Source of the DNA: a virus
Lineage: Duplodnaviria; Heunggongvirae; Uroviricota; Caudoviricetes
IMG/VR virus record: IMGVR_UViG_3300028805_000076
Span: 8,165-72,164 of that record
Length of the DNA: 64,000 nucleotides
Strand: one strand, 5' to 3'
Shown here: one piece after another, positions 1-64,000 of the stretch
Layout of the letters: each line of letters begins with the position of its first letter
How positions within the stretch are numbered: the stretch's first letter is position 1
The notes under the pieces: model-generated
The model's input: only the letters and a program-made list of their open reading frames with translations
Databases searched by the model: none
What the model was told of the DNA's origin: nothing
Position numbers and translations under genes: made by a program

Positions 1-27
1 GGGTATGCTTGTGCAAATTCTGATGAA

Positions 28-240
28 GTGGATGACATAATCGCTTGGCTTGAAAAACAAGGTGAACACAATGCCCAGATAGTAAAAAGAGCTACGACTG
101 AAAAACAAAGAGTCCTTCTTACTGAAACAAATGGTGATGCAAATATAGATTGGGACACTCGTAGCCTTCAAGATGTAAAATTTATGTTGAAGTATGGCTT
201 AGATTACATCAAGAAATTGGAAAAACAAGGATATAACTAA
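28..240 (+). CDS. hypothetical protein
   Basis: ATG-to-stop ORF (70 aa) heading the plus-strand block; no recognisable motif. Confidence 0.4.
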   Translation: MDDIIAWLEKQGEHNAQIVKRATTEKQRVLLTETNGDANIDWDTRSLQDVKFMLKYGLDYIKKLEKQGYN

Positions 241-246
241 ACGACT

Positions 247-504
247 ATGAAAAAAGAAATAACAGTCTGTGACGTATGTGGAAGTAACAAGAATGTAACT
301 TCCCTACAAATGCCAGTGCTGCGTGCATATGATGCTACCGAAGGAAGAATTTCTTTCCGACCAATGACATTGGTTATGAGGCCAATCGACCTTTGTGAAG
401 ATTGCTTGCGCAAGAGTACAAATATCATCGACCTAACCATTATGGGATATGGTGAAGTAAAGATTGTCGAGAACAAAGAACTAACAATTACTAATAGCTT
501 ATAA
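247..504 (+). CDS. small zinc-ribbon protein (two CxxC pairs)
   Basis: CDVCG ... CEDC motifs in an 85-aa ORF; tightly packed after the previous gene. Confidence 0.45.
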   Translation: MKKEITVCDVCGSNKNVTSLQMPVLRAYDATEGRISFRPMTLVMRPIDLCEDCLRKSTNIIDLTIMGYGEVKIVENKELTITNSL

Positions 505-507
505 AAC

Positions 508-1071
508 ATGATTAAAGAAGACTATGTAAGTTTTGAAGTGGCCAAGCGGCTTAAAGAGAAAGGGTTTAACGAGCCTTGTAATGGAAGATATTCATATAGA
601 GGAGGAAATGTTATTATAGAAAACTATCCAATTTCTAATGAGTCATTAAAATATCATCCAAATATAGACGGTATTTCTGCACCAACTCTTCAAATGGCCA
701 TAAAATGGTTAGAAGTAGAGCATAGATTATTAATATTAAAGGATTACGTTAATGTTTTCAACAGTGGCTTTTGGTATCGGTTATCTGTGATGAAGATAAA
801 AGAGGACGGAAGCATTGATGATGTATTTGAGTCCTATTGTATACACGATAAAGACTATAATAACGGTTGTAACAGAATAATAAAATATTGCTTAAAACAA
901 TTTAATATAACCCAACAAGATATGGCAAAATATATAGAAAAAGCTACATTAGTAGCGGAGCTAGAGAGAAGGCGTAGTATAAATTCAAAAAACAAATTAA
1001 ACCTTGTTGCCGAATTTGAGGATAATTATCTCCTTTCTTTCATTGACGAACTTGAAGAGAAAGAAGTGTAG
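508..1071 (+). CDS. hypothetical protein
   Basis: 187-aa ORF, 4-nt spacing to the upstream gene. Confidence 0.5.
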   Translation: MIKEDYVSFEVAKRLKEKGFNEPCNGRYSYRGGNVIIENYPISNESLKYHPNIDGISAPTLQMAIKWLEVEHRLLILKDYVNVFNSGFWYRLSVMKIKEDGSIDDVFESYCIHDKDYNNGCNRIIKYCLKQFNITQQDMAKYIEKATLVAELERRRSINSKNKLNLVAEFEDNYLLSFIDELEEKEV

Positions 1072-1109
1072 CAGGATTGAAACATACACTATAAAATGAA
1101 TTAAATAAT

Positions 1110-1478
1110 ATGCCAATAATCTATCCTAAAAGAATTCGTAAAAAACTTTATTCTTTAAATCTTGAAAAAGTTAAAGAAAGTCTTGCGAAGAATGGTTATA
1201 AATTTATACGAGACGGTGGTTTTAAAAAAGAAGATAAACCATTTAAGTTTTGTAATTATCTCTTCTATATACACCCAGAAACTAAACTCAACATTAGAGT
1301 TGGCTATGACTATCCTTTGTTTGGAAATAGAAATGCCATTTTTGAAATTTGTTATACCAAAAACGGCAATCAATGGTGGACAGATGTCATACCTAATTTC
1401 TCACAAAATTGTTGGAAAGAAGTCAGTGATTGGTATGAGTTAGTAAATGGAAAATACGTAAGAAAGAAAATCATATGA
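1110..1478 (+). CDS. hypothetical protein
   Basis: 122-aa ORF; ATGA overlap with the next ORF. Confidence 0.5.
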   Translation: MPIIYPKRIRKKLYSLNLEKVKESLAKNGYKFIRDGGFKKEDKPFKFCNYLFYIHPETKLNIRVGYDYPLFGNRNAIFEICYTKNGNQWWTDVIPNFSQNCWKEVSDWYELVNGKYVRKKII

Positions 1479-1699
1479 ATTCTATCCAAAAGATTCAATC
1501 AAACAAAAAATTACACTTACCGATTTATAACACATTTAAGAATATGGACGAAAAAACAACTGTAACAGTAATAAGCGGCGTTGAAGGCTATTCGATTTAC
1601 ATAAACAATTATCGAATAGCAGGAAACAAGCCGTGGGGAGGAGGAAAAGTTGTCTGCGAGTTCAAAGTTGACAAGAAAAACATCCTTGAACGATTATAA
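1475..1699 (+). CDS. hypothetical protein
   Basis: 74-aa ORF coupled to the upstream gene by overlap. Confidence 0.4.
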   Translation: MNSIQKIQSNKKLHLPIYNTFKNMDEKTTVTVISGVEGYSIYINNYRIAGNKPWGGGKVVCEFKVDKKNILERL

Positions 1700-1714
1700 C
1701 CATAAATAGGTAGG

Positions 1715-2161
1715 GTGCAACTTAAAAACAATACGACTATGACATTCGGTAAATACAAAGGCACATCGGTCAAAGAGATATTGACTTTCGACCTTCAATA
1801 TATCCTTTGGTGCATAGATAACATAGACAACTTAATGCAGCGTCTGGACGATGCTGACAAGCAGATGTTAAAGTATCTCCTCAAACCCCTTGAAGGCATC
1901 AAAAGCAAAAAAGTAGAGGATATTTTGTCTGCACTGGAAGAAAGAGGCATACTCTCGACATATAGTGATTATGTTGATTCAAATGATGACATTATATTCA
2001 GCATTGACACCATCTACGGATTTGCGAGTACCGCAACACGATGTGGCGAAGCGCTATACATCACCGAGTCTAAGATTCGCTTTATAGAGTCGATGATAAG
2101 CAGGTGGGTAAAAAGCATTGCTACAAAAGAAAGATTAAACAAGATATTCCCCCTATACTAA
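1715..2161 (+). CDS. hypothetical protein (DUF3820-like FGKYKG...YILWC motif)
   Basis: N-terminal FGKYKGTSVKEIL...DLQYILWC resembles the DUF3820 signature. Confidence 0.35.
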   Translation: MQLKNNTTMTFGKYKGTSVKEILTFDLQYILWCIDNIDNLMQRLDDADKQMLKYLLKPLEGIKSKKVEDILSALEERGILSTYSDYVDSNDDIIFSIDTIYGFASTATRCGEALYITESKIRFIESMISRWVKSIATKERLNKIFPLY

Positions 2162-2180
2162 TTATAACCCTAAATAATCT

Positions 2181-2444
2181 ATGAAAGAGCTATCAATAGA
2201 ACAAAAAGCAAAAGCTTACGACGAGGCTATTAAGAAAATACAATCCTATGTTGTAGATGAATACGGTTGTACTCGTATAAAAGTTGTTAATGTTTTCCCC
2301 GAACTCAAAGAGTCAGAGGATGAGAGGATAAGGAAAGAACTATTAAATGCTTTTCAAGAATCAGAAGATTCTCTTTATATGGTTCTAACTCCGTTTAGAA
2401 GAGAATCATTTATTGCTTGGCTTGAAAAACAAGTTAAATTATAA
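2181..2444 (+). CDS. hypothetical protein
   Basis: 87-aa ORF. Confidence 0.4.
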   Translation: MKELSIEQKAKAYDEAIKKIQSYVVDEYGCTRIKVVNVFPELKESEDERIRKELLNAFQESEDSLYMVLTPFRRESFIAWLEKQVKL

Positions 2445-2450
2445 AAAATT

Positions 2451-2810
2451 ATGGGATATTATAAAGCAGGTAAATTTTGGAATAATGAAACTCTATGGAA
2501 ATATGTAAAAGATAAGGAAGCTATAGATGTAGACGTGGCACAATTGTCTAATGCAAATTTCAATGGGTGGAATGCACAAACTGTTGCAGATGCAGCAAAG
2601 GAAATAAAAACAATCTTATCAGTGGATTTAAATTATCCGATTATTATTACACAAGACTATCAGATTGTAGATGGATGCCACAGACTTTTAAAAGTAATGA
2701 TAAATAACGGCACAAGCATAAAGGCAGTAATTATTGATATAGATGCAGATGATTTTCCAACACCCGATTATGACGAATGGAAAGCAGTTCAGCAAAAAAA
2801 CAACCAATAA
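2451..2810 (+). CDS. ParB/Srx-like nuclease domain protein (candidate)
   Basis: IVDGCHRL motif (DGxHR) typical of the ParB N-terminal/sulfiredoxin fold. Confidence 0.35.
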   Translation: MGYYKAGKFWNNETLWKYVKDKEAIDVDVAQLSNANFNGWNAQTVADAAKEIKTILSVDLNYPIIITQDYQIVDGCHRLLKVMINNGTSIKAVIIDIDADDFPTPDYDEWKAVQQKNNQ

Positions 2811-2836
2811 AAAAAATATTGGCTGTTTTTTTTTGT
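2801..2836 (+). terminator. intrinsic terminator candidate
   Basis: caaccaat...attggctg stem followed by T9. Confidence 0.4.
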
Positions 2837-2940
2837 TTTTTAACATTTTTTACTTGTATATCATAAAAATATTCACTACCTTTGCACCATCAAAATTAAT
2901 AATAAAAAAAATAATATTAACAACCAAATAAATAACAATT

Positions 2941-3834
2941 ATGGTATTTACAATTATTAAAGCTATTGCAATCGTATTTGGATTAGTGTGGTTTTATTTA
3001 TGTTTTGGCGGTAATGATAACAATCATGTAAATTGTGATGGTATCAAATTTTACAAATTACAAGATGTTAAAATGCAAAGTCCAATTGCACAAAAGATTT
3101 TCGATTTTTACAAATCAATGTTGTTGGATAAAAAACTGATTTTAGCAGAGGTGTTTTGTGATATTGATTTGCGTAGAGAATGGAATAAAATACGTAATGA
3201 TGAAAATTTGGTAAGTGGTCAAGATGCCAATATTATTGATGCATTAGATACATCTTTTTGTCATTATTTACAAGAAATAGCACCATCAAACATTATTTTA
3301 AATCCAGAAGAAAAATGTTATTTTAATTCTCAATTATGTGTAGTTAATACTGTACAAAAAATTGGAAGGAATGTAACGTATGGTGGAATTAGATTTAATG
3401 AGAATGGTGTAAGAAGTGGTAATTGTACTATATATTCAAATGACGTTAGCGGTTTTAAAGTATTTGATTTTGGTACTGTTGTAGTTACCAATCAACGAAT
3501 TATCTTTAAAGGGGAAAACAAAAACAAAGTAATCCCAATTGGTACAATTCTTAGCGTTGACAATTATGAAGATAATGGGGTAATCATTTCAATGAGTAAT
3601 CGAGAAAATCCAATTATCATTCGATTTAGAGCTGATAAGTGTTTTTATCATCGTCCACAAAGCGAGTACTATTGTTTCTATAATGACTTAAATTGGTTTA
3701 ATAAAGCAATCGATAAAGCATTGTATAAACGTTTAATGCCAAAGGAAGTCCAAGATATTAGAAAAGAAGCGGACGAGTTAAATTTTTTGGTAGCTAAAAA
3801 AACAATGGTTGCCGAAGGATTAGAAACAGAATAG
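2941..3834 (+). CDS. membrane-anchored hypothetical protein
   Basis: N-terminal hydrophobic helix MVFTIIKAIAIVFGLVWFYLCFG; 297 aa. Confidence 0.5.
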   Translation: MVFTIIKAIAIVFGLVWFYLCFGGNDNNHVNCDGIKFYKLQDVKMQSPIAQKIFDFYKSMLLDKKLILAEVFCDIDLRREWNKIRNDENLVSGQDANIIDALDTSFCHYLQEIAPSNIILNPEEKCYFNSQLCVVNTVQKIGRNVTYGGIRFNENGVRSGNCTIYSNDVSGFKVFDFGTVVVTNQRIIFKGENKNKVIPIGTILSVDNYEDNGVIISMSNRENPIIIRFRADKCFYHRPQSEYYCFYNDLNWFNKAIDKALYKRLMPKEVQDIRKEADELNFLVAKKTMVAEGLETE

Positions 3835-3857
3835 TAAATTGCAAGGATATACAATTT

Positions 3858-3905
3858 GGCACCAGTTGGATAAAAAAAATCTGACTAGTGCCTATTTTTT
3901 ATTTT
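3858..3905 (+). terminator. intrinsic terminator (ggcaccagt...actagtgcc + T-run)
   Basis: stem-loop plus T6/T4; a near-identical element recurs at 48250-48297. Confidence 0.5.
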
Positions 3906-3968
3906 ACTTAAAATAGTTACTTTTTTTCTTGTTTTTCCGTCATTTTTTTTATATATTTGTAAAAAAAG

Positions 3969-5669
3969 ATGATGGATAAAAAGCATAGGAAACCTAATGG
4001 GTATTGGAATAATTATGAGCATTGTTATGAAGAAGCACAAAAATACAAAACTAGAGGTGAATTTTCAAAAGGATGTGTTGGTGCATATTATTGGTCAAGA
4101 CTTAATGGCTGGATAGATTCTTTTGATTGGCTAGTGAATAATCAAATATTCGGCAATAACCAAGTAGATTGTGTTTATGCTTATGAATTTAATGACCAAA
4201 ATGCTGTGTATGTTGGTAGAACTTTAATGAGAAGAGTGAATAAGAGGGATTATGAACATAGACACAGAGAATATATAGACAAAAATGGTCATACTCACAC
4301 AAATTATGATGGTGTTTATAATTTTTCGTGTGATAACAAATGTGAAATTCCACCTATTAAGATTTTAAAAAATGATTTAACTCTTGAAGAAGGAAGGTTT
4401 TTTGAAAACGAATATGTTGAATCATACAGAAAAAATGGATGGGCAATTATTAATAAAGGAAAAACTGGAAAAAACAGTGGCTCTATTGGTTCATTAAATA
4501 AGGGAAAATGGAATGAAGAAAAATGTAAAATAATAGCATTAGATTGCAAGTCTTTGTCTGAATTTAAAAGAAAAAATGGTAGTGCATATGAAGCATCACG
4601 TATTAATGGATGGCTTAAAAAATTCGATTGGTTTGAAGATACTAGTCAACTTATTAAAAAAGCACTTCTACAAAAAGATAAAAAGTGGACTGAAGAAGAA
4701 TGTTATAATTTAGCAAAAACTTGTAAAACAAAATCAGAATTTCAAAATAAAAGTAGTAGAGCATATGCTGTTTCACATATTAATGGGTGGATGGAAAAAT
4801 ATACTTGGTTTGTTGATGGTTTCTCTTTAATTGAACCAATAAAATGGACTGAAGAAGAATGCAAAAAAATAGCGGTTAAATGTAAAACAAAATCAGATTT
4901 TAGAAATAAAAACGCTTCTGCATATTATTCAGCACTACATCACGGATGGATAAATAATTATGATTGGTTTATAGATGGAAATATAATTGCTGCTGACAAA
5001 CGAAGAATTTACACAGAAGAAAAATGTTTTGAAATTGCTCAGAATTGTAAAACAAAAGCGGAATTTAAAAAAGAAAATAATACAGCATATAATGTTTCAC
5101 GTATTAATGGTTGGATAAAAAACTATACTTGGTTTAAAAGTGGTATAGGAAAAGATAGAAAATGGTCAGAAAGTAATATTAAATTAGAAGCAACAAAATA
5201 CGTGCATAAACGTGAATTTATGCTTGGCTCAAACGTTGCTTATAGGAAAGCAAAAAAAAATAACATTTTAAAAACTATGTTTAAGATTATGAAATTTAAT
5301 TTTAAAGGTTATTTTGATGTACCTTGTTTCGATTTAGAAATCAATGCTGATATATCTATAAATAGTTATAAATATATACAATTCACACATGAAGAATCTC
5401 AAAAAATTGTGTTTAATTACTACAAAGAAGAAATGCAACAAGGAAATGGAATAAAAGTTAAAAATCTTGGATATGAATTTATTAGACTTACTGGTTTTTA
5501 TGATATATTTCCTAAAAAACCAAGTTGGGAAAAATTTAAAAAAGAATTTTGCCCAATTATTCTTTATACATTTGAAATAAAGGATGATATAATTCTTTTA
5601 ACACCAATTAATGTAAATGAAAATAATAAGATTTTCCAAAATGATAAAAATTTGATTTTGAATTTATGA
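3969..5669 (+). CDS. GIY-YIG nuclease-like protein with six tandem ~48-aa repeats
   Basis: VYAYEF...YVGRT...R...EH fits GIY-YIG; repeated KWTEEEC..CKTKSEF..SAY..S.INGW..Y.WF units. Confidence 0.5.
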   Translation: MMDKKHRKPNGYWNNYEHCYEEAQKYKTRGEFSKGCVGAYYWSRLNGWIDSFDWLVNNQIFGNNQVDCVYAYEFNDQNAVYVGRTLMRRVNKRDYEHRHREYIDKNGHTHTNYDGVYNFSCDNKCEIPPIKILKNDLTLEEGRFFENEYVESYRKNGWAIINKGKTGKNSGSIGSLNKGKWNEEKCKIIALDCKSLSEFKRKNGSAYEASRINGWLKKFDWFEDTSQLIKKALLQKDKKWTEEECYNLAKTCKTKSEFQNKSSRAYAVSHINGWMEKYTWFVDGFSLIEPIKWTEEECKKIAVKCKTKSDFRNKNASAYYSALHHGWINNYDWFIDGNIIAADKRRIYTEEKCFEIAQNCKTKAEFKKENNTAYNVSRINGWIKNYTWFKSGIGKDRKWSESNIKLEATKYVHKREFMLGSNVAYRKAKKNNILKTMFKIMKFNFKGYFDVPCFDLEINADISINSYKYIQFTHEESQKIVFNYYKEEMQQGNGIKVKNLGYEFIRLTGFYDIFPKKPSWEKFKKEFCPIILYTFEIKDDIILLTPINVNENNKIFQNDKNLILNL

Positions 5670-5818
5670 ATAAAAAATGGACTAAAGAAACTTGCTATGA
5701 AGAAGCCAATAAATATAAAAAAAGAGGTGATTTTGCCAAATATTGCGGTTGTGCATATAAGGTAGCAAGGAGAAACAAATGGCTTGATGAATTCTATCCA
5801 AAAAAATACACAAAATAA
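5666..5818 (+). CDS. stand-alone copy of the 48-aa repeat unit (50 aa)
   Basis: ATG overlaps the TGA of the upstream gene; MNKKWTKETCYEEANKYKKRGDFAKYCGCAYKVARRNKWLDEFY matches the repeat consensus. Confidence 0.35.
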   Translation: MNKKWTKETCYEEANKYKKRGDFAKYCGCAYKVARRNKWLDEFYPKKYTK

Positions 5819-5831
5819 CTAAATACACGTA

Positions 5832-5885
5832 ACACAAGAAACAGTCAATTTTCAGTAAAAAAACTGTTTCTTGTGTATTTTCTGG
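5832..5885 (+). terminator. intrinsic terminator (13-bp stem)
   Basis: acacaagaaacag...ctgtttcttgtgt then a T-rich tail; ends the plus block. Confidence 0.55.
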
Positions 5886-5924
5886 TAATTTTTTGAAATT
5901 TTCAGGAAAAAATTAAAAATTTTG

Positions 5925-5968
5925 AAAAAAATAAAAAAAAATTAGTCAGACCATTAAAATCTGACTAA
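5925..5968 (-). terminator. intrinsic terminator for the minus block
   Basis: ttagtcaga...tctgactaa hairpin with an A-run on plus (U-run on minus). Confidence 0.45.
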
Positions 5969-5978
5969 TTAAAGGGGG

Positions 5979-6353
5979 TTATCTATGTTGTAATATGCTG
6001 ATTTTCAGTGTTTTATTGATATTATCGATATGTTCTTCAGAGAGTGTTGTACCGAGATAGTGTATGAATTGCGCATCGCTATTATACCAGAAGCTCCAAC
6101 CTTCATAAGTATTATCCCAAGATAGAGTAGTGTTAATGAAATCTACTCTATTATTTTCAATCATGTAAGGCAGATAAAATTTGATGACATTTTGAATATT
6201 CATTTCAATTTTTTTATCTTTCTTAAAGAAGTTGTTTACTCTGGATAATACCTTTTTATTTTTTATATTATTGGCGAATTTATCTGACAGACCGTTTTGA
6301 TTAATGTATCTGATAAACAAATCAATAAGTAATTTAGTATAATATTCTTTCAT
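5979..6353 (-). CDS. small paralog-family protein (FRFLKDNxAYDxY ... EGxxFW family), member 1
   Basis: start moved to an internal ATG (6353) to match paralog N-termini; C-terminal W..T.EG..FW motif. Confidence 0.5.
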   Translation of the reverse strand: MKEYYTKLLIDLFIRYINQNGLSDKFANNIKNKKVLSRVNNFFKKDKKIEMNIQNVIKFYLPYMIENNRVDFINTTLSWDNTYEGWSFWYNSDAQFIHYLGTTLSEEHIDNINKTLKISILQHR

Positions 6354-6384
6354 AATTATAATTAAATAAATTGTTATACACATA

Positions 6385-6402
6385 GGTACTTAATTAAGTA
6401 CC
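6385..6402. repeat. 18-bp perfect palindrome GGTACTTAATTAAGTACC (copy 1)
   Basis: exact palindrome in an intergenic spacer between tandem minus genes. Confidence 0.8.
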
Positions 6403-6753
6403 CTATTTTCCATTGAATTGAGTAAAATGGTATTTGTGTGATATTAATCTCCAATTATAATCTAAATCCAACCAAAAACTATGCCCTTCAAATGTAGTTC
6501 CCCAATTAAAGAAAATGCTAATCCAAGCATCTGGATGATATTTATGTAGCAACTTATATTTCATATCAGCTTCTGAATCACAATATGGTCTACTAGAAAG
6601 ATAATTTTGCGGATGACATAATGAATAATTCAAATAAGAGTCATAAGCATTATTATCTTTCAAAAATCTAAAAAAATATTTCAAAAATTTAATTTTTAAA
6701 TTGGATTTAATTTCTAATAATTGTTCTACAGTTAATTTTTTAACGTGTGTCAT
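6403..6753 (-). CDS. small paralog-family protein, member 2
   Basis: FFRFLKDNNAYDSYLNY and FNWGTTFEGHSFW motifs. Confidence 0.5.
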   Translation of the reverse strand: MTHVKKLTVEQLLEIKSNLKIKFLKYFFRFLKDNNAYDSYLNYSLCHPQNYLSSRPYCDSEADMKYKLLHKYHPDAWISIFFNWGTTFEGHSFWLDLDYNWRLISHKYHFTQFNGK

Positions 6754-6785
6754 AATAAGAGAAATAAGTAGTGTAAGTATCTATA

Positions 6786-7106
6786 CTATTTTTTTTTTAT
6801 ATACAAATCATCATCTAATAAATCTTTCCATTTGGAATGTAAAAAGCTCCAATATAAGCTTCCTTCATCAGTTTTTCTCCAAACGAAAGCTTCCATTATC
6901 CAACTATATGGGCTTAATCGATTAAAGAATTGTCTTATTAAAGTAGGATTCACATCGTTTGTTTCTTTTATTTTTTTTAATGTTTTATACAAAGGATGTC
7001 CTGGGCACATAGCTGTATGAGACATATTGAACGTATACTTATCATATGCATTCTCATCCTTCAAGAATCTACAGAATTTTGGTATTATATCACTGTTTGC
7101 TTCCAT
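6786..7106 (-). CDS. small paralog-family protein, member 3
   Basis: CRFLKDENAYDKY and WRKTDEGSLYW motifs. Confidence 0.5.
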   Translation of the reverse strand: MEANSDIIPKFCRFLKDENAYDKYTFNMSHTAMCPGHPLYKTLKKIKETNDVNPTLIRQFFNRLSPYSWIMEAFVWRKTDEGSLYWSFLHSKWKDLLDDDLYIKKK

Positions 7107-7130
7107 ATGTTATATATATATAGATATATA

Positions 7131-7148
7131 GGTACTTAATTAAGTACC
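7131..7148. repeat. 18-bp palindrome GGTACTTAATTAAGTACC (copy 2)
   Basis: exact copy. Confidence 0.8.
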
Positions 7149-7155
7149 CCATTTT

Positions 7156-7476
7156 TTATAATACTCCAGCCATAAATTCAAAATTGAATTCATTACCTTT
7201 ATCAATTGACTGAAGAAGCTTTTTCCATTCTATATTAATATCCTTCCAAAAGTAATGGCCTTCTTTTGTTTCTCTCCAAATAAAAGCATAGAATAATAGT
7301 TTTTCTAATCGAGCAGTCTGGTAGATGTATTTATCATAATCCCTTTCGTGTTTTATTGGACTACCATTACAATATATGCCATAATAACAATTGTAAACAA
7401 ATTTATCAAAAGCGTTATGTTGTTTTAACAATCTTTCGAATTTTCCAAGTATTTCTTTACGTCTTTCGTTAGTCAT
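7156..7476 (-). CDS. small paralog-family protein, member 4
   Basis: FERLLKQHNAFDKF and WRETKEGHYFW motifs. Confidence 0.5.
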   Translation of the reverse strand: MTNERRKEILGKFERLLKQHNAFDKFVYNCYYGIYCNGSPIKHERDYDKYIYQTARLEKLLFYAFIWRETKEGHYFWKDINIEWKKLLQSIDKGNEFNFEFMAGVL

Positions 7477-7786
7477 AATTATTAGTTATTTTTTTATATA
7501 AAATTTTCCATTTATAATCAAGTTTTGACCAAAAATCCCAACCTTCTATTGTTTCAGACCACGCAAATGCATCATGAATCAAAAAAGGTAACAAATTATT
7601 TTGTTTCATTCGAATAATGTATAAATCAAAGTTTTTTTCTTTTCTTGCTGGATTACTAGTGCAAAGAACTCCATTATAACAGTAATTTACAAATATGTCA
7701 AAAACTCTCTTTTCCTTTAAAAATCTTTCAAATTTTTTAAGGATATATTTATGTTTGTTTATTGCTCTTGCATATTCTTTATTCAT
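7469..7786 (-). CDS. small paralog-family protein, member 5
   Basis: FERFLKEKRVFDIF and WSETIEGWDFW motifs; 8-nt overlap with member 4. Confidence 0.5.
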   Translation of the reverse strand: MNKEYARAINKHKYILKKFERFLKEKRVFDIFVNYCYNGVLCTSNPARKEKNFDLYIIRMKQNNLLPFLIHDAFAWSETIEGWDFWSKLDYKWKILYKKITNNYD

Positions 7787-7805
7787 ATCTTTGTTGATGT
7801 ATATA

Positions 7806-7823
7806 GGTACTTAATTAAGTACC
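7806..7823. repeat. 18-bp palindrome GGTACTTAATTAAGTACC (copy 3)
   Basis: exact copy. Confidence 0.8.
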
Positions 7824-7988
7824 CTTATATTATTTTTAGCATTTTTTTTGAAAATACAATAAATCAACATAAATATATAAAAAAAAATTGATAACGTCAA
7901 TTATCAAATATTAAAAAATATTAAAAAAAGATGAAGGTCGTTTAAGCCTCCATCTTTAACTGATAGCCAGAAATATAATATCTTTTTG

Positions 7989-8237
7989 TTATTTGAGCTT
8001 GCTTTTAAGATATTCCAACCAACGTTTGTTTACATCAGACCAGAAATCTTTGCCTTGAACTGTTTTCTTGAGGAATAATGGGTAGGTACAGAACTTCTTT
8101 GGGTCTTGAATCATCAATTGGAATTTTGCCTTATCATAGGTCTTCCACTGTGCAAGCATTTCATGCTTAAAAACTGGGTATATCTTTGTACGATATAACC
8201 AGTTAATAAAAAGCTTTACGTATTCGAACTGTGACAT
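7989..8237 (-). CDS. small protein distantly related to the paralog family
   Basis: C-terminal VQGKDFWSDVNKRW resembles the family EGxxFW...W motif. Confidence 0.45.
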   Translation of the reverse strand: MSQFEYVKLFINWLYRTKIYPVFKHEMLAQWKTYDKAKFQLMIQDPKKFCTYPLFLKKTVQGKDFWSDVNKRWLEYLKSKLK

Positions 8238-8241
8238 AAAC

Positions 8242-8484
8242 TTAATAACCGATTACAATACGAGCGTTAATGATTTCGCAAACTGGCATATAATACTTGC
8301 CTTTCACATCAACCAAATCCTTCTGTTTAATATTGGCTTTGTCGAAAGGGAATACATCAGCCAAGACTTTCAACTGATTGTTAATTTTGGTCTGAATATA
8401 GTTTGGGCGATAATCTGATGGGTTGATAATGATAGCTTCTGGTACGAGCTGTTTAACGGTTAAAATTACATCTAATTTTGCCAT
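8242..8484 (-). CDS. hypothetical protein
   Basis: 80-aa ORF, 4-nt spacing to the neighbour. Confidence 0.45.
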   Translation of the reverse strand: MAKLDVILTVKQLVPEAIIINPSDYRPNYIQTKINNQLKVLADVFPFDKANIKQKDLVDVKGKYYMPVCEIINARIVIGY

Positions 8485-8629
8485 AATAGTAAAAAAGTAT
8501 TAAAAGTTGACATTTATGTTTTTTTCGTAATGCAAAATTAATACATTTTTCTGTAAAAAGCAAGTTTTGCAAATTAATTAACCATTTATTAACTGAATAT
8601 ATAAAAAATGTTAACACAATAAAAAAAGT

Positions 8630-8690
8630 TGGTAAAAAATTTGGAGATGCCATAAAAAAGCATTAACTTTGCAGCGAGGGAAATAGATGG
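8630..8690 (+). promoter_or_regulatory. Bacteroides-type promoter with extended conserved motif TAACTTTGCAGCGAGGGAA
   Basis: -7 box TAnnTTTG at 8664-8671 followed by the conserved CAGCGAGGGAA. Confidence 0.45.
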
Positions 8691-8830
8691 TCTTGCTTGG
8701 ATACACAGTTTTATTTGGATGAATTTATGGTGTTATAACCCAATCAAAATAATAGGAATCATTTTGATTTCCCATATATTTTATATATAATAGACATAGT
8801 TATTAACACTTTAATTATTTCTATTATATT

Positions 8831-8995
8831 ATGCTATTCGAAGTAACTGAAAATATTGTAGCTACAACTACAGTCACTGTAGAAGCTGCAAATGAAGATG
8901 AAGCTTATGCAAAAGCTGACGAAATTGTTGCAAATATGGATATTTCACAGTTTATGTTGGGTGCTAAATTGGAGGGAAGTTTGCAGAGAATTTGA
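8831..8995 (+). CDS. small acidic protein (54 aa)
   Basis: ATG..TGA ORF below the track cutoff, between promoter 8664 and terminator 9034; antisense promoter downstream. Confidence 0.35.
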   Translation: MLFEVTENIVATTTVTVEAANEDEAYAKADEIVANMDISQFMLGAKLEGSLQRI

Positions 8996-9033
8996 TTAAT
9001 AGATTCAAAATTTTATGTTTGTTATTTTTGAAA

Positions 9034-9066
9034 GATGTGTTTCACAACACATCTCTTTTTTTTTGT
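9034..9066 (+). terminator. intrinsic terminator (gatgtgt-ttcacaa-cacatc + T10)
   Basis: hairpin followed by a long T-run. Confidence 0.6.
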
Positions 9067-9069
9067 CAT

Positions 9070-9110
9070 CTGATGACGCTGCAATTCCCTCGCTGCAAAG
9101 ATACGACTTT
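9070..9110 (-). promoter_or_regulatory. minus-strand copy of the TATCTTTGCAGCGAGGGAA promoter motif
   Basis: reverse complement of 9081-9103 is TATCTTTGCAGCGAGGGAATTGC. Confidence 0.4.
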
Positions 9111-9213
9111 TTTTTGAAAGTACCAAATATTTCTTGTACTTTAACATTTATTTAACACAATAAAAAAAAGAGCACCACCTTTTGGGTGATGCCCTTTGCA
9201 GAATGTTCACGTG

Positions 9214-9528
9214 TTAGATGAACGTGGTGAATGGAACGAAGTCCGTGCCGTTATCGTACTTAATCGTGCAGTACTTCTCGCTGAAATGGAGACGTACACC
9301 GAAGCGCTGAATAAGAGCGTTCACGCGGCTGCATGTGGTCTTTGAGAAGCGGCAAGGATGATTCTCCATATCGGTAATGGTCACATAATCGCGTGTCGCG
9401 TTGGCGATGTGTACACCGTGGAGGTAAACCTTGGATACACCGTTGCGTGTGATAACTTGCGTATTGCTCTTGAAGAAGTTACGGCCATTCATAATGGCTT
9501 TGTTCATTTCTTTCTCAATCTGTCTCAT
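9214..9528 (-). CDS. hypothetical protein
   Basis: 104-aa ORF directly downstream of a minus promoter. Confidence 0.5.
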   Translation of the reverse strand: MRQIEKEMNKAIMNGRNFFKSNTQVITRNGVSKVYLHGVHIANATRDYVTITDMENHPCRFSKTTCSRVNALIQRFGVRLHFSEKYCTIKYDNGTDFVPFTTFI

Positions 9529-9544
9529 AATTGTTACTGTTTTA

Positions 9545-9600
9545 TTGTTTTTGATGGTGCAAAGATAGGGTATTTTGAGCTAATATGCAAGAAAATATTA
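9545..9600 (-). promoter_or_regulatory. Bacteroides-type promoter (-7 box TATCTTTG on minus)
   Basis: plus-strand gcaaagata at 9560-9567; leader AT-rich. Confidence 0.5.
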
Positions 9601-9649
9601 ATCTTTAACAAAACTTTAACTGATGTGTTAAATTAATGTTAAATAACCA

Positions 9650-9700
9650 GAGAAAGTTGCAAATACCAAATAAAAGTCGTATATTTGCACCATCAAAATT
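9650..9700 (+). promoter_or_regulatory. Bacteroides-type promoter (TATATTTG) with the conserved leader
   Basis: -7 box at 9680-9687 then CACCATCAAAATTAAACAATACATTAAAAAA leader before ATG 9729. Confidence 0.5.
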
Positions 9701-9728
9701 AAACAATACATTAAAAAATATAAGAACT

Positions 9729-10043
9729 ATGACAGTAGCAGAACCCCAATTTCACAAGTTAGCTGACGAATACGAGAAGCTTATCCGCAAATTTTTCAAG
9801 GTAAACAACATCAAGGAAGTTGTTTGCACCGACAAGAAAGAACACTTCTTTGACCTTATTGAAGTAAAGAAAAACGGCACAATGACTGTGTATGCTCACG
9901 GTTTGACCAAGACAACGTGGAAGAAGTTGTATTTCGATTTTACAGTTGATTATGCTATATGTCTTGCCAATATGGAGCACGATTTGTTCTTGCAGCAACG
10001 CCAAGGCAAACACGATAAGTTTAACTTTTATTTTTACGATTGA
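9729..10043 (+). CDS. hypothetical protein
   Basis: start set at ATG 9729, ~40 nt after the promoter; the track ORF began upstream inside the promoter. Confidence 0.5.
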   Translation: MTVAEPQFHKLADEYEKLIRKFFKVNNIKEVVCTDKKEHFFDLIEVKKNGTMTVYAHGLTKTTWKKLYFDFTVDYAICLANMEHDLFLQQRQGKHDKFNFYFYD

Positions 10044-10570
10044 TTATGAATAAGAAGTTTTATGTCATCTTGGGTGACGGTGAGTGTGAACGCGCAATAA
10101 CCCCTCTCTGCGACACTGAAGAAGAGGCAGTTGAAAAAGCCTATAAGGTAACTAATACAATCATTGCAAATAAGAAGGAGTTTTGCAAGAAGCTTCGTGA
10201 AGAAAGTTTCACCACTGATACCAAAGATAATGAGTACTACTTGTTTGGTGCTGATGTCCATTTCATCCCAAACATCTACTACATTTCTGAAGCGGATAAG
10301 GATAGTATTAACGAATCTATTGCTGTTCAATTCCCCATCAAAATCGAATCAAATCGAGAGACGAAGTTTGTTATGTGCTCTTACGACAGCAAACATAACA
10401 TAAACATTATGTCTTTGTTTTGTGACACAGTACCAGAATGCTTGAAAGACTTCGTAGAGTCCAATTATATGGTCTTGATTCCATCAATCATTGAGGATGT
10501 GGTTGGCAATTGGCGCACAGTCATCAACAACAAAGTGTATTTCATTGTTCAGCTTAATGTCTATGCCTAA
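10040..10570 (+). CDS. hypothetical protein
   Basis: 176-aa ORF, ATGA overlap with the upstream gene. Confidence 0.5.
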   Translation: MIMNKKFYVILGDGECERAITPLCDTEEEAVEKAYKVTNTIIANKKEFCKKLREESFTTDTKDNEYYLFGADVHFIPNIYYISEADKDSINESIAVQFPIKIESNRETKFVMCSYDSKHNINIMSLFCDTVPECLKDFVESNYMVLIPSIIEDVVGNWRTVINNKVYFIVQLNVYA

Positions 10571-10730
10571 AAAGTTACATATTGTAGTCCCCAAAGCTTT
10601 GGTGAAGCTTGATAATCTGCAAGTCCGTATGGCTTCAGATTATCCCTACGACAACAAACCAACCTATGACGAAGTGCGCCAAGAGATTATCAAAATCCTT
10701 GATATGTTTGAAGATGTTAGCTATAATTAG
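10557..10730 (+). CDS. hypothetical small protein
   Basis: ATG 10557 gives a 14-nt overlap with the upstream gene; the track ORF (10491) is longer. Confidence 0.35.
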   Translation: MSMPKKLHIVVPKALVKLDNLQVRMASDYPYDNKPTYDEVRQEIIKILDMFEDVSYN

Positions 10731-10769
10731 CTAACATTTTTTTTATGTGTTAAATAAATGTTAAACCGT

Positions 10770-10815
10770 CAAAAATATTTGGCGGTTTCTATAAAAATCC
10801 ATATCTTTGCAGCGA
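10770..10815 (+). promoter_or_regulatory. TATCTTTGCAGCGAGGGAA promoter motif copy
   Basis: -7 box 10802-10809. Confidence 0.4.
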
Positions 10816-10833
10816 GGGAAATATGCATATATA

Positions 10834-10872
10834 TAAAAAAAACCATCCTATCGTATTGATAGGATGGAAAAC
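10834..10872. terminator. bidirectional hairpin terminator (ccatcctatc...gataggatgg)
   Basis: 9-10 bp stem flanked by A-run and A/T tail between convergent genes. Confidence 0.45.
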
Positions 10873-10886
10873 TATGAAAAAAGAAA

Positions 10887-11450
10887 CTACTTTTGTATAA
10901 GGAACCTCGGAATGTTGCAACCAACGAAGTTGCCCAATACAATTAAAGGATAATACTTAAAAGCATATAGCTGAATCAGATAATGTTCGGCAGAGAACAT
11001 ATAATAAGCATCAGCAATACTGTGATACATTCCACTCAATATGAATGCAGCTACACCGAAAACTACTAACAGTTTGTTGCCTTGCCTACCACTATTGACG
11101 ATTAACGTCATAATCAGACCACAACCAATACCCTTAAGGAAGTTATCAAATTGACCATCAACTATTCGGTCATCAATGATATTGCTTGCCATATCGTGCT
11201 CTCCTATAACAAAAGCAACCAATGCACAACCACCGATATTCAAGAGCAGTATGCCAAGTAGCTGTAGCCATTCCTTTGGCTGTTTATAATTGAAGAATCC
11301 AGCTTGCCCCGTGTATAAAGGAAGCTTATATTCAATCACAGCAAGCAATCCAAAGGAGAAAAGTACGCTACCATACACTTGTCCAACGTTCAGATATACC
11401 GCTCCACCAAGGGCAATAAGAACGCCCGATAGGATTGAAGACTTAATCAT
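10887..11450 (-). CDS. integral membrane protein (multi-pass)
   Basis: several long hydrophobic segments across 187 aa. Confidence 0.5.
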   Translation of the reverse strand: MIKSSILSGVLIALGGAVYLNVGQVYGSVLFSFGLLAVIEYKLPLYTGQAGFFNYKQPKEWLQLLGILLLNIGGCALVAFVIGEHDMASNIIDDRIVDGQFDNFLKGIGCGLIMTLIVNSGRQGNKLLVVFGVAAFILSGMYHSIADAYYMFSAEHYLIQLYAFKYYPLIVLGNFVGCNIPRFLIQK

Positions 11451-11788
11451 ATCTTTTCAAGTTTAACGTATGAGTGTACGATATTAGGTACTGTGATTTC
11501 GTCTTCGTCATTCAAGCCATTGAACTCACGAATAGACTGTGCCATTGTTTCACAGTTGCTAACAAAATCAAGTGTTGGATATTTAATCACAAACTCACTT
11601 CCCTTATAGTTAGGACAATAGCCAAAGCCATCATATAGCTGAAAAGTCATTGTATGAGGCTTGTTGTCATTGAAGATATTGTTGGAAGCATCGTCATTGA
11701 ACTGAAACGTCTGAATGCAAATTAATTTGCCATACAGTTTCTCTAAAATTTCTTTTGAAATAGGATTTTTCACTTTATTCATATACAA
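11447..11788 (-). CDS. hypothetical protein
   Basis: 113-aa ORF, ATGA overlap. Confidence 0.5.
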   Translation of the reverse strand: MYMNKVKNPISKEILEKLYGKLICIQTFQFNDDASNNIFNDNKPHTMTFQLYDGFGYCPNYKGSEFVIKYPTLDFVSNCETMAQSIREFNGLNDEDEITVPNIVHSYVKLEKI

Positions 11789-11862
11789 TATAAAATTAAA
11801 ATTTCATATCGTAATTATATATTCAAAATATGAATTACGGTATGAAATTTTATTAAATAATG

Positions 11863-12291
11863 TTAATTCTTCTTCTGTTTGTCTTTCTTGGAAGCTTTAA
11901 CCAATGTAGTACCATCACACGTAACACTAATGTGAAACTTCGAAATACCATTGATTTCAGCAGCCTTCATCTTGAACCATTTGCCGTGGTCTACTGGTAG
12001 ATGTCTATCTGGACAACTTGGGTCTGGTGTTTGGTTTGTCCACAGATGAATCATCTCGTGGATAAGGACTTCAAAGGCAGTTTGCTCTTCCAATTGATAA
12101 TAATCAGTCATCCTAATAACATCAATGCTGAACTCATTTCCGTGAGGGGACAAGTCGATGCACTGTTGAAATTCTCCCAAATGAGTCTTCTTGTGTTCAA
12201 TCTCAAAAACTGGTTCTTTCAATTTATTCTCAAAGAATCTCTTGTTGAAGATAGGGAAGTACTTCTTCATAAACTCAATAGTTGGAATCAT
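11863..12291 (-). CDS. SprT-like zinc metallopeptidase domain protein (HEMIH)
   Basis: FEVLIHEMIHLW HExxH motif. Confidence 0.45.
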   Translation of the reverse strand: MIPTIEFMKKYFPIFNKRFFENKLKEPVFEIEHKKTHLGEFQQCIDLSPHGNEFSIDVIRMTDYYQLEEQTAFEVLIHEMIHLWTNQTPDPSCPDRHLPVDHGKWFKMKAAEINGISKFHISVTCDGTTLVKASKKDKQKKN

Positions 12292-12306
12292 ATTACTGTG
12301 TGATTT

Positions 12307-14178
12307 TTATATTAAACTTGTGTCCTTATGCTGTTGATACATTGACTTCTGACTTGGTACGACCTTGAAAGCCCCTACCATAGTGTGGTACACGAGAAGT
12401 CTCATATTGCCACCGATGCACGTGCCACTGTTCTTGTCAATCTCGGCATCCAAAACGAGAGAGACGCACGAGAGCCCGAAGTCATCAGTTGTGAGATAGT
12501 CACGATTCTTCTCAAGTTGGAATTGCTTGAGCTTGTCAGCTCTGAATCCAAACACGAGACTGTCACTTGTGAAACTGTCAAAACGCTTTACTTGGGAAGA
12601 CACTGCATAATTGTTCTTACCTTGCATATGCGCCTCATTGAAGTAGTCATAGCTACAGTCAATGTTTTTATCCTTCAGCATCTTGTCAAAAATAATCTTT
12701 GCATTCTCTGAACAAGACTTGCGTCCCTTGCAACGACTGAAGAAGAACTCTACCTCTTCTTTGGTCAAGTCTATAGCGAAGTTGCCACAAGGTGCTGAAG
12801 CAAGAACAGATGTAGCATCCAATTCGTTTGCACTGCAAACCCATTCCTTCTCTGTCTTGTCAGTTGGAACATTCTCCCTATCAGCAAAGTTCTGCTCATA
12901 CTGACTGTACTGTGTGGCGTGGAATTTGTTGACGAAGAACAACGTATTCAGTCTTTTGTTTTCAGACCTATATCCACACATACGTCCAAGCAAGGCTTGT
13001 GCAGTTGCAGCAGCAGACAAGCTGTAGTCATACACTAAGTATGTATAGTCCTTGAAGTTGCCGTGAATCGTTACACCAGCTCTGAATGCACCCTTGATTA
13101 ACACGAGAAGTGGTTTGGTAGGTATCTTTTGTTCCAAGAGAATAGGAAGTGTCACACCTTCGAACTTCTTGTTGAACTCAATGGCATCTATTTGTTCCTT
13201 GAGCCTATCAGAAAGCTTGTCATAGTTGAGCTTGCTTGTTGAAGCATCCATTTGATAGACATCAAAATTATACTTCACGAAGTTACGCTCTACCAATTCC
13301 TCATTCTTGCGTGTACGCACGAAGAAGATACCGTCAATGCCATCAGCCTTGCAACGAGTCAAGCCCTCACGAAGGGCAAGCAGAATGTCTCCAACATCCT
13401 CACAGTGTGACTTTGCATCGTGGACGAGTCCTTCATTGATGTACTCGCTGACTCCAACGTAACCACTGTTTGTTGGAAGCTCGATAATCTCCTTGCACTC
13501 ATTGACATCAGATATTACCTCGCTGAAAGGCGTTGCAGATACTGAAACAATGTAGATGTTACGAGAAATAAGCTCGTTTGGATTTCTCCAATTGATGCCT
13601 TGCTTCTCCAAGAACTGTGTGAGCTTATTCTTCTTGCCGCTACCGTAATGACATTCGTCAATGAAAAGAATGGAATTGTCAATAGAGCCATCAAAGCCCA
13701 TCAAGTCACTGTTTTTAAGAAGAAAATACTTCTTTTGTGTCTTGTACTTCAAAGAACGCTTTCCATTGTAGGTGTTCTCTACGGTTGCATCGCTGACTTG
13801 CTTGATGACACGCTCGAACGTTTGCTCCTTAAGACCACAGTCATTCATACCACAAAGGAAGAAGAACTTGTTGACCATCATAGTCTTATCCAAGTGCAAT
13901 GCATTGACAATATTAACAACAGCATTCACTGCACCAGTTTTTCCACTCTGCATCTTTGCAACTAGAATCACGTGGTTACGTCTTGTTTCTGCTCGATTGA
14001 AAGCCAAAAGTATATTCTTTGCACATTCAATTTGGGTGTCGTGTATATAACCATCGCACCCAATAGAGCCACTTCTGAATAAATTGTTATCAGACGATAA
14101 AATAAGATTTGTAATTACTTCTGTTTGAGTAAGAGTTTCTGTCATAGTTATTTTAATATTTTTGCAAAAATACACCAA
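12307..14178 (-). CDS. SF2 DExH-box helicase/ATPase family protein
   Basis: Walker A AKMQSGKTG, motif II FIDECH, motif III SAT, motif VI QALLGRMCGYR. Confidence 0.55.
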   Translation of the reverse strand: MVYFCKNIKITMTETLTQTEVITNLILSSDNNLFRSGSIGCDGYIHDTQIECAKNILLAFNRAETRRNHVILVAKMQSGKTGAVNAVVNIVNALHLDKTMMVNKFFFLCGMNDCGLKEQTFERVIKQVSDATVENTYNGKRSLKYKTQKKYFLLKNSDLMGFDGSIDNSILFIDECHYGSGKKNKLTQFLEKQGINWRNPNELISRNIYIVSVSATPFSEVISDVNECKEIIELPTNSGYVGVSEYINEGLVHDAKSHCEDVGDILLALREGLTRCKADGIDGIFFVRTRKNEELVERNFVKYNFDVYQMDASTSKLNYDKLSDRLKEQIDAIEFNKKFEGVTLPILLEQKIPTKPLLVLIKGAFRAGVTIHGNFKDYTYLVYDYSLSAAATAQALLGRMCGYRSENKRLNTLFFVNKFHATQYSQYEQNFADRENVPTDKTEKEWVCSANELDATSVLASAPCGNFAIDLTKEEVEFFFSRCKGRKSCSENAKIIFDKMLKDKNIDCSYDYFNEAHMQGKNNYAVSSQVKRFDSFTSDSLVFGFRADKLKQFQLEKNRDYLTTDDFGLSCVSLVLDAEIDKNSGTCIGGNMRLLVYHTMVGAFKVVPSQKSMYQQHKDTSLI

Positions 14179-14220
14179 AAATCTGTAAAAAGCAAAAATA
14201 CAACTACATTTAACTTGAAA

Positions 14221-14463
14221 TTAACATATTTCATAAAATTTCTTAATACTGTCCATTATACTGAATAACTCAAAATTTGACAGTGCTGTCAGCTTATAGA
14301 TATAACCAAGAGGGAATTGAATCTTTCCAATTCCATCCTCAATAAATACATTAATATCAGTTGTCCCGTAATTAACATAAACGTTTGGAATTGAAAGACG
14401 ATATTGTTCATCTTCTTTACCATATCTTCGCATCAGCTTATGTATTCCCAATAATAGATTCAT
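14221..14463 (-). CDS. hypothetical protein
   Basis: 80-aa ORF. Confidence 0.45.
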   Translation of the reverse strand: MNLLLGIHKLMRRYGKEDEQYRLSIPNVYVNYGTTDINVFIEDGIGKIQFPLGYIYKLTALSNFELFSIMDSIKKFYEIC

Positions 14464-14488
14464 ATTATATAGTATTATATGTATATAA

Positions 14489-14506
14489 GGTACTTAATTA
14501 AGTACC
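14489..14506. repeat. 18-bp palindrome GGTACTTAATTAAGTACC (copy 4)
   Basis: exact copy, followed 18 nt later by a hairpin with a T-run. Confidence 0.8.
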
Positions 14507-14519
14507 CTATTCTTAATGT

Positions 14520-14556
14520 GCAAAAGCATCAGCTTTCACAAGCTAATGCTTTTTAG
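14520..14556 (+). terminator. hairpin + T5 (loop contains TTTCACAAG)
   Basis: gcatcagc-tttcacaa-gctaatgc then ttttt. Confidence 0.4.
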
Positions 14557-14595
14557 AACCCACGAAAAAATAGGTAAAGTTATGAAGAAAGTATG

Positions 14596-14685
14596 TTGGT
14601 AGAGATGGATTTGAACCACCGAAGCCTCATAAGAGGCGACTGTGCCACTAAACACAGCCCCATTTGACCGCTTTGGTATCTACCG
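14596..14685 (-). tRNA. class-II-like tRNA (long variable arm), atypical 8-nt anticodon loop, anticodon unresolved
   Basis: acceptor cGGTAGA/TCTACCa, D arm CCA-AAGCGGTCAAA-TGG, T arm GGTGG-TTCAAAT-CCATC, variable hairpin GCCTC-TTAT-GAGGC; anticodon stem CTGTG/CACAG encloses TTTAGTGG. Confidence 0.45.
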
Positions 14686-14687
14686 AA

Positions 14688-14779
14688 TGGTTGATAGAGA
14701 GGGATTCGAACCCTCGAAGCCTCCGAAGAGGCGGTTGAGCTACTAACACAACCCCATTTGACCGCTTTGGTATCTATCG
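14688..14779 (-). tRNA. class-II-like tRNA, paralog of the previous, encoded CCA, anticodon unresolved
   Basis: same 5' half; T arm GAGGG-TTCGAAT-CCCTC; 3' end TCTATCA-A-CCA; loop region TTAGTAG. Confidence 0.45.
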
Positions 14780-14872
14780 GGTAATTAAACCATCATTGTG
14801 TCTTAATTACAATACGATTATATACACAAAAGCGGTCAAACAGAAATGTTTTTTGTTAATAAGTGTTAAGAT

Positions 14873-15325
14873 TTACTTCAAATACAAGTTCTCCAAACGG
14901 TTGTTGAACTTATTACCATCTTTATGGAAAAGACGATGACCACCTTCTATTGAGCCATTGAATGTTTCATAGACAAGATAACAAGCTGTAAGCTGTACTT
15001 GCCCCCACATACTGCGATTCAAGCGAACTGTCGGATTCTTGTGGCTTTTGTTTGCTGTCTGCTTCATAACATGCTTGGTGTATTTGTTGCGAATACGACC
15101 AAGGTTTGAAGCCTCATAGCCAATATATGGGGAATCTTTCCAAAACTCAATTTCATCCACGTCATAGTTGATAACAAGCCATCCATATTCATCAGAAAGA
15201 TAGTTGTTGATGGCATCATAATCGTCAGCTTCAATGTAATTTGGAAGCTCTACCTCGGTTGGAAGGGTGATGTCTTCGCCATCAGTCTTCCATACAATGT
15301 TAATAGCTTTATATTTACAATCCAT
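14873..15325 (-). CDS. HNH homing endonuclease (NUMOD4 + HNH_3-like)
   Basis: YIGYEASNLGRIRN (NUMOD4-like) and GGHRLFHKDGNKFNNRLENL (HNH); start set at ATG 15325 below the promoter. Confidence 0.6.
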   Translation of the reverse strand: MDCKYKAINIVWKTDGEDITLPTEVELPNYIEADDYDAINNYLSDEYGWLVINYDVDEIEFWKDSPYIGYEASNLGRIRNKYTKHVMKQTANKSHKNPTVRLNRSMWGQVQLTACYLVYETFNGSIEGGHRLFHKDGNKFNNRLENLYLK

Positions 15326-15334
15326 AGTGATATT

Positions 15335-15380
15335 GTTTTTTAACGCTGCAAAGATAGGTAAAAATCGGCAATGCTGCAAG
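15335..15380 (-). promoter_or_regulatory. Bacteroides-type promoter (TATCTTTGCAGCG on minus)
   Basis: plus gctgcaaagata 15346-15356. Confidence 0.5.
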
Positions 15381-15424
15381 ATTTAACGACACTTTAACAA
15401 AACATTAACCAATATGTTAAATTA

Positions 15425-15485
15425 AAGTTAAAGTACCAGAAATATTTGGAATTGTAGTGAAAAAGCTCTATCTTTGCAGCGAGGA
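15425..15485 (+). promoter_or_regulatory. repeat-module promoter TTAAAGTACCAGAAATATTTGG...TATCTTTGCAGCGAGG
   Basis: -33 TTTG and -7 TATCTTTG (15469-15476); module repeated at 17460, 20925, 23770. Confidence 0.45.
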
Positions 15486-15498
15486 AAATAGCGTACGG

Positions 15499-15537
15499 CA
15501 AAAAAAATGGCATCATCTCATTTCGAGATAATGCCAT
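15499..15537 (-). terminator. intrinsic terminator for minus gene 15556-16005
   Basis: aatggcat...atgccatt stem with an A8 run on plus (U8 on minus). Confidence 0.5.
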
Positions 15538-15555
15538 TCCTTAATGATGTCAGTG

Positions 15556-16005
15556 TTATGGAATTGTTATCTTTCCCTCGGCAATTTCATCCTTCAATTT
15601 GTCGATAAAAGATACAAGCCCATCAGCATACTCCTTCAAGTCATCCCAATCCGTGCGACTCTCGCACAAGTCTTCGGGTGAACTCTTTGACAAGTCACAG
15701 TAGTACAAATCGTTGTCATACTCCATTTCGCCATAAGCAAGCTTTTCAAAACAGTTTGTGACTTCGCCATAACATTGATAGGAATATCCTTTGGAAATCA
15801 TCTTTTTCATTGCGAAGCTCCAATATTCTGACTCGTTGCGTCTGCGGTCAGCGAAGTATTCTTGAACTGTCACCAATTGGCCGTTAGCTTCGATATACTC
15901 TTGTATAGCTGCTTCACGTTCAAGCCCTATCTTATTAGAATTGTTGAGAGCTTCGATAAAGCTCTTCCATTGGCTGTCCGTGTTATACTTGTAAATCTTC
16001 AACAT
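15556..16005 (-). CDS. hypothetical acidic protein
   Basis: 149-aa ORF. Confidence 0.5.
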   Translation of the reverse strand: MLKIYKYNTDSQWKSFIEALNNSNKIGLEREAAIQEYIEANGQLVTVQEYFADRRRNESEYWSFAMKKMISKGYSYQCYGEVTNCFEKLAYGEMEYDNDLYYCDLSKSSPEDLCESRTDWDDLKEYADGLVSFIDKLKDEIAEGKITIP

Positions 16006-16017
16006 AGCTTTAATTGT

Positions 16018-16338
16018 TTACTTTTCAACATGCTCTTGCTGAATTTCACCACAGCACAACATAATGTCTCCGTAGGTGATGTCTCTTGGCTGTAACTCGT
16101 CCAAACCGCGATAGCAAAGAACTTCCTCTGCAAGCTTCTTGTGCCTTACCACATACTCACGTTTAGGATACGTTATCAAGATACGCTGTGGGGCTGTAGT
16201 GTCCTCTTTGTCAGCCAACTTGCCAATTGCGAACCCATTGAAGCACTCTACGTCATAACAGTGCTCCTTATCGTCTTTGAAGAACTTCTTGTCATAAAAG
16301 ACAATATCTTGTTCAAAAATTACATTTTTTCTTGCCAT
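16018..16338 (-). CDS. hypothetical protein
   Basis: 106-aa ORF. Confidence 0.5.
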   Translation of the reverse strand: MARKNVIFEQDIVFYDKKFFKDDKEHCYDVECFNGFAIGKLADKEDTTAPQRILITYPKREYVVRHKKLAEEVLCYRGLDELQPRDITYGDIMLCCGEIQQEHVEK

Positions 16339-16341
16339 AGT

Positions 16342-16500
16342 TTACTTGAATATAGTTACAATTTTGTTACGAGGAATACGGTTTTCGCGGCAGAAGGTCA
16401 CAGCTTCAGTATATTTGTCGAACTCGTTTCTTTCGTCCATTGAGACAAAATCGTCAATCTTGACCGAAGCCCATACAATATATTTCTTTTCCTTCTTCAT
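16342..16500 (-). CDS. small protein (52 aa)
   Basis: ATG 16500..TAA 16342, coupled 3 nt from both neighbours; below the ORF-track cutoff. Confidence 0.35.
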   Translation of the reverse strand: MKKEKKYIVWASVKIDDFVSMDERNEFDKYTEAVTFCRENRIPRNKIVTIFK

Positions 16501-16503
16501 AGC

Positions 16504-16596
16504 TTAATTCTCACCGTTAGTCATAAACACTTCAATAAGCTTGGGAATAAAGCCACAAAAGGCTACAATACCGAAAAATACGAATGGATGCATCAT
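16504..16596 (-). CDS. 30-aa hydrophobic peptide
   Basis: MMHPFVFFGIVAFCGFIPKLIEVFMTNGEN, ~45 nt after a promoter/leader module. Confidence 0.3.
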   Translation of the reverse strand: MMHPFVFFGIVAFCGFIPKLIEVFMTNGEN

Positions 16597-16629
16597 AATA
16601 GTATTGGTTTTTATTGTTAGTACTTGTTT

Positions 16630-16680
16630 TAATTTCACTGTGCAAATATAGTGCTTTTAATTGACACCGCAAACAAAAAC
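16630..16680 (-). promoter_or_regulatory. Bacteroides-type promoter (TATATTTG on minus)
   Basis: plus caaatata 16643-16650 with the conserved leader. Confidence 0.45.
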
Positions 16681-16762
16681 AGTAAGTTTAACAAAAGTTT
16701 AACTGTATTGTTAAAAAATGTAAAATGGCACTGACTTGCCACTGTCAGTGCCATCGAGTCAA

Positions 16763-17335
16763 TCAAGCTCTCTTGCCTTTTGAAGTGTTGTGGGCTTGTG
16801 TGCCATACTCCTTCCAACCAAAGGTTGCAGCTACGAAAGGACGAATGCTCTTGGTGCGCTTGAAGAACTTCTCTTCGGTGTCGATAACTCCATTGACAAT
16901 ATCATTCACGATTTTCTCTGCCTCATCGTGTGTATCAACATAACGATAGACAACATAGTTCCATCCATCGTGGTGAGCGCCTTCAGCACGAACATTGTAC
17001 TTGTCTGCATAGAAGCAAACATCGTCACAGCCGATACTTGTGGTAAGCACTTTATTGACGTTAGTGCCAATAATCTTGCCTCCTTTTCTGCGGCCATACC
17101 AAAATCCAGCATCAACGAAACCTACGATATAGCCAACCCCTTCAATATTGAGGTTGCAAACTTCATCGTAAAGCCCATCCAAAATGCATTGATAGACCCT
17201 TTCATTGTCAATATCTTCAACGTCACAGTCATTGCACTCTGCAAGCATTTCGCGTGTTTCCTTAACAACCTCTTCGTCATAACAGTCAAAACTGCTGAAG
17301 ATAGTGAGCTTCACTTGCTTAATGTTCTTTGCCAT
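16763..17335 (-). CDS. hypothetical protein
   Basis: start set at ATG 17335 (MAKNIKQ) ~45 nt below the promoter. Confidence 0.5.
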   Translation of the reverse strand: MAKNIKQVKLTIFSSFDCYDEEVVKETREMLAECNDCDVEDIDNERVYQCILDGLYDEVCNLNIEGVGYIVGFVDAGFWYGRRKGGKIIGTNVNKVLTTSIGCDDVCFYADKYNVRAEGAHHDGWNYVVYRYVDTHDEAEKIVNDIVNGVIDTEEKFFKRTKSIRPFVAATFGWKEYGTQAHNTSKGKRA

Positions 17336-17369
17336 AGTTTTATTTGCTTTTAATGTTAGTAATTGTTTT

Positions 17370-17410
17370 AATTTCACGGTGCAAAGATAGGGAAAAAATC
17401 AATACCATCC
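17370..17410 (-). promoter_or_regulatory. promoter + conserved leader (TATCTTTGCACCGTGAAATTAAAACAATTACTAACATTAAAA)
   Basis: plus gcaaagata 17382-17389. Confidence 0.55.
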
Positions 17411-17459
17411 AACTTTTTTCTTAACATTAACAAAACTTTAACCGATATGTTAAATTAAT

Positions 17460-17515
17460 GTTAAAGTACCAGAAATATTTGGAATTGTCACCAAAAACCC
17501 TTATCTTTGCAGCGA
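17460..17515 (+). promoter_or_regulatory. repeat-module plus promoter TATCTTTGCAGCGAGGGAAAGAGCATACAGC
   Basis: -7 box 17502-17509. Confidence 0.45.
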
Positions 17516-17552
17516 GGGAAAGAGCATACAGCTACTTGTCATCAAAAGAGAC

Positions 17553-17588
17553 AAAAAAAAGGACACCCGACAGTAGTCGGATGCCCTC
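17553..17588 (-). terminator. intrinsic terminator downstream of the tRNA-Leu 3' exon
   Basis: ggacacccgac-agta-gtcggatgccc with an A8 run on plus. Confidence 0.55.
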
Positions 17589-17621
17589 CAAACAATTATT
17601 ACTAACCTTAAAAACACGTTG

Positions 17622-17670
17622 TAGCTCAAGTGGGATTCGAACCCACACGGTCGAATGACCAAGGGATTTT
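17622..17670 (-). tRNA. tRNA-Leu(UAA) 3' exon (positions 35-84)
   Basis: AAAATCCCT-TGGTCATTCGACCG-TGTGGGTTCGAATCCCAC-TTGAGCTA; near-identical to the 3' half of E. coli tRNA-Leu(UAA). Confidence 0.7.
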
Positions 17671-18451
17671 CTTACTACTCTTGCTTTGATACAAGCCAAC
17701 TTCGTGAGTTGTTGTAGTCTGGACTATTTCTTCACCATGCCAATTTGGTTTAGGTGTTTCGTATATAGTCTCTACGCCATTTAGGATAAATATCCATTTA
17801 GTAAGCCATCGCCAAAGTTTATGTCACCATAAACAAGGTTTCTGTTTGTTAGCGAAATTCTACTTCCCAATATTTTTTATTTATTGTTTTTTCCTTTCGG
17901 AAAGGAAGCACTCTTAATGTTTAGACCTCGATAATTATCTGTTTGTGCGTGGCAATTAGGGCATAAAATTTCAAGATTCTCTAATCTATCATCGGTTGTT
18001 ATTCCATTTTTATGGTGTAACTCCAATGGTATTTTTTTACCCATCCATTTTGTAAGCCCACAACATTCACATTTTTCTTCTTTAATTTGTTCTCTAAAAA
18101 GCCTATTTTTTAATTTATAAGAACTATAATGAGAATTCTCAACTAATAATTCATCGGTTTTTATTTGGCGTTTAGGATTAAATTTTAAACCTATATTCCA
18201 ACCTTTACCCGTAAAATGTGAAATATCAATTTCATACTTTTCAATAATTTTATGAAGAGTATTATAATTCCCACCACAAGGTTTTAAATTAAAAAACCTA
18301 AGCATTTCAGCAATACTATGTGAACATTTTGCTGCTTCTACATATTCTTCTTTCGTTCTTTCTTTTCTCATATCATATTACTTTAATAATAAATAGTACG
18401 ATATGAGAAAAAGTAATCACGAAATTATGACTATATTTTGGCCTTTACCAA
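17671..18451 (-). other. group-I-like intron in the tRNA-Leu anticodon loop (U34/A35), carrying an HNH ORF
   Basis: classic tRNA-Leu(UAA) intron position; exon ends in U, intron ends in G; R-like AGACUAUAUAC and S-like GAAAUAGUCC elements after the ORF. Confidence 0.6.
17877..18371 (-). CDS. HNH endonuclease (intron-encoded)
   Basis: CECCG...ELHHKNGITTDDRLENLEILCPNCH. Confidence 0.65.
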   Translation of the reverse strand: MRKERTKEEYVEAAKCSHSIAEMLRFFNLKPCGGNYNTLHKIIEKYEIDISHFTGKGWNIGLKFNPKRQIKTDELLVENSHYSSYKLKNRLFREQIKEEKCECCGLTKWMGKKIPLELHHKNGITTDDRLENLEILCPNCHAQTDNYRGLNIKSASFPKGKNNK

Positions 18452-18486
18452 AAGTCCCTAGTGTCTACCAATTCCACCACTGAGCC
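18452..18486 (-). tRNA. tRNA-Leu(UAA) 5' exon (positions 1-34)
   Basis: GGCTCAG-TG-GTGGAATTGGTAGACAC-T-AGGGA-CTT matches tRNA-Leu D-arm TGGTGGAATCGGTAGACAC and anticodon stem AGGGA/TCCCT. Confidence 0.7.
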
Positions 18487-18530
18487 ATCATTTTTGCTAT
18501 TATATAAAATAAATATAACAAACAAAAAAA

Positions 18531-18767
18531 TTAGGCTCGTAAGGCTTCAAGTTTTTCCTCTATTGCCTTTGGTGTGATAGCTTCACCGCCACCGAAGTAA
18601 ACAGTGCCGTAATAGGTGTCATCGAAAGAGTCATAGACTTCATAACGGCCATTGCCGATAATGCTCAAGTCCACTTCTCCATAACCTTTAACGTAATATG
18701 ATGTCTTCTTCATTGTTGTAAGTTTCAAATTAAATGGGGCGCTTGCTTTTCTTCGGAAGCGCCCCAA
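18531..18767 (-). CDS. hypothetical protein
   Basis: 78-aa ORF. Confidence 0.45.
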   Translation of the reverse strand: MGRFRRKASAPFNLKLTTMKKTSYYVKGYGEVDLSIIGNGRYEVYDSFDDTYYGTVYFGGGEAITPKAIEEKLEALRA

Positions 18768-18780
18768 CAGTTAAAATTGG

Positions 18781-19329
18781 TTAGCTTGCAGCTACAGTCA
18801 CTACTTCAGATGCTACAGTTGGAGTCGAGTCTGAAATTGCCTCTGAAACCATAGAAACGAGCTTCTTCACATCGATGCTCTTTTCCTTGGAATTGTAAGC
18901 CGTGAGTGGAAGAGTATCCACAGCAGACTTGAAAAGCTCAAAGTCAGTGGTGACAGTGTTGTAGATACTGTAAGCTGCGTGGTACACGCGGTCGCTTGGA
19001 TGCGCGTATCCGAAGTGTGCTCCGAAGTACTTGGCGAACTCTACGATTGCCTTGGCGGTTTCTGCGTTCCACTTCGTATGAGCTGCAACAAAGCCGCTCA
19101 ACTTGTATGCGGAAGACGTACAACCTACATAGGTGAGACACGTCATTGGAACACTCATTTCGTCAGCTATCTTGATGGCCTCCTTGCAGACCTTCTTGAG
19201 AAGACCGTACTGACGAAGGTTCAACGAAGGTGCAACAGCCATAATGCGAATGGCATCGTTGAGGCTCTTCTTTGCAAAGTCAGCACCAAGAATTGCACAC
19301 AGATTCTCTAAAGTAATTTTCTTTGCCAT
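18781..19329 (-). CDS. hypothetical protein
   Basis: 182-aa ORF. Confidence 0.5.
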   Translation of the reverse strand: MAKKITLENLCAILGADFAKKSLNDAIRIMAVAPSLNLRQYGLLKKVCKEAIKIADEMSVPMTCLTYVGCTSSAYKLSGFVAAHTKWNAETAKAIVEFAKYFGAHFGYAHPSDRVYHAAYSIYNTVTTDFELFKSAVDTLPLTAYNSKEKSIDVKKLVSMVSEAISDSTPTVASEVVTVAAS

Positions 19330-19364
19330 AGTTGTAATTTGTTTTTTAATGTTAGTAAAATTTG

Positions 19365-19640
19365 TTAAAGTAAATTGTTCTCCTTGAGCATCGATTCTAA
19401 ATCGGAAGTCTCAAAGACATAGCAATAGTCTTCCAACTCTCTATCGTATCCGACATTGTGGTCAAGAACAGTGTCTGCATCAAGCTCTCCGACTTCAGTG
19501 CCATCTACCTTTACGGTGAACTTCTCGTCAGTGAAAGGATTTTCACTATCTGCATCGAACGAGTAGGTCAAGCTAACCTTGCGTCCGTCAGCCGTATCAA
19601 AATTGATAGGCGCTAATAAAGTTTCTACAAAAAGTCTCAT
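19365..19640 (-). CDS. hypothetical acidic protein
   Basis: 91-aa ORF 25 nt below a promoter. Confidence 0.5.
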   Translation of the reverse strand: MRLFVETLLAPINFDTADGRKVSLTYSFDADSENPFTDEKFTVKVDGTEVGELDADTVLDHNVGYDRELEDYCYVFETSDLESMLKENNLL

Positions 19641-19654
19641 AATCGTGTTGTTTA

Positions 19655-19700
19655 TTAATTTTTACACCGCAAAGATACAGGAGATTTTTGAATTTTCCAA
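19655..19700 (-). promoter_or_regulatory. Bacteroides-type promoter (TATCTTTG on minus)
   Basis: plus caaagata 19670-19677. Confidence 0.5.
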
Positions 19701-19799
19701 GAAATTTTACGTCTTTAACATTATTTTAACATTTCAGTTAACAAATGTTAGTTCTGACGAAAGTCTTCGGCATAGCCTTCTTTGTTTTTTTAATGTTAA

Positions 19800-19976
19800 T
19801 TACTGTGCGATACCTAACACCCAAGAAGCCCTAAAGTACTTCAAAGCTTGTGTCGGTGTCATTGGCTTTGGTGTTTTTTCCATTGTAGGCTGTGAAGCAA
19901 GAAGCCCACGTTTGCCACTATAGCACACCTTCCAATTTGTGAACCTTTCGGTTATTGTTACGATTTCTTTATCCAT
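19800..19976 (-). CDS. small protein (58 aa)
   Basis: ATG 19976 ~30 nt below promoter 20006-20013; below the ORF-track cutoff. Confidence 0.3.
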   Translation of the reverse strand: MDKEIVTITERFTNWKVCYSGKRGLLASQPTMEKTPKPMTPTQALKYFRASWVLGIAQ

Positions 19977-19994
19977 AGTCTTGTTTGTTTTTTA

Positions 19995-20035
19995 ATTTCA
20001 CGGTGCAAAGATAAGGAAAAAATCAATACCATCAA
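19995..20035 (-). promoter_or_regulatory. promoter + conserved leader
   Basis: plus caaagata 20006-20013. Confidence 0.5.
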
Positions 20036-20092
20036 AGAATTTTCAGTTATTTAACCAGTTTTTAACATATGTGTTAATTGAATTTAACAAAA

Positions 20093-20110
20093 GGTACTTA
20101 TTTAAGTACC
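20093..20110. repeat. palindrome variant GGTACTTATTTAAGTACC (copy 5)
   Basis: 8-bp arms intact, centre changed. Confidence 0.7.
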
Positions 20111-20385
20111 CCATATGCATATATACAAACAAAAAAAAATGGACACAGTTTCACAACTATATCCATTTTATCTTTTACCTTGTGCCACTTTCACAAGCTC
20201 GTCACACGGTAACACATCTTTCATCTTATCGAGTGTTGTGTTTTTTCATTAATTTTGTTTTTCAGTTTATAAAAATACTCGATAAAAAATCCTTTGCCAT
20301 CACTCTTTCCTCTAATATAAATATATACAATTTTTTATTAAAATCAAAATTTATTCATATTTTTTTTTAATTTTTTTTTTGTTTA

Positions 20386-20813
20386 TTAAATATACTCCAA
20401 TACCTCACAGTAGATTTTTTCCCTCTCTTCGTCAGTCAAGACAAGCTCTTCACAGTTCTCGTCTTCGAAAGTATTACCGCACCATACTTCGATGTTACCT
20501 TCTTCGTTAACTACGAGACAGTCCACACGAGCACCATTGTGACGAATGCCGAAGTCACTTACAGTGATGCAGTTGTCTTCATATTCTTCAAAAAGGTCGT
20601 AAATACAAGTTTCAACACTTCCAATAACGTTACTGTTTTCTTTTTTGATGTTAATACTTTATAGTGTTGCCACACACCATCATTTACACACTGTTGAGCA
20701 AGCTCTTCAGCTTCTTCCTTGGTTTTGAACTTCTTTGGGCTAATACACACACCTTGCTTTGCCAAAGCAATCAAGAACCATTTTTTATTTGAATTGTTAT
20801 TAGTTGTTGCCAT
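20386..20813 (-). CDS. hypothetical protein; two frames joined by a putative -1 frameshift at A AAA AAG
   Basis: 0-frame ORF 20559-20813; the -1 frame is open for 84 codons (20386-20646) with no ATG, starting exactly at the heptamer (minus strand, 20640-20646). Confidence 0.35.
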
Positions 20814-20829
20814 ACATCTTTGTTTTTTT

Positions 20830-20860
20830 CTTGGTGCAAAGTTACGAAATTAATAGCATA
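20830..20860 (-). promoter_or_regulatory. Bacteroides-type promoter (TAACTTTG on minus)
   Basis: plus caaagtta 20837-20844. Confidence 0.5.
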
Positions 20861-20924
20861 TCAGCAAGAAATAATACTGTATTAACAAATTTTTAACAGT
20901 ATAGTTAAATCCAAGTTAAAGTAC

Positions 20925-20970
20925 CAGAAATATTTTGTACTCTCACGAAAAAGCCCTATCTTTGCAGCGA
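20925..20970 (+). promoter_or_regulatory. repeat-module plus promoter TATCTTTGCAGCGAGGGAAAGAGCATACAGC
   Basis: -7 box 20957-20964; the first ~40 transcribed nt match copy 17510-17550. Confidence 0.45.
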
Positions 20971-21007
20971 GGGAAAGAGCATACAGCTACTTGTCATCAG
21001 AAGACAC

Positions 21008-21037
21008 AAAAAAAGCATCGAGCATAATGCCCGATGC
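21008..21037 (-). terminator. intrinsic terminator downstream of tRNA-Gln
   Basis: gcatcgagc-ataat-gcccgatgc with an A7 run on plus. Confidence 0.5.
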
Positions 21038-21074
21038 AAAAACATTAAAAAACAATAACTATTAACAAAGCTTG

Positions 21075-21147
21075 TTGTCCCTCCAAGACTCGAACTCGGA
21101 CTTTCAGACTCAAATTCTGACGTGCTAACCATCTACACCAAGGGACA
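21075..21147 (-). tRNA. tRNA-Gln(UUG)
   Basis: acceptor TGTCCCT/AGGGACA, anticodon stem TCAGA/TCTGA, loop ATTTGAG, T arm CCGAG-TTCGAGT-CTTGG. Confidence 0.7.
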
Positions 21148-21149
21148 GT

Positions 21150-22125
21150 GTTGAATTGCTTTTATAAATATATAAAAAAATAAAATATAAAGCAAATAGA
21201 AAAGAAAAAAAAAGTGCCGATGGGAGCCAACGTGCCAAGTGCCGTGCGATAGTGGGGACTTTCTCATATTCATAGGTCCGCACCTTGCAGTGCGTAGGGG
21301 CGATTGTTGTAGCTCTCATCGGCTTTTACCCAAGGGCCGACTGTGCGGCATAGTTATGCGGCATTAACTATCCTAACTCATTTATTTTGCCGCTAATAAT
21401 GAGATTATTGGAACCTTGGTTTCAAGGGGCATTCTCGTGGACTCGATGGCGTAGAAAGGCGCAAGTATCTGCTGTTCGGAGTGGCACAGTGACCGCGTAA
21501 AGCGTGTTATAGTTTGTGCAGACTCGGAATAATGTCTCTCGTGGGAACCGCGTAAACATAAACGTGCGGTAAAATGAGACTTACGTAATGCGTTGTAGCA
21601 CCTTGGATAGGATATAATCGCCTATCCACGAAAATGCCCGAAAATTTATATTTCCTTAGCTTGAATATCGAATTCTATCTTGTCGATGTGCATAACTTGT
21701 GCGCTTGTTGAGCTAATATTATACATGCAGTTTGTTCAATGCACCAAGTATAGAAGAAATTAACAGTTTTAATTGGGCTGTCCCCTAATGTGCTGCCTCA
21801 TAGCTGTAGGATTTACAAGTTACACTTACCTTTAGATTCATTTCTCAATTAATAATTTTGATTTACCCTCAAAGGGGTCGGTCTCTTGCATTCATCGGTA
21901 TGTCGGTCAGTTAAGTTGTTGATTATTACCGTATATAAAATTATAATAAAATCTATGATTCTACTACATTTTATTTCTTGCTTCAACGAAACACTGCTTT
22001 TTAGGAACATAAAGTTCGGCCATCCACAGTTGGTTTCTCCACAAGCGTAAATTCGGTAGTACGGCTACCTATTTTTTATTAGAATATGTGTTAACTGTTA
22101 CAAACCCCACTGTTTGGTTGGGCTA
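21150..22125. ncRNA. ~1-kb ORF-free GC-enriched region; candidate large structured RNA
   Basis: no ORF of 60 aa or more on either strand apart from one that overlaps the tRNA; many local hairpins (e.g. ggatagg-atataatcg-cctatcc); composition visibly richer in G+C than the flanks. Confidence 0.3.
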
Positions 22126-22251
22126 TCACTTTGCCCAATAACTACCCTCTTTGGCGAAGATGCTGTAACGAATCTCGTCCTTACCAAACTTGTGCGGTAC
22201 TGCGAAAACGCGCTTGCTTTCTACTGCTGCATTAAAACGTCCTTTTGCCAT
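22126..22251 (-). CDS. small protein (41 aa)
   Basis: ATG 22251 ~40 nt below promoter 22294-22301. Confidence 0.3.
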   Translation of the reverse strand: MAKGRFNAAVESKRVFAVPHKFGKDEIRYSIFAKEGSYWAK

Positions 22252-22284
22252 AGTTGTTAGTTGTTTTTATTTGTTTTATTAATT

Positions 22285-22315
22285 TTGACGATGCAAAGAT
22301 AGGGTATTTATCGTT
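22285..22315 (-). promoter_or_regulatory. Bacteroides-type promoter
   Basis: plus caaagata 22294-22301. Confidence 0.5.
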
Positions 22316-22344
22316 ACCATCCAAGAAATTTTAGGTCTTTAACA

Positions 22345-22620
22345 TTATTTTAACACTTCGTGAACAATATTCAAACTTGTGACTACTGAATGAGTGTCAT
22401 TTGTATTATAAGTGTACTCACAATACATAACGTCATTGCCATCAGAATTGGTTATCTTAACAACACATTTGTTTTCATTTGGGTCAAGATTCTCAACAAC
22501 GATTGACAGATTTTCGCCCAAAACTTTTTTTAAGTTTGCCACTAAAGATTGCGGAAGATAGGAAATAACCATTCCCACACCAATTCCCAAACGATTGAAA
22601 ATATCTTGTAATACTGTCAT
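22345..22620 (-). CDS. hypothetical protein
   Basis: 91-aa ORF. Confidence 0.45.
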   Translation of the reverse strand: MTVLQDIFNRLGIGVGMVISYLPQSLVANLKKVLGENLSIVVENLDPNENKCVVKITNSDGNDVMYCEYTYNTNDTHSVVTSLNIVHEVLK

Positions 22621-22626
22621 ACCTTA

Positions 22627-22774
22627 TTTATTATTTATGTTTGCGAATAAATACATAAGATGTAAAAGAAGCTGAAGAACATTGGTCTTTCTTTTCATCT
22701 TCAATAATTGGAGATATGTAATAAGCATTATCCATTATCTCAAGTTTTGTTCCATTTGCATTATTTACCAACAT
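22627..22774 (-). CDS. small protein (48 aa) candidate
   Basis: ATG ~22774 about 30 nt below promoter 22804-22811. Confidence 0.25.
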
Positions 22775-22794
22775 AGTTGTTACTGTTTTTTAAT

Positions 22795-22825
22795 TTCGTA
22801 ACACAAAGATATAATAAATAATAAT
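22795..22825 (-). promoter_or_regulatory. Bacteroides-type promoter
   Basis: plus caaagata 22804-22811. Confidence 0.45.
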
Positions 22826-22944
22826 CAAATCCAAGAAATAACTGTGAAAAAATATTAATGTGAATAGATTTTAACATTTAAGTACCCTATATAATAATGG
22901 CTTGACGATTATCGCCAAGCCATCTATCTGCAAGTCAGAAGAGA

Positions 22945-23646
22945 TTAGGCATAGACAAAGGTGATTGACTTGCTTGGGTCATACTCCATCACGTCAGTGC
23001 CATCACTTGCCATCTTGAGAAGAGCGTGAATGCCTTTCGTGGTCGCTGTTATATTTTCACCGATACGCTCGTTGAGCTGCTTGATGCCCAAACGTTTGCC
23101 ATCTTTCGAGCCATAGACCACTTCCTTGCCCTTATACATTGGATTCGCATAGAGCTGCGCTTCAACGCACCCATCAGCTATCTTGTTGATTGCGGTGAGC
23201 ATATCGTCCATTGCATAGGCAAGCTTCTCGATATAGCCGTAAATGTCCTTGTCTGACTTCTTCGCTATCTTCTCTATTTTAATAGCCGCATCAGTTGCTT
23301 TGTGGTGAGCTTCCACAAATTCCTCGAAATGTGGCTGAATATGCTCGTCACGAACGATTGTGCGCCAAATGTTGCCCCACTGCTTGTATCCGTGACGGAA
23401 GTAAGCCATATAGCTCTTGGAGAGCTTGAAGCTCGTGTTGATGTTTGCCACTTGCATTGCCAAGAGACGCATAGCGGTGACACTGCGCTTCTTCTTCGCT
23501 GCCCTCTTCTCGTCTGCTTCTGCTTCCTTCTTCTTGGCTCTCTTCATTTCCTTGTACTCACGAAGTGATACCTTGCTTCCATCACTCAAATAGATTGTTG
23601 TCTCGTCCAAATAATCGGACACACTGAAAGAACGATTCTTTGCCAT
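22945..23646 (-). CDS. hypothetical protein
   Basis: start set at ATG 23646 (MAKNRSF) ~45 nt below the promoter. Confidence 0.5.
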   Translation of the reverse strand: MAKNRSFSVSDYLDETTIYLSDGSKVSLREYKEMKRAKKKEAEADEKRAAKKKRSVTAMRLLAMQVANINTSFKLSKSYMAYFRHGYKQWGNIWRTIVRDEHIQPHFEEFVEAHHKATDAAIKIEKIAKKSDKDIYGYIEKLAYAMDDMLTAINKIADGCVEAQLYANPMYKGKEVVYGSKDGKRLGIKQLNERIGENITATTKGIHALLKMASDGTDVMEYDPSKSITFVYA

Positions 23647-23649
23647 ATT

Positions 23650-23705
23650 GCTATTGTTTTTAATGTTAGTAATTGTTTTAATTTCACGGTGCAAAGTTAC
23701 GCATT
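23650..23705 (-). promoter_or_regulatory. promoter + conserved ~60-nt leader module
   Basis: plus caaagtta 23692-23699; aatgttagtaattgttttaatttcacggtgcaaag shared with 17340-17390. Confidence 0.55.
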
Positions 23706-23769
23706 TTTTTTGACTCAACCAAATTTTTTACAAAAAAAATGATGCCTATTAAGTTTATTTAACAATTGT

Positions 23770-23835
23770 GTTAAATTCAGGTTAAAGCCATTAAAATATT
23801 TTGTACTCTCACAAAAAAGCACTATCTTTGCAGCG
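23770..23835 (+). promoter_or_regulatory. repeat-module plus promoter TATCTTTGCAGCGAGGGAA
   Basis: -7 box 23823-23830. Confidence 0.45.
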
Positions 23836-23854
23836 AGGGAATTGAGTGTGGTCA

Positions 23855-23872
23855 GATACTTAATTAAGTACC
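23855..23872. repeat. palindrome copy 6 (GATACTTAATTAAGTACC)
   Basis: one substitution from the consensus; lies ~25 nt after the plus promoter. Confidence 0.7.
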
Positions 23873-23887
23873 CTATTTGGCAGCACA

Positions 23888-23930
23888 AAAAATGGCATCG
23901 ACTTTCACAAGCCAATGCCATTTTTCTTTT
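23888..23930 (+). terminator. intrinsic terminator (loop TTTCACAAG)
   Basis: aatggcatcgac-tttcacaa-gccaatgccatt + tttttctttt. Confidence 0.5.
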
Positions 23931-24042
23931 ATATTCCTACTGTACCTTTGTGGTAAAGTGCTATTCGTGCGCTCCCTCGGAACAGTAAAAATATAAATAG
24001 CTTAAAGTTTCAATTTAGTGCACTGTAGAAACTTTTTTTTCA

Positions 24043-24528
24043 CTAATTTCTATCATCTTCCTCGTCAGACTGCTTATGATAGTCTTCATCATTCTCGGTG
24101 CTCCAAACAACCTTGCGCTCTTCTTGGTCATATATTTCAATGTCATCACTGTGAGAGTCACCCCACCAATAATCGGCAACTGCTGAAGCAATAACATCGG
24201 CCAAATAATCCGAAGAATATAGAATATCGTCTTCTCGACCGACAATGCGCTGACAATAACGGTCTTGGTCTTGGTACTCATAATCGCGTGTGCGCTTGTT
24301 GTAAAACGTCTCATAAGAGTCGCTAATACAAAGCCAATCAATCAACAGTTCGGGGTCGTGCTCGAAAAGGTCATCAAGCTCGGTCTCTTCAATTCCATCG
24401 GGGTAATACTCTTCCAAAAGCTCTTGAAGCTTCTTAATTTCGTCCTCGGTGAAAAGGTCATAGACAACTTGTGCGCCACGTGACCACTTAATGTCGGTCA
24501 AATTCTTTTCTTTATAGACTTTAATCAT
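24043..24528 (-). CDS. hypothetical acidic protein
   Basis: 161-aa ORF. Confidence 0.5.
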   Translation of the reverse strand: MIKVYKEKNLTDIKWSRGAQVVYDLFTEDEIKKLQELLEEYYPDGIEETELDDLFEHDPELLIDWLCISDSYETFYNKRTRDYEYQDQDRYCQRIVGREDDILYSSDYLADVIASAVADYWWGDSHSDDIEIYDQEERKVVWSTENDEDYHKQSDEEDDRN

Positions 24529-24559
24529 ATCAGTAGAAATTAAAAGTTAATAATTATTG

Positions 24560-24590
24560 TTTTGACGGTGCAAAGTTAGTAAAAATATCA
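24560..24590 (-). promoter_or_regulatory. Bacteroides-type promoter
   Basis: plus caaagtta 24571-24578. Confidence 0.5.
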
Positions 24591-24658
24591 ATACCACCCA
24601 AATATTTCATCAAAAAAATGAATATTATTCACATTATTTAACATATCAGCTATATATG

Positions 24659-24676
24659 GGTACTTATTTAAGTACC
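24659..24676. repeat. palindrome variant GGTACTTATTTAAGTACC (copy 7)
   Basis: same variant as copy 5. Confidence 0.7.
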
Positions 24677-24864
24677 TATTAACAAATGCCCAAACCAAAT
24701 TGATGGAATGGGCATTTTGTTTAGAATAAGCTAACTGAAAGCCTCATAAGCCACAAGATACCGAAGTATCCTATACATACTGTTGCCACACACACGATAA
24801 AGCAACACAGTATGAAAGCCAAGTATTTGGCATAATCGAGCACCTCTTTCATAACAGTACTGTA

Positions 24865-25392
24865 TTAGACTTCAAGCTCCACAAGAGGCACCCAAATTTT
24901 GGTGCTGCCTACTCTCTCATTGGGGGTGTGCCAACTGCTTTCATCGGCATCGTTTGGAGTGTCAAAATAATTGCGGTGTGCCACAAAATCCTTCATACGT
25001 GCCTTCTTCTCTGCTTCAGTGTGGACACCCATAACATCCCAAATGTCTTCGTCACTCACAGTAAAGTGATTGCCCTTAAGTGGACCGTACACGAGCATCG
25101 AGACTTGCGTTGTCTCTTGCTTGTTTGCATCGAGCTTAACCACGATATGCGCGGTAGAGTCATTGTTGGTATTCATACCCACTTTGACAACCTTGAAGAA
25201 CGTGGTGTGCTTGCCTTGAATGCACTTGAAGAAACTGTATTCAACATACACAGTGCGCACCTCCTTAAACTTTGGATGCTTGTCATAATCATCCTTATTG
25301 GCCTTCCACCAAGAATTGGCTGCGGTAGTGGTTGGAAACTCTGCAACTGCATTTGCAGTGCCATCGGTGTAATAAACCTTGATTTGATACAT
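24865..25392 (-). CDS. hypothetical protein
   Basis: 175-aa ORF. Confidence 0.5.
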   Translation of the reverse strand: MYQIKVYYTDGTANAVAEFPTTTAANSWWKANKDDYDKHPKFKEVRTVYVEYSFFKCIQGKHTTFFKVVKVGMNTNNDSTAHIVVKLDANKQETTQVSMLVYGPLKGNHFTVSDEDIWDVMGVHTEAEKKARMKDFVAHRNYFDTPNDADESSWHTPNERVGSTKIWVPLVELEV

Positions 25393-25399
25393 AGCTTTG

Positions 25400-25455
25400 T
25401 TGTTTTTTAATGTTAGTACTATTGTTTAATTTTCACGGTGCAAAGGTACGCATTT
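25400..25455 (-). promoter_or_regulatory. promoter + conserved leader module
   Basis: plus caaaggta 25441-25448. Confidence 0.55.
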
Positions 25456-25544
25456 TTTTTGAATTGTGCAATAGTTTACCCAAAAAAAATGCATTTTATT
25501 AACATCATTTAACATTTGCCCCTATTTCAGCTATAAAAGACTGT

Positions 25545-25590
25545 TCAGAGCTGTATGCTCTTTCCCTCGCTGCAAAGATAGTGGTTTTTT
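25545..25590 (-). promoter_or_regulatory. second upstream promoter, minus-strand copy of TATCTTTGCAGCGAGGGAAAGAGCATACAGC
   Basis: reverse complement of 25550-25580. Confidence 0.4.
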
Positions 25591-25711
25591 CAATACAATC
25601 CAAATTTTTTGGCAAGAAAATGCATTTCATTTAGATTATTTAACATTTGGCCATATAGATACAAAAAAATGCCCACACTTTTCAGTGTAGGCATTGCAAG
25701 CATCTGCCGTG

Positions 25712-26056
25712 TTACTCTTCGTCTTCAGTGCAGATTTCAATCAACGCGCAAGCGCAAGAAGGAAGAGAAGGCTGTGCTTTGTGATAGACCGCCATCATAA
25801 AATCGTCAAAGACACTACGAGCGCGAATGGCATCAATCAAGTGCTCCAAATTCTTGATGCGGAGTGTCTCGATGTCGCGTGTCTCGTCACCCCACTTGAT
25901 AGTGACGTGCTTTGTCACTTTGTCTTGAGCAAGTGTGTAGTAGTCGGCTTTGTAATGCTCAAACTTTGCAAGCACAACCACTTCGGTGTTATAACTCTTC
26001 ATCAACTCAACGATAGCGGCAACAAGTGCCATCTTGTAAAGACCTTTGTAAAACAT
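25712..26056 (-). CDS. hypothetical protein
   Basis: 114-aa ORF. Confidence 0.5.
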   Translation of the reverse strand: MFYKGLYKMALVAAIVELMKSYNTEVVVLAKFEHYKADYYTLAQDKVTKHVTIKWGDETRDIETLRIKNLEHLIDAIRARSVFDDFMMAVYHKAQPSLPSCACALIEICTEDEE

Positions 26057-26059
26057 AGT

Positions 26060-26115
26060 TTTGTTGTTTTAATGTTAGTAACTCTTGTTTAATTTTCACG
26101 GTGCAAAGATAGTGC
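26060..26115 (-). promoter_or_regulatory. promoter + conserved leader module
   Basis: plus caaagata 26104-26111. Confidence 0.55.
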
Positions 26116-26188
26116 TTTTTTCAATACCATCCAAATTTTTTGCCAATAAAATGCATTTTGTTTAGTTTTTTTAACATTTGGGGCTATA

Positions 26189-26206
26189 GATACTTATTTT
26201 AGTACC
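26189..26206. repeat. degenerate palindrome copy 8 (GATACTTATTTTAGTACC)
   Basis: arms largely conserved. Confidence 0.5.
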
Positions 26207-26259
26207 CAAATATATAATGAAAAATGCCCCACACTGAAAAGTGTGGGGCATCCTCTGCG

Positions 26260-26802
26260 TTAGTCGCGCTCGTAGCGCTTATTTCCTTGCCAAATGCGAA
26301 CGATGTTCGTGACAGTGATGTCCTTGACCTCAACAACCTCTTCGGGAGTCAAGCCATATTCGAGCTGCTTCTTGCAAACTGAATGGCTGCGAAGGAAGGT
26401 TTTGATTTCGGCTTCCTCTTCGGGAGTAGCTTCGCGCCCATCAACGAAATACGTGCTTGTTACCTTGCTATTGCCGTTAGATGCGATGCGAAGATAAGTT
26501 ACTGTGGGGTCGGTGTCCTTCGTGAGGAAATAAGGATAATCGCTCCACGAACGGCCTGTGGGCTTGTCCTCTTCGTAAGGCTTGGATTCTACGTCAATAC
26601 CCAACTCCTTGGCTCTGCGCTCTATTGTGGAGCTGTAGCCTCTGCCGATAGCGATGTTGTGGTAGTGACTTGCCTTCGTCACACGTCCGTAAAACTTGTT
26701 ACCCCTCTTGTTCATTGTGGGGACTGTCACAATATCCATCTCTACACCGAAGGTGTTGCGCTTGATGGACTTAACCACCTCTTCTAAAGTCATTTTTGTC
26801 AT
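26260..26802 (-). CDS. hypothetical protein
   Basis: 180-aa ORF. Confidence 0.5.
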   Translation of the reverse strand: MTKMTLEEVVKSIKRNTFGVEMDIVTVPTMNKRGNKFYGRVTKASHYHNIAIGRGYSSTIERRAKELGIDVESKPYEEDKPTGRSWSDYPYFLTKDTDPTVTYLRIASNGNSKVTSTYFVDGREATPEEEAEIKTFLRSHSVCKKQLEYGLTPEEVVEVKDITVTNIVRIWQGNKRYERD

Positions 26803-26804
26803 AG

Positions 26805-26865
26805 CTTTGTTGTTTTAATGTTAGTAGCTGTTGTTTAATTTTCACGGTGCAAAGGTACGCATTTT
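26805..26865 (-). promoter_or_regulatory. promoter + conserved leader module
   Basis: plus caaaggta 26850-26857. Confidence 0.55.
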
Positions 26866-26999
26866 TTTTGGCACCACCAAATATTTTGCCAAAAAAATGC
26901 ATTTTATTAACATCATTTAACAGTTCAGCTATATTTCAGCTATATACAAAAATTTCGCGTATAAACGCTTTTTTATTCCAAATGATAAATCTATCCACT

Positions 27000-27390
27000 G
27001 AATAATTAAAATGCAAAATAGAGCCATTTCTGCGCAAATATGGGCATATTTCCGTATATACACGCGTATATGCGTATGCGTGGGCATATATGGGTATATG
27101 GATGGGGCATATACCTAACTATTGGGGGCGATGCCTCCCCCACCCTCCCCCTCCTACGCATCCCCTCCCCCCGACCGAGTTTTTGGGGGCTTACCAAACG
27201 GCAACGGTTTCTTGAATAAAATTTTCCAGAAATTTTTGTCTTTTTGAGGAAGGGGGTGGGGTGTTTTAATTATTGAGTGGTTTTAAAAAAATTCCAGAAA
27301 AATTTTTCTATAATTTTATAGAGCTGATATTATAATTAATTTTGGTATTTTTTTATCGTTTCATATATTTATATAAAAATACATTTATAA
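27000..27390. repeat. low-complexity G/C-tract region with short direct repeats, no ORF
   Basis: gggcatat repeated 4 times; a ~40-nt polypyrimidine tract then gaggaagggggtggggtg; ttccagaaa(a)atttttg/c twice; AT-rich stretch before 27392. Confidence 0.5.
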
Positions 27391-27391
27391 T

Positions 27392-27697
27392 ATGAAAAAT
27401 ATAATTAGATTAACAGAAAATGACTTACATAGAATAGTAAAGAATGCAGTAACAAGAATATTAACTGAAGGTAATCAATGGATTGGCGATTTTGGTAGAG
27501 AGAATTTCAATATGTTGCAACAGAAAGTAAATGATTGTGGTGGGGCGTGTTCATTTTCATTGAATGGTACAGATTTTACGATAACACCTAGCCAAAGAGG
27601 TTTTTTAATACAAAGCGGAACTGATTTTGGATATGAATCGTTTCAAATAGATTCTGCGTTGAAAGCTGCTTGGAAATATTATAATGGTGTGAGATAA
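27392..27697 (+). CDS. protein with an N-terminal IRLTEN-type domain (paralogs at 30959-31453 and 54866-55321)
   Basis: MKNIIRLTENDLHRIVKNAVTRILTEG shared with MKNRIRLTENQLTNIIKECVRDIL and MAKKIRLTENELRNVVAESVKRVL. Confidence 0.5.
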   Translation: MKNIIRLTENDLHRIVKNAVTRILTEGNQWIGDFGRENFNMLQQKVNDCGGACSFSLNGTDFTITPSQRGFLIQSGTDFGYESFQIDSALKAAWKYYNGVR

Positions 27698-27725
27698 TTA
27701 TACTATTATGTAAAGTAAAGAATAA

Positions 27726-27770
27726 ATAAGCAACCAATATTTTAATTTATTGGTTGCTTATTTTTTTATC
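27726..27770. terminator. bidirectional terminator hairpin (aagcaaccaata...tattggttgctt)
   Basis: 12-bp stem + T7 between convergent genes; a paralogous copy at 30915-30958. Confidence 0.5.
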
Positions 27771-28454
27771 TTTTTCCAAGAGTTTCAAAAGTGATTTAGT
27801 TCTTTTGATTGTTTCTTTTGCTGCTTCAGCAAGTGTTTTACCATTGAAATCTTTTTCGTCTTTTTCTTTCTTGCTTGTATATCCTCTGTGTGGATATTGA
27901 AAATAATTGTTAAAAAGATTTACATTTGTCAACAGATTCTTGTTGGTAATGCTGAAATTAAAATTGAGTGTTATTTGTTCGTACAGTATTGGCAACTTGT
28001 TAATGTGGTTATCGTCTTCAGCACGAACTATGTAACCATGAATCAAATTAACGGTAATTGTATGTTCGTTTATAATCTGTTTGTCTATGCAGATGTTAAA
28101 TGACGAGTCACCTATCCAACCGTATTCTTCTCCTATTTCAATTGAATCGTAGAACTGATGTGCAAGATTGAATGGTTCTGTTCCGAATACTTCGCAATAG
28201 CACATGTAGTATAAGGTTAAAGTATTGAGATAAGAACGTCCATAAAGCCAATTTGTATCTGCGTGTTTTTCGTCAAGTATTACCTCATCTTGATTGACAA
28301 AATAGAAAGCATAATACAGTTGGCAATATTTTCCAAAATCATATTTTATCATACTCTTTCTGTAGAATTTGTCATTAGTTGCAAACTTGACAAGACGTTT
28401 CTTTTTTGCTGCATCGAGCAGATTGAGGATGTCTTTAATTGTAATTTGAACCAT
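27747..28454 (-). CDS. hypothetical protein, paralog of 30105-30824
   Basis: clear full-length similarity (ITIxxILNLLDxAK...GTEPxNLA...EIGxEYGW). Confidence 0.5.
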   Translation of the reverse strand: MVQITIKDILNLLDAAKKKRLVKFATNDKFYRKSMIKYDFGKYCQLYYAFYFVNQDEVILDEKHADTNWLYGRSYLNTLTLYYMCYCEVFGTEPFNLAHQFYDSIEIGEEYGWIGDSSFNICIDKQIINEHTITVNLIHGYIVRAEDDNHINKLPILYEQITLNFNFSITNKNLLTNVNLFNNYFQYPHRGYTSKKEKDEKDFNGKTLAEAAKETIKRTKSLLKLLEKDKKISNQ

Positions 28455-28511
28455 ATATGTTTTTATTATTGAATTAAATCATATGTATTCCATCTGATAA
28501 CACAATCTTTT

Positions 28512-28955
28512 TCAGATTCGATGGAATAAGAAAGACCAATTTGGTGGAAAACAAAACGTAGGTTTTTTTTCCAATAAGTATCCACAAGAATAATAATAAT
28601 ATGTTTCTGCAATATCCCACAAGCGTGGATAATAGATTTCTTTTTGAAAATTATTTTTTGCCTCATTAACCTTTTGGACAATATCATCTAATAGTTCCTT
28701 ATATTTTTCCCCATAACGAGTTTCCTTAAAAACTCTGTTTTTAAATTCAATATCTTCCTTTATTAAATTTTCAACATATTCATCGAGTTCTTTTTCTGAC
28801 AATGACAATAGTTTTGGGTCGATTTCTTTAAAATGATAATCGTCTTTAGGGTTTATAGCCATAGCAAAATTTGCATCATATCTACAGCCATAAATTTTTC
28901 CTTTATGGGTAATGAAATAAATCAAATTCTTATAGCGATTGTTAAATTTTGACAT
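28512..28955 (-). CDS. hypothetical protein
   Basis: 147-aa ORF. Confidence 0.5.
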   Translation of the reverse strand: MSKFNNRYKNLIYFITHKGKIYGCRYDANFAMAINPKDDYHFKEIDPKLLSLSEKELDEYVENLIKEDIEFKNRVFKETRYGEKYKELLDDIVQKVNEAKNNFQKEIYYPRLWDIAETYYYYSCGYLLEKKPTFCFPPNWSFLFHRI

Positions 28956-29047
28956 TTTTTCTGCGACTTATGCGCATTTTGCTTGGAATTCAGAACCAAG
29001 TGCAAGATAAGTTTTTACTTCTTCTTGTGTCATAATATAATTAAAAT

Positions 29048-29569
29048 TTACTTATTATTGTAATAGTATTGTGTGTTTTTGATTGAATTTGTTGGTATAA
29101 TTTTTGTCAGCACTATTTTATCGGAGATGATTTCACCGTATTCGTTCACGTAATATTGTGTTCCTTTTGGCAAGTATCCTTCTATGAGGTATGCTGTTGC
29201 ATCTTTAAAGAAATTATCTTTAAGCAGATATGTTGTGATGTTATATATTGATTGGTCTAAGAACGTTACCACTCCAACACTTAACCTCTTTATTCCACCA
29301 AATATGCTACCAATTACAAATGGGTTCACCTTGCATTTTGAAGCGTCATAGCTATGAAAACCTTGGTTTCCCCTGTATGTTTTACTTTCTTTATTGTAGG
29401 ATATATCAATGGTTGTCTGATATTCTTTGTCTAGTATGTAGTTGAATGAGGTATACCAGTAACCGCACAATTGTCCAAATCTCATTTTGCACACCTTAAA
29501 GATTTTGACAGTACCGTCAGAGACAAGTGGGATTGGTGGCAATGGTGATGCGTTTTTAGTCCAGCACAT
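29048..29569 (-). CDS. hypothetical protein
   Basis: 173-aa ORF. Confidence 0.5.
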   Translation of the reverse strand: MCWTKNASPLPPIPLVSDGTVKIFKVCKMRFGQLCGYWYTSFNYILDKEYQTTIDISYNKESKTYRGNQGFHSYDASKCKVNPFVIGSIFGGIKRLSVGVVTFLDQSIYNITTYLLKDNFFKDATAYLIEGYLPKGTQYYVNEYGEIISDKIVLTKIIPTNSIKNTQYYYNNK

Positions 29570-29590
29570 GTTGTTATGTTTTTTTTTGTT

Positions 29591-29752
29591 TTAGAAATAT
29601 ATGAATTCTTCTGATGTTGAAATAACTTCCTTTTGTTCACCCCACAGTAGTGCTACTTGTACATTGCAGCCGCTATCGCAATATTTACAATCTGATGTGA
29701 TAGATATTTTAAGGTTATCCTTGATTAATTGGATTATTTCTGTTTTACTCAT
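29591..29752 (-). CDS. small Cys-rich protein (53 aa)
   Basis: ATG overlaps the stop of the upstream gene; CKYCDSGC motif. Confidence 0.3.
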   Translation of the reverse strand: MSKTEIIQLIKDNLKISITSDCKYCDSGCNVQVALLWGEQKEVISTSEEFIYF

Positions 29753-30108
29753 TTGACTATATATTTGTTTGGATTTGTCAGAATATCGTTAAGTTTTTTT
29801 TCAGCATCTTCCTTTGTATCGAAGTATGTTCTGTTTACGCTTGTTGTTCCTTTTCTCCATTGAACGAGTTGGCAGTTGTCAAGTTGTTTACCTTTGTAGA
29901 TACATAGTCCATATTCTGATGTATAGTCACCCCATGTGATGGTCTTGCAGATGAAATACATTGTCTTGGTGTTTATTTTTTCACCGAGGACGTTATAGTT
30001 GCTTGTTGTATATTCCTTTACGCTGTAGGTTACTGCTGTTGGATTTTCGTCACCGATTGATTTCCAACTATTGAACCAATCGATTATTTTATTGAAAAAA
30101 TTTTTCAT
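29749..30108 (-). CDS. hypothetical protein
   Basis: 119-aa ORF. Confidence 0.5.
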   Translation of the reverse strand: MKNFFNKIIDWFNSWKSIGDENPTAVTYSVKEYTTSNYNVLGEKINTKTMYFICKTITWGDYTSEYGLCIYKGKQLDNCQLVQWRKGTTSVNRTYFDTKEDAEKKLNDILTNPNKYIVK

Positions 30109-30824
30109 TTTTTATTTTTGATTTTTTTAAGTATTTCCAATGCCTTTTTGTTTCTCTTGATAGTCATTTTTGTAGACGTGATGATGTCAAATGCTTTATC
30201 TGGAAGTGGTGCGATTGTTTCTTCCTTTCCGTTTACAATTATTGTTGTGGTCAATGGGTAGTGTGCTTGATTTGGGTATTCGAATATTGCATCTAAACGC
30301 TTGATTTCTTCCAATAAATTTTCATTTTTTGGATTGATTTTAAAGCATTCGGTATATTCTTCGGAGAACATTGGCAAACCAGCGTTACTGTTGCAATAAA
30401 GTAATTTTACGGTAATTGTTCCGTTTTCAGACAATTGTTTGTCTGTACATATATTGAATGGGTTTCCGTGCCATCCGTATTCACCGCCTATTTCGATATA
30501 GTCGAACAGTTCTTGTGCAAGATTGTATGGTTCTGTACCGAATAATTCAAGATAGCACTTATAGTAAGCGCCTACTGTAACAATATATCGTTTGCCGCAC
30601 ACATATTCTTTTCCTCTGAAATATTCTGTATCTATATGTTTGTGGTCCAATGGTACTTCATTATACACATCGAAGCAGTAATACAGATAGCGGTAATCAC
30701 CGAAAAAATCGTTTTCTATCCAATCATTCTGCTTGAAGACATCGTTGCTTCCATACTTTACCAAGCCCCTTTCTTTTGCCACATCGAGCAGATTGAGGAT
30801 TTCATTGATTGTAATCTTAACCAT
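30105..30824 (-). CDS. hypothetical protein, paralog of 27747-28454
   Basis: see paralog. Confidence 0.5.
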   Translation of the reverse strand: MVKITINEILNLLDVAKERGLVKYGSNDVFKQNDWIENDFFGDYRYLYYCFDVYNEVPLDHKHIDTEYFRGKEYVCGKRYIVTVGAYYKCYLELFGTEPYNLAQELFDYIEIGGEYGWHGNPFNICTDKQLSENGTITVKLLYCNSNAGLPMFSEEYTECFKINPKNENLLEEIKRLDAIFEYPNQAHYPLTTTIIVNGKEETIAPLPDKAFDIITSTKMTIKRNKKALEILKKIKNKK

Positions 30825-30847
30825 ATTCTTTTATGTGTTATATATTT

Positions 30848-30878
30848 TTTCTTATTGCAAAGATACTGAATATATTTT
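30848..30878 (-). promoter_or_regulatory. Bacteroides-type promoter
   Basis: plus caaagata 30858-30865. Confidence 0.45.
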
Positions 30879-30914
30879 ATATTATCAAGATAATTTTGTT
30901 AAAATAGGTTAAAA

Positions 30915-30958
30915 TAAAAAAAGCAACCAATATTTGATTTATATTGGCTGCTTTAATA
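30915..30958. terminator. hairpin paralogous to 27726-27770
   Basis: agcaaccaatat...atattggctgct. Confidence 0.4.
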
Positions 30959-31453
30959 TTAAGCTCTGAAGTCATTTTTATCGAAATGTTGTTGCCCATA
31001 GAAGTTGTTAAGGTGTTGCGCTCTTCTTTTTGCTCTTGCTGCGCTTTGTGTTCTTGCCCTTGGTGGTATGAATTCTGCATTTGGCACTTCGTCAACGTAG
31101 TCTCCCTTCTTGTCCACGTAGCGTTTCAAGCTTCTGTTGCCGTATTCGTTGTTACGAGGTATATGGTTGCTTGCGAAGTATGTATTCTTATCCTTGTCAT
31201 ATGGATTTGCTGGTTTCATTGTCATTACATCATTGAACAAATCGTATTCTGCGTCCTCATCGTTGTTCACGTCTGCGTAGGTTTGTGCAAGTTGGTCTGC
31301 TCTTTGCTTTTGTCCTTTTTCTATCATTTTGTCGTGAGCTGACTTGACTGTTGCATATGAAAGACCTTGGCCGTGAGCTTCGAGTATATCTCTAACGCAT
31401 TCTTTTATTATATTGGTCAATTGGTTTTCTGTTAATCTGATTCTATTTTTCAT
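30959..31453 (-). CDS. IRLTEN-domain protein (paralog)
   Basis: N-terminal MKNRIRLTENQLTNIIKECVRDIL. Confidence 0.5.
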   Translation of the reverse strand: MKNRIRLTENQLTNIIKECVRDILEAHGQGLSYATVKSAHDKMIEKGQKQRADQLAQTYADVNNDEDAEYDLFNDVMTMKPANPYDKDKNTYFASNHIPRNNEYGNRSLKRYVDKKGDYVDEVPNAEFIPPRARTQSAARAKRRAQHLNNFYGQQHFDKNDFRA

Positions 31454-31573
31454 AAAATTGCATTTTACAATAAATATAAAATAATTCTATAAAGAAATGA
31501 AAATGTATTATATAAAAATGGGGATAGTAACTAAATACTACCTCCATTTTTATTTGTCAGCTTAATTTTAGTT

Positions 31574-32419
31574 CTAACGCTTGCCTATAGCGCTTGACAT
31601 ATCGAGCATCATATTGGAACCGCTCATAACGGTTGGCACTGTTCCGTTCCACTTCTCAATCCAATCCTCTTGTACGATGAGTGGGCTAAGTGAAGCTGCG
31701 ATGGTGCGGTTGTAGTATGCTTCAGCGTCTGCCTTAATCTGCATAGCCTCTGCTGCACCCTTTGCTTCTGCGATACGAATCTTTGCCTCTGCTTCAGCCT
31801 CCTTGACTTTATTTTCTGCCTTGAGAGCTGACTGTACGGCTGCGTTCTTTTCGTTAATCATCTGTGCGAGTGACTGAGGAGGCGTAATCTGTGATGTGAA
31901 TTCCTCCACGATGAATCCCTCGTCCATAAGGGATGATTCGAGGCGATTGCGCACGTCACGCTCGAAGTTTGCGCGATTTGACATAAGTGAGTCTGACGTG
32001 TACTGATTTGCGCATGTACGGTAAGCTTCGTAGATACAAGTGCGGATGTATCCGTTCTCAAGGTCTTCGATACCCTTACGGTACTTGACAAAGATGTCGC
32101 AAGCCTTCTCAGGGTTGATGCGGTAAGCGATTGTCGGGTCCATCGAGAATACTGAAGCGTCCTTTGCGTTGACGTTGAATGCCTCGTAGTTCTTACGCTG
32201 AATGAATGTTGGGTATGTGAACACGCTTGTGGTGATTGGGTTATAGAATACCCATCCCTTGCAAGTACCTTCCACTCCACCATAGTCTTGCTCATTAGCT
32301 GACCACTTATGGAACTTGATACCGATTTCACCCGAATCGATTACGGAGCAAGAAGCTGCACATAAGCTGATGAGGATAAACGCAATCACTGAAGAAATGA
32401 TTAACTTAATGTTGCCCAT
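31574..32419 (-). CDS. SPFH/band-7 (prohibitin/HflC-like) lipoprotein
   Basis: signal peptide with LCAASC lipobox-like segment; C-terminal coiled-coil AEAEAKIRIAEAKGAAEA typical of SPFH proteins. Confidence 0.5.
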   Translation of the reverse strand: MGNIKLIISSVIAFILISLCAASCSVIDSGEIGIKFHKWSANEQDYGGVEGTCKGWVFYNPITTSVFTYPTFIQRKNYEAFNVNAKDASVFSMDPTIAYRINPEKACDIFVKYRKGIEDLENGYIRTCIYEAYRTCANQYTSDSLMSNRANFERDVRNRLESSLMDEGFIVEEFTSQITPPQSLAQMINEKNAAVQSALKAENKVKEAEAEAKIRIAEAKGAAEAMQIKADAEAYYNRTIAASLSPLIVQEDWIEKWNGTVPTVMSGSNMMLDMSSAIGKR

Positions 32420-32461
32420 TTTGTTTTAATTTTTTTAAAGGTTTATAATGTTGATTAATTT

Positions 32462-32492
32462 TAACACTGCAAAGATACGGACTTTTTTTTGT
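32462..32492 (-). promoter_or_regulatory. Bacteroides-type promoter
   Basis: plus caaagata 32470-32477. Confidence 0.45.
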
Positions 32493-32538
32493 ATTTGCAA
32501 GTAAATTTTGTTAAAAGAAGTTAACTGTGTTATTTTTT

Positions 32539-33072
32539 TTAATTATTATTGGAAAGACCTAATTCCTTTTGTAACTTGTAATATAGGTTAAGCTTTGCTT
32601 TACGTTCGTTCTCTTCCCACGTTTCTTTATCTGTGATAATATGTTGGAGGTATTCGTCAGACCAAGTTAGCTGATATACTGGGAATCTTACAATAGCTCC
32701 GTTGTCACAATGTCCTTCGACAGTATGGTTTCTATGGTTAAAATAATAACGGTTAACTTTGGTAAAGTTGATGTCCTTTTTTGCCAAGTAATATCCTACT
32801 CTTTTGCAATTGTTTTGGAAAACAGAATCCATGATTTCATAATCTTCCAAAAAGCCTTCACCCACTGGTATTTCCCATCTTACTTCTGCTTCACTGCAAA
32901 TTGGTAGAATGGAATATCCAAGCTGATTAAGTATTCTTTGAACTTCATCTGAAGGGTAAGGAATCAAGATTGATTTTTTGCCCAACTTCTTTGCCTCTTG
33001 CACTTGTTGTTGAATGTTTTGGATTCTTTCGTCATCATAGAAGATGTTATATTCTTGTGTTGGCATAATCAT
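32539..33072 (-). CDS. hypothetical protein
   Basis: start set at ATG 33072 (MIMPTQEY), which removes the overlap with the upstream gene. Confidence 0.45.
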   Translation of the reverse strand: MIMPTQEYNIFYDDERIQNIQQQVQEAKKLGKKSILIPYPSDEVQRILNQLGYSILPICSEAEVRWEIPVGEGFLEDYEIMDSVFQNNCKRVGYYLAKKDINFTKVNRYYFNHRNHTVEGHCDNGAIVRFPVYQLTWSDEYLQHIITDKETWEENERKAKLNLYYKLQKELGLSNNN

Positions 33073-33080
33073 TTTGTATA

Positions 33081-33383
33081 TTATTTTGTAGGAACCAAAG
33101 GTTCGAAATATGTTAAATCTTCTGGATATTCTTTTAAGAAAAGCTCGCACTTTCGTCTTTTAAGAACTGCAATTTGCTGTTCGATTTGGTCAAGCTTATA
33201 TTGCATAACTTCTGATTTAGGGACAAATTTATAAGTGGCTTGATACTCCTTCAGATATTTATCGAAGAAATAATATCTATGACCGATTGTTAGACAACCC
33301 TTTTCATCTACAGCTCCATAGCTTACAACTTTGCAGCCATCTTCAACATAAGTCATTTTGACGTACTTGTACTTTCCTTCCAT
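33081..33383 (-). CDS. tandem paralog family (Y.Y.K.T...YG..D....L), member 1
   Basis: MEGKYKYVKMTYVEDGCKVVSYGAVD similar to the neighbours. Confidence 0.5.
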   Translation of the reverse strand: MEGKYKYVKMTYVEDGCKVVSYGAVDEKGCLTIGHRYYFFDKYLKEYQATYKFVPKSEVMQYKLDQIEQQIAVLKRRKCELFLKEYPEDLTYFEPLVPTK

Positions 33384-33388
33384 ATGTT

Positions 33389-33676
33389 TTAAAAATAAAT
33401 CAATTTAACTGCTGATTCTGAAGACACATTATCTTTTCTTTTTCTAAGTTCGTTCATTTGTTCAAGAATGAATTTCCTTTTATGGTTTTCGACTACAATT
33501 CTTGGTACTTCATCAAATCTTGTATCAACAAGTAATTTTTTAAACAACTCGAAATCCAAATGTATATAGTTATAATGAAATATATTTGTTTTTGTATCCA
33601 ATACGCCAAAACGATAATTGTAAGGCTTATTAGTATTAGATGTCATTTTGTAGAACTTATAGTTGTCTTCTTCCAT
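33389..33676 (-). CDS. tandem paralog family, member 2
   Basis: MEEDNYKFYKMTSNTNKPYNYRFGVLD...EVPRIVVENHKRKFILEQMNELRKRK. Confidence 0.5.
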   Translation of the reverse strand: MEEDNYKFYKMTSNTNKPYNYRFGVLDTKTNIFHYNYIHLDFELFKKLLVDTRFDEVPRIVVENHKRKFILEQMNELRKRKDNVSSESAVKLIYF

Positions 33677-33678
33677 GC

Positions 33679-33969
33679 TTAAACGTAATGACTGATATAT
33701 ATTAATTCTTTTGGTTTTTCCGCATAGATTTTTTCTTTTCTTTCTCTAAGCTTATTAAGTTGTTCAAGCAATTTTTTCTGCTTATAAACCATAACTTCGG
33801 TTTTTGTAACTTCCTCGAAAGTGTAGTATGGGCTAAATCGTTTATACAAATCAAAATCATAGGAAAAGTTACCTACACACAAACAATTTGTTCTAGTGTT
33901 TACCGCACCGTATTTGATTGCTTTTGAGCTTTTATGTGTTATTTTAATGTATTTATATTCGTCTGTCAT
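33679..33969 (-). CDS. tandem paralog family, member 3
   Basis: MTDEYKYIKITHKSSKAIKYGAVN...LLEQLNKLRERK. Confidence 0.5.
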   Translation of the reverse strand: MTDEYKYIKITHKSSKAIKYGAVNTRTNCLCVGNFSYDFDLYKRFSPYYTFEEVTKTEVMVYKQKKLLEQLNKLRERKEKIYAEKPKELIYISHYV

Positions 33970-34286
33970 TTCTTCTTTTGATGAATTGGTGGTACAAAAT
34001 CACTTATTAAAACCAAGTCTTTTGGCTCTTCATAATCAGTTTGATGTATTCTTGACCTAAGAGCGTTGATTTGGTCAAGGATATATCGTTTTTTATTGTT
34101 TAGTACAACAATTTTTGGTACTTCCTAAAACGTTAAACAATCTCGACCGATTTTAGACTTGTATGTATTAAAATTCAGTATTGCGCCAGTTCTCAAGTAT
34201 ATTTGATTGTTTTCATCTACACAACAATAATGAACTTGTTGTGTACATTTGTTAGTAACTTTATAGTATTTAAAATTTTCTACCAT
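33966..34286 (-). pseudogene. tandem paralog family, member 4, interrupted by an in-frame TAG (codon 54)
   Basis: MVENFKYYKVTNK...F*EVPKIVVLNNKKRYILDQINALRSR; the family alignment continues in frame after TAG at 34125-34127. Confidence 0.4.
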
Positions 34287-34304
34287 TGTCTAATGATTAA
34301 TTTC

Positions 34305-34330
34305 TGTATTGCAAAGATACATATTTAATT
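34305..34330 (-). promoter_or_regulatory. Bacteroides-type promoter
   Basis: plus caaagata 34312-34319. Confidence 0.45.
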
Positions 34331-34408
34331 TAACACTTGAAAGTAAAAAGTGTTAAAAAAACAAAAAAAAGAGAGTAACATTTAAGTTTCTCTCTTTTTT
34401 ATTTTTTG

Positions 34409-35644
34409 TTAATCGATATGAAGAACTTTCTTAAACATATCCACGACATCTTCATGACCAGTATGTTTTCCTTTATCCTCACTAATCTTGCAAGTATCGG
34501 AGAAGAATGGGTAATTACTGTTCTCTTTGATTGCAAGGAGCTTGATAACGATATTCATTGGTTTGATTTCATCTACGATACCTTTCCAATCGTTTGTCCA
34601 AGCTGTTCCTATACCATAACTGATTTTAGGATATTCTTTTCCAATGACTTTCTGGATATGGCAAGCATCATCGATTGACAATGCATTACTGAAGATGATT
34701 ATCTTTTCCTTTGGGTCGATGCCAAGAGAGCTGTATTTGTCACAAATCTTGTGGAACTGTTCGAAGTTGTCACCACTATCAATTCGAAGTCCATCGAAAC
34801 AGTTTGCAAAGTCTTTGTTGAAGTTTCGAGCAAAGGCATCGAAGCCGTAGGTATCATACAAGTATGTTCCCAAAGCACCCTTGAATGTATGTCTCCATTT
34901 TTCCATTGCAATCTTATTGGCAAGCAGTGGACCATACAGACCAGCGATACCGCTAATCCATTCGTGTGCCATTGTTCCGATTGGTGTGGTGTTGTACTTC
35001 ATTGCAAGGTAAACGTTAGATGTACCAACGCACTTGCCATTTGTTTGACAAAGTGGTGATAGGAATGTTGGTCTATTTTTGGTTGCATTAAGCATTGCTT
35101 TGAGAGCAGTTTCCTCCGTTTCGAAAGAAGAACGTCTTCGAGTGCCGAAATCAGCCCATACGCATCCATTGTCAATCATTTGTGCTGCCTTGACAAACGA
35201 CTTTGTATAATACTTTTTGTAATCGAATTTTTTGTCAAGTTCAGTAATCTTGTAATAGAGTTCTGAAACGATTGCAAGAACCATTACTTCTAGCAGAACA
35301 GTTTCTGCCCACAGACCTTCGAAAATGATATGCAGATGCCCATCTGTATCTTGTGAAACGTTAACAAGGTCGGAATTGAATCGGAAACCACGAAGATAAG
35401 TGAAGAACCATTGTGGAAGGTACTTGCACTTTTCCTTCATAAAGTTTATTTCCTCTTCTGTGATTGTCAATGTTTCGAGAGTTTGTATTTCGGCTTTTAA
35501 GAATTGGTCAAAATGTTTTGGATAAACTGTTTTGTTCCTATCAACAAACTCGTACCTTACGATTGCATCTGGAAAGTTATCCACGATTGCGCAGCACATT
35601 GTAAGTTTGTACAAGTCTGTATCTGTAAAGTGTTTAATAATCAT
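34409..35644 (-). CDS. NAPRTase-family phosphoribosyltransferase (PncB/NadV-like; NAD salvage)
   Basis: TDLYKLTM, FGTRRRS and GTMAHEW motifs; start set at ATG 35644, 5 nt below the upstream gene. Confidence 0.6.
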   Translation of the reverse strand: MIIKHFTDTDLYKLTMCCAIVDNFPDAIVRYEFVDRNKTVYPKHFDQFLKAEIQTLETLTITEEEINFMKEKCKYLPQWFFTYLRGFRFNSDLVNVSQDTDGHLHIIFEGLWAETVLLEVMVLAIVSELYYKITELDKKFDYKKYYTKSFVKAAQMIDNGCVWADFGTRRRSSFETEETALKAMLNATKNRPTFLSPLCQTNGKCVGTSNVYLAMKYNTTPIGTMAHEWISGIAGLYGPLLANKIAMEKWRHTFKGALGTYLYDTYGFDAFARNFNKDFANCFDGLRIDSGDNFEQFHKICDKYSSLGIDPKEKIIIFSNALSIDDACHIQKVIGKEYPKISYGIGTAWTNDWKGIVDEIKPMNIVIKLLAIKENSNYPFFSDTCKISEDKGKHTGHEDVVDMFKKVLHID

Positions 35645-35648
35645 AAAA

Positions 35649-36092
35649 CTATTCTTCTGTTTCTTTGTTAGTTTCTGTTGGTGTAGTTTTCTTACTTTCG
35701 TATGGATTGGTAAGGAATTCGAATACTTCCTCCTTGTTGTCGGCAAAATCGAAAGCGTTGTTACTTGAAAGATGGGCTATGATGATGTCTTCAACTTCAT
35801 CGTTACGGTCTTCTACAGTCCACTCACCGAACGACATATCATCATATACGATATAGCAATTACGGAGAGTAATGGCCATTCTATCGGTGGACTTGATTTC
35901 CTTGCCGTGCACACAAACGCATTCTACAGTTTCACCGTCTTCTGTCGTAATCTTGTCAACACTGACGCTGAATACATTGAATGCATTTGCTCCGTGTGGG
36001 TATACGTGAGCGAATTTCTTGTTAAGAAGAGCTTCTACTACCTCTTTAATCTTTTCAACTGCCACTTGGGTCTTTGTAATTACTTCTGCCAT
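35649..36092 (-). CDS. hypothetical acidic protein
   Basis: 147-aa ORF. Confidence 0.5.
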   Translation of the reverse strand: MAEVITKTQVAVEKIKEVVEALLNKKFAHVYPHGANAFNVFSVSVDKITTEDGETVECVCVHGKEIKSTDRMAITLRNCYIVYDDMSFGEWTVEDRNDEVEDIIIAHLSSNNAFDFADNKEEVFEFLTNPYESKKTTPTETNKETEE

Positions 36093-36119
36093 TTAATTGA
36101 ATTTTTTAAGTTGTTTTAA

Positions 36120-36148
36120 TTACAATGCAAAGATACACCTTTTTTCAT
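36120..36148 (-). promoter_or_regulatory. Bacteroides-type promoter
   Basis: plus caaagata 36128-36135. Confidence 0.45.
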
Positions 36149-36178
36149 TAAAAAGCAAGAAATAATTTATAAAATATG

Positions 36179-36448
36179 TTAAAACCCACATATTGCGCAT
36201 AGCATGCTTTCTATTGGGTTATCAAACTTCATCATATGGTCATTTCGTATTCTACCATCCTCTTGAATGTCATATCTAACGTTTTTATACATTATATAAT
36301 AACCATTTACACCAGCTTGTGCAATTTGAGCTTGCACATAATATAATTGCAATTCGTTATGAATTATTCCTATGCATTCATTTTCTGGTGAAAATACTTT
36401 CATAGTGAAATTCTGTATTTGTTTGGTTGGTAATACATTAATTGCCAT
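36179..36448 (-). CDS. hypothetical protein
   Basis: 89-aa ORF. Confidence 0.45.
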   Translation of the reverse strand: MAINVLPTKQIQNFTMKVFSPENECIGIIHNELQLYYVQAQIAQAGVNGYYIMYKNVRYDIQEDGRIRNDHMMKFDNPIESMLCAICGF

Positions 36449-36453
36449 AATTT

Positions 36454-36669
36454 CTAATGTTCACAAATAAAATAAAACTTGTTGTTACAAAAGGGGCAAG
36501 TGAAGACTTCTTTCCATCTCATTGTTACGCCATACTTACCATCTTCAACTTTTTCTACGTCTTGTATTTCTACAGACAAGTCATTATAGTTTTTCAAATA
36601 AGAATCTACATTTTCCCCACAATGCGGACATAATGGGGAATAATCTTTATCGTGTAATATTTCTTTCAT
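36454..36669 (-). CDS. zinc-ribbon protein (CPHCG...CPFCN)
   Basis: two CxxC pairs. Confidence 0.45.
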   Translation of the reverse strand: MKEILHDKDYSPLCPHCGENVDSYLKNYNDLSVEIQDVEKVEDGKYGVTMRWKEVFTCPFCNNKFYFICEH

Positions 36670-36896
36670 CAGTCATTAATTTTTTTGCGCATAACATCAC
36701 CATTTGTGTCAGTAATGTATATGTATTTATTCTTTTCAGATGGAAGAGAATTGCTGATAGACCATTCTGAATCGTTTTCGCTTACCAATAAGATGGAACC
36801 GTCAGACCATTTGCACCTATAATACTTTCCATCATATCCAACTATCATTACAGTATGTTTACCGTCAGTGATTGCATCACCTATTTTAAATTTCAT
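36669..36896 (-). CDS. hypothetical protein
   Basis: 75-aa ORF, coupled. Confidence 0.45.
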   Translation of the reverse strand: MKFKIGDAITDGKHTVMIVGYDGKYYRCKWSDGSILLVSENDSEWSISNSLPSEKNKYIYITDTNGDVMRKKIND

Positions 36897-37210
36897 ATCT
36901 CATTATAACCTTTTATTATTTTAAGATTTGGGTTAAAAAACACATTTCCAATCACATGATAAGCAAAATCCCTAATCCAATCGCCAACTATTGTTTCTAC
37001 AAATTCAAACGAATTATGATAATCAGAAGCAGTTGACATAATTTTGTGATTGTTATCCAAGAATATCTCTTGTCTTACTGGTGCTCTGTCTGAACACAAT
37101 CCATCACCATTATAATTCGATTCTAAAACGTCACCAACATAAATTGGTGTTCCAATGCAATCATAAATACCAGTAAACTGTCTGCAATCATATTTATATG
37201 GAATATACAT
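36893..37210 (-). CDS. hypothetical protein
   Basis: 105-aa ORF, ATGA overlap. Confidence 0.45.
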   Translation of the reverse strand: MYIPYKYDCRQFTGIYDCIGTPIYVGDVLESNYNGDGLCSDRAPVRQEIFLDNNHKIMSTASDYHNSFEFVETIVGDWIRDFAYHVIGNVFFNPNLKIIKGYNEI

Positions 37211-37460
37211 AATTTTATGATTTTAAGTGTTCTATACTGTAGTTAGTATATACATTTTTATTTTCAAACAGAAAAAAACACCTTGGATTTTTTATTCCAA
37301 AGTATTTTTTAATCCAATCAATTTACCCAAACTTCTTCATCGTAGGAATCTTTTTCGATTGCGTTTCTGTAGAATTCGATTTCATCAATAGAAACTGGTT
37401 TATAGTTGTTAGCATCGACACCAACATCGTAACCGAATGGTTTACAGCAAATAGTCATAA

Positions 37461-37925
37461 TTATTTTCTTGTATATTTTTTTTCAATGTGATACATATTT
37501 TTAGTTGCCTTAAGAGCAAGCCCATCTTCTATAAGGTTTTCTGTATCAAAGAAGTTAGAAAGAAGAAAGGCATCGGCTTTTCTTGTATATTTAGCAAAAA
37601 CAAATGGAGAATTCTTCTCTGCATAATCATCATCCTCATGTTCGAGTTCAAAGATTGGCTGATTGAGTAAATCAGCAAATATATCCTTTTCAACTTGCAT
37701 CATTGACTCTGGTTGACGCAAATATGGTTTGATTTCTGATACGTAGGCTTGAATAGCTCCTTTGTCATCAATTGGCTTGAAATTAAACAAAAAATTACCG
37801 TCACCATCATCAAACCCACCTATGAGTTCTAGTGGTTGTGTATAACCGTCTACCTTGCACTTTACGTGATAGGGGGCTAATGCACATAAAACAGTAAACA
37901 TTTTAAATTTTTGTTCGTTTGTCAT
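37461..37925 (-). CDS. hypothetical protein
   Basis: 154-aa ORF. Confidence 0.5.
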   Translation of the reverse strand: MTNEQKFKMFTVLCALAPYHVKCKVDGYTQPLELIGGFDDGDGNFLFNFKPIDDKGAIQAYVSEIKPYLRQPESMMQVEKDIFADLLNQPIFELEHEDDDYAEKNSPFVFAKYTRKADAFLLSNFFDTENLIEDGLALKATKNMYHIEKKYTRK

Positions 37926-37940
37926 AATTATTTTTTTTAA

Positions 37941-38138
37941 TTAAGTATTTAATGTTGGTTGTACAATAACACCATCTTTAATTAATTTAATGGAAATAGG
38001 CTCTTGCATACAAATATCAAAATCGTCTTTGTAATATTCATTGAATACACTGATAGCTGATGTTAGACTATCTGCGGCAACAGCAACCTTTTTACACAAT
38101 TCACTGTGCTCTATTTCATATAAGTTCATCGTATCCAT
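37941..38138 (-). CDS. hypothetical protein
   Basis: 65-aa ORF. Confidence 0.4.
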   Translation of the reverse strand: MDTMNLYEIEHSELCKKVAVAADSLTSAISVFNEYYKDDFDICMQEPISIKLIKDGVIVQPTLNT

Positions 38139-38472
38139 TTTTTTCTCTTTCTAAACGTAATAATGTCCATAAATCTCTTCGCGCATGGCTCATTTCCCAA
38201 GGATAGTCGGTTAAGTTTCCATGTATATCCATAAAGATTTTAATAGTTTCGTTTCCAATAACGTCATTTGAATCTCTATGACCAACAAAATAGAAATCGT
38301 TAAGAATACTAATGTCGTGAGCTTTATGAATATATTTTACAACGTTAACCCTAAACTTATTGACTTGCTCTGCTGTCAAATCTCCAACAAATTCATCATT
38401 AACAAATAATTTGATTGTATTGTTTTCTACTTGTGGAATTTGAAGAGCAGTTTCTTTCTCTGTCATATTCAA
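38116..38472 (-). CDS. hypothetical protein
   Basis: 118-aa ORF. Confidence 0.45.
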   Translation of the reverse strand: MNMTEKETALQIPQVENNTIKLFVNDEFVGDLTAEQVNKFRVNVVKYIHKAHDISILNDFYFVGHRDSNDVIGNETIKIFMDIHGNLTDYPWEMSHARRDLWTLLRLEREKNGYDELI

Positions 38473-38479
38473 TTTTGTT

Positions 38480-39271
38480 TTAATTGTACATTCCTTCTTT
38501 AGCTTTAAGAGCGTAGCCTTTCAAAATTAGACCATTAAAATCAATATGATGATAATTTAGAAAGTCAAATATTGCTGAATTTGGAACTTTTGTTCCATCT
38601 TCAAGGTGGGCATAAATGTCAAAAGAGTAATATTCCTCACATTCCTCGTCTGTCATATCTTCCATTGGGCGAAGATATGGTTTTATATCCTCAAGGTCAT
38701 GCCAGTGATGACCACTATCAACAATAACAAAGTCATCTTCTATAGTAAAAGCACCAATAATTGTAGAATTTGATTCATAATGAGTAATTGTTTCATCATT
38801 CAAATCATTTACGTTAGTAATATTGAAAGATAACTTTATCTTTGTGTTTGTACCAACTCTAGCAGCTAAATCACTGAATATTAATCTTTTTTCCACTAGC
38901 GCCAAAGGATAGATGTCTCTGACATCAAGAATTCTTCTCTCAACAATGTTTTCCCTTGGGAATATGTATTCAAACTCGTTGAGAATCTTATACCTTGATA
39001 CAGTAAACTCGTTAATTGTAAAGCCATTAGATACAAGTTCCTCCAAATCTCTTTTTGAGAACCACTTCTGTAGTGTTTCTTTGGATGGTGCACTTGCAAA
39101 CCATCTTGTTCCCTCTTCTCCGTAGATTGGGTCGAATTCCATTGGCAAATCACGGCATTTACCGTCTGTCAACATGTCGAACAAAGGTTCCCATGTGCCA
39201 TCGAACTTACGCCACAATCCTTTTTCTTGTTGGGTGTGCTCAACCCTATATACTTTAATATTGCCCATCAT
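38480..39271 (-). CDS. hypothetical protein
   Basis: 263-aa ORF. Confidence 0.5.
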   Translation of the reverse strand: MMGNIKVYRVEHTQQEKGLWRKFDGTWEPLFDMLTDGKCRDLPMEFDPIYGEEGTRWFASAPSKETLQKWFSKRDLEELVSNGFTINEFTVSRYKILNEFEYIFPRENIVERRILDVRDIYPLALVEKRLIFSDLAARVGTNTKIKLSFNITNVNDLNDETITHYESNSTIIGAFTIEDDFVIVDSGHHWHDLEDIKPYLRPMEDMTDEECEEYYSFDIYAHLEDGTKVPNSAIFDFLNYHHIDFNGLILKGYALKAKEGMYN

Positions 39272-39295
39272 AACTCTATAGTACCTAATTCAAAT

Positions 39296-39553
39296 TTATC
39301 TTTGTTTATTTTTTGCATATTCACTATATTTATTTGAAATTTTGTGCCAAAATTCATATCCATCTTCTGTACACGAGAAAAAAAATGCGGTTTCAATCAA
39401 ATCTATTCTGTCTAAATGTACTATAACATACATAGCCCAATTAACCCAGTTGTAAAATCTAATGTGGTGGCTCTTAAAGAAAGCGTTGAAATATTTCTCA
39501 TAAACTCCGTTATCTTTCAAGAATCGTAAAAAGTCAATTAGTGTTTTATTCAT
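39296..39553 (-). CDS. small paralog-family protein (second array), member 6
   Basis: LIDFLRFLKDNGVYEKYF ... CTEDGYEFW. Confidence 0.5.
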   Translation of the reverse strand: MNKTLIDFLRFLKDNGVYEKYFNAFFKSHHIRFYNWVNWAMYVIVHLDRIDLIETAFFFSCTEDGYEFWHKISNKYSEYAKNKQR

Positions 39554-39812
39554 TATATACTTGTTTTAAATCAACTAAAATTTTATACCAAAAATCATAT
39601 CCCTCATTTGAAGAAGCAAATGTAAATGCCCCTCCAAGAATATAATTTTTAGGTATTGTAAAATTAGACAATCTACGCTCAGCCCAATTCAGCCAATATT
39701 TTGTTTTGTCTTGATTACCTATCATTCTATATGAAAAAAAATTTTCAAAATAAGCATTATACGCTGAATGGTCTTTTAACACCCTTAAAAACTGCTTTAT
39801 TGTTTCATTCAT
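39546..39812 (-). CDS. small paralog-family protein, member 7
   Basis: IKQFLRVLKDHSAYNAYF ... SSNEGYDFW. Confidence 0.5.
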   Translation of the reverse strand: MNETIKQFLRVLKDHSAYNAYFENFFSYRMIGNQDKTKYWLNWAERRLSNFTIPKNYILGGAFTFASSNEGYDFWYKILVDLKQVYNE

Positions 39813-40081
39813 AATTTAATTTTATCAAGTTCGCTTACAATATCCCACCAAAATTCTGAACCTTCTTCGGAAAATGAAAAACTGAATGCACCACTAACAA
39901 GCATAGAAATTTCTCTACCAAATACTTCACCATTTAAGCACATATTAGCCCAATATTTCCAATATGTATATGGGTCAACATCATCTATTTGACGGCTTGA
40001 AAAGAAATTGTTGAAATATTTCTCATAAGCCCCCTTATTTTTCAATATTCTGAAAAAGAGCTGTATATTTTTTTCGTTCAT
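39809..40081 (-). CDS. small paralog-family protein, member 8
   Basis: IQLFFRILKNKGAYEKYF ... SEEGSEFWW. Confidence 0.5.
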   Translation of the reverse strand: MNEKNIQLFFRILKNKGAYEKYFNNFFSSRQIDDVDPYTYWKYWANMCLNGEVFGREISMLVSGAFSFSFSEEGSEFWWDIVSELDKIKL

Positions 40082-40181
40082 ATTGCAAATATATTAAAAA
40101 AAAAAGTAATATACAATGATAAACAGTTAAATTATGTTAAATGGCAACAATTCGTATTTTTTACCAACTGTTGCCATAATT

Positions 40182-40931
40182 TTAGACTATCTTAAACGTT
40201 TCTGTATCAAGTATATATGCTGCTGCATTGTCAAGCATTTTGCAGTTACCGAATTCCATTATATCACCATATGCTACTTTGTAGTCTTTATCATAATAAG
40301 CTTGTATAGTGTGGCCGAATACTTGCTTGATGTTTCTGATTTTATTGTCTTCTTTAGCTACATCTTCTTGCGTTTCGTGTACGTCTGCCCAAATGCAAGA
40401 GCTGAAAGCATCATATCCACCTCTGTAGAACGATACCATATAAAACAATTCCATTCCATTTGGACTGTTTGGCAATTCATTTAATGTAGTGCTGATTAAG
40501 TTAATGTCTATTTCTTTATCGCCAAATACTTTGTTATACCAAGAACTATTGATTCCTGCGTGGGTAAACAATATATCATCAGCAACGAATGAAATATTGA
40601 ATAAATTAAGCTTCTCTACAAACAATGAATGGATTTCATCATGATGTTCTTTAGAATGCCTACTATGATAATATGACAGATTATAATAGCTGTCATATAC
40701 ATATGGGAAATCGTGGTTTCCAAGCAGAAGCACTACTTTTTCCATATTTTCTTGCTTGAATGCTATAATCTGTTTGAAAATATCGATTGCAGTCAAAACA
40801 TCTATATGCTCAAAGTCATATGGGTCTAAATAGTCACCAAGGAATATAACCTTGTCATATTGAGATATATCTTCACACGGCTTTTTCCAAAAATCTCTAC
40901 CGTGAACATCTGGTATTACTAAAATTTTCAT
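40182..40931 (-). CDS. calcineurin-like metallophosphoesterase
   Basis: DVHG, GDYLD and GNHD motifs. Confidence 0.6.
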   Translation of the reverse strand: MKILVIPDVHGRDFWKKPCEDISQYDKVIFLGDYLDPYDFEHIDVLTAIDIFKQIIAFKQENMEKVVLLLGNHDFPYVYDSYYNLSYYHSRHSKEHHDEIHSLFVEKLNLFNISFVADDILFTHAGINSSWYNKVFGDKEIDINLISTTLNELPNSPNGMELFYMVSFYRGGYDAFSSCIWADVHETQEDVAKEDNKIRNIKQVFGHTIQAYYDKDYKVAYGDIMEFGNCKMLDNAAAYILDTETFKIV

Positions 40932-41057
40932 ATCTTAAAAATTGTAAATATATCGATATTATATAAAAAAAATATTAGAATAAAAAAAAATTACTATTAT
41001 ATTATATTTTAATTTAGTTCTAAAATACCTTATATTTATTATTATAAATATAAAATT

Positions 41058-44000
41058 ATGGAGATAACTAATAGTATTGTCAAGAATTGTTTAACTGAAT
41101 ATGTACAAGATAGGTTTCAATTATTGACTGAAGACCAAAAAAGAACAATTCGCAACAAAATAACAAGGGGTGTTTCATCAAGAGTACCTCATCGTGTCGA
41201 TGATACCAAAATGATTGAGAAATTGGTTGATGATATATGGAATACATATGTTCTTCACCCACTTCACGATGGGGTTCATCATAGGCAAAATGATGAAATC
41301 ACTATAATCAATCAGAACATTGAAAGATTGATTCCATATGTTATAAAACAAAAAAGTGATAATGAATCTGAAAATGTTACTTACTATATTACAACAAATC
41401 CAAGAATTCGTAACAGTTGGGAGAACTTGATACAATCACAAAGGCAGAACAGAAATGTAACTTTGTGGGGAAACGATGGTGGAGATTTGACTTATTGGGA
41501 TGTAAACAAACGTTATAATGATGCTGTAAATTCTGCTAAAAACACTAAAATTGAAGGCAAGTACCATTACTCTGTTTACAAGGTAGAAAACTACGATACA
41601 CCAATTGAAGGGTTGGGAATGACAGTTAGTGAACTTGGACAGTATACTGGAGGAAAAGGCTCGCTAAAATGTGTTCCGTTGTGCTATACACAATCTCTAA
41701 ATACGTATAACAATTACACAAAAGGCAATGAATACAACATGTATGCTCTACTGCGTGACGGTTGGCAGAATGAACCATGCAAAATGACAGAAGGTTATCC
41801 ATTGGACAGCTATGGTTTGTCAATACTATTTGTAATTGTAGACCCTAATGGAAACATTGCATACAACAATGTAAGATGGAATCACGGACCAAAGGGGTAT
41901 CCAAGAAGTGTTGACAATATATTCACTTATAAGGAATTGGCAGAAATTGTTGGTAGCGATGTAATGGAACAAATTAACACTACTGCTGATGTGGACCAAT
42001 CGTTACGTTTTACATATGAGGTTGAAACTAAACTTAAAGAAGGTCAAGATATTAACGACATATTTATGTCTAAAGGTACAGAACGCTGTGGTTATATACC
42101 AGTTTGTTATATGCATAAATGGAATTTTCTTGATTCTTCAAAGTCTTTGTTATGTGACGAATGGTTCGATGGTGTTGGTAGTTTTCATCCAAATGGTTTT
42201 AGTTATGTCTATAAAAGCAACTTATATAACTTTATTGATTTTAATGGAGAACTTGTTTGGGATAGACCGCTTGAAGAATGGTTTAATCACATTGATTCGT
42301 GGTCATTTGATGTTTATGGCTTGTGTAGGGTTATGAAAGACTATCATTATAATTGGTTAAAGACTGATGGTACACTATTATTTAATAACCAACAACAAGA
42401 ATGGCTAGATAGAGCTAGTGATTTTCATAATCAAATTGCTTATATAAAATTACATGGTAAATACAATTATATTAGAACTGATGGTTCATTGGTTTGGGAT
42501 TATGATGACACACAATATTGGTTTGATGATGTTGCTGATAAAGGTTTTAATAACTCCAATGTTGCTATGGTAACAATTGACAGATTGGTTAATTTATTGA
42601 AAACAGATGGAACACTAGTTTGGAATAAACCACCTGAATTATGGTTTAATCACATTGTTGCTAATGATAGTAACAAAGATATATACCAAGTAGAACGTTC
42701 CAATAAATATAATTTCTTAAGAATGGATGGTACATTGGTTTGGCAGAAACCTTTTAATGAATGGTTTACATCAATTGGAGCATTCTATAATGGTTTGGCA
42801 AAAGTAACTACATCATTTGGTGAAACATATAATTTTATTAAAATGGACGGAACATTGCTGTTTGACGAAACAGATGATACAAAACATTTTGATAAAATTG
42901 GTAATTTCGCTAGTGGACCAGCATTTGTTTGCATAAATAATAAATATAATTTCATTAGAGAAGACGGAACTTATATTTGGGATAAACCAATAGGGCAATG
43001 GTTTGATAGTGTTAGCGAATATTTTAGAGAAGGTTTTGCTTGTGTGCGCAAGAAAGGAGTTGCAAATTTTATATCTACAGAAGGAAAGTTGTTATGGAAG
43101 AAACCATTAAAAGATTGGTTCAGTGGTGTAGACCCTTTTTATCAAGGGATAGCACAAGTACGAAAGAATGGCAAAAATAATTACATACGAACAAACGGGA
43201 AATTAGTTTTGAATAAACCATTTGATGAGTGGTTTTTCTGGATGGGTAAGGTTATAAATAGCCCTAATATATTTATTGTAAGAGATGCAATGAGATATAA
43301 CTATATTAAAGATGGTGAATTGTTATATAACCAACCGCATACAAAATGGTTTACTGATATAAGCAGAATGCTTGATAAAATCAATGATAATATATCTGGC
43401 TTCCTTGTACAAAAGGGATATAGGCACAATTTCTTGAAACTTGATGGAACACTTCTCAATAGCAGTTTCGTAAGTAAAAGTGAATTAGAATCTATAATTC
43501 GAAGAATAAAACATCAATCGTCCAATATACAAGAATCCTTAAGGGAATATGTAACTAAAAATTTACAACTTCTTACTGAAGACCAGAAGAAGACAATTCG
43601 TAACAAGATTGCAAGAGGTATTGTTTCAATGACTAATCTTGATGTAAACAGTACAGAAGTACAATCGTTAGTAGATAATGTTTGGAACATTTACGTTGTA
43701 CACCCAATTGAAGGCGAAAAGCGTCAGAATGACGAGATTACTGTAATTAATCAGAACATTGAAAGATTAGTACCGTATGTATTGAAGCAAAATGATTCTG
43801 AAAATTACTTTATAAGCAGCAATCCAAGGATTCGTAAAAGTTGGGAAAACTTGATACAAACCCAAAGGCAGAACAGACAAACCAATATATGGCAAGACAA
43901 TGATAATTTGCTTTATTGGAACACAAATAAAAAGTATAATGATGCAATAAATGCAGCAACAAGTGAAGAAATTAAAGGCAAGTATCATTATAGTGTGTAT

Positions 44001-47000
44001 AAGATAGAAGATTACAATACACCAATTGAAGGCTTGGGAATGACTGTTACAGAACTTGGCAAGTATACTGGTGGACAAGGCGCAGTTCCTTTGTGTTATA
44101 CACAATCTCAAGGTACATATAACAGTTATACTGAAAACAATCAATTTAATATGTATGCTGTGTTGCGTGATGGATGGCAGAATGAACCTTGTGAGATTGA
44201 AGAAGATTATCCATTGGATAGCTACGGTTTATCAATGATATTTGTAATTATTGATGAAAATGGAAAGATTGAATACAGTAATGTTAGATGGAATCACGGA
44301 CCAAGAAATTACAAAAGAAGTGTTGACAACATATTCTCGTACAATGAATTGAGGGATATTGTTGGAAGTAATGTAATTAAGCAAGTTGGGGCAAATGTAG
44401 AAATAGACACATCGTTACAATTGACATATGAGGTAGAGAAAAAGTTGAAACAAGACTTATCTATTTACCAAATATTTGGTAATGTTGGCTTTTTTAATGA
44501 CGGTTTGGCAAAGGTTTTCTATTCTGGTTTATACAATTACATAGATTCATCTGGAGACTTACTAACTGATGAATGGTTTGACTTTTGTTCTCCATTTCAA
44601 AATGGGCTTGCTGTGGTACGAAAAGGACATAAGGCAAATTATATAAAGACAGACGGTACTTATTTATACAACACAGATAATACTGATGATTGGTTTACTA
44701 TGGCAAGTTATTTTGATGAAAATGGTTCTGCTATCGTTGGAAAGAATCATAAATACAATTTTATTCTAAAAGATGGTACATTCATTTGGAAAGGTGAATG
44801 GTTTGATTGGGTTGGTGATTTTATTAATGATATTGCTCTAGTTAAAAAAGATAACAAAGCTAATTTTTTAAGATTTGATGGTACATTAGTTTGGAATTAT
44901 GAAAATACAAATGATTGGTTTAATGATGCTACTAATTTTAGTGCGGATTATCATGTCTCATTGGTTCAAAAAAATGGTAAATTTAATTATTTGAAGACTG
45001 ATGGTACATTTGTTTGGAATTATCTTGACACAAAGAAATGGTTTGATGGTTCTTATCATTTTTTTGATGGTATAGCTCAAGTTAAAGTCAACTATAAACA
45101 TGAAGAAAAATGGAACTACCTCAAACTAGATGGAACTTTTTTATGGAAGAAGCCACTAAAACAGTGGTTTGATAATGCTTATAGGTTTGATGAAGGTGTT
45201 GGTATAATAGAATATAAAGGCAAAAAAAATTGGTTAACAGCCAAAGGTGAAATATTTTGTCAAGATATGTGGTTTGATGGGGTTGGAACATTTCACGAAG
45301 GGATTACTAAAGTAGAAATAAACGGTAAATTTAACTTTTTAAATAGTAATGCTAAGTTATTGTGGGGGTCTTACGATGACACAACAGATTGGTTTGATTA
45401 CGTTGATAGGATTGAGCAAGGGTATGCTAAAGTAAGAAAACAAGGACGTTGGAACATATTACGACCAGATGGTAAATTATTGTGGGATTATTCAAATCCT
45501 CAAGATTGGTTTAATAATATTGGACCACTTGATAAAGAAGAAATAATATCTGTTTCAAAAGATGGTAAAAGTAATTATTTAAATCTTCAAGGTAAACTTC
45601 TAAACCAAAATTGGTTTGATAGTTGTTTTGTATTTGAGAATGGAGTTGGTAAAGTTCAAAAAGACCAACACATGAATCTAATCAGAAAAGATGGCACATT
45701 TGTATGGAACAGACCATTGAAAGATTGGTTTATTTTCATTGGCGAAGTAGACGATTTTGGTTGTGCAGAGGTATACACACATTATCAAGGTGCAACTGTT
45801 GGTAACGTATTGAAAATAGAAGATGGTACGTTACTGTGGAAGAAAAGTCCAAAATTCTGGTTTCGTTACATTGACGTTAATGAGATATTACCAAATGGTG
45901 TAAAAGGTTATAGAGTCTCAAAGGCAATAAAGACTATGATGAAATATAACTTCTTAAAGTTAGATGGTACTCTTCTTTTCAAAACATTTTTATCTGTTCA
46001 CAGCTATAAGTTGGCAATGAATGCTTTAAGTAATAATGATAATCAAATAATACAAGAATCTTTACGAGAATATGTTAAAGATAAGTCGTTGTTGGCTGAA
46101 GCCGATTCACGAATTAAGGGAACTAGAAACACAATTAAAAGGGGTATTGCTGCAATAACCAAACTTGACATTAATGACCCTATTGTAGAAAACTTGACAA
46201 ATGATGTTTGGAATACTTATGTTGTTCATCCTATCGCAAATGAAAATCGTCAGCTTGACGAATATATTGCCATTAGGAATAATGCTGACAGACTTCTTAT
46301 GTACGCTGTAAAACAGAACCAAGATGGTACATATTACATAACAAAAAATCCACGTTTGAAAAATGGCTTTGAGAATCTTATTCAAGCACAAAGGAAAGAT
46401 AATACAAAACAAATACTTGATAATAATGCAAATTTGTTCCAATGGTATAACACACAGAAATACAATCAAGCATTGGAAAACTTACAAGCCAATAGTAAAA
46501 AAATACAAGAAGGCAAATATAGTTACAAAGCATATCCAATCACTGATTTTTATGATAACATTAAAGGCTTGGGAATGACTGTTGAAGACCTTGGGGAGTG
46601 GACTGGTAGTGAAGAAGCTGTCGAATTGTGCTATACTCAATCTGAAGATACGTATAACCAATATACACACGGCAACAAATACAATATGTATGCTTTATTG
46701 CGCCAAGGTTGGCAAGACGAGCCTTGTGAGAAAGGAGAAGGTTATCCTTATGACAGCTACGGTCTTTCTATGATATTCGTAATTATCGATTATAATGGTG
46801 ATATAGCTACAAGTAATGTTAGATGGAATCACGGTGACAATTCTTATTCTAATGTAGATAATATGTTCACCTATTCTAAATTAGTACAAATTGTTGGTTC
46901 TAACATACTTAATAAAATACATTGTACATATAATGATGACATAACTCGTAATATGTCACTTATAGTAAGACTTGAAAAAGCTTTAAGCAATATTGATGCA

Positions 47001-48194
47001 ACTGATGTTGATTCATTTTGCGATGCTTTCGATAACATTTCACGCCAATATGAAGATTTGGAAAATGTTGAGCTATTTACTCTTGGAAGTGATAGGCTAA
47101 TAACCGTAGAATATGAAGAAACATATGCAAATATATATGATATAAAAGAGAAGCATTTTATTTCCGATGAATGGTTTTCTAGTATTTCGAATTATTCATG
47201 CGGCTATAGTACAGTACAATTCTTAAATGATGGAACATGGAATTTTATTGATGAAGAAGGCAATTTTTTAAATGACAAGCGTTATGACCACTGTTATGAT
47301 TTTGACAACGGATACGCTGTTGTTAAAAATAATCAAGAAATGTATGAAGTAATAAATATAAAAGGTGAATCATTATTTACCACAGATAGACGAGTCAGGT
47401 TTATTGGAGAAGAACGTGTAGCTTATGAAGACATTAATTATTCTTTATTATTGGATATGCGCGGTAAAAAAGTAGTTGACACATATTTTGATTATATTGG
47501 TTATTTTTACTGCGAAGGATATATTACAGTAAGTGTTGATAATAGAGTTAATTTTATAGACGCAAATGGAAAATATTTATCAGACGTTTGGTATCTTGAT
47601 GTTGAAAGACCATTTTCAAACGGCTGTGCTATAGTTAAATATGATAATGGTATGATAAATATGATTAATAAAAAATGTCAAAAGCTACTTAAAGAAGATG
47701 CTATAAGATGGAAAACAATGTATGATTATGTATATGAGAATGTATTGTACTATATATTTGATTTAGGCAGTCGTATTAAAGAATTTGTAAAAACAAACGG
47801 TCAAATTATATGTGATGCTCTAACTTTTAGTGATTCAAATAAACTTAGGAGGTTAAAAATACAATTTTTAGATTATAGTTGGAACTATTTAAAAGATGAT
47901 GGTACAATGTTATTACCATATAATTGTTATGAAATTTCAAATTTCTATGAGCATGATTATATTCAAGATATAAAGTTTGCAATTATCAAAAAAGAACCAA
48001 GTAAAGAATGTATTATTGATGTAAACGGAAATGAAATGACAGAAGAATATATATCAATGTATCCTTTAACAAGAACTGAAAACTATGTTGCTTTAGGTGT
48101 AAAAGGTCCAGATGATGGTTACAAAATTGATTATCAGTTTAACGCAATACCAATAAGTAAGGATGAATTTGTTAAGATGATAATGGATAATTAA
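41058..48194 (+). CDS. giant protein (2378 aa) of three tandem ~820-aa modules: unknown N-terminal Cys/His domain + KWG-like beta-propeller repeats
   Basis: module N-termini LTEDQKRTIRNKI...NQNIERL..YV.KQ at ~aa 1, ~820 and ~1660; conserved block YHYSVYK..GLGMTV.ELG.YTG...CYTQS..YN.YT..N.YNMYA.LR.GWQ.EPC...YP.DSYGLS..FVI.D.NG....NVRWNHG; then dozens of (K)YNFI..DGT..W..P...WFD....F..G.A.V repeats. Confidence 0.6.
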   Translation: MEITNSIVKNCLTEYVQDRFQLLTEDQKRTIRNKITRGVSSRVPHRVDDTKMIEKLVDDIWNTYVLHPLHDGVHHRQNDEITIINQNIERLIPYVIKQKSDNESENVTYYITTNPRIRNSWENLIQSQRQNRNVTLWGNDGGDLTYWDVNKRYNDAVNSAKNTKIEGKYHYSVYKVENYDTPIEGLGMTVSELGQYTGGKGSLKCVPLCYTQSLNTYNNYTKGNEYNMYALLRDGWQNEPCKMTEGYPLDSYGLSILFVIVDPNGNIAYNNVRWNHGPKGYPRSVDNIFTYKELAEIVGSDVMEQINTTADVDQSLRFTYEVETKLKEGQDINDIFMSKGTERCGYIPVCYMHKWNFLDSSKSLLCDEWFDGVGSFHPNGFSYVYKSNLYNFIDFNGELVWDRPLEEWFNHIDSWSFDVYGLCRVMKDYHYNWLKTDGTLLFNNQQQEWLDRASDFHNQIAYIKLHGKYNYIRTDGSLVWDYDDTQYWFDDVADKGFNNSNVAMVTIDRLVNLLKTDGTLVWNKPPELWFNHIVANDSNKDIYQVERSNKYNFLRMDGTLVWQKPFNEWFTSIGAFYNGLAKVTTSFGETYNFIKMDGTLLFDETDDTKHFDKIGNFASGPAFVCINNKYNFIREDGTYIWDKPIGQWFDSVSEYFREGFACVRKKGVANFISTEGKLLWKKPLKDWFSGVDPFYQGIAQVRKNGKNNYIRTNGKLVLNKPFDEWFFWMGKVINSPNIFIVRDAMRYNYIKDGELLYNQPHTKWFTDISRMLDKINDNISGFLVQKGYRHNFLKLDGTLLNSSFVSKSELESIIRRIKHQSSNIQESLREYVTKNLQLLTEDQKKTIRNKIARGIVSMTNLDVNSTEVQSLVDNVWNIYVVHPIEGEKRQNDEITVINQNIERLVPYVLKQNDSENYFISSNPRIRKSWENLIQTQRQNRQTNIWQDNDNLLYWNTNKKYNDAINAATSEEIKGKYHYSVYKIEDYNTPIEGLGMTVTELGKYTGGQGAVPLCYTQSQGTYNSYTENNQFNMYAVLRDGWQNEPCEIEEDYPLDSYGLSMIFVIIDENGKIEYSNVRWNHGPRNYKRSVDNIFSYNELRDIVGSNVIKQVGANVEIDTSLQLTYEVEKKLKQDLSIYQIFGNVGFFNDGLAKVFYSGLYNYIDSSGDLLTDEWFDFCSPFQNGLAVVRKGHKANYIKTDGTYLYNTDNTDDWFTMASYFDENGSAIVGKNHKYNFILKDGTFIWKGEWFDWVGDFINDIALVKKDNKANFLRFDGTLVWNYENTNDWFNDATNFSADYHVSLVQKNGKFNYLKTDGTFVWNYLDTKKWFDGSYHFFDGIAQVKVNYKHEEKWNYLKLDGTFLWKKPLKQWFDNAYRFDEGVGIIEYKGKKNWLTAKGEIFCQDMWFDGVGTFHEGITKVEINGKFNFLNSNAKLLWGSYDDTTDWFDYVDRIEQGYAKVRKQGRWNILRPDGKLLWDYSNPQDWFNNIGPLDKEEIISVSKDGKSNYLNLQGKLLNQNWFDSCFVFENGVGKVQKDQHMNLIRKDGTFVWNRPLKDWFIFIGEVDDFGCAEVYTHYQGATVGNVLKIEDGTLLWKKSPKFWFRYIDVNEILPNGVKGYRVSKAIKTMMKYNFLKLDGTLLFKTFLSVHSYKLAMNALSNNDNQIIQESLREYVKDKSLLAEADSRIKGTRNTIKRGIAAITKLDINDPIVENLTNDVWNTYVVHPIANENRQLDEYIAIRNNADRLLMYAVKQNQDGTYYITKNPRLKNGFENLIQAQRKDNTKQILDNNANLFQWYNTQKYNQALENLQANSKKIQEGKYSYKAYPITDFYDNIKGLGMTVEDLGEWTGSEEAVELCYTQSEDTYNQYTHGNKYNMYALLRQGWQDEPCEKGEGYPYDSYGLSMIFVIIDYNGDIATSNVRWNHGDNSYSNVDNMFTYSKLVQIVGSNILNKIHCTYNDDITRNMSLIVRLEKALSNIDATDVDSFCDAFDNISRQYEDLENVELFTLGSDRLITVEYEETYANIYDIKEKHFISDEWFSSISNYSCGYSTVQFLNDGTWNFIDEEGNFLNDKRYDHCYDFDNGYAVVKNNQEMYEVINIKGESLFTTDRRVRFIGEERVAYEDINYSLLLDMRGKKVVDTYFDYIGYFYCEGYITVSVDNRVNFIDANGKYLSDVWYLDVERPFSNGCAIVKYDNGMINMINKKCQKLLKEDAIRWKTMYDYVYENVLYYIFDLGSRIKEFVKTNGQIICDALTFSDSNKLRRLKIQFLDYSWNYLKDDGTMLLPYNCYEISNFYEHDYIQDIKFAIIKKEPSKECIIDVNGNEMTEEYISMYPLTRTENYVALGVKGPDDGYKIDYQFNAIPISKDEFVKMIMDN

Positions 48195-48249
48195 AAAGTG
48201 AACTATATACTTGTTGACACCGAAAAATTATTTATGCAAAATTTAAAAA

Positions 48250-48297
48250 ATTGGCACCAGTTAGGTAAAAAAATCTGACTGATGCCATTTTTTTGTA
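48250..48297 (+). terminator. intrinsic terminator, paralog of 3858-3905
   Basis: ggcaccagt...actgatgcc + T7. Confidence 0.5.
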
Positions 48298-48329
48298 TAT
48301 TCTAAAATATTTATAGATAAATAATGGAG

Positions 48330-48371
48330 ATAGAGTAAAATCTGATTTTGCTCAGACTATTTTTTTTTTAA
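48330..48371 (+). terminator. hairpin + T10
   Basis: gagtaaaa-tctga-ttttgctc then tttttttttt; a related element at 59670-59711. Confidence 0.45.
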
Positions 48372-48392
48372 TTGAATTAAAATCATTATATT

Positions 48393-49124
48393 ATGTTATA
48401 TCTAAAATTATTTCAAACGGAACAAGAAAGACAAGCGTGTACAGAGACACAAGAATATGTGTCTTATACAAAAGAAAGTGATAAGGTGAATATACACCCA
48501 AAAGCATTATTCTGTAAATTAACACTTAACAATGGTGAAGTGGTTGAAATTGAAGGTAGTGGAGAATTAACATATGCTATGACAATACCATATACAGCAA
48601 CAACAGTCAGTGTTGAAATTGGTGACATATGTACAAGTATTAGTTATAGTGTTTTCTATGGTTGTAGTGGATTAACAAGTGTAACAATAGGAAATAGTGT
48701 TACAAGTATTGGTTATGCTGCTTTCCGTAATTGTAGTGGTTTAACAAGTTTAGATTTAGGCAATGGTGTTACAAGTATTGGTAGGGAGGCTTTCTATGGT
48801 TGTAAATCATTAACAAGTATAACGATACCAGATAGTGTTACAAGTATTGGTGAGGGTGCTTTCGAAGATTGTAATCCATTAACAAGTGTAACAATAGGAA
48901 ATAGTGTTACAAGTATTGGTGCTACTGCTTTCTATAATTGTAATAATTTAACTAGTATTACCTCATTAGCAACAACAGCACCATCAATTTCAAATAATAC
49001 ATTCCGATATGTAAAAACAAGTGGTACATTATATGTTCCACAAGGTAGTAGTGGATATGATACTTGGATGCAGAATGCAGACTATTATTTAGGAAAATAT
49101 AATTGGACTAAGGTAGAGCAATAA
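48393..49124 (+). CDS. BspA-type leucine-rich-repeat protein (copy 1)
   Basis: repeated NSVTSIG.xAF.xC..LTS.TI units. Confidence 0.55.
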   Translation: MLYLKLFQTEQERQACTETQEYVSYTKESDKVNIHPKALFCKLTLNNGEVVEIEGSGELTYAMTIPYTATTVSVEIGDICTSISYSVFYGCSGLTSVTIGNSVTSIGYAAFRNCSGLTSLDLGNGVTSIGREAFYGCKSLTSITIPDSVTSIGEGAFEDCNPLTSVTIGNSVTSIGATAFYNCNNLTSITSLATTAPSISNNTFRYVKTSGTLYVPQGSSGYDTWMQNADYYLGKYNWTKVEQ

Positions 49125-49227
49125 TATTTTTTTTATTCAGCAAATGATATAGACCCAGAAGACAATGATACTCCACTTTAATTAATGATATGCAATTTTG
49201 CACTAGTTAAGTAAATTAAAAGCAATA

Positions 49228-49273
49228 AAAGCCAAATACAAGCAATATACTGCAAGTATTTGGCTTTATTTGT
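49228..49273 (+). terminator. intrinsic terminator (gccaaatac...gtatttggc + TTTATTTG)
   Basis: 9-bp stem; identical element at 60555-60600. Confidence 0.55.
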
Positions 49274-49375
49274 ATAATTATTCAAATTTTCAATTCAATG
49301 TCTACAAATATATAATTCAAAGAAAATTTGGCATCAGTTGGTAATTAATTTACCAAACTGGTGCCAAATTGTATA

Positions 49376-49645
49376 TCATTGCCTATTTTTTAATTGCATT
49401 CTGTTCATTACATAAACAGCCTCTTCTTCACAGTCGAATTCCAAGCTTTGCTCGAACCATAATGAGGTATATCCAAAAAAGTAGTTGCAAGCGATAACAT
49501 ATCGAGTTTTGCCATTTCTTTGCTTTTTGATTATTTTATACCTTTTAGCAAAACTTGCATATTCACCGTTTGTCTGTATAGCGTGATAGTGCAAATATAA
49601 TGCAATAAAAGGTGATAAAAGAAGCATCCCTAAAATAAATCCCAT
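49376..49645 (-). CDS. small membrane protein
   Basis: N-terminal hydrophobic helix. Confidence 0.4.
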   Translation of the reverse strand: MGFILGMLLLSPFIALYLHYHAIQTNGEYASFAKRYKIIKKQRNGKTRYVIACNYFFGYTSLWFEQSLEFDCEEEAVYVMNRMQLKNRQ

Positions 49646-49709
49646 AGTAGTAATTTTTTTTTACGATGCAAATATAGCAATATTAATTGATATTAGCAAT
49701 TTTTTTTAG

Positions 49710-51230
49710 TTAAAAATCGTTAATAGTGCTTTCCATCATTTCTATATCCACCTCACCTTTATCTATACGCTTGCTTTCCAACAAGAAGAAAGCCTCTGTT
49801 TTAAGCTTGAACGCTTCTTTTATTTCATCGCCAACGATTCTCAATACAAAGCCTTCACGAGGTACTTTATTATGACAGAGAGGTTCATTCTTTTCCATAA
49901 AGAATCTTTTTTCCTTACCAAGAAGTTCAAGTACATTTTCATTCCAATGATTTTTGGTATCAACTTCTGGATAAAAATCAGCCAACTTGCCACGGAAAAG
50001 CACGTCAAGTACGAAAAGCCTGTCAGCAATTTCTGGGCGTTCATTCATTAGATTCTTTGTCCAATTTATCACTTCATCAACTTCCCATTCTTTTTTAGAG
50101 CCATCTTCGTTAGTTGTTGTTATTCTATATGGCATAAATTTGTTATGACCAACTTCACATCCATAATCGTAATTTCCAGTAGCAAACATTTTTTGCAAGC
50201 CAGTTTCATAACCAAAAATTTCGCCATAAACGGTCATACCTTCTTGTATAGCCCCTTTCAATATCTCGTTATATTCAGCCCATACGTCTGTTTTATAATA
50301 ACATTCTGTGCTATTTTCGTTGATATATTGGTTTCTAATTTGGTGTCTAGATGAATATATGGTATCATATACATATTCTATCTTTTGGAATTTGATAGGC
50401 AATGAATGGCAAACCTTATTCACTATGTTGGTTAGCCAACCAAATGGTGTACTATATTGCTTTGGTCTTTTTGTTAGAACATTTGCAAATATGGCAGAAG
50501 TGCCATGTATTTTAGTAGTAATAATTACTTCAGTATCTGGTTTAATCAAATTAAAATTCTTCTTAAGTGGCTGTGTGTCATAATGAAAGAAGAATTGACC
50601 TGGAATCATTCGGTCATATCGTTTGATTTTATTTTGGCTCCACGTATATTCTCGTACAATTCTTTTTTTCGGTGGTATATATGGAACATATGCTTTGATA
50701 AACAATTCACCATTGACAGTATCAAAGTCGTAACCGATATAATCCTTCAAATTGATATTAACTATTTCTGGGCAAAACTTTTCCATTGTTTCTATACTAA
50801 ACAAGAAACCGCTAGAAGCAACACCTCTAAGTCTAATCATTTTTACTCTTCGGTGTTTGGTAAAAAAACCAGTGTTTTCTTTAATCAACGATTCCAATCT
50901 TGAAACTTCTTCCAAATCTTGATTTGTTTTTGCCAATTGAAGCTGTGTAAGGAGTTTACCTACTTGAACAGCATTTGCGTTCTTGTCGAATTCGCTTTGT
51001 TCAAACAGATTATTTACTGACAAGAACCGTTCATTCAATTGTGTTTCATTTTCAGCATAGAACATCAAATCACCTTGCTTTACCAAATCTCGTCTGACTA
51101 CAATTGTTTGCCCGTTTACTTTTGTTGATGCAAGAAAATCAGAATTTGGTATAGGTTCAATCTCGCCAACCTCAATGATTGACGCACAGTATTCGTGGTT
51201 TATATGTTCTGATTGTTCTAGTATTTTCAT
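49710..51230 (-). CDS. RNA ligase, Rnl2-like nucleotidyltransferase with a ~200-aa N-terminal extension
   Basis: motif I TKIHGTS (T4 Rnl2 is KIHGTN), motif IV EGFVLR, motif V FKLK. Confidence 0.55.
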   Translation of the reverse strand: MKILEQSEHINHEYCASIIEVGEIEPIPNSDFLASTKVNGQTIVVRRDLVKQGDLMFYAENETQLNERFLSVNNLFEQSEFDKNANAVQVGKLLTQLQLAKTNQDLEEVSRLESLIKENTGFFTKHRRVKMIRLRGVASSGFLFSIETMEKFCPEIVNINLKDYIGYDFDTVNGELFIKAYVPYIPPKKRIVREYTWSQNKIKRYDRMIPGQFFFHYDTQPLKKNFNLIKPDTEVIITTKIHGTSAIFANVLTKRPKQYSTPFGWLTNIVNKVCHSLPIKFQKIEYVYDTIYSSRHQIRNQYINENSTECYYKTDVWAEYNEILKGAIQEGMTVYGEIFGYETGLQKMFATGNYDYGCEVGHNKFMPYRITTTNEDGSKKEWEVDEVINWTKNLMNERPEIADRLFVLDVLFRGKLADFYPEVDTKNHWNENVLELLGKEKRFFMEKNEPLCHNKVPREGFVLRIVGDEIKEAFKLKTEAFFLLESKRIDKGEVDIEMMESTINDF

Positions 51231-51236
51231 AGTAAG

Positions 51237-51905
51237 CTATTCTAATTTTTGGCATTCTTCTTCAGAGTACAAAGAATGCAGTTTATTAATCCACCAAGCG
51301 GTTTTGACTTTAACTGATGGTCGTTGTTGACCTTTCATTAATGTTGAACGTTTGAAAACAACACCTTCCTTGATATTAAGTGGGTTGCCAATATCGGTTA
51401 TTTTTTGTATTTGTGAAATTATGTCATAATCTAAAGACCCAACATATACAAGTTGAGCCACTTCAATTCCACAATCAGAAAACAATTTCCAAAAAATATT
51501 TGGTTCTATATATCCTTTCTTTTTCAAGAAAACATCAATTAGAGCCAAATGCATATCATCACCTTCGACATGTTTACCAGCAAAAGATTGCTCACCATAC
51601 CATTCAAAAAAGAATGTTATTTCGTCAATGCCGTTAAACACACCTTTTTTCTTTGAATTTTCAGCAATAATATTTTCAAGTATTTCTCCGTATTTAGATG
51701 CTTTGAAAAATTTTACTGCGTCTCCAAGCTGTTCGCTGTTTTCATCTACTGTAACTGTTCTTGAGCCATAATTAGCCCATTGCTTCTTTTTACAATTATA
51801 TGCCGCACAAAAATTTTGCCCGTCCAACTTATTAAAACCCCAAACAGTTTCACCTTTCAGTGTACCATCGTCTTGTATTCTAGGAATACTGTTATAATGT
51901 TTCAT
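51237..51905 (-). CDS. second covalent nucleotidyltransferase (RNA/DNA ligase-like adenylyltransferase domain)
   Basis: motif I NKLDGQN (KxDG), EGVVFK, VKVK. Confidence 0.45.
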   Translation of the reverse strand: MKHYNSIPRIQDDGTLKGETVWGFNKLDGQNFCAAYNCKKKQWANYGSRTVTVDENSEQLGDAVKFFKASKYGEILENIIAENSKKKGVFNGIDEITFFFEWYGEQSFAGKHVEGDDMHLALIDVFLKKKGYIEPNIFWKLFSDCGIEVAQLVYVGSLDYDIISQIQKITDIGNPLNIKEGVVFKRSTLMKGQQRPSVKVKTAWWINKLHSLYSEEECQKLE

Positions 51906-51916
51906 ATGAATTAACC

Positions 51917-52186
51917 TTAAGTAGCGTGTTTAAAGAATTTACGGATTACTATCCAATACGTGCACACTAAAGTGAATACAGAAATCCCATGCTCAACATA
52001 AATGAATTTAATGTCTTCGTTAGAAAAATCCTTGCAAATCAAATTACGGATTATTACTAAAGCAAAGCACACAATATACATTACAAATAAAAATATTTGT
52101 TGCCAAGGTTTAATACTCATATTTATTATTATTTTGTTCTTATTATTCGTCACTGCCAATATATTTGCATAAACAAATAAAGGCAA
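51917..52186 (-). CDS. small membrane protein
   Basis: two hydrophobic segments. Confidence 0.4.
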   Translation of the reverse strand: MPLFVYANILAVTNNKNKIIINMSIKPWQQIFLFVMYIVCFALVIIRNLICKDFSNEDIKFIYVEHGISVFTLVCTYWIVIRKFFKHAT

Positions 52187-52376
52187 TTATTAAAATTACA
52201 GTCCACATACTATTTCTATTTTAAGGCCACGTCCATGATTTAACATATCAATGAACTCTTGAATGGAAATTTCCTTTATTTCTGTATATGATTCACTATG
52301 ATTTCGTTTGCAAGACAAACAGCATCTGTCACATTCTATTATTGTACCGAAAGGCATACAATCATAATAAGTAATT

Positions 52377-52640
52377 TTAACTGTCTTTTGTATTGAAAAT
52401 TACAGCTCTATCAATCAATAGTGTGGAATCGTCAGTAGAAAAGACTTGTTTACCATTAAAGAAATGTTCACATCCAAGTTCGCTGATGGATATTATTTTC
52501 CTTTGGGCAGAAATTCCATAATCAGAATTAGATAGATTATTTTCTAGCATTTTCGCAGCATTATCAAACGAATTGGATACAACATAAAATGTACCCAATC
52601 CATTTGTTGTTATTCTATACAATTTAATATCACTCATCAT
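52377..52640 (-). CDS. hypothetical protein
   Basis: 87-aa ORF. Confidence 0.4.
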   Translation of the reverse strand: MMSDIKLYRITTNGLGTFYVVSNSFDNAAKMLENNLSNSDYGISAQRKIISISELGCEHFFNGKQVFSTDDSTLLIDRAVIFNTKDS

Positions 52641-53146
52641 TTAAAATTCTTCCAGTTTTCAAAACTCATCATAATAAAATAATATTTATCGAATGGCTTT
52701 ATTTGAAACCATACGCGATTATTACTATTATTGCCTTGGATAAAATATGCCCCATATATCTTATTATTAACATCTATAACAGAATCTTCATTAATTTTAT
52801 CACATCCGCAACATTGATAATTTGGATGAAAAGTAAAATAATCAACAAGAAAATTGAAATTTTCCTTAATGGTTTCAGCGTTATAACTATCGTGGTCAGT
52901 CACCCACAACTTGTAAACCTTTCCGCTTATAGTGTCAATATATACGTTTACATTATGATATAAGTAATTACCAAAAAAGTATTCACGATTATTAATATGT
53001 TTTGGAACAAAACCTTTTTGGCATAGCTGTTCCTTGACAGTTTCATAAGAGCCATCAATTTGGATACCATTGAATGTGGTTATATTTTGGCTAAATGAAA
53101 CTATAGTACAGAATAAAAATGTTAATAATAAGAATATGTGTTTCAT
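52637..53146 (-). CDS. secreted hypothetical protein
   Basis: signal peptide MKHIFLLLTFLFCTIVSFSQ. Confidence 0.45.
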   Translation of the reverse strand: MKHIFLLLTFLFCTIVSFSQNITTFNGIQIDGSYETVKEQLCQKGFVPKHINNREYFFGNYLYHNVNVYIDTISGKVYKLWVTDHDSYNAETIKENFNFLVDYFTFHPNYQCCGCDKINEDSVIDVNNKIYGAYFIQGNNSNNRVWFQIKPFDKYYFIMMSFENWKNFK

Positions 53147-53159
53147 TTAAATTACCGAT

Positions 53160-53513
53160 TTATGCATTAACTGGATAATCTTCTCTCCAATACTTTGTAG
53201 ATTCAGATGTTTCTTCAACTTCTTTGTCTGAATTCATATATTCAACAAATTTACCTTCATCGAAACCAAAACTAAAATTACTGAAAAATTTACCAAAATA
53301 CAAAAGAGCTTTTTTAATTGTCGCAGTTTTGCCTTGCTTGACACCTTTGTTAAGGACATCCGTCAATGTATCTCCAGTTGGATTATCTACGCATTCTTGT
53401 GCGGCAGAAATATATGCATCAATGGCGGCATCATATGCCGCTTGATTATATTTGTATTTAGTGGCAAAAGCTTTTGCCTTTTCGGTAATAACGTCTCGCA
53501 TATTTTTTTTCAA
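53160..53513 (-). CDS. hypothetical protein
   Basis: 117-aa ORF. Confidence 0.45.
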   Translation of the reverse strand: MKKNMRDVITEKAKAFATKYKYNQAAYDAAIDAYISAAQECVDNPTGDTLTDVLNKGVKQGKTATIKKALLYFGKFFSNFSFGFDEGKFVEYMNSDKEVEETSESTKYWREDYPVNA

Positions 53514-53519
53514 ATATTG

Positions 53520-53888
53520 TTAGAAATTTTGACGTGGAGCAAGGTCAATCTCGTCAAGCAATTTACGAATGTTAACACCATTTCTAGCCGCATCCTCAAG
53601 AATTTCCTTAACCTTTGCGGTCTGTTCTTCATCAAGTTCACTCTTACGAGCTTCAACGAGTCTTAGCAAGTGGTCTTCAAACTTTTCAACAGCTTCCTTA
53701 GTATCCATTGTATTAAGAACACTCTCAATTGCATTTAGGCAAATGTCGTTTACATTGACACGTTTGCCAAAATCAGCAGCCTTGTCCTTGAACTGTTCAC
53801 TCACTTCTGTTGCAGTCTTTGCTGCGGATGAAATAAGCTCTTGCATACGAGCATTCAATTCATCAAAATTAATCTTAAAATTTTTCAT
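53520..53888 (-). CDS. hypothetical protein (helical, acidic)
   Basis: 122-aa ORF. Confidence 0.45.
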   Translation of the reverse strand: MKNFKINFDELNARMQELISSAAKTATEVSEQFKDKAADFGKRVNVNDICLNAIESVLNTMDTKEAVEKFEDHLLRLVEARKSELDEEQTAKVKEILEDAARNGVNIRKLLDEIDLAPRQNF

Positions 53889-53939
53889 AATTTAACTTAT
53901 TGTTTAAAAAAGTGAATAATTTGTTGTATACATAGTATC

Positions 53940-54383
53940 TTAATTTAAATACATAACACCATCTTGAGGTGAAATATAACAATCAAAAACATAATTTGAG
54001 TATTTAACCCTCCACGTATCAGATGTTACCCAAAGGTTTTTTTGAGCAAATTCATCAATTTGTGAAATAAAGTCAGAATAGCTTAAATTACTTCTTAAAA
54101 TTTTAGCTAATGAAACGAATGTTTCTGTATTAAATGTTGTAGCATAATAAGGTTGATATAAAGTATGAATTGTATGCTTGCCATAAATATTTATTCCAAT
54201 TTTATCATTTAAACATGAAATGTCAAAATGATATGTATCAAATGCCCTTCCTATAAAAACTTTTTGACCATCAATAAAATATTTAGCTGATATTTTTTCT
54301 GCAAGTTTATTTAAAAATTCCAATTGTGTCATATAATTGTATGATTTGTACTGTGAGTATATAGTAAAAAAAATAAAAAACAA
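53940..54383 (-). CDS. hypothetical protein
   Basis: 147-aa ORF. Confidence 0.45.
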   Translation of the reverse strand: MFFIFFTIYSQYKSYNYMTQLEFLNKLAEKISAKYFIDGQKVFIGRAFDTYHFDISCLNDKIGINIYGKHTIHTLYQPYYATTFNTETFVSLAKILRSNLSYSDFISQIDEFAQKNLWVTSDTWRVKYSNYVFDCYISPQDGVMYLN

Positions 54384-54469
54384 AAAAAATTGTAAAAAAA
54401 AATCATCTTGAATTTTTTTTGATTACACATATATTTATATATATAATATTTTTTAATTCAAATAAAACA

Positions 54470-54856
54470 ATGAATACAAGAAGGTTAATAAGAGAGTCAA
54501 GAAGATTTAGAAAAATGCTAGGTGAAGCATATGGTGATGATATGCCTCAAATGAGAGGTGGTCAAGGCCAAATGCCTAATGATGGCGCAATGCCTAACCA
54601 AGGTGGTCAAATGCAGCAGTCTATGAATGATGAATATATGGAGACAAATGAGGGTGAAGCAAATGCGCCTTATGAGGAAGAAACTGAACACAACAATGTA
54701 ATTGACCAAATCAGACAATTGGCTATCAAGGGTATTGCTCAATATGCAGATGATATTGAATCAGAGCAATATCAATCGTTAAAGAAGATTTGGCTTTTGA
54801 CAGATAAGTTCTATGAAGGACTTGAAAACGAAGAAGGAAATAATGTTAAAAAATAA
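54470..54856 (+). CDS. Q/G/M-rich hypothetical protein
   Basis: start set at MNTRRLIRE; the track ORF began in an AT-rich spacer. Confidence 0.4.
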   Translation: MNTRRLIRESRRFRKMLGEAYGDDMPQMRGGQGQMPNDGAMPNQGGQMQQSMNDEYMETNEGEANAPYEEETEHNNVIDQIRQLAIKGIAQYADDIESEQYQSLKKIWLLTDKFYEGLENEEGNNVKK

Positions 54857-54865
54857 GTAAATACA

Positions 54866-55321
54866 ATGGCAAAAAAGATAAGATTAACAGAAAACGAATT
54901 GCGTAATGTTGTTGCAGAATCAGTAAAAAGAGTACTTAAGGAAATGCAGTATGGAACAGCTGGTTATGCATCTGGTAGAGCAGCTAGGCAAGCAGCAAAT
55001 CCTAGTTTTGGGCAAAAAATAAATGATAGACTAGGAGGCATGTTCGGTAAAACTTCACAAGAATATGCAGACCAATCGGCAAGAATAAGAAGAATGGGAC
55101 AAGAGAAAGCTGATAATGCTGATAAGGCGTATTATGATAAGCAATGCCAATTAGACCCAGCTTTCGCTGAACAATACCCTACATTTAACGATTATAAATA
55201 TAGAGGTTATTCAAATACAAAACAATTTAAAGATGAATATAACAGTGGTAGAAATGGTAATCCATATTATAAACGAGGAAAAGGGTTTACAAGTGATATT
55301 CCAAAGTTCGGTAATTCATAA
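54866..55321 (+). CDS. IRLTEN-domain protein (third paralog)
   Basis: MAKKIRLTENELRNVVAESVKRVLKE. Confidence 0.5.
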   Translation: MAKKIRLTENELRNVVAESVKRVLKEMQYGTAGYASGRAARQAANPSFGQKINDRLGGMFGKTSQEYADQSARIRRMGQEKADNADKAYYDKQCQLDPAFAEQYPTFNDYKYRGYSNTKQFKDEYNSGRNGNPYYKRGKGFTSDIPKFGNS

Positions 55322-55352
55322 AAATTAATTATAGATAAAATAGTTTATTTGT

Positions 55353-55952
55353 ATGTCTTTACTTTTAAAAATACCAGAAAAATTTCAACCTATTAGATAT
55401 ATAGAAGAAGTTATATCACAATTTATCACAGAAGCTGTTGATAAAGTAATAGATGATGATAGATATAATCATTGTGGATTTGAAATGCTTATTGGTATTC
55501 CAGGTTGCGGTAAATCAACATATATAAAAAAAATACAGATAGATAATGCTGATATTGTTGTTATAAGTCCAGATAATATTCGTAGAGAATTAACTAGCAA
55601 TGTATCAGACCAATCACAAAATGTAAATGTTTGGAATATTGCGTTAGAAAAAATAATTCAGAACATTTCTAATGGCAAATATGTAATATTAGATGCAACA
55701 AATGTTAGCACTTATTATCGAACACAATTGCTTAATAACATAAAAAATGCTGTCGGTAATAACGTTAAAACATATGCAACTGTATTTTATAGTGACCCAG
55801 ATATATCCAAAAAAAGAATATCAACAGATATTGCAAATGGTATAGATAGAGCCAATGTTCCATATGAAATCATTGATAAGATGTATGAAGATTATTTGGA
55901 AACATTGCAAACTATTAAAACAGAAGGTTTTGATAAAATATTTTGGCAATGA
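55353..55952 (+). CDS. P-loop polynucleotide-kinase-like protein
   Basis: GIPGCGKST Walker A and ILDATN; small ~200-aa kinase fold near the RNA ligases. Confidence 0.45.
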   Translation: MSLLLKIPEKFQPIRYIEEVISQFITEAVDKVIDDDRYNHCGFEMLIGIPGCGKSTYIKKIQIDNADIVVISPDNIRRELTSNVSDQSQNVNVWNIALEKIIQNISNGKYVILDATNVSTYYRTQLLNNIKNAVGNNVKTYATVFYSDPDISKKRISTDIANGIDRANVPYEIIDKMYEDYLETLQTIKTEGFDKIFWQ

Positions 55953-55975
55953 TATATATTTATTATTATAATTAA

Positions 55976-56013
55976 CAAAAAAAGACCAAGATTTATGTCT
56001 TGGTCTTTTTTTG
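55976..56013. terminator. bidirectional terminator (gaccaagat...tcttggtc)
   Basis: A7 upstream, T7 downstream. Confidence 0.55.
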
Positions 56014-56244
56014 TTTCTTTATCAATTCTTTTTCTTGATAATCAAATTTCTCAATCTTGTATTCTGTTTTTCTTTTTGTGCTTTTAGTAATTGATTTTGA
56101 TTTGTCACAGCATTGTTTCAGAACTACCTCCAATTCTTCGGCAGTGTCAGTTATTGGTGTAAAGGTCTCTTGGAACCACTTTGTCCAAGTGATTCCAGAG
56201 TTAGAGAAATATTCATATCTGCTTATAATCCTATATTTTTCCAT
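55993..56244 (-). CDS. hypothetical protein
   Basis: 83-aa ORF. Confidence 0.4.
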   Translation of the reverse strand: MEKYRIISRYEYFSNSGITWTKWFQETFTPITDTAEELEVVLKQCCDKSKSITKSTKRKTEYKIEKFDYQEKELIKKQKKTKT

Positions 56245-56291
56245 ACATTATAAAATGTATATAGTAAATATTGGAAAATAAAGAGTTATTA

Positions 56292-56447
56292 CTCCTTTTT
56301 CTTGAATTTCTTGACAATCCAATCCTTGATTGCCTTTATTTTGTCAATTGCCTTGATTACGAACGATGGCAATTCATTTGTCTTATATGCTGTATAGATA
56401 ATATAAGACAAAAATAAAATGATTAAAATGTAAATTACTTTTGCCAT
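56292..56447 (-). CDS. small membrane protein (51 aa) candidate
   Basis: MAKVIYILIILFLSYIIYTAY hydrophobic helix. Confidence 0.25.
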
Positions 56448-56510
56448 AATATAATGTTTTTTTTAATTCTTTATTGTTTCAGAATATTTATAAATAAATA
56501 TTTCGCTTAA

Positions 56511-57671
56511 ATGAAAAAGGAAGAATTAATTGAAATAAAGAAAGATAAAACTGGTACTGGTTTGCTTATAGAGCACGATGGATATATCAAACCAAACAGT
56601 CAACTAATCAAGGAAAGTATGGATGGTGAATGGCATTGTCCATTTCCATTCGTAGTTGATGCCGTATTTCAAAAGGCTGACGTAAAAAATGCGAATGGTC
56701 GTATTTATCCAAGAAAAATACTTGAAAGGGAAATTGAAAACTATCAGCAAAAAATACGTGAACATAGAGCACTAGGGGAATGCTATACACCAGATGTATT
56801 AGTCTTATGTGTAGATGGTTGGAAATGTATTTCTAGTATCACAGAAAATGATTCTGTATTAACTTTAAACACCTCTACCAACGAAATTGAAATCCAAAAA
56901 GTATCCAAAAAAATTGAATATGATTATGATGGTGAAATGATTAGGTTAGAAAGCAGTAACATATCTGATTTAGTTACACCAAATCATGGGTATCCAATAT
57001 ATAATGATAAAGATATTTTTGAAAATTTTTACACTGCTGAAGACATATTTAATGGTAATATAAATAATATTGAAAAATGTTATATTCCTAAATTTGTACC
57101 ATCTTTTGCTAATTGTGTTTCATTAAACAAAAATAAATTAATAGTTACAAAAGAAAATTATTGTGGGAAAGTAATGTGTATAGAAGTACCAAATCATACT
57201 TTTTACGTTATGTCAAATGGTAAATGCCATTGGAGTAAAAACTGCAATCACCCTAGTGATTCCACTATAGACCTTGGAAGAATCAGCCATAATATCATTG
57301 AATTGCATTGGGAAGGAAATACAGTAGTAGGTAAGCTTGAATTGAATATCAGTGAAGGTTTTAGAAGAAGCGGTATTTGCTCAACTCTTGGTGATACTGT
57401 TGCTAATCTTCTATTGAATGGCTATAAGATTGGTGTATCTTCTAGAGCAGTAGGAAGCGTAGAACAGAAACTTGGTGTACTAGTGGTTGGAGATGACCTA
57501 GAACTTATTTGTTGGGATGTGGTTAGCGACCCTAGTACAAATAATGCTTGGATAAGTATGAATGGTAAAGAAGAAATGCAAACTTGGATTGAAAATAAAG
57601 AAAATGTTGGAAATTCAAAAAATATTATTTCTGAAAAAATTACCAAAATAAAAAATATTTTAAATGGTTAG
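56511..57671 (+). CDS. protein with a mini-intein; extein resembles a T4 gp21-like prohead protease (low confidence)
   Basis: Hint blocks: CYTPDVLVL..DGWKCISSI (A), LVTPNHGYPIY (B), VMCIEVPNHTFYVMSNG (F), SKN|C (G). Confidence 0.5.
   Translation: MKKEELIEIKKDKTGTGLLIEHDGYIKPNSQLIKESMDGEWHCPFPFVVDAVFQKADVKNANGRIYPRKILEREIENYQQKIREHRALGECYTPDVLVLCVDGWKCISSITENDSVLTLNTSTNEIEIQKVSKKIEYDYDGEMIRLESSNISDLVTPNHGYPIYNDKDIFENFYTAEDIFNGNINNIEKCYIPKFVPSFANCVSLNKNKLIVTKENYCGKVMCIEVPNHTFYVMSNGKCHWSKNCNHPSDSTIDLGRISHNIIELHWEGNTVVGKLELNISEGFRRSGICSTLGDTVANLLLNGYKIGVSSRAVGSVEQKLGVLVVGDDLELICWDVVSDPSTNNAWISMNGKEEMQTWIENKENVGNSKNIISEKITKIKNILNG
56781..57242 (+). other. mini-intein (Hint domain, 154 aa, no endonuclease domain)
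   Basis: Cys1 at aa 91, terminal Asn at aa 244, +1 Cys. Confidence 0.5.
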
Positions 57672-57691
57672 TTCGAAGATTATATCCCAAA

Positions 57692-58678
57692 ATGATATTT
57701 ATTAATATAAATATTATTTTTTGTATGGGTAAAAAATTAACAACAGAAACGTTTAAAATACAATTAGAAAAAGAACATCCAAATCTAGAATTGTTATCTG
57801 AATATAATGGAAATAAAAATTATATAACTGTACGATGTAAAATACATAACTACGTTTTTAATACAAAACCAAATTGGCTTCATAAAGGGCAAGGATGCCA
57901 AAAATGTTATGATGAAAAAAGAGGTGAAACAACAAGGAAAAAAATAGAAGATTTTATAAAAGAAGCGAATTTAATTCATAAAAATAAATATGATTATTCT
58001 AACGTTGTTTATAAAAACAATAAAGCCAAAATCTGTATAATTTGCCCAATTCATGGTGAATTTTGGCAAACTCCAAATAAACATTTAAGTGGTCAAGGAT
58101 GTCCAAAATGTTCTGGTAAAAATAAAACAACAGAAGAAATTATTGATATTTTCAACAAAATTCACAAAAATTATTATAACTATAATAAAGTTGAATATAA
58201 AAATAATAAAGCTAAAATATGCATAATTTGTCCTATTCATGGTGAATTTTGGCAAACACCAGAAAAACATATTCAAGGAGAGGGTTGTCCATTATGTAAA
58301 TCTAGTAAATTAGAAATGACTGTTAGAAATTTTTTATTAGATAATAATATTGATTTCATAAGGCAAGCCAAATTTAATTGGCTAGGCAAACAATCATTAG
58401 ATTTTTATTTGCCAATATATAATATTGCAATCGAATGCCAAGGAGAACAACATTTTAAAGAATTTAGTGGGAAATTTAAACTTAAAAATACATTAGATAA
58501 AAGAATACAATTAGATATAACAAAAAATGATTTATGTAACAAAAATGGGATAAAAATATTTTATTTCTTTAATAGAAAATGGGAACATAAATCTTTAGAT
58601 AAAATTTTCAATAACATATATAATTCCAATGTGATATTTGAAAATGAAATTAGTAAATTAAAAGATATTTTAAGTTAA
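57692..58678 (+). CDS. zinc-finger repeat protein with a C-terminal DUF559/Vsr-like PD-(D/E)xK nuclease domain
   Basis: two ~60-aa repeats ...CPIHGEFWQTP.KH..G.GCP.C; C-terminal DFYLPIYNIAIECQGEQH. Confidence 0.45.
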   Translation: MIFININIIFCMGKKLTTETFKIQLEKEHPNLELLSEYNGNKNYITVRCKIHNYVFNTKPNWLHKGQGCQKCYDEKRGETTRKKIEDFIKEANLIHKNKYDYSNVVYKNNKAKICIICPIHGEFWQTPNKHLSGQGCPKCSGKNKTTEEIIDIFNKIHKNYYNYNKVEYKNNKAKICIICPIHGEFWQTPEKHIQGEGCPLCKSSKLEMTVRNFLLDNNIDFIRQAKFNWLGKQSLDFYLPIYNIAIECQGEQHFKEFSGKFKLKNTLDKRIQLDITKNDLCNKNGIKIFYFFNRKWEHKSLDKIFNNIYNSNVIFENEISKLKDILS

Positions 58679-58683
58679 TAGTT

Positions 58684-58875
58684 ATGGCCGATAAGGATGA
58701 TATTATAAAAATTCACAAAAAGATAAAATTCCAAACAATTTGTCCAATTTGTGACACAGAAATACATTTTTCAATGTGGAACATTATATTTGGTTTTAGC
58801 CCAGCAGAATCATTAATGTGTCCATATTGTACAAGCAAATTTGAACTTACTGACGAAAATATGCAACACATATAA
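58684..58875 (+). CDS. zinc-ribbon protein
   Basis: CPICD...CPYC. Confidence 0.4.
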   Translation: MADKDDIIKIHKKIKFQTICPICDTEIHFSMWNIIFGFSPAESLMCPYCTSKFELTDENMQHI

Positions 58876-58904
58876 ACATTTTCATACGGAAGAATATGAG
58901 ATTA

Positions 58905-58947
58905 TAAAAAAAACACAATCATATTAATGATTGTGTTTTTTTTTTGC
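58905..58947 (+). terminator. intrinsic terminator (acacaatcat...tgattgtgt + T10)
   Basis: hairpin + T-run. Confidence 0.55.
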
Positions 58948-58983
58948 TGTTGCCGTTATTATAAATAACTTATTATCAGACAA

Positions 58984-59472
58984 TTAGTACGCGAGTATAG
59001 CGTAGTCAAATCTCAAGGTAATCTGAATTTCTGCCAAATCATCTGATGAATAATCAAGTGTTTGGAAGTTTGCCTTTGTACACATAGTGTTCTTCAGAAT
59101 CCACTTGGATACAACAACACCAGTTGGGTCAAGCATTTCAAGCTCAACATCACGCTTATAGCCAGCAGCATAACCTTGACGTCCTGTAACTGATTCAGAA
59201 TGAAGTCTCACCCATTCCATTACAGCTTGCGATGCCGAAGGTCCAATTGGGTCTCTCAAAGTTACATCCATTGTATCCCAAGTATAACGGCCAACAACCC
59301 AAGTAGAAGTGTTCAAGAAAGGAATTTCTGTATCCTTCTGACTAATCTGTGGACGAGCTGCTGATTTGCACCACCACTCTTGTATACCTAAATCTGCTGG
59401 AAATCTCAAGAGCCATCTATTTTTTCTTAGAGGCTCATAATTCAACGGCATTTTTAAAAGTAAATCCGACAT
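58984..59472 (-). CDS. contractile-tail tube protein (T4 gp19-like) candidate
   Basis: N-terminal KNRWLLRF and C-terminal EIQITLRFDYAIL resemble gp19-family motifs. Confidence 0.4.
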   Translation of the reverse strand: MSDLLLKMPLNYEPLRKNRWLLRFPADLGIQEWWCKSAARPQISQKDTEIPFLNTSTWVVGRYTWDTMDVTLRDPIGPSASQAVMEWVRLHSESVTGRQGYAAGYKRDVELEMLDPTGVVVSKWILKNTMCTKANFQTLDYSSDDLAEIQITLRFDYAILAY

Positions 59473-59669
59473 AATTAATTAATTATTTAATAATATATTA
59501 TTTTATATATAAATATAGTAAATATATTTTTTTAAAAAAAACATTTAAAAAAAAATTAATTTTTTTGATAATGAGATATAATTTGATACTATTCGTGTGA
59601 TTTAATTACTTACTGATACCAATTTTCTTTTTCATAAAGATATTTATATAAAAATAAAATAATGAAGAT

Positions 59670-59711
59670 AGTCTGAGTAAATCTGATTTACTCAGACTTT
59701 TTTTTTTGTAA
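59670..59711 (+). terminator. intrinsic terminator (agtctgagtaaa-tctga-tttactcagact + T11)
   Basis: 12-bp perfect stem. Confidence 0.6.
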
Positions 59712-59910
59712 AAAAATCTATAAATATATTATATCTAAAATTATTTCAAACTGAAGCAGAAAGACAAGCGTGTGCTGAAACACAAGAATATGTGTCATAT
59801 ACAGTAGAAAGTGATAAGGTGAATATACATTATGAACCATTTTTTGCAAATTAACACTCAATAATGGAGAAGTTATAGAAATTGAAGGAAGTGGCGAATT
59901 AACAAATGCT

Positions 59911-60543
59911 ATGACAATTCAATATTCAGCAACAACAGTTAGTGCTGAAATTGGCAATAAATGCACAAGTATTGGCGAATATGCTTTTGAAAATATTGAA
60001 AGTGATGCTGGTTTTGGTTTGCTAACAACAGTCAATATTTCTAATGGTGTTACAAGTATTGGTGAGGGTGCTTTCGCTTATTGTACATCATTAACAAGTG
60101 TTACCATACCAAATAGTGTTACAAGTATTGGTGCAGTTGCTTTCTATGGTTGTACCTCATTATCAAGTATCACAATTCCAAATAGTGTTACAAGTATTGG
60201 TGAATGTACTTTCCAAAATTGTACATCTTTATCTAGCATAACAATACCAAATAGTGTTACAAGTATTAGTCAATTGACTTTCGATAATTGTACATCTTTA
60301 TCTAGTATAACAATACCAAATAGTGTTACAAGTATTGGTAAAAATGTTTTCAATAGTTGCACATCATTAACAAGTATTACATCGTTAGCCACAACAGCAC
60401 CATCAATTTCAAATATTACATTCAGAAATGTAAAAACTGGTGGTACATTATATGTTCCAAGTGGCAGCAGTGGTTATGACGTATGGATGGGAACTGGAAT
60501 CTATTATTTAGGAAAATATAATTGGACAAAAGTAGAACAATAA
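59911..60543 (+). CDS. BspA-type LRR protein (copy 2; the N-terminal region upstream is degenerate)
   Basis: same repeat units and identical C-terminus; 59737-59910 is homologous to the copy-1 N-terminus but lacks the ATG and has a 1-nt deletion. Confidence 0.5.
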   Translation: MTIQYSATTVSAEIGNKCTSIGEYAFENIESDAGFGLLTTVNISNGVTSIGEGAFAYCTSLTSVTIPNSVTSIGAVAFYGCTSLSSITIPNSVTSIGECTFQNCTSLSSITIPNSVTSISQLTFDNCTSLSSITIPNSVTSIGKNVFNSCTSLTSITSLATTAPSISNITFRNVKTGGTLYVPSGSSGYDVWMGTGIYYLGKYNWTKVEQ

Positions 60544-60554
60544 CAAGCACAATA

Positions 60555-60600
60555 AAAGCCAAATACAAGCAATATACTGCAAGTATTTGGCTTTATTTGT
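60555..60600 (+). terminator. intrinsic terminator identical to 49228-49273
   Basis: gccaaatac...gtatttggc. Confidence 0.55.
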
Positions 60601-60627
60601 ATAATTATTCAAAATTTCTATTCAATG

Positions 60628-61224
60628 TCAACAAGTATATAGTTCCTTTTTTTTATTTCTCATTTCCTTAATAGGGAGCATCAAATCTTCATATCCATAA
60701 ATTTTAGAACCAATATATTCCTTGCAATATGACTTTCTCATCAGTCGATTGTTATATTTTCCCAATTCGAATTGTGTGGATGATTTTGTCCTTTTCTTTC
60801 CATCAAACTGTGTTGGCCTCCAATTTTTGTCTTTACTTAATGCTTCGCCCATTTTTTCGTGAGCTGTCTTTATATATAGTTTATAATCGTGATTTTCATC
60901 TGACAGAGCTTTTACAATACCTCCACAAAAATTACAAATTCTCCTTGATAGTCCCAAACCTTGATAATCTGGTAGTATTACTATTCTGCTGATGCTCATT
61001 CCATAAGGTATACCAGTTCTTGGTGTATTTATTAATCCAACAAAAGCTATAGGCACATCATTCCATTCAAATATAAAGCATTTACACGATGGATTGAGCT
61101 TTTCAGTCAAATAATGATGTCTATAGAATCCAAGTGTATACCAAGCACTTGGTTCAACTCTTCTCACAGTTAGATTTATTTTTGGTTTTTCTCCTTTCTC
61201 CTTATATATTAATCGGTTTTGCAT
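60628..61224 (-). CDS. GNAT-family acetyltransferase-like protein
   Basis: RIVILPDYQGLGLSRRI fits GNAT motif A. Confidence 0.45.
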   Translation of the reverse strand: MQNRLIYKEKGEKPKINLTVRRVEPSAWYTLGFYRHHYLTEKLNPSCKCFIFEWNDVPIAFVGLINTPRTGIPYGMSISRIVILPDYQGLGLSRRICNFCGGIVKALSDENHDYKLYIKTAHEKMGEALSKDKNWRPTQFDGKKRTKSSTQFELGKYNNRLMRKSYCKEYIGSKIYGYEDLMLPIKEMRNKKKELYTC

Positions 61225-61906
61225 CGCTTAAAATCTCTTTTTCATCTAATTTATTGTATTCCTCATATGGTTGATGACCAGCATATATAAAATGTTCTAT
61301 TTCACATTCATTGTTTTTCTGTTTGTTAAGATTAAACACCCAATCTGGTTGTAACCATTCTATTATATCAAAATGGCAAGATGCTAGAATAATATGCATA
61401 TTATGTTTTCTAATATATCTTTGCAGTGCGAAAGACATTGATTTAGCGACATCTCTGTTAACTACGCTTGTAAATTCATCAATGAATATGGTATCCCCAT
61501 CCTTTGCTGTTCCAATTTTCCAAGCTAGTTCAAAACGCGCAAATTCACCATTACTTAATTGGCCTACTCTTCGCAACAATGTAGGAATACTTGATAAACC
61601 GATACCAAAATATAGTTCACATACTTCTTCTGGTGATTTATTTGGAAATTGTGCAATGATTGGTTTTTCATAGTTATAGGCTATTTCTGTAGTCCCTACC
61701 CTCAATTTATTAAGGACGGTGGATTTGCCGCTACCGCTATTACCTAATATTATTCCTATATTCCATTCAAATGACGAAAGTTCCTCTTCGTTAATCATTG
61801 GAACTATTGTTGTCGTTTGTTCTCTGTTTTGAATATCAAATTTCTCATATAGATATTCTGTATATTCACTATTAATAATGTTTGATGTTAAAATTATATT
61901 AGACAT
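61202..61906 (-). CDS. minimal ABC-type ATPase
   Basis: Walker A GNSGSGKST, signature-like LSNGE, Walker B IFIDEF, H-loop SCH. Confidence 0.5.
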   Translation of the reverse strand: MSNIILTSNIINSEYTEYLYEKFDIQNREQTTTIVPMINEEELSSFEWNIGIILGNSGSGKSTVLNKLRVGTTEIAYNYEKPIIAQFPNKSPEEVCELYFGIGLSSIPTLLRRVGQLSNGEFARFELAWKIGTAKDGDTIFIDEFTSVVNRDVAKSMSFALQRYIRKHNMHIILASCHFDIIEWLQPDWVFNLNKQKNNECEIEHFIYAGHQPYEEYNKLDEKEILSDAKPINI

Positions 61907-62008
61907 ATAAAGTTAATTTATGTTAATTATATAAATATTTTTTTAATTTACAAAAGAGTATTTAATGAAAAAATATACTATTTATGTTTAAGAAAAGAGT
62001 TTCATGTC

Positions 62009-62407
62009 ATGGCTATTGCAAAAAAGAAAAAAAAGAATAGAGTAAAGGGTAGAAAATATGTGAGCTTTGGTGGATGGAATGATTTTGTACACAGTGAGCA
62101 TCAAAATTTTAACAAAATACCCACTAAATTAATATATATTGACAAGCTAAAAGAACTTGAAGATTCAATCGAAGAAGGACAAGGGCAAGCTGTTAATATA
62201 AAAGGTGGTGACAATATCACTATAAAAAAAGGGGATAATAATAGTGTTACGATAGGTGTTAAATTGGAAAAAAATCACGAAGAACATTACAGCAGTGGTT
62301 CTTATGTAATTAAGTCTGGTTCAAATCTTGATGAAATAGTTGAAATTTTAATTAAATCTGTTAATGAAAATGCAGATGCTATAGATGGTGAAAAAATTAA
62401 CATTTAA
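62009..62407 (+). CDS. hypothetical protein
   Basis: 132-aa ORF. Confidence 0.45.
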   Translation: MAIAKKKKKNRVKGRKYVSFGGWNDFVHSEHQNFNKIPTKLIYIDKLKELEDSIEEGQGQAVNIKGGDNITIKKGDNNSVTIGVKLEKNHEEHYSSGSYVIKSGSNLDEIVEILIKSVNENADAIDGEKINI

Positions 62408-62427
62408 AAAAAAACAATAACTAAATT

Positions 62428-64000
62428 ATGTCAAATTCTATTGTACAACAAAAACTTTTGCAATTCTTAAGAACTAAAAACATTTATGCTAATAGAATTG
62501 CAGCAACACAAGCCTTAATGTCTTTAACACCAGCAGTATTTGGGGACAAAGATTGTGATGGTGCACCTATTCTTGCCCGATATAAAGATGATGAAGGTCA
62601 AATTAAGACTGTTATTGGTGTATGCTACTATGAAAATGGTAAGTTCTCAGTAACTGTATATGACGATGGTTCAGATTATTATGAGGAACTTGCAGAAATG
62701 CTCAACCAAGTCATTGATAGTGTTGGACTTGAAGTTGTTGACGATGTAATCACCTATGTCGCTGACCCAAACTGTGAATTGATTGCTAATGCAAATACTG
62801 TAAAGGAAGCAATTGATATACTAGGCAACACGCTCGAAGATTTGGAATACAAGATTGAAGAAATTGAACCCGAATCTGGTGAAACAGAAGTATATAAGAA
62901 GTATCAATTAATTGATAACGAAGGATTTGGACACGGCACAATTTCAATTCCTAAGGATAAGTTCCTTGAAAAAGCTGAATTGGTTCAAAGATACCAAAAG
63001 GATGGGAAATGGATTGAGGAACCAGCTTTGGAATTAACATTTGTACTTGCTGATGGTTCGACCGAAATTGTTGACATCCCTATCAAGGACTTGATTGATA
63101 CTACAGATATTGCTTCAGATAAAGAGTTGAAGGCTGTTGAAGATGCTATTGGCGGTGAGTATGATGCTGAAAATAATGTGTTCAATCTTGATATGGATGG
63201 TCAAGTTATTGGCGATGCAACAACTGTTGTTGAAGCACTTGAAGCACTTGACTTGAAGATGAGTGAGCAAAGTGGTATTACACCTATTTCGGTTGATACA
63301 AGTGGTGGAACAATATCGCTTAACTATAATGATTGTGAATTAGCTGGTCTCCAAGTGAACGAAGAAAAGCTTGATGTATCATTTGATTTCGGAACATTCG
63401 AATATGACATAGTTGTCGCAGAATCTGCTGATGATATTGATGCTATTGACAATCCTAATGAAACTATTCTTATTTTGAACAGTCAAGATGGCGTTTCAGC
63501 ATTGGCAAACAAGACTTTCAAGTCAATCACATATAAGGATGATGCAATTGAAGCTGATTCAAGGATGAATGTTTCTGATAGCTTGACTTTGGATAATGTT
63601 ACTGTGGAAGGACCAAAGGGTACTTCAAACGGTGCTTTGTTGTATACAGCTCCAGTAGTAAACATCAACAATTCTTCTGTTAAAAGCGGTTCTACGGTAT
63701 ACAATGTATTCGAACAATTGTCAAATGGTCCAGAACTTACTGAATTCAATGCAAACCACGTTATCGTTGATAATACAGATTTGAAGCATAACGTATTCAA
63801 TATTTATAAGGTAGCTAACGATGCAGTAATTACTATTAAGAATAGCTACTTCAATATGGATATGAACAATTCAAATGCTTTGAGACTTGCTAACTATACA
63901 AACTCAACTGGTGTAACAGTTGTATTTGAAAATGTAGGTTGGACATATGAAAATGCTTCTTATACCGCAAGTAGCCTTGATTGGGCTGGACTTGTAATAT
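62428..64000 (+). CDS. large structural-like protein (5' partial; runs off the window end)
   Basis: open frame from ATG 62428 to the window end (>520 codons), absent from the ORF track because there is no stop; S/T/N-rich segments are beta-helix-like. Confidence 0.4.
   Translation, partial: MSNSIVQQKLLQFLRTKNIYANRIAATQALMSLTPAVFGDKDCDGAPILARYKDDEGQIKTVIGVCYYENGKFSVTVYDDGSDYYEELAEMLNQVIDSVGLEVVDDVITYVADPNCELIANANTVKEAIDILGNTLEDLEYKIEEIEPESGETEVYKKYQLIDNEGFGHGTISIPKDKFLEKAELVQRYQKDGKWIEEPALELTFVLADGSTEIVDIPIKDLIDTTDIASDKELKAVEDAIGGEYDAENNVFNLDMDGQVIGDATTVVEALEALDLKMSEQSGITPISVDTSGGTISLNYNDCELAGLQVNEEKLDVSFDFGTFEYDIVVAESADDIDAIDNPNETILILNSQDGVSALANKTFKSITYKDDAIEADSRMNVSDSLTLDNVTVEGPKGTSNGALLYTAPVVNINNSSVKSGSTVYNVFEQLSNGPELTEFNANHVIVDNTDLKHNVFNIYKVANDAVITIKNSYFNMDMNNSNALRLANYTNSTGVTVVFENVGWTYENASYTASSLDWAGLVI

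Follow-up and report, generated by a model that had tools for sequence, protein, structure and literature searches.

A phage tRNA-Leu(UAA) gene with a probable group I intron carrying an HNH endonuclease gene

The split tRNA gene and its insert

The window, i.e., the whole stretch of 64,000 nucleotides that was analyzed, contains genes for an RNA ligase, a head protease and further HNH proteins, which is the context of a phage genome. The locus described here lies on its minus strand. When the segments 18486–18452 and 17670–17622 were joined, ARAGORN called an 84-nt class II tRNA-Leu(UAA), whose acceptor stem has 7 bp, whose variable arm is long and whose 7-nt anticodon loop reads CUUAAAA. The 5′ exon (18452..18486) comprises the 5′ strand of the acceptor stem, the D arm, the 5′ strand of the anticodon stem and C32-U33-U34; its identity to the corresponding exons in the closest tRNA-Leu(UAA) genes of Bacteroidales is 83–91%. 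The 3′ exon (17622..17670) contains A35-A36, the remaining anticodon arm, the long variable arm, the T arm, the 3′ strand of the acceptor stem and the discriminator A, and CCA is not encoded. The end of the 5′ exon, AGGGACUU, and the start of the 3′ exon, AAAAUCCCUU, form the two sides of the predicted spliced junction. After ligation this would read ...GGGACUU|AAAAUCCC..., the 3′ exon opening with AAAAUCCC.

In the unspliced DNA, the same tRNA was called by the intron mode of ARAGORN with a 781-nt intron at position 35/36, which corresponds to U34|A35 in standard numbering. An earlier interpretation made from the letters alone (the sequence-only reading) had proposed an 84-nt class II tRNA-Leu(UAA) composed of these two minus-strand segments and interrupted between U34 and A35. 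ARAGORN, a tRNA finder of the kind it had suggested for the joined exons, agrees with it in tRNA type, coordinates and insertion point. With default ARAGORN and the Rfam tRNA model the split gene was not called in the window, and default ARAGORN found no uninterrupted tRNA-Leu(UAA) elsewhere in it. Downstream of the tRNA (32 nt past its end), a hairpin resembling an intrinsic terminator was identified at 17558..17589 on the same strand. It consists of 14 pairs, 7 of them G-C, followed by a T run (U run in the transcript), and is conserved in the sister contig L140, a 387.5-kb IMG/VR viral contig.

The insert extends from 18451 to 17671 (minus strand). Its limits were derived from ARAGORN, from the helices written on the sequence and from a block of near-identity shared with L140 and a second contig, L322. 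It begins after the exon U18452, placing the 5′ splice site between 18452 and 18451, and ends in G17671, the omega-G, which is nearly invariant in the family alignments. The exon U and terminal G noted in the sequence-only reading are thus both present.

The insert contains an intact open reading frame for a putative 164-aa HNH homing endonuclease (17877..18371, minus strand), in the interval given by the sequence-only reading. The protein matches PHROG 10822 'HNH endonuclease' with E = 1.4e-43. The Pfam scores for HNH_3 (20.0 bits) and HNH (15.9 bits) are under the cut-offs of 24.8 and 21.4, respectively. The translation shows the HNH motif with flanking cysteine pairs (CxxC...ELHHKNG...N...CPNCH). 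No significant match to a solved structure was obtained by sequence. The ORFs of Bacteroidales tRNA-Leu introns share 55–63% amino acid identity with it.

The group I core

Every helix from P1 to P9 can be drawn in the window from standard pairs, including the P3/P7 pseudoknot, the U-1·G wobble and the omega-G. The 5′ strand of P1 (18448..18455) consists of ACUU from the exon and UUGG from the intron and pairs with 17917–17910 as A-U, C-G, U-A, U-1·G, U-A, U-A, G·U and G·U. In this helix U18452 lies opposite G17913. The guide region UUAAGAGUGC (17908..17917), in which G17913 pairs with U-1, is located within the last codons of the HNH ORF, and the internal guide sequence GAGUGC itself (17913–17908) is within the 3′ end of that gene. 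GAGUGC stands directly before P2 at the homologous place in 49 of the 56 distinct tRNA-Leu introns of the family with a locatable guide. In family members residing in tRNA(CUA), the exon CUCU pairs with the guide GGAG. Two other candidates within the first 25 intron nucleotides, AAGGCC and AUAGUC, would place an A or U opposite U-1 and were dropped because the ORF-less relatives show GAGUGC just before P2.

Since the guide is inside the 3′ end of the ORF, the HNH gene sits in the P1 loop. The last 37 nt of the ORF overlap the guide, P2 and P2.1. The same arrangement, with an overlap of 25–40 nt and the ORF in the P1 loop, was found in the ORF-bearing Bacteroidales relatives. The P1 loop has a length of 533 nt, and the distance of the guide from the splice site could slow folding. 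In its 5′ part a hairpin was identified (18362..18413, minus strand), and the AUG of the ORF (18371–18369) is in the 3′ arm. The fold of 18451–18340 has a free energy of −31.6 kcal/mol (z = −6.56), and none of 200 shuffled sequences was as stable. The AUG is also located within a stem in some bacterial relatives.

P2 (17863..17908) is formed by CUUCC (17908–17904) and GGAAG (17867–17863); relatives have CAUCC/GGAUG or similar strands at the same place. It encloses the hairpin P2.1 (UUUCC-GAAA-GGAAA, 17903–17890) and an A-rich stretch with the stop codon of the HNH ORF. The 5′ strand of P3, UUUCG (17853..17857), pairs with CGAAA (17761–17757) in a pseudoknot with P7. In 78 distinct sequences, 98.4% of the P3 cells were paired and all five pairs showed compensatory changes. 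A candidate 5′ strand ahead of the ORF (UUUCGUG, around 18424) was rejected. The homologous strand follows P2 in all relatives, and the P3 5′ strand was therefore assigned to 17857–17853, after the ORF.

The P4–P6 domain (17776..17844) was derived from an RNAalifold consensus and pair counts. P4 is formed by CA/UG (17844–43 with 17808–07), and its second pair covaries, being A-U, G-C or C-G with a mutual information of 0.95. These are the only two Watson-Crick pairs of P4 in the branch of the family to which the window belongs. A mutual-information scan of the 78 sequences for a longer P4 returned only these two pairs and an A·C/G·U position at the base of P5. P5 (CC/GG) carries P5a with a GUGA loop (17834–17817), and P6 (GCU/GGC, 17806–04 with 17778–76) carries P6a (17795–17784).

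The P7 region (17721..17772) encloses the 3′ strand of P3 and P8 (CACC/GGUG, 17756–53 with 17736–33), the latter covarying in the family. The P7 strands are GACUAU (17770–17765) and AUAGUC (17727–17722), extended by G17772-C17721 across the bulged A17771. The guanosine-binding site is thereby present as G17772-C17721, the bulged A17771 and the next pair, G17770-C17722. The R-like and S-like elements recognized after the ORF by the sequence-only reading are the two strands of this P7. P7 is invariant in the family alignments and is hence neither supported nor contradicted by covariation. In the 3′ domain (17671..17718), P9.0 (ACUAC/GUAGU, 17718–14 with 17678–74) closes the hairpins P9a (17711–17697) and P9b (17695–17680), as determined by consensus fold and pair counts, and is followed by AAG ending in the omega-G. 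P10 is weak, with three possible pairs.

Across 15 aligned relatives 97.7% of all cells were paired and 24 of 48 pairs showed compensatory changes; these values were reached by none of 500 shuffles. In the 78 distinct bacterial sequences the corresponding values were 97.0% and 34 of 42 pairs. With slid partners, 34–47% of the cells paired in the alignment of 15, and the controls of the two alignments together span 32–47%. The core fold is backed by strong covariation in about 90 relatives, and the P1–P9 model proposed as a check in the sequence-only reading could be drawn up in full.

The Bacteroidales tRNA-Leu(UAA) intron family was defined here by two covariance models, R1 and R2, which recover more than 100 such split tRNA genes. 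R2 was built only from 18 Bacteroidales chromosomal tRNA-Leu introns, with the window left out. It scores the window with 220.3 bits (E about 1e-59) over model positions 1–206 of 206. Chance as the source of the split tRNA and the core is excluded, because more than 100 introns found elsewhere in this tRNA position share 81–88% identity with the core and because a window-free model yields 220 bits.

The Rfam Intron_gpI model (RF00028), which the sequence-only reading had named as a further check, failed to match the window at any threshold tried (gathering score and E ≤ 10; 1.3 kb as well as the ORF-free 331 nt). The ORF-less relatives L013 and L029 were likewise not matched. Two others scored below the gathering score of 50, namely L028 (49.1 bits, E = 6e-10) and L068 (31 bits, E = 1.6e-4), and in L028 the same motifs were aligned by Rfam to its own P7 strands. 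The failure on the window is attributed to the composition of the model, whose seed includes nothing bacterial (Williams, 2020). According to published surveys, Leu.3Ug introns belong to subgroup IC3 (Williams, 2020). The site in the anticodon loop, the length of about 250 nt without the ORF and the lack of P5abc would fit this subgroup, yet P4 is atypically short, and the intron is provisionally described as of the bacterial tRNA type and IC3-like.

Near-identical copies and proposed mechanism

The intron is identical to that of L140 at 780 of 781 positions. The exons of the two differ at 7 of 84 positions, with compensatory differences in the D and T stems that keep the cloverleaf. The flanks diverge by 4.1–6.9% (binomial P = 3e-18). 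For L322, 779 of 781 intron positions are identical, the exons differ at 16 of 84 positions, the flanks are not alignable and a neighboring protein is 58% identical. In both comparisons the block of near-identity matches the intron limits within 8 nt (5′) and 12 nt (3′). The HNH ORF is intact in all three and 100% identical at the nucleotide level, and L140 and L322, once spliced, would likewise give a tRNA of the tRNA-Leu(UAA) type. Because three phage genomes share an almost unchanged intron although their exons and flanks have diverged, this intron looks recently mobile and apparently still is.

With the upstream 182-aa protein as query only L140 was retrieved. Among the deposited phage genomes no close relative was found, the matches being limited to 80 bp of Lak phages. 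None of the at least 120 uninterrupted tRNA-Leu(UAA) matches listed for viral contigs was a syntenic intron-less allele of the phage tRNA, and an exact 40-mer across the spliced junction had no match in metagenome contigs.

We read the locus, with a probability of about 0.88, as a tRNA-Leu(UAA) gene of a large gut phage that a self-splicing group I intron of 781 nt interrupts at U34|A35, the P1 loop of the intron containing the gene for an HNH homing endonuclease. The gene would be transcribed through to the terminator at 17589–17558. As sequence and covariation show, P1 with its U-1·G wobble is formed by the last exon bases (ACUU) and the four bases that open the intron, their partner being the guide UUAAGAGU located 533 nt further on, and P2–P9 fold into the catalytic core. 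Following the established group I mechanism, an external guanosine would attack after U18452, after which G17671 would enter the guanosine-binding site in P7 and the exons would be ligated. The anticodon stem AGGGA/UCCCU would hold the exons during ligation, resulting in a normal 84-nt tRNA. Translation and splicing of one transcript are expected to be mutually exclusive, because the start codon is in a stable hairpin and the tail of the ORF overlaps the guide and P2; this would keep endonuclease expression low.

The enzyme would cut or nick intron-less tRNA-Leu(UAA) DNA near the sequence coding for the anticodon loop (predicted target AGGGACTTAAAATCCCTTGG). The predicted target stretch GGTAGACACGAGGGACTTAAAATCCCTTGG would be found in the tRNA-Leu DNA of the phage and of Prevotella/Bacteroides. 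Repair from an intron-bearing copy would then spread the intron with very short co-conversion tracts. Indirect support for such endonuclease-driven spread comes from the intron identity of 99.7–99.9% in the three genomes with their diverged exons and flanks. The intron is a member of a family that occupies chromosomal tRNA-Leu(UAA) genes of Bacteroidales, and its exchange between host and phage is plausible, as tRNAs of both share the target sequence. A Bacteroidota host of the phage is indicated indirectly.

That the two tRNA-like segments are independent degenerate remnants flanking an HNH gene by accident had been named beforehand as the outcome that would speak against a split gene, and the default tRNA finders indeed pass over the locus. 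This explanation is already refuted. In the acceptor and anticodon stems the two halves pair without a mismatch, and together they give a full-scoring tRNA-Leu in ARAGORN; the split recurs at the identical tRNA nucleotide in more than 100 loci; and what separates the halves is a group I core supported by covariation. It is also very unlikely that the intron is a splicing-dead relic in a tRNA-Leu pseudogene, its structure being kept only through recent arrival. The unusually short P4, the missing Rfam Intron_gpI match on the window, and the long P1 loop and the ORF-guide overlap, both of which could hinder folding, would fit such a relic. However, the core helices, the U·G wobble, the omega-G and the guanosine-binding pair are all intact, over 70 Bacteroidales chromosomal tRNA-Leu genes maintain the same short P4 through compensatory changes, and no uninterrupted tRNA-Leu(UAA) was detected in the window. 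The exons of the window, L140 and L322 differ from one another in a compensatory manner, and each of the three folds as tRNA-Leu once joined, a sign of selection acting on the mature tRNA.

It is quite unlikely that the near-identity of the introns arose during co-infection by conventional homologous recombination or gene conversion, with the HNH gene as a passenger or in another role. The stretches of exon that border the intron are identical over 8 nt and 12 nt and could serve as short recombination arms, and several Bacteroidales genomes have the HNH homologue standing alone downstream of an intron that lacks an ORF. Arms of this length are, however, poor substrates without a targeted break, and the identity block ends 8 to 12 nt from the splice sites in two independent backgrounds, one of them unalignable. 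The unchanged ORF in all three genomes and the recurrence of intron and HNH ORF in the same arrangement across the family also speak against it.

The intron family and related systems

The same family was identified in 88 chromosomal tRNA-Leu(UAA) loci of Bacteroidales and in phage tRNA genes at 48 viral loci; the 48 viral contigs were retrieved with a single 18-mer. The viral members include amber-suppressor tRNA(CUA) genes of recoded phages (Lak-B1 and the crAss-like cr115_1). An HNH-bearing tRNA-Leu(UAA) intron in Bacteroidota was already published in 2026 (PMC13011429). The sequence-only reading had considered such an intron in a Bacteroidota phage unusual. Given its frequency in chromosomes and phage tRNA genes and the published HNH case, this did not hold: the element in the window is a further example of a known intron family, and the claim of novelty was overstated.

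The published intron shares tRNA, insertion site and endonuclease family with the window. The cores of the Bacteroidales loci analyzed here are 81–85% identical to that of the window; they are chromosomal bacterial genes, whereas the window copy is in a phage-encoded tRNA and has a longer P2 with an extra hairpin. Unlike those loci, it offers direct population evidence for recent spread between phage genomes. The classic cyanobacterial-type tRNA-Leu(UAA) introns, compared here by their features, have in common with it the insertion point CUU|AAAA, U-1·G, the omega-G, a compact IC3-type core without P5abc and an anticodon stem holding the exons. They are about 250 nt in length, have no ORF and are regarded as ancient and vertically inherited. 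The window intron differs from them in its endonuclease gene, its apparent recent mobility and its reduced P4.

The Azoarcus pre-tRNA-Ile intron (IC3) presumably has P7 strands and adjoining joining regions nearly as in the window, GUAGAGACUA and AUAGUCCAG. The guanosine-binding pair follows a bulged A. For Azoarcus the pair G129-C176 is named (PMC13168695), and by sequence similarity its counterpart in the window would be G17770-C17722. The Azoarcus intron differs from the window in the tRNA and the insertion position, in having no ORF and in its normal 6-bp P4.

The combination of a phage self-splicing intron with a homing endonuclease is also found in T4 td, nrdB and sunY, in the DNA polymerase genes of SPO1 and Bastille (HNH of the I-HmuI type) and in the intron-rich crAss-like and 'Jug' gut phages (PMC7886860; PMC12880540). 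In the Jug phages HNH is the commonest endonuclease type (PMC7886860; PMC12880540). Near-identical introns in diverged genomes are a mark of homing in these protein-gene introns as in the window. All of these introns split protein-coding genes, whereas the target in the window is a tRNA gene whose sequence is shared with the host. A review from 2014 noted that, although phages have many tRNA genes, every phage intron known at that time interrupted a protein-coding gene (PMC3984707). In the later literature searched, no paper describing group I introns in phage tRNA genes was found.

'Enigmatic' introns were described in tRNA genes of the Lak megaphages, which infect Bacteroidota (Devoto et al., 2019; PMC6784885). 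They were found by tRNAscan in eukaryote mode and left unclassified, and only a tRNA-Tyr intron is listed for Lak-B. The Lak-B genomes contain the intron family of the window in tRNA(CUA) and tRNA-Leu(UAA); in the text of PMC6784885 consulted here there is no mention of these group I introns.

Taken jointly, these observations allow a tentative and rather doubtful scenario of two-way movement between host tRNA-Leu(UAA) genes and phage tRNA genes, because the target sequence is identical in both. The guide would have been retargeted to further phage tRNAs, including the amber-suppressor tRNA(CUA) of Lak-B1 and cr115_1. If so, the intron or its endonuclease could play a role in conflict, by cutting tRNA genes that lack the intron in the host or in rival phages, or in timing, with the production of suppressor or supplementary tRNAs dependent on splicing. 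Phage tRNA genes with group I introns would in that case be widespread among gut phages, a feature undescribed in the literature searched. As to annotation, standard tRNA and Rfam scans miss the split gene of the window entirely, so that tRNA genes are under-counted in large gut phages and in many Bacteroidales genomes.

For a specialist the single case in the window is unsurprising. The wider pattern of 48 viral contigs, suppressor tRNAs of recoded phages included, may merit a survey. The locus provides a natural example of a group I intron apparently spreading now among phage tRNA genes, with ends fixed to about ten bases by genome comparison. The placement of the endonuclease gene in the P1 loop, overlapping the guide, is an unusual arrangement and is conserved across the family.

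The split tRNA-Leu(UAA) gene and its group I core

The sequence-only reading had interpreted the locus as a tRNA-Leu(UAA) gene split by a group I intron that carries an HNH endonuclease gene. This interpretation is right and the finding is real; splicing and cleavage we infer. The two minus-strand segments read from the window, GGCTCAGTGGTGGAATTGGTAGACACTAGGGACTT (18486-18452) and AAAATCCCTTGGTCATTCGACCGTGTGGGTTCGAATCCCACTTGAGCTA (17670-17622), were joined and analyzed using ARAGORN. The joined sequence is a tRNA-Leu(UAA): its acceptor stem has 7 bp, its anticodon loop reads CUUAAAA and its variable arm is long. In intron mode, the same tRNA was called from the unspliced DNA with a 781-nt intron (17671-18451) at 35/36 of the sequence, corresponding to U34|A35. 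The earlier observation, two segments forming this tRNA with the break at this site, is therefore confirmed as written. In the window, the split gene was detected neither by default ARAGORN nor by the Rfam tRNA model. A terminator-like hairpin lies 3′ of the gene. Introns at CUU|AAAA of tRNA-Leu(UAA) are the classic example of IC3 introns in bacteria and plastids (Williams, 2020; bioRxiv 10.1101/2020.01.27.920355).

The Rfam model Intron_gpI (RF00028), proposed as a check, was negative on the window at every setting tried. Neither the gathering score nor a cut-off of E <= 10 on 1.3 kb gave a match, nor did a search of the 331 nt that follow most of the ORF, and ORF-less relatives were also unmatched at the gathering score. 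The failure seems to lie with the model, as its seed of 12 sequences contains no bacterial one (Williams, 2020; bioRxiv 10.1101/2020.01.27.920355). With laxer filters, Intron_gpI matches the related locus L028 (49.1 bits, E = 6e-10; gathering score 50) and the Bacteroidales tRNA-Leu intron L068 (31 bits, E = 1.6e-4), and AGAGACUAUA and AAAUAGUCC are placed on its P7 strands in these alignments. The covariance model R2, trained on 18 Bacteroidales chromosomal introns only and with the window excluded, matches the window over its full length with 220.3 bits (E about 1e-59).

All helices of the P1-P9 fold were traced base by base on the window, with covariation in the relatives, which bears out the suggested group I core. 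RNAalifold analysis of 15 aligned cores yielded P4, P5, P5a, P6, P6a, P7 and P8 along with a three-way P9 domain; the P3 pseudoknot was added to this consensus. In this alignment, 97.7% of the cells are paired, compared to 34-47% with slid partners, both-sided changes occur in 24 of 48 pairs, and the observed values were reached in 0 of 500 shuffles. For 78 distinct bacterial sequences, 97.0% of the cells are paired and 34 of 42 pairs (in P3, 5 of 5) are compensatory in an alignment that was fitted to the family model R1 and therefore leans towards the structure. P7 is invariant in both alignments, in part because an exact 18-mer that spans its 3′ strand was used to choose the loci. P4 consists of just two Watson-Crick pairs in this family branch (17843-17844 with 17807-17808 in the window), and a search for a longer P4 by covariation in the family alignment found none. 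Inspection of its flanks (alignment A3, columns 25-32 with 88-94) showed apparent tandem G·A pairs around P4 and, at the base of P5, one position alternating between A·C and G·U.

Guide sequence and the HNH gene in the P1 loop

A guide near the intron 5′ end was rejected, as U18452, the last nucleotide of the 5′ exon, would face A or U. The position was resolved because ORF-less relatives show its place: the order in tRNA-Leu members is exon ...GACUU, short loop, (UU)GAGUGC, P2 hairpin, GUAGAA and P3. GAGUGC occurs once in the window (17913-17908), directly 5′ of CUUCC...GGAAG (P2) and GUAGAAUUUCG (P3). Checked base by base on the minus strand, P1 pairs ACUU|UUGG with UUAAGAGU, and the splice-site pair is U18452·G17913. 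In family members that split tRNA(CUA), the exon reads CUCU and the guide GGAG, a paired change equivalent to covariation in P1.

The guide position places the HNH ORF (18371-17877, minus strand) within a P1 loop of 533 nt. The guide, P2 and hairpin P2.1 are all encoded by the last 37 nt of the ORF, the stop codon lies within an A-rich internal loop of P2, and a stable hairpin (-31.6 kcal/mol, z = -6.56) holds the start codon in its 3′ arm. An overlap of 25-40 nt between ORF and guide region was also found in the recovered ORF-bearing Bacteroidales relatives (about 680-756 nt); 42 relatives have a length of only about 210-300 nt. Two 251-nt introns (L053, L082) keep both P1-loop ends of the ORF-bearing 684-nt intron L135, TAACGGGTTCTC ... 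ctaaacaa|GAGTGC; by this likeness they appear to have arisen by deletion of the endonuclease gene.

The 164-aa product matches PHROG 10822 ‘HNH endonuclease’ (E = 1.4e-43) and carries a CxxC...HH...N...CxxCH pattern, in agreement with the gene assignment made initially. Matches to Pfam HNH_3 and HNH were below cut-offs, and a sequence search against solved structures gave no match. Homologues with 55-63% identity are located inside or just downstream of Bacteroidales tRNA-Leu introns. At nine Bacteroidales loci (L056, L080, L091, L098, L105, L112, L123, L133, L138), a free-standing homologue lies just 3′ of a tRNA-Leu(UAA) gene with an ORF-less intron, not within the intron.

Relatives and apparent recent mobility

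Among deposited phages, blastn matches of the region were confined to sequence 3′ of the ORF and came from crAss-like phage cr115_1 and Lak megaphages. Further loci were retrieved with the 18-mer AAATAGTCCAGACTACAA, taken from P7 and the adjacent 3′ joining region. It was found in 88 loci of species-representative genomes, almost all Bacteroidales, Prevotellaceae, Cryptobacteroides, Paludibacteraceae or Rikenellaceae. Nearly all of them have the 3′ exon AAAATCC... and are therefore chromosomal tRNA-Leu(UAA) genes. In 48 viral-contig loci the intron splits tRNA genes within tRNA arrays. The rarity assumed in the sequence-only reading is not upheld by these numbers.

Family introns also split tRNAs with the spliced anticodon CUA (amber suppressor) in one Lak megaphage (Lak-B1, MK250020.1, L002, about 1930-2260) and one crAss-like phage (cr115_1, NC_055898.1, L001, about 2405-2740), as well as in L008 and similar loci. 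The Lak-B2 tRNA-Leu(UAA) (MK250021.1, L003, 1366-2130) appears to contain two group I introns, one in the D loop (1539-1687; R1, 31.9 bits) and one at U34|A35 (1748-2069; R1, 113 bits). Three viral contigs of 98-162 kb (L014, L018, L041) show paired R1 matches separated by about 10 nt, and the intron's P9 loop contains a tRNA-like segment. The introns may be twinned or nested here, an arrangement that recalls a published comment on phage tRNA introns, that they ‘could encode another tRNA’. The 98-kb viral contig L007 holds a family member and a different group I intron (3532-3757), apparently inside coding sequence, which Rfam recognises above threshold (65.5 bits).

A near-identical intron was found in two further contigs. 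The sister of the window, the 387.5-kb IMG/VR contig IMGVR_UViG_3300028888_000044 (L140, L321, L323), differs by 4.1-6.9% in the flanks and at 7 of 84 tRNA exon positions, some of these being compensatory changes within the D and T stems. Its intron differs at 1 of 781 positions, with none in the ORF; the probability of <=1 difference in 781 nt at the flank rate is 3e-18. In the metagenome contig Ga0326513_10002480 (L322), the host gene is also a tRNA-Leu(UAA), with 16 of 84 exon differences, 2 of 781 intron differences and an ORF nucleotide-identical to that of the window. Its flanks are unalignable with the window, and a neighbouring 624-aa protein is 58% identical. In both comparisons the identity block begins 8 nt 5′ of the 5′ splice site. 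It ends 12 nt past the 3′ splice site for L322; for the sister contig, exon 2 first differs 24 nt downstream of this site. Judged by sequence comparison, this pattern is what homing with short co-conversion tracts would be expected to leave, and the block ends independently confirm the predicted intron limits. An intron-less allele of this locus was found neither among the viral-contig matches listed nor in metagenome contigs; the bare target AGGGACTTAAAATCCCTTGG is present in at least 120 viral contigs.

Novelty and genome context

The intron belongs to a well-populated family of a known kind, and its novelty is therefore modest. Bacteroidota tRNA-Leu(UAA) introns with HNH endonuclease genes were reported in a 2026 survey, in which only 12 of 333 bacterial tRNA introns bear an endonuclease (PMC13011429). 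In a 2014 review, every phage intron then known was in a protein-coding gene, despite many phage tRNA genes (PMC3984707). Unclassified ‘enigmatic’ tRNA introns are described for Lak phages by Devoto et al. (2019; PMC6784885), where introns in phage tRNAs are stated to be previously unreported; for Lak-B genomes, a tRNA-Tyr intron is the only one listed. Intronic sequences in tRNAs were also noted in a 2026 jumbo-phage survey (PMC13037316). Gut ‘Jug’ phages (360-402 kb), which infect Bacteroides or Phocaeicola, reportedly have an average of 18.5 group I introns per genome, and tRNAs are unmentioned in the main text of that paper (PMC12880540). Within the incomplete coverage of our literature search, no paper identifying group I introns in phage tRNA genes was found. 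Added here are the guide position inside the ORF, the P1-loop architecture common to the family, the many phage tRNA genes split by this family, and comparative evidence for ongoing spread of the intron among phages.

The window has no close relative among deposited phages. A Bacteroidota host is suggested because the intron core is 81-85% identical to Bacteroidales chromosomal copies and, around the insertion site, the D arm and anticodon arm nearly match those of Prevotellaceae tRNA-Leu in sequence. Two tandem tRNA-like genes of 91-92 nt with long variable arms (14595-14779, minus strand) were called by ARAGORN only; they are below the Rfam tRNA threshold, and their anticodon loops are unusual, one reading UUAGUAG and the other having 8 nt. 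Between these genes and a 623-aa ORF, a weak local R2 match (14236-14296, minus strand; 18.8 bits, E = 6e-4 under a rough calibration) is probably noise. The window also encodes a phage-type RNA ligase of 506 aa (49710-51230, minus strand; PHROG 968, E = 9e-44). Such RNA ligases serve in the phage repair of cleaved tRNAs. On the plus strand (56511-58678), a 386-aa ORF with partial head-maturation-protease-like and thymidylate-synthase-like matches is directly followed by another HNH/homing endonuclease of 328 aa, and this pair may represent another intron- or intein-type insertion.

Follow-up and report, generated by a model that had tools for sequence, protein, structure and literature searches.

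Does the longest ORF-free stretch beside a tRNA gene of a giant phage encode a large structured RNA? This question was raised by the interval 21148–22125 of a viral DNA of 64,000 nucleotides (the window, i.e. the whole stretch that was analysed), in which a sequence-only reading had seen an ornate RNA candidate of about 1 kb, possibly of the GOLLD or ROOL kind. Nearly all that is known of the giant Lak-like phages of Prevotella in gut and rumen comes from metagenomes and, to our knowledge, their non-coding content is essentially uncharted.

Source and composition of the interval

The matches to 20800–22400 found in INPHARED were to Prevotella Lak megaphages only, and all were confined to 21974–22087. 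Close relatives of the window were found in cattle and other rumen metagenomes, as a 387-kb IMG/VR contig and as ENA, Logan and JGI contigs. By the Lak matches and the rumen origin of these relatives, the window belongs to a rumen Lak-like megaphage. In-frame TAG was absent from its long genes, which indicates that the standard code applies. Twenty related contigs (L002, L004, L007 and L009–L025) were used for comparison, and their sequences flanking 21928–22103 were 87–97% identical to the window.

Our analysis showed that, with the standard code and a 60-aa cut-off, no ORF-free gap in the window is longer than 21320–22344, with 1025 nt, and that the next two have 577 and 560 nt. The sole ORF of at least 60 aa in the interval, 21125–21319 on the minus strand, overlaps the tRNA, and TAA, TAG and TGA are present throughout all six frames. 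The rank as longest such stretch and the sole ORF had been read correctly from the sequence alone, as had the adjacency to tRNA-Gln and two local helices, GGATAGG/CCTATCC at 21605–21627 and the CCGCGT...ACGTGCGG hairpin at 21549–21570. The interval had also been described as richer in G+C than its flanks. This was confirmed for 21150–21750 (0.42–0.47, against 0.33–0.36 in the flanks) but not for the right part, 21750–22125, which is not enriched (0.35–0.37). Since the neighbouring coding regions are equally G+C-rich (0.45–0.50), the raised G+C of the left part is coding-like rather than exceptional.

The interval is composite. It consists of two unrelated things, an insertion at 21928–22103 and a non-coding block at 21215–21927 (Table 1).

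Table 1. Coordinates of the features in and around the interval 21148–22125.
Feature	Position	Strand	Basis or remark
-7 box TATCTTTG, Bacteroidota-type promoter	20957–20964	+	points into the interval
Intrinsic terminator of tRNA-Gln	21015–21037	-	GCATCGGGCATTATGCTCGATGC then T7
tRNA-Gln, anticodon UUG	21074–21147	-	ARAGORN; Rfam tRNA model, 56 bits
AT-rich spacer with putative tRNA promoter	21148–21205	-	read from sequence
U9 tract (A9 on plus)	21206–21214	-	directly 3′ of hairpin H1
Conserved non-coding block	21215–21927		in 20/20 related contigs; purifying selection
Long hairpin H1	21216–21324		12-bp base GCCGATGGGAGC/GCTCTCATCGGC (I4)
Domain closed by 15-nt long-range helix	21427–21639		GGGCATTCTCGTGGA/TCCACGAAAATGCCC, 14/15 paired (I3)
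Right-end part of mini-element	21928–22073	-	last 22 TnpB codons (..IGSRTTEFTLVEKPTVDGRTLCS, then stop) and downstream right end
Left-end remnant of same IS	22074–22103	-	27 nt match left end, L027 2827–2853, 96%
ORF41, 41-aa basic protein MAKGRFNAAVESKRVFAVPHKFGKDEIRYSIFAKEGSYWAK	22126–22251	-	conserved
-7 box TATCTTTG of ORF41 promoter	22294–22301	-	Bacteroidota type

The -7 box consensus of the window promoters is TAnnTTTG, i.e. of Bacteroidota type. In the AT-rich spacer, TTTG at 21196–21193 and, after a 20-nt gap, TATATTTA at 21172–21165 were found on the minus strand; these two elements may have promoter activity and serve tRNA-Gln. The plus-strand promoter at 20957, which had been said to point into the interval, does so and is followed by a conserved leader (GCAGCGAGGGAAAGAGCATACAGC, 20964–21014). 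However, it is generic: eight near-identical promoter-plus-leader units (TATCTTTGCAGCGAGGGAA..., families D5, D6 and D9), this one among them, occur in the window, each just outside a terminator and aimed back into the preceding unit. The promoter is therefore not specific to this region. On the minus strand, the stretch from the ORF41 stop codon to the U9 tract contains no terminator.

The insertion at 21928–22103

The 176 bp between 21928 and 22103, which make up 18% of the interval, were absent from all 20 related contigs (alignments of L002, L004 and L007; blastn for L009–L025). These have the empty site CAGTGGGG/TAATAATC, or a variant of it, with ...TGGGG/TAATAATCAACAACTTAAC at the junction. 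Positions 1–146 of the insertion were 96.6% identical to 4580–4725 of contig L027, the 3′ end of the gene of a 399-aa TnpB, and positions 147–173 matched the left end of the same element. The full-length element in L027 (approximately 2827–4725) carries a 105-aa MerR-type HTH ORF and the TnpB gene, whose product has OrfB_IS605, Cas12f1-like_TNB and HTH_OrfB_IS605 domains; the C-terminal codons in the insertion and in L027 read ..IGSRTTEFTLVEKPTVD(D/G)RTLCS, followed by the stop codon. In Lak-C1, a piece matching the insertion lies directly 3′ of the gene of a 377-aa TnpB, and six further copies of the piece were found in IMG/VR by pattern scan.

The junctions on the minus strand are CAGTGG[GGT]TTGTAAC...TATATAC[GGT]AATAATC. 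GG is present at both junctions in the window as well as in L027, and a target duplication is absent. IS607 elements insert at GG, have GG at their termini and do not make a target duplication (PMC6188088). No TnpB or TnpA was found in the window, and a tblastn search of its 64 kb with the Lak-C1 TnpB gave chance matches only. As judged from these comparisons, 21928–22103 is a copy of a TnpB element of the IS607/IS605 family that has lost its interior and consists of a left end and a right end. The internal deletion is indicated by the match of positions 1–146 to the right end and of positions 147–173 to the left end of the L027 element, and the copy is non-autonomous because tnpB and tnpA are missing from the 64-kb window.

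RNAalifold on seven copies from seven contigs showed compensatory changes, with both sides changed, at 6 of the 20 predicted pairs, and in no other RNA structure of the interval is covariation clear. The predicted fold fits, as expected, the scaffold of a TnpB guide (omega) RNA, which suggests that the right end of the mini-element is omega-RNA-like. The element resembles IS607/IS605 TnpB elements, their omega RNAs and MITE-like deletion derivatives in its matching ends, in its GG junctions without target duplication, and in a structured RNA that overlaps the TnpB 3′ end and shows compensatory changes. Unlike them, it has no TnpB or TnpA in cis or in the 64-kb window, and unlike a full omega-RNA, its 5′ part may be missing, since no more than 146 nt of the right end are kept. 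The mini-element inserted at GG in this genome only, and still encodes the 3′ omega-RNA-like scaffold without a TnpB gene. Non-autonomous derivatives of TnpB elements are nothing unusual, and this one is clearly documented by its sequence. If such an orphan copy were active, a guide derived from its flank would match the empty site of every sampled relative. A terminator-like site on the plus strand, at 22055–22069, also falls inside the insertion, and its T-run was created by the deletion junction. A TnpB remnant was looked for within the block 21215–21927 as well, and none was found. For the scanning of phage genomes, the locus indicates that a recent transposon insertion can be concealed where a tRNA adjoins the longest stretch free of ORFs.

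Constraint on the block and its cassette in two clades

The block homologues in the related contigs were 95–97% identical to the window in all cases but one, L004, the most diverged. Between the window and L004, 60 of the 641 aligned sites of the block were substituted (9.4%), compared with 39 of the 133 third codon positions of ORF91 and ORF41 (29%; ORF91 29/92, ORF41 about 10/41 or ~24%) and 18 of the 93 positions of the ORF91–ORF41 intergenic region (19%). The difference between the block and the third positions was significant (Fisher test, p=1.3e-8). The changes in ORF41 between these two sequences were mostly synonymous. Among the close relatives, the nucleotide diversity of the block was 0.002–0.03, equal to or below that of the neighbouring genes. 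This shows that the block is under purifying selection. There is a mosaic break at about 20900, approximately 200 nt away, and the block and its neighbours could seem to differ more in divergence than they do, owing to phage mosaicism.

Indels of 1, 1, 2, 4, 12 and 14 nt were found in the block among the relatives, and its variable sites showed no 3-nt periodicity. A protein gene read in an alternative code, which the sequence-only reading had said would refute its RNA, was rejected, with stops closing all frames and no codon periodicity. When codes 4 and 15 were scanned, the best code-15 ORF (21168–21498, plus strand) was found to be frameshifted by 1-nt indels among relatives. Of the small ORFs, all close relatives keep only one intact, of 22 aa (21285–21353, plus strand), which was not conserved in L033, a distant relative described below. 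A tblastx comparison of the block between the window clade and L033 gave nothing. The block is non-coding under any code.

The contig L033 was found by means of a 257-aa neighbour protein, which is 62% identical, and the proteins of its clade are 35–62% identical to those of the window. Its parts follow one another in this order: a promoter (TATCTTTGCATCGTG), a 39-aa basic ORF, about 870 nt without called genes (G+C 45%), a hairpin with T10, an AT spacer that shares the 17-mer TTTTTTTATATATTTAT with the spacer of the window, just upstream of tRNA-Gln in L033 too, tRNA-Gln(UUG), a terminator and an inward-pointing promoter. The last of these repeats the arrangement of the 20957 promoter and its leader. 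The 39-aa ORF is syntenic with ORF41 and has a common core with it, KRxxxAVPxKxG; their Smith-Waterman score is 39, a value that 2 of 5000 shuffles attained. BLASTP of both mini-proteins gave no match.

Both ends of the block are recognisably homologous between the window and L033. At the tRNA-proximal end, the gene strand of L033 has a clean hairpin (GCCGATGC..GCATCGGC) with T10, whose base sequence is the same as that of the H1 base, and 21317–21392 of the window aligned with 9552–9636 of L033 at 68% over 88 nt (E=0.013). A 7-bp helix at this end has a compensatory change, ATAGTTA/TAACTAT in the window and GTAGTTA/TAACTAC in L033. At the ORF-proximal end, hairpins were found in both (CCCTCAAAGGGG in the window, CCCCTAATGGGG in L033). 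The interiors of the two blocks gave no alignment, and global MAFFT was unreliable at 48% identity. Our results show that a cassette is conserved in the two clades, consisting of a promoter, the gene of a basic protein of about 40 aa, an untranslated block of 0.7–0.9 kb, a hairpin with U9–10, a tRNA-Gln with its own putative promoter and a terminator.

Beyond these two clades, the block was not recovered. INPHARED phages had no matches to the block, the tRNA or ORF41, the only matches being those of Lak phages to the mini-element. Exact 20–30-mer searches of IMG/VR and JGI metagenomes recovered just the one 387-kb contig, and a scan of GTDB species genomes gave a single chance match of 23 nt, in Pedobacter. 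No match was found between the block and other Lak-like loci by nhmmer or blastn; contigs with P0015 and P0017 end before the cassette. A full-text literature search on non-coding RNA of Lak phages found nothing. Across the phage collection, the GTDB species genomes, IMG/VR and the JGI metagenomes, the block-like element is thus confined to one lineage.

Could the block be functionless, i.e. a remnant in decay, be it a pseudogene, an intron or an old mobile element, which seems conserved through close kinship or recent recombination? The high identity of all homologues but one, the mosaicism evident 200 nt away, the interior that cannot be aligned with L033 and the little support for structure would all fit such a remnant. 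However, it would not be expected to change at 9.4% where the ORF41 third positions and the intergenic region change at ~24% and 19%, nor to persist as an ORF-free block of 0.7–0.9 kb at the same position in a clade with proteins only 35–62% identical. We therefore consider a functionless remnant improbable. The block is a lineage-restricted element that probably acts at the RNA level, and this role is the most economical reading of it. Since it is under constraint equal to that of the neighbouring genes and the same cassette is found in two diverged clades, it offers a concrete case in which a long non-coding RNA can be tested for in phages other than the Firmicutes phages of GOLLD and ROOL, as a lineage-restricted candidate that is interesting but unproven.

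RNA structure, strand and possible mode of action

Most of the fold stability beyond that of shuffled sequences comes from H1. The 200-nt window 21200–21399 had z=-3.9 on the plus strand and was the only strongly negative one in the block, the other block windows (21300–21899) ranging from +1.0 to -1.2. H1 was predicted to fold with -54 kcal/mol on the plus strand (-49 to -55 in four sequence variants, in which its stability is kept), compared with -35 to -41 kcal/mol for the RNA of the minus strand. Its U9 tract is kept as A8–A9 on the plus strand in the relatives. With 20 shuffles for each comparison, the z of the whole block was -3.2 on the plus and -1.6 on the minus strand, and that of the L033 block was -4.9 on its antisense (plus) and -3.6 on its gene strand. 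Without H1, the z of the block was -1.6 to -2.7 (-1.7 on plus and -1.6 on minus in the whole-block comparison).

The long-range helix of 21427–21441 with 21625–21639 has four substitutions in L004, and 14 of its 15 positions still pair there on the plus strand. Among all variable predicted pairs of the block, 11 were compatible and 24 broken on the plus strand, and 9 and 15 on the minus strand; this count is of low power (14–21 homologues, 87–97% identical), and slid controls gave 1–12 compatible pairs. With high-probability pairs only, the ratio of compatible to broken pairs was about 1:1 to 1:2. In small hairpins, G-C/G.U or A-U/G.U exchanges were seen that allow pairing on the plus strand. 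A covariance model of 21318–21500 (R1), built on the plus-strand consensus fold, found no match in L033 or other loci, and the block was no more complementary to tRNA-Gln than shuffles were. An ornate RNA is thus not demonstrated in the block on either strand by these predictions, which support a single long hairpin and a small number of helices only. The expectation of an ornate RNA of 1 kb was not borne out, with the stability coming mainly from H1 and the right 176 nt being a transposon remnant. The broader idea of a large RNA candidate survived in so far as the block is non-coding and constrained, with an RNA-level role as the economical reading.

We rank an RNA of the minus strand, i.e. 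the gene strand, first as the functional product, as the likeliest single choice though a tentative one, because it would form a tidy transcription unit that is conserved in two clades. Transcription from the 22301 promoter would cross ORF41 and then the block, and would end at H1 and the U9 tract (21324–21206), which form a putative terminator-like end of the ORF41 transcription unit. With no gene-strand terminator after ORF41, the block must be read as the tail of the ORF41 transcript; it would be a long untranslated tail, whose stable non-coding 3′ part possibly works together with the co-encoded basic mini-protein. The tRNA-Gln would then be transcribed from its own putative promoter. The transcription of the block, its functional strand and its partnership with ORF41 are what we infer from this arrangement, and the mechanism can be supported no further than an RNA-level element, possibly with a basic mini-protein.

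Several observations count against the gene-strand RNA. In both clades the better fold is that of the plus strand, which is G-rich and has the stronger H1; several hairpin substitutions give G.U on the plus strand and A.C on the minus strand. Outside H1, the fold barely beats shuffles, and more of the predicted pairs are broken than kept. In addition, the blocks of the window and of L033 cannot be aligned in their interiors and may not be the same element.

An RNA of the plus strand, antisense to all surrounding genes, is ranked second and is possible, but we hold it to be doubtful. It would start at 20957, run antisense through tRNA-Gln and the A9 tract, have H1 as its stable 5′ domain and contain about 600 nt of further structure, much as the sequence-only reading had pictured it. 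The better folding of this strand, both in the two clades and in H1, agrees with such an RNA, as do the excess of G over C on the plus strand of the block, wobble pairs possible only on the plus strand (at 21258, 21350, 21553, 21565, 21590, 21628 and 21637), and the conserved promoter and leader, an arrangement also seen in L033. However, the promoter is the generic one with eight copies after terminators, aimed into ordinary coding units, and the relatives have no 3′ end on the plus strand, the only terminator-like site lying in the genome-specific insertion. When helices predicted on both strands were counted without bias, 12 wobbles were of plus type and 8 of minus type, which is not significant; the z without H1 is just -1.7 and the plus-strand covariance model misses L033.

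That the block acts as DNA, namely as a replication origin, a packaging site or a protein-binding platform, was considered improbable too. This role would agree with nucleotide-level constraint without coding and without strong RNA structure, with the AT-rich tract beside the G+C-rich block and its inward promoter, and with short direct repeats in the block region, ACCGCGTAAA and TGCGGCAT, in two copies each. But the block has just such two-copy 10-nt repeats and no iteron array, the GC skew keeps its sign across the region, the constraint is spread over about 700 nt instead of being confined to motifs, and the cassette is conserved between the clades where the interior is not. The replication origin that the sequence-only reading had offered as an alternative is thus not favoured, with no iterons and no skew switch, although the AT-rich tract 21148–21214 is present.

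Membership in a known large RNA family (GOLLD, ROOL, HEARO/IscB omega-RNA or OLE) or in the group I or II introns, most of which had been suggested for the interval, is very improbable. The block lies 68 nt from tRNA-Gln and is adjacent to it in L033 too, and GOLLD and ROOL often adjoin tRNA genes in phages or prophages (PMC5737381, PMC12286853). However, with gathering thresholds, cmscan of all 64 kb against Rfam 15 found tRNA alone, and at E<=10 it found no GOLLD, ROOL, HEARO, OLE or group I/II intron in the 1.6 kb of 20800–22400. A group I-type, ORF-containing intron is present elsewhere in the window, inside tRNA-Leu, which would be in line with an intron reading; the Rfam scan also misses it and is thus a weak test for introns. 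A group I intron was rejected since tRNA-Gln is intact, no interrupted gene or flanking exons were found and RF00028 was not matched in this weak test. A group II intron was rejected with no Rfam match and, on reading, no domain V-like hairpin and no GUGYG plus domain V pattern, though the plus strand starts with GUGCC.

The block is similar to GOLLD and ROOL in its size (0.7–0.9 kb), its phage origin, its tRNA adjacency and its rumen-derived genome. It differs from them in having no match to their covariance models and in its host lineage, a Prevotella-type megaphage as opposed to Firmicutes phages. It is also linked to the gene of a protein of about 40 aa and ends at a putative terminator, and no multi-stem architecture supported by covariation was seen for it in the low-power pair count. 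We know of no function for either GOLLD or ROOL. The block might represent an undescribed class of large (0.7–0.9 kb) megaphage RNA, in a fixed cassette with a basic peptide of about 40 aa and tRNA-Gln, and working as RNA or as a small RNP, which we regard as rather unlikely. If true, phages of Bacteroidota would have in it their own counterpart of GOLLD and ROOL, likewise beside a tRNA gene, with a fast-evolving interior and conserved ends.

Two further known systems resemble the block in part. Long bacterial RNAs derived from 3′ UTRs share with it one promoter, a short ORF and a long conserved untranslated tail that ends in a hairpin and U-tract. They are usually shorter than 300 nt and act by base pairing, whereas no target or seed sequence was identified for the block. 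In phage T4, the tRNA gene cluster encodes small stable RNAs, species 1 and 2, of about 120–140 nt, which are processed from a tRNA precursor. The block is like them a non-tRNA non-coding sequence beside phage tRNA genes with the same direction of transcription, but it is 5–6 times longer, and the hairpin, the U9 tract and the putative promoter separate it from the tRNA.

TnpB element of a related contig and a putative guide

Our analysis showed that L027, a different Lak-like contig, contains a full-length TnpB element (2827-4725), in which the final 22 codons of TnpB overlap the conserved guide-RNA region. A serine-recombinase catalytic domain was not recognisable in the 105-aa MerR-type HTH ORF upstream in this element. 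If the orphan omega-like RNA of the mini-element, an internally deleted TnpB element, were read through from the promoter of ORF41 (a 41-aa basic protein gene), its flank-derived guide would be AAUAAUCAACAACUUAAC (21928-21908, minus strand), a sequence downstream of the mini-element's right end. We infer that this putative guide would match the uninterrupted site present in every sampled relative.

Unusual tRNA genes

The anticodon loop of tRNA-Leu(UAA) (17621-18486, minus strand) was found to be split by a 781-nt intron, which contains the group I-like core motifs AGAGACTATA and AGAAATAGTCC and an HNH-type ORF. Neither default ARAGORN nor Rfam gave a call for this interrupted gene. Two unusually long tRNA-like genes (91-92 nt) lie side by side at 14595-14779 on the minus strand; one is tRNA-Thr(AGU), and the other was called as tRNA-??? 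with an anticodon of four bases, 'tagt'.

Promoter-plus-leader units and mosaic structure

Eight near-identical copies of a promoter-plus-leader unit (TATCTTTGCAGCGAGGGAA...) were identified in the window, and in most of them a short palindrome and an A-run come next. The majority lie just outside a terminator and point back into the transcription unit before it, in antisense orientation, and the same layout was found at 9830-9900 of L033, a distant relative. A 20-nt palindrome, AGGTACTTAATTAAGTACCC, recurs intergenically at 6366, 7112, 7787, 14470, 20074 and about 23850. A mosaic breakpoint was located at about 20900-20950: relatives that are 95-97% identical to the right of it have other genes to its left, or a nucleotide diversity there that rises to 0.1-0.2.

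Positions of the promoter-plus-leader units and the intron ORF
Feature	Position	Strand	Remark
Promoter-plus-leader units	8671, 10809, 15476, 17509, 20964, 23830	+	
Promoter-plus-leader units	25573, 9096	-	
HNH-type ORF, 164 aa	18371..17877	-	inside tRNA-Leu(UAA) intron

Repeats and long reading frames

The segments 48390-49090 and 59725-60510, spaced 11.3 kb, are 77-86% identical, and both contain 69-nt tandem repeats (48590-48989 and 59940-60408). An ORF of 2393 codons (41013-48194, plus strand) is composed of numerous diverged repeats, each about 40 aa long, which correspond to the DNA repeat families at 42.2-45.7 kb with common ...TGGTTT... motifs. On the minus strand, 49710-51929 is a 739-codon frame without stops provided that a single TAG (codon 230) is read through; it could be two genes or one recoded gene. 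Several of the window's longest ORFs are free of in-frame TAG.

What the first reader, a model, noticed from the sequence alone, without database searches (positions are those of the whole stretch)
41058..48194. A 2378-aa protein built from three tandem ~820-aa modules (unknown Cys/His domain plus KWG-like beta-propeller repeats)
Each module opens with LTEDQKRTIRNKI...NQNIERL. A ~250-aa block with invariant residues follows: YHYSVYK, GLGMTV.ELG.YTG, CYTQS, NMYA.LR.GWQ.EPC, YP.DSYGLS..FVI.D.NG and NVRWNHG, which is suggestive of a Cys/His enzyme. Next come 10-15 tandem ~37-aa repeats of the KWG/WG type (YNFI..DGT.VW..P...WFD....F..G.A.V). The third module is more diverged, so the DNA also carries ~2.4-kb internal direct repeats. 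I cannot place the conserved N-terminal block in any known domain family. The gene has its own AT-rich upstream region and a strong terminator.
Basis: partly seen in the sequence, partly recalled or inferred. Interest (0 to 1): 0.7.

Follow-up and report, generated by a model that had tools for sequence, protein, structure and literature searches.

The report
Triple-module jumbo-phage protein, undescribed domain
A 278-kDa protein of an uncultivated giant phage is three fused copies of one module (an undescribed, probably enzymatic domain plus a fast-evolving repeat "binding" domain); the same module is multiplied in related giant phages and may be a set of effectors delivered into the host.

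Summary
ORF 41058-48194 (+) encodes 2378 aa in three diverged modules, and the same form occurs in at least four other assemblies, so it is not an artefact. Each module has four parts:
- a short leader helix followed by a conserved L-x-E-[GAD] linker;
- a helical region;
- a ~180-aa alpha/beta core;
- WG repeats (PF14903): 12, about 13 and about 5-6.

The family is not tiny. An exhaustive profile search finds 974 cluster representatives. The IMG/VR members located lie mostly on large viral contigs (many 100-422 kb). Targeted searches found none in GenBank phages or GTDB genomes. Members occur as single genes, tandem paralogs or 2-6-module fusions.

Against a 91%-identical ortholog, the leader, helical and core parts have dN/dS of 0.09-0.28 (0.51 for the module 3 core). 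The WG regions have 0.78-0.92.

My best reading (confidence about 0.35) is a polyvalent effector polyprotein, possibly cut at the L-x-E boundaries by the phage's gp21-type prohead protease. Its chemistry and location are untested.

The parts
41058..48194 (+). Complete ORF: 2378 aa, 278.5 kDa, pI 5.3. No signal peptide or TM segment.
   Evidence: The exact protein is on two ENA contigs.
40932..41057 (.). AT-rich divergent intergenic region between the metallophosphatase gene (-) and the big ORF (+). A TATAAATA lies 7 nt before the ATG.
   Evidence: No promoter class could be assigned.
41058..41129 (+). Module 1 leader: amphipathic helix (aa 2-19, low pLDDT) plus a coil holding L22-T23-E24|D. 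This is a candidate propeptide and gp21-type cleavage site.
   Evidence: secondary structure and pLDDT. (motif conserved in 80 of 87 instances).
41130..41474 (+). Module 1 helical region (aa 25-139).
   Evidence: dN/dS is 0.28 for aa 1-139, which includes the leader.
41475..42017 (+). Module 1 conserved alpha/beta core (aa 140-320) carrying Y171, C209, D250, Y252, G253, S255, R273, W274, N275, H276 and D286.
   Evidence: conservation over 184 instances. (AF2 pLDDT 93-98). (no family).
42105..43508 (+). Module 1 WG repeats: 12 units of about 38-40 aa.
   Evidence: dN/dS 0.92.
43524..43583 (+). Module 1/2 boundary helix and linker: NIQE|SLRE|YVTKNLQLLTE|D (three L/I-x-E sites).
43893..44432 (+). 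Module 2 core (aa 946-1125), all conserved residues retained.
   Evidence: dN/dS 0.18.
44517..46028 (+). Module 2 WG repeats, about 13 units.
   Evidence: dN/dS 0.78.
46041..46103 (+). Module 2/3 boundary helix and linker: NQIIQE|SLRE|YVKDKSLLAE|A.
46428..46967 (+). Module 3 core (aa 1791-1970), more diverged but with all conserved residues retained.
47157..47990 (+). Module 3 degenerate WG-like repeats, about 5-6 recognisable.
48244..48296 (+). Intrinsic terminator: long hairpin followed by a U-run, 50 nt after the stop codon.
56511..57671 (+). gp21-type (Peptidase_S77) prohead protease gene, interrupted by an intein-like insert. It is the candidate processing enzyme; the functional link is inferred, not shown.

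Best explanation
**What the protein is.** It is a cytoplasmic phage protein with no signal peptide or TM segment, built from three head-to-tail fused copies of an autonomous module. In related uncultivated jumbo phages the same module is encoded as single genes, as tandem paralog arrays, or as 2- to 6-module fusions.

**What each module contains.**
1. A short amphipathic leader helix followed by a conserved [LIVM]-x-E-[GASD] linker.
2. A helical region.
3. A ~180-aa alpha/beta core with a near-invariant polar constellation (C209, D250, S255, R273, N275, H276, D286, plus Y171, Y252, G253 and W274). I read this as the active site of an undescribed enzyme, most simply a Cys- or Ser-nucleophile hydrolase or transferase.
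4. A WG-repeat domain, probably propeller-like, that evolves much faster than the rest. I read this as the target-binding part.

**Proposed mechanism.** The protein is a polyvalent host-directed effector. Conserved catalytic heads are aimed at variable host targets by diversifying repeat domains, and several specificities are carried in one polypeptide.

I further infer the following (not shown). The L-x-E boundaries are cleavage sites for the phage's gp21-type prohead protease. On this view the polyprotein is loaded into the prohead through its leader and is cut into three effectors. These would then be delivered with the DNA, as for T4 Alt and the internal proteins, and for the paralogous ejection proteins of phiKZ and SPN3US.

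**Shown:** the architecture, the existence and distribution of the family, the conservation pattern, the selection asymmetry, motif conservation at boundaries, and the presence of a gp21-type protease.

**Inferred:** enzymatic activity, the effector role, packaging and cleavage.
For: **Modules are autonomous**
- Single-module homologs of 474-634 aa exist.
- There are five tandem single-module genes in L004.
- In the same 387-kb phage as the three-module ortholog there is a six-module 3289-aa ORF plus an 835-aa single-module gene.
- 31 of the 153 proteins examined carry 2-4 cores.

**Enzyme-like conservation**
- 11 positions are at least 94% conserved over 184 instances that share only about 20-30% identity.
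- All three window modules retain them.
- C209 sits at the N-terminus of a short helix in a confident model.

**Binding-domain logic**
- The core is followed by WG repeats in at least 83 of 153 proteins.
- In others it is followed by BspA-LRR or FNIP repeats.

**Selection asymmetry against the 91% ortholog**
- Leader/helical regions and the module 1 and 2 cores: dN/dS 0.09-0.28. Module 3 core: 0.51.
- WG regions: 0.78-0.92, at similar dS.
- Neighbouring enzymes: 0.03-0.23.

**Effector network**
- 2 of 39 family proteins carry ART-PolyVal (best E = 1.3e-14).
- The core is also fused or adjacent to a further unknown domain, which is in turn fused to ART-PolyVal-like regions.

**Processing hypothesis**
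- [LIVM]xE[GASD] occurs in the first 45 aa of 80 of 87 instances, against 1-10 of 87 in control windows.
- It occurs at every module boundary in the 3- and 6-module proteins.
- It lies in a coil between a low-confidence leader helix and the body.
- A similar I-x-E-containing helix is at the extreme C-terminus of 25 of 153 proteins, against 8 of 453 control windows.
- T4 gp21 cuts after L/I-x-E. T4 Alt (an ART) is trimmed at both termini, and the internal proteins carry N-terminal targeting propeptides (PMC9026906).
- Giant-phage head and ejection proteins form paralog families with conserved propeptides (PMC5694885).
- The window encodes an S77 protease.
- Six family-bearing contigs encode homologs of it that are at least 62% identical.
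Against: - L-x-E is a very short motif. The residues after it (D-S-R-x-K) are also conserved, so the motif could be structural rather than a cleavage site.
- The cleavage specificity of this phage's protease is unknown. phiKZ-type enzymes use S/A-x-E instead.
- No other protein in the window shares the leader at a significant level.
- The gene does not lie in a recognisable head module. It sits among small and nucleotide-metabolism genes.
- High dN/dS in the WG repeats could reflect relaxed constraint rather than diversifying selection. Divergence is low (dS about 0.05-0.18), so the estimates are noisy.
- A 278-kDa protein with propeller-like domains is a demanding cargo for ejection.
Confidence: 0.35

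Rival explanations
1. Intracellular effector that is not packaged. The modules act inside the infected cell in host takeover or counter-defence. The conserved leader and L-x-E segment is a structural or oligomerisation element, and the fusion merely co-expresses several specificities.
For: - The enzyme-plus-binding-domain logic, the selection asymmetry and the fusion network are the same as for the best explanation.
- The gene lies among non-structural genes, with its own intergenic region and terminator.
- Residues on both sides of the L-x-E are conserved.
- There is no significant leader similarity on other window proteins.
Against: - It does not explain why a leader-like I-x-E helix recurs at the extreme C-terminus of single-module proteins.
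- It does not explain why every module boundary keeps the motif in an exposed coil.
Confidence: 0.27
2. Virion-surface adhesin, receptor-binding or decoration protein set. The conserved N-terminal part anchors to the particle or carries a surface-polysaccharide-modifying enzyme. The variable WG, LRR or FNIP repeats bind diverse host surface structures, and multiple paralogs broaden host range, as with multi-tailspike phages.
For: - A conserved N-terminus with a variable C-terminus and many paralogs per genome is the classic receptor-binding-protein pattern.
- The repeat regions evolve fast.
- WG and BspA-LRR repeats are typical of surface proteins. This rests on my own knowledge of those families.
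- In L004 the paralog array lies near large unknown ORFs and a GH108 lysin.
Against: - Internal repetition of an 'anchor' 3-6 times in one chain makes no sense for a fibre.
- There are no trimerisation, beta-helix, collagen or fibre signatures, and no PHROG or Pfam tail-fibre hits.
- The gene is not next to tail or baseplate genes in the window.
- Fusions are with ART-PolyVal, an intracellular-acting domain.
Confidence: 0.2
3. Non-catalytic structural or scaffold protein, for example an inner-body or packaging-associated component. On this view the conserved polar residues bind a metal or ligand, or stabilise the fold, rather than catalyse a reaction.
For: - There is no match to a catalytic fold.
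- Cys, His, Asp and Asp could form a metal site. This is inference only.
- Paralog families of abundant non-enzymatic head proteins exist in phiKZ-like phages.
Against: - Eleven near-invariant residues, including Ser, Arg and Asn, across very divergent sequences are more typical of an active site.
- The consistent pairing with repeat binding domains suggests a targeted activity.
Confidence: 0.12
4. Assembly artefact or decaying pseudogene created by tandem duplication.
For: - Internal 2.4-kb repeats could mislead assemblers.
- One other assembly breaks the gene at aa 707/718.
Against: - The copies are only 63-77% identical at the DNA level.
- The reading frame is intact over 7.1 kb.
- The same architecture occurs in at least four other assemblies and in 91-92% orthologs.
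- The conserved parts are under purifying selection.
Confidence: 0.02

Closest known systems
T4 head-internal ejected proteins (Alt ADP-ribosyltransferase, IPI-III) and phiKZ/SPN3US ejection-protein paralog families
   Same: - Encoded by a phage that has a gp21-type protease.
- Short N-terminal leader ending in L/I-x-E. A second such helix at the C-terminus parallels the processing of Alt at both termini.
- Conserved leader with a divergent body.
- Paralog expansion within a genome.
- Association with ART domains.
   Different: - No sequence similarity to the T4 CTS, Alt, the internal proteins or PF12699.
- Presence in the virion and cleavage are untested.
- Modules are concatenated into homopolymeric polyproteins, which is not described for those systems.
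- The gene is not in a head-gene cluster.
Polyvalent proteins of phages and conjugative elements (Iyer et al. 2017, PMC5512222)
   Same: - Very large multi-domain phage proteins.
- The family is linked by fusion to ART-PolyVal and to other unknown domains.
- That work proposed proteolytic release of units from polyvalent proteins.
   Different: - The window protein repeats one module three times rather than combining different effector domains.
- None of the hallmark domains (MPTase, SNF2-methylase, ArdC-N, LPDs) is present.
- The core matches no Pfam model, and that includes any LPD families Pfam holds.
PcfJ-like domain (PF14284)
   Same: - Foldseek lists several PcfJ-like phage proteins among weak hits.
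- hhalign produces a collinear alignment with the conserved Cys, the beta2 Arg, the turn Gly and the R-x-N in register.
- Both are found in phages and mobile elements. PcfJ-like domains can sit upstream of diversified regions (PMC5758913).
   Different: - No HMM hit.
- hhalign P = 0.14-0.85.
- PcfJ's H-C, E-G and T-x-E signatures are not shared.
- Our core has an extra D-x-YG-x-S loop and a C-terminal H...D extension.
- PcfJ itself has no known function.
WG_beta_rep / KWG repeats (PF14903)
   Same: The C-terminal part of each module is a bona fide array of these repeats (97 bits).
   Different: - The repeat family has no established function or solved structure.
- Fusion to this N-terminal core is not described in the libraries searched.
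Papain-like / NlpC-P60 / transglutaminase Cys-His-Asp enzymes, and GNAT acyltransferases
   Same: - The order Cys ... His ... Asp, with the Cys at a helix N-terminus. The Cys-His gap is 67 aa and the His-Asp gap is 10 aa.
   Different: - There are no sequence-profile hits.
- His276 lies in the loop after strand 4, not on a strand.

Membership tests
WG_beta_rep (PF14903) | Tandem ~35-aa WG-containing repeats scoring above the Pfam gathering threshold | tested here: met
   97.3 bits against a 25.6 cut-off, E = 5e-28. A local repeat HMM finds 12, about 13 and about 5-6 units.
WG_beta_rep (PF14903) | Beta-propeller-like fold of the repeat array | tested here: inconclusive
   Only weak PQQ_2/BamB (E = 6.7e-4) and Beta-prop_ACSF4 (E = 0.007) hits, both below cut-off.
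PcfJ-like (PF14284) | Match to the family HMM | tested here: not met
   No PF14284 hit for the whole protein or for 43 diverse cores, even at E <= 10.
PcfJ-like (PF14284) | Profile-profile or fold-level homology | tested here: inconclusive
   hhalign of the family against an 11-sequence PcfJ profile gives a collinear alignment but P = 0.14-0.85. Foldseek BFVD hits annotated PcfJ-like have probability 0.10-0.33; the top hits are unnamed phage proteins, up to probability 0.98 and TM 0.34.
Polyvalent proteins (Iyer et al. 2017) | Two or more different effector or LPD domains in one polypeptide | tested here: not met
   The window protein has one module type repeated three times, and Pfam finds only WG repeats. 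At the family level, 2 of 39 members carry ART-PolyVal.
Polyvalent proteins (Iyer et al. 2017) | Delivery into the recipient cell with the DNA | not testable with these tools
   Needs virion proteomics or infection assays.
T4-type capsid-targeted, gp21-processed head proteins | N-terminal propeptide ending in L/I-x-E, in a phage that encodes a gp21-type protease | tested here: met
   The motif is in 80 of 87 instances and at all module boundaries. An S77 protease is in the window and on six other family-bearing contigs. The motif definition comes from PMC9026906.
T4-type capsid-targeted, gp21-processed head proteins | Actual cleavage and presence inside the mature head | not testable with these tools
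   No proteomic data are available; the phage is uncultivated.
T4-type capsid-targeted, gp21-processed head proteins | Leader shared with other packaged proteins of the same phage | tested here: not met
   Only non-significant resemblances (E 0.1-10) on other window proteins. Only 64 kb of a genome that may approach 390 kb (the size of the closest relative's contig) could be examined.
Papain-like / transglutaminase / NlpC-P60 cysteine enzymes | Papain-like fold with Cys on a helix and His and Asp on adjacent strands | tested here: not met
   [not shown]
GNAT acyltransferases | GNAT fold with the acetyl-CoA-binding beta4-alpha3 motif | tested here: not met
   [not shown]
Phage tail fibre / receptor-binding proteins | Fibre or spike domains, or location in a tail or baseplate module | tested here: not met
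   No PHROG or Pfam structural hit. The neighbours are metallophosphatase, RNA ligase and an LRR protein.

The most novel reading that the evidence does not exclude
The core is a new enzyme superfamily (about 1000 clusters) found so far only on uncultivated viral contigs, many of them jumbo-phage sized, from what look like gut or rumen-type metagenomes. It would be deployed as 'effector cassettes': homopolymeric polyproteins or tandem paralog arrays. Each catalytic head would be steered by a diversifying WG, LRR or FNIP repeat domain. The prohead protease would cut the polyprotein at conserved L-x-E boundaries, so that a single packaged chain delivers several differently targeted effectors into the host. 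This would be a phage counterpart of polymorphic toxin systems.
Probability: 0.22. Interest if true: 0.8.

Novelty: new variant of a known kind. Interest (0 to 1): 0.62.

Why it matters
- **An uncharacterised family.** Giant phages carry many large proteins of unknown role. Here a single undescribed domain accounts for about 1000 protein clusters and up to ten copies per genome in one related phage, yet it is invisible to Pfam, PHROGs, NCBIfam and the PDB. A compact, confidently modelled domain with an obvious candidate active site is a tractable target for structural and biochemical work.
- **A testable polyprotein model.** If the L-x-E boundaries are protease sites, this would be the first example of a homopolymeric effector polyprotein matured by a prohead protease. 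It would extend the T4 Alt/IP paradigm to uncultivated jumbo phages that, on weak evidence, may infect Bacteroidota.
- **A conflict interface.** The conserved head paired with a fast-evolving repeat tail marks a host-phage conflict interface. That could point to new host targets or defence systems.
- **Even if the packaging idea is wrong.** The family definition, its distribution and the selection asymmetry remain useful for annotation.

Tried and rejected
- **Word-indexed homolog searches.** They gave only 5 and 2 hits, which wrongly suggested an orphan. The exhaustive profile search corrected this.
- **Megablast and tblastn against GenBank phages.** Three subfamily protein queries and a 24-kb DNA query all found nothing.
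- **GTDB genome scan with family motifs.** Nothing found. Only one subfamily's patterns were used, so absence is not proven.
- **AFDB50 fold search.** The library was unavailable.
- **PcfJ link.**
  - I fetched pCF10 PcfJ and eight phage PcfJ-like domains and built a profile.
  - hhalign was not significant.
  - I kept this only as an unproven lead.
- **Conserved-neighbour analysis over 89 loci.** It found mostly unknown proteins and no diagnostic operon partner.
- **'Domain X'.** It is a real fusion and neighbour partner elsewhere but is absent from this window.
- **T4 late-promoter motif TATAAATA.** Present 7 nt upstream, but not enriched in the window (24 observed against about 19 expected), so I did not use it.
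- **Leader motif on other window proteins.** Not significant.
- **Apparent 1661 + 707 aa 'split' version.** It is a break inside module 1 in another assembly, not a fission at a module boundary.
- **DGR-type diversification.** No template-like repeat of the gene lies elsewhere in the window.
Full report
**1. The observation**

The window carries an ATG-initiated ORF at 41058-48194 (+) of 2378 aa. It is 278.5 kDa with pI 5.3. It has no hydrophobic segment that could be a signal peptide or TM helix: the maximum 19-aa hydropathy is 1.0.

Direct DNA repeats are spaced 2412-2448 nt (copy 1 to copy 2) and 2535 nt (copy 2 to copy 3), at 77% and 63% identity. They define three modules: aa 1-816, 817-1657 and 1658-2378. 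The N-terminal ~330 aa of modules 2 and 3 are 61% and 43% identical to module 1.

Pfam recognises only WG_beta_rep (PF14903, E = 5e-28). PHROGs recognises nothing. A repeat HMM built from the protein finds 12 WG units in module 1, about 13 in module 2, and only about 5-6 degenerate ones in module 3.

The 126-nt upstream intergenic region is almost pure A+T. A long hairpin followed by a U-run lies 50 nt after the stop codon (dG -22.9 kcal/mol, z = -6.0).

The triplication is not an assembly artefact:
- The copies are diverged.
- The identical protein is recorded on two contigs.
- Orthologs of 2379-2381 aa at 91-92% identity with the same three modules occur on other contigs, including a 387.5-kb IMG/VR contig.

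**2. The genome**

The window looks like part of a large AT-rich phage (30-40% GC) with many small genes. Recognisable genes are:
- a gp21-type prohead protease (Peptidase_S77);
- two RNA ligases and a PNK-like protein;
- a NAPRTase;
- HNH homing endonucleases;
- tRNAs;
- two BspA-type LRR proteins.

No similar DNA exists among 50,697 GenBank phage records. The source contig is 141 kb and the closest relative is 387.5 kb. It is therefore an uncultivated jumbo phage.

Host hints are weak. A crAss001_48-like neighbour occurs in related loci, and the WG and BspA repeats fit the same picture. Together they point loosely towards Bacteroidota of gut or rumen-type samples.

**3. The N-terminal block is an undescribed but sizeable family**

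Word-indexed searches found only five homologs, all single-module proteins of 474-634 aa that carry the block plus a few WG repeats. An exhaustive HMM search of 1.84 billion cluster representatives found 974 proteins at E <= 1e-3, of which 761 are at E <= 1e-10.

The minimal conserved unit corresponds to module 1 aa ~140-315. Many members also share the preceding helical ~130 aa.

Over 184 domain instances that are typically 20-30% identical to module 1, eleven positions are at least 94% conserved: Y171, C209, D250, Y252, G253, S255, R273, W274, N275, H276 and D286. All three window modules keep them.

None of 43 diverse cores matches any Pfam, PHROGs or NCBIfam model, even at permissive thresholds. 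A family profile finds no PDB sequence at E <= 10.

**4. Structure**

With a 43-sequence alignment, AlphaFold2 gives a confident model of aa 105-322. Mean pLDDT is 83.5, and 93-98 across most of the conserved core. The element order is beta1, short helices, C209 at a helix N-terminus, helix, beta2, long loop (P-x-D-x-YG-x-S), a beta3/beta4 hairpin, the R-W-N-H loop, D286, then two helices.

Fold searches were as follows:
- Foldseek against the PDB finds nothing.
- Foldseek against BFVD finds only uncharacterised phage proteins (best E = 8.7e-4, probability 0.98, TM 0.34). 'PcfJ-like' proteins recur at probability 0.10-0.33.
- AFDB50 could not be searched.

I followed the PcfJ lead. I took PcfJ from plasmid pCF10, where it sits next to an AcrIIA9-family gene, together with eight divergent phage PcfJ domains, and built a profile. 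hhalign against the family gives a collinear alignment spanning the whole PcfJ domain. About ten conserved positions fall in register: the beta1 Tyr, Gly, the Cys, an aromatic, Gly, the beta2 Arg, Pro, the turn Gly, then Arg and Asn. The alignment is not significant (P = 0.14-0.85). Homology to PcfJ is therefore neither shown nor excluded, and PcfJ itself has no known function.

**5. Distribution and architecture**

Motif-based scans of IMG/VR recovered 70 + 15 + 2 loci, many on contigs of 100-422 kb. A scan of 185,579 species-representative genomes with one subfamily's motifs found none.

In the 89 loci there are 136 family genes (median 565 aa). Up to five sit in one ~16-kb locus, and 12 carry 2-6 cores. 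Striking cases are:
- a 3289-aa ORF with six modules, followed by an 835-aa single-module gene, in the same 387-kb phage that also has the three-module ortholog;
- five tandem single-module genes in L004.

C-terminal partners are WG repeats in at least 83 of 153 proteins. In others they are BspA-LRR or FNIP repeats, and in 2 of 39 scanned proteins ART-PolyVal at E = 1.3e-14.

A further unknown ~390-aa region ('domain X') is adjacent to family genes in 16 of 89 loci. It is fused to the core in seven proteins, and in L007 it is itself fused to an ART-PolyVal-like region. It is absent from this window. No other neighbour is diagnostic.

**6. Selection**

I compared the window protein with the 91%-identical ortholog in L001.

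| Region | dN/dS |
|---|---|
| Leader plus helical regions | 0.09-0.28 |
| Cores of modules 1 and 2 | 0.18-0.25 |
| Core of module 3 | 0.51 |
| WG regions of modules 1 and 2 | 0.92 and 0.78 |
| Module 3 C-terminal region | 0.62 |
| Adjacent RNA ligases | 0.03-0.06 |
| Adjacent NAPRTase | 0.04 |
| Adjacent metallophosphatase | 0.23 |

dS is similar across these regions. The gene is therefore functional, with conserved heads and fast-evolving repeat tails. Divergence is low, so these values are approximate, and they cannot separate positive selection from relaxed constraint.

**7. Module boundaries**

Each module begins with an amphipathic helix, 'N-x-I-I-Q-E-S-L-R-E-Y-V' in modules 2 and 3. A conserved L-x-E-[G/A/D]-D-[S/N]-R-x-K segment follows.

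- [LIVM]-x-E-[GASD] is present within the first 45 residues of 80 of 87 instances, against 1-10 of 87 in five control windows of the same proteins.
- It is found at every module boundary of the three- and six-module proteins.
- In the first AlphaFold model, residues 2-19 form a low-confidence helix, 20-24 (holding L-T-E) are coil, and the body starts at residue 25.
- A similar '[RK]-I-I-K-E-S-[IV]-K-K-[YI]-L' helix lies at the extreme C-terminus of 25 of 153 proteins, against 8 of 453 control windows.

The literature provides the parallel:
- T4 gp21 cleaves after L/I-x-E.
- Head-internal ejected proteins carry N-terminal targeting propeptides of about 10-20 residues.
- Alt, an ADP-ribosyltransferase, is trimmed at both termini (PMC9026906).
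- In phiKZ and SPN3US, head and ejection proteins form paralog families of 2-20 members with conserved propeptides (PMC5694885).

The window encodes an S77 protease. Homologs at least 62% identical lie on six other family-bearing contigs. This is the basis for my inference that the boundaries are processing sites.

The inference is unproven for four reasons:
- The motif is short.
- Its flanks are also conserved.
- The specificity of this protease is unknown.
- No other window protein shares the leader significantly.

**8. Interpretation**

Firmly established:
- The protein is a fusion of three autonomous modules.
- The module core is an undescribed family of about 1000 clusters that was found only on viral (IMG/VR) contigs, many of them jumbo-phage sized.
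- Its conservation pattern is that of an active or ligand site.
- It is consistently followed by repeat-type binding domains that evolve much faster.

Most likely (confidence about 0.35 for the full chain): it is a polyvalent effector polyprotein whose units are released at L-x-E sites by the prohead protease and delivered to the host.

Alternatives:

| Alternative | Confidence |
|---|---|
| The same effector logic without packaging | about 0.27 |
| A virion-surface adhesin or receptor-binding set | about 0.20 |
| A non-catalytic structural role | about 0.12 |
| An artefact | about 0.02 |

**9. Novelty**

The domain itself is unclassified, and the homopolymeric concatenation of an enzyme-plus-binder module is not described for polyvalent proteins or for T4/phiKZ head proteins. 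The broader kind is known: large multi-domain phage effectors and paralog families. I therefore rate it a new variant of a known kind, of moderate-to-high interest, mainly because it is a large, tractable and completely uncharacterised family with a concrete, testable processing model.

Noticed in passing
window 56511-57671 (+), with 57692-58678 (+): The gp21-type prohead protease gene encodes 386 aa. The S77 match is split by a ~158-aa Hint/intein-like insert (C91 ... 'VTPNH' ... SKN248|C249). An HNH homing-endonuclease gene lies directly downstream. Relatives on other contigs match the spliced sequence contiguously, so they are intein-free alleles.
   Followed up: partly
window 60628-61224 (-) and 61202-61906 (-): Two overlapping ORFs match the C- and N-terminal halves of the same PHROG (phrog_11143). 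This may be a split or frameshifted gene, or a programmed frameshift.
   Followed up: no
window 48393-49124 (+) and 59911-60543 (+): Two BspA-type leucine-rich-repeat paralogs (LRR_5, phrog_35892). The first lies right after the big gene's terminator and is absent from the orthologous locus L001. LRR_5 also replaces WG repeats behind the core domain in some family members.
   Followed up: partly
window 49710-51230 (-), 51237-51905 (-), 55353-55952 (+), 34409-35644 (-): An RNA-repair-like gene set (two RNA ligases and a PNK-like protein) and a nicotinate phosphoribosyltransferase. This suggests countermeasures to tRNA-cleaving and NAD-depleting host defences.
   Followed up: no
window 14595-14779 (-), 21074-21147 (-): Two adjacent, unusually long (91-92 nt) tRNA-like genes, one called with a 4-nt anticodon and one as tRNA-Thr(AGT), plus a tRNA-Gln(TTG).
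   Followed up: no
L007:13148-15262, L004:19295-20443, P0089, P0132, P0045, P0113 and others: A second unknown conserved region of ~390 aa ('domain X') with no Pfam match. It is encoded next to family genes in 16 of 89 loci, is fused to the core domain in seven proteins, and in L007 is fused to an ART-PolyVal-like region. It is not present in this window.
   Followed up: partly
window 40182-40931 (-); L004:12947-13765 (-): A calcineurin-like metallophosphatase gene lies next to family genes both in the window and in the unrelated phage locus L004. This is possibly a coincidence.
   Followed up: no
window 41043-41050 and 56489-56496: The T4-late-promoter-like octamer TATAAATA sits 7 nt upstream of the big ORF and 14 nt upstream of the protease gene. 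The motif is not enriched in the window overall (24 observed, about 19 expected).
   Followed up: partly
L170 (plasmid pCF10) 15874-17984: The archetypal PcfJ gene is adjacent to, and overlaps, a gene annotated as an AcrIIA9-family Cas9 inhibitor. This hints that PcfJ-like domains belong to anti-defence neighbourhoods.
   Followed up: no
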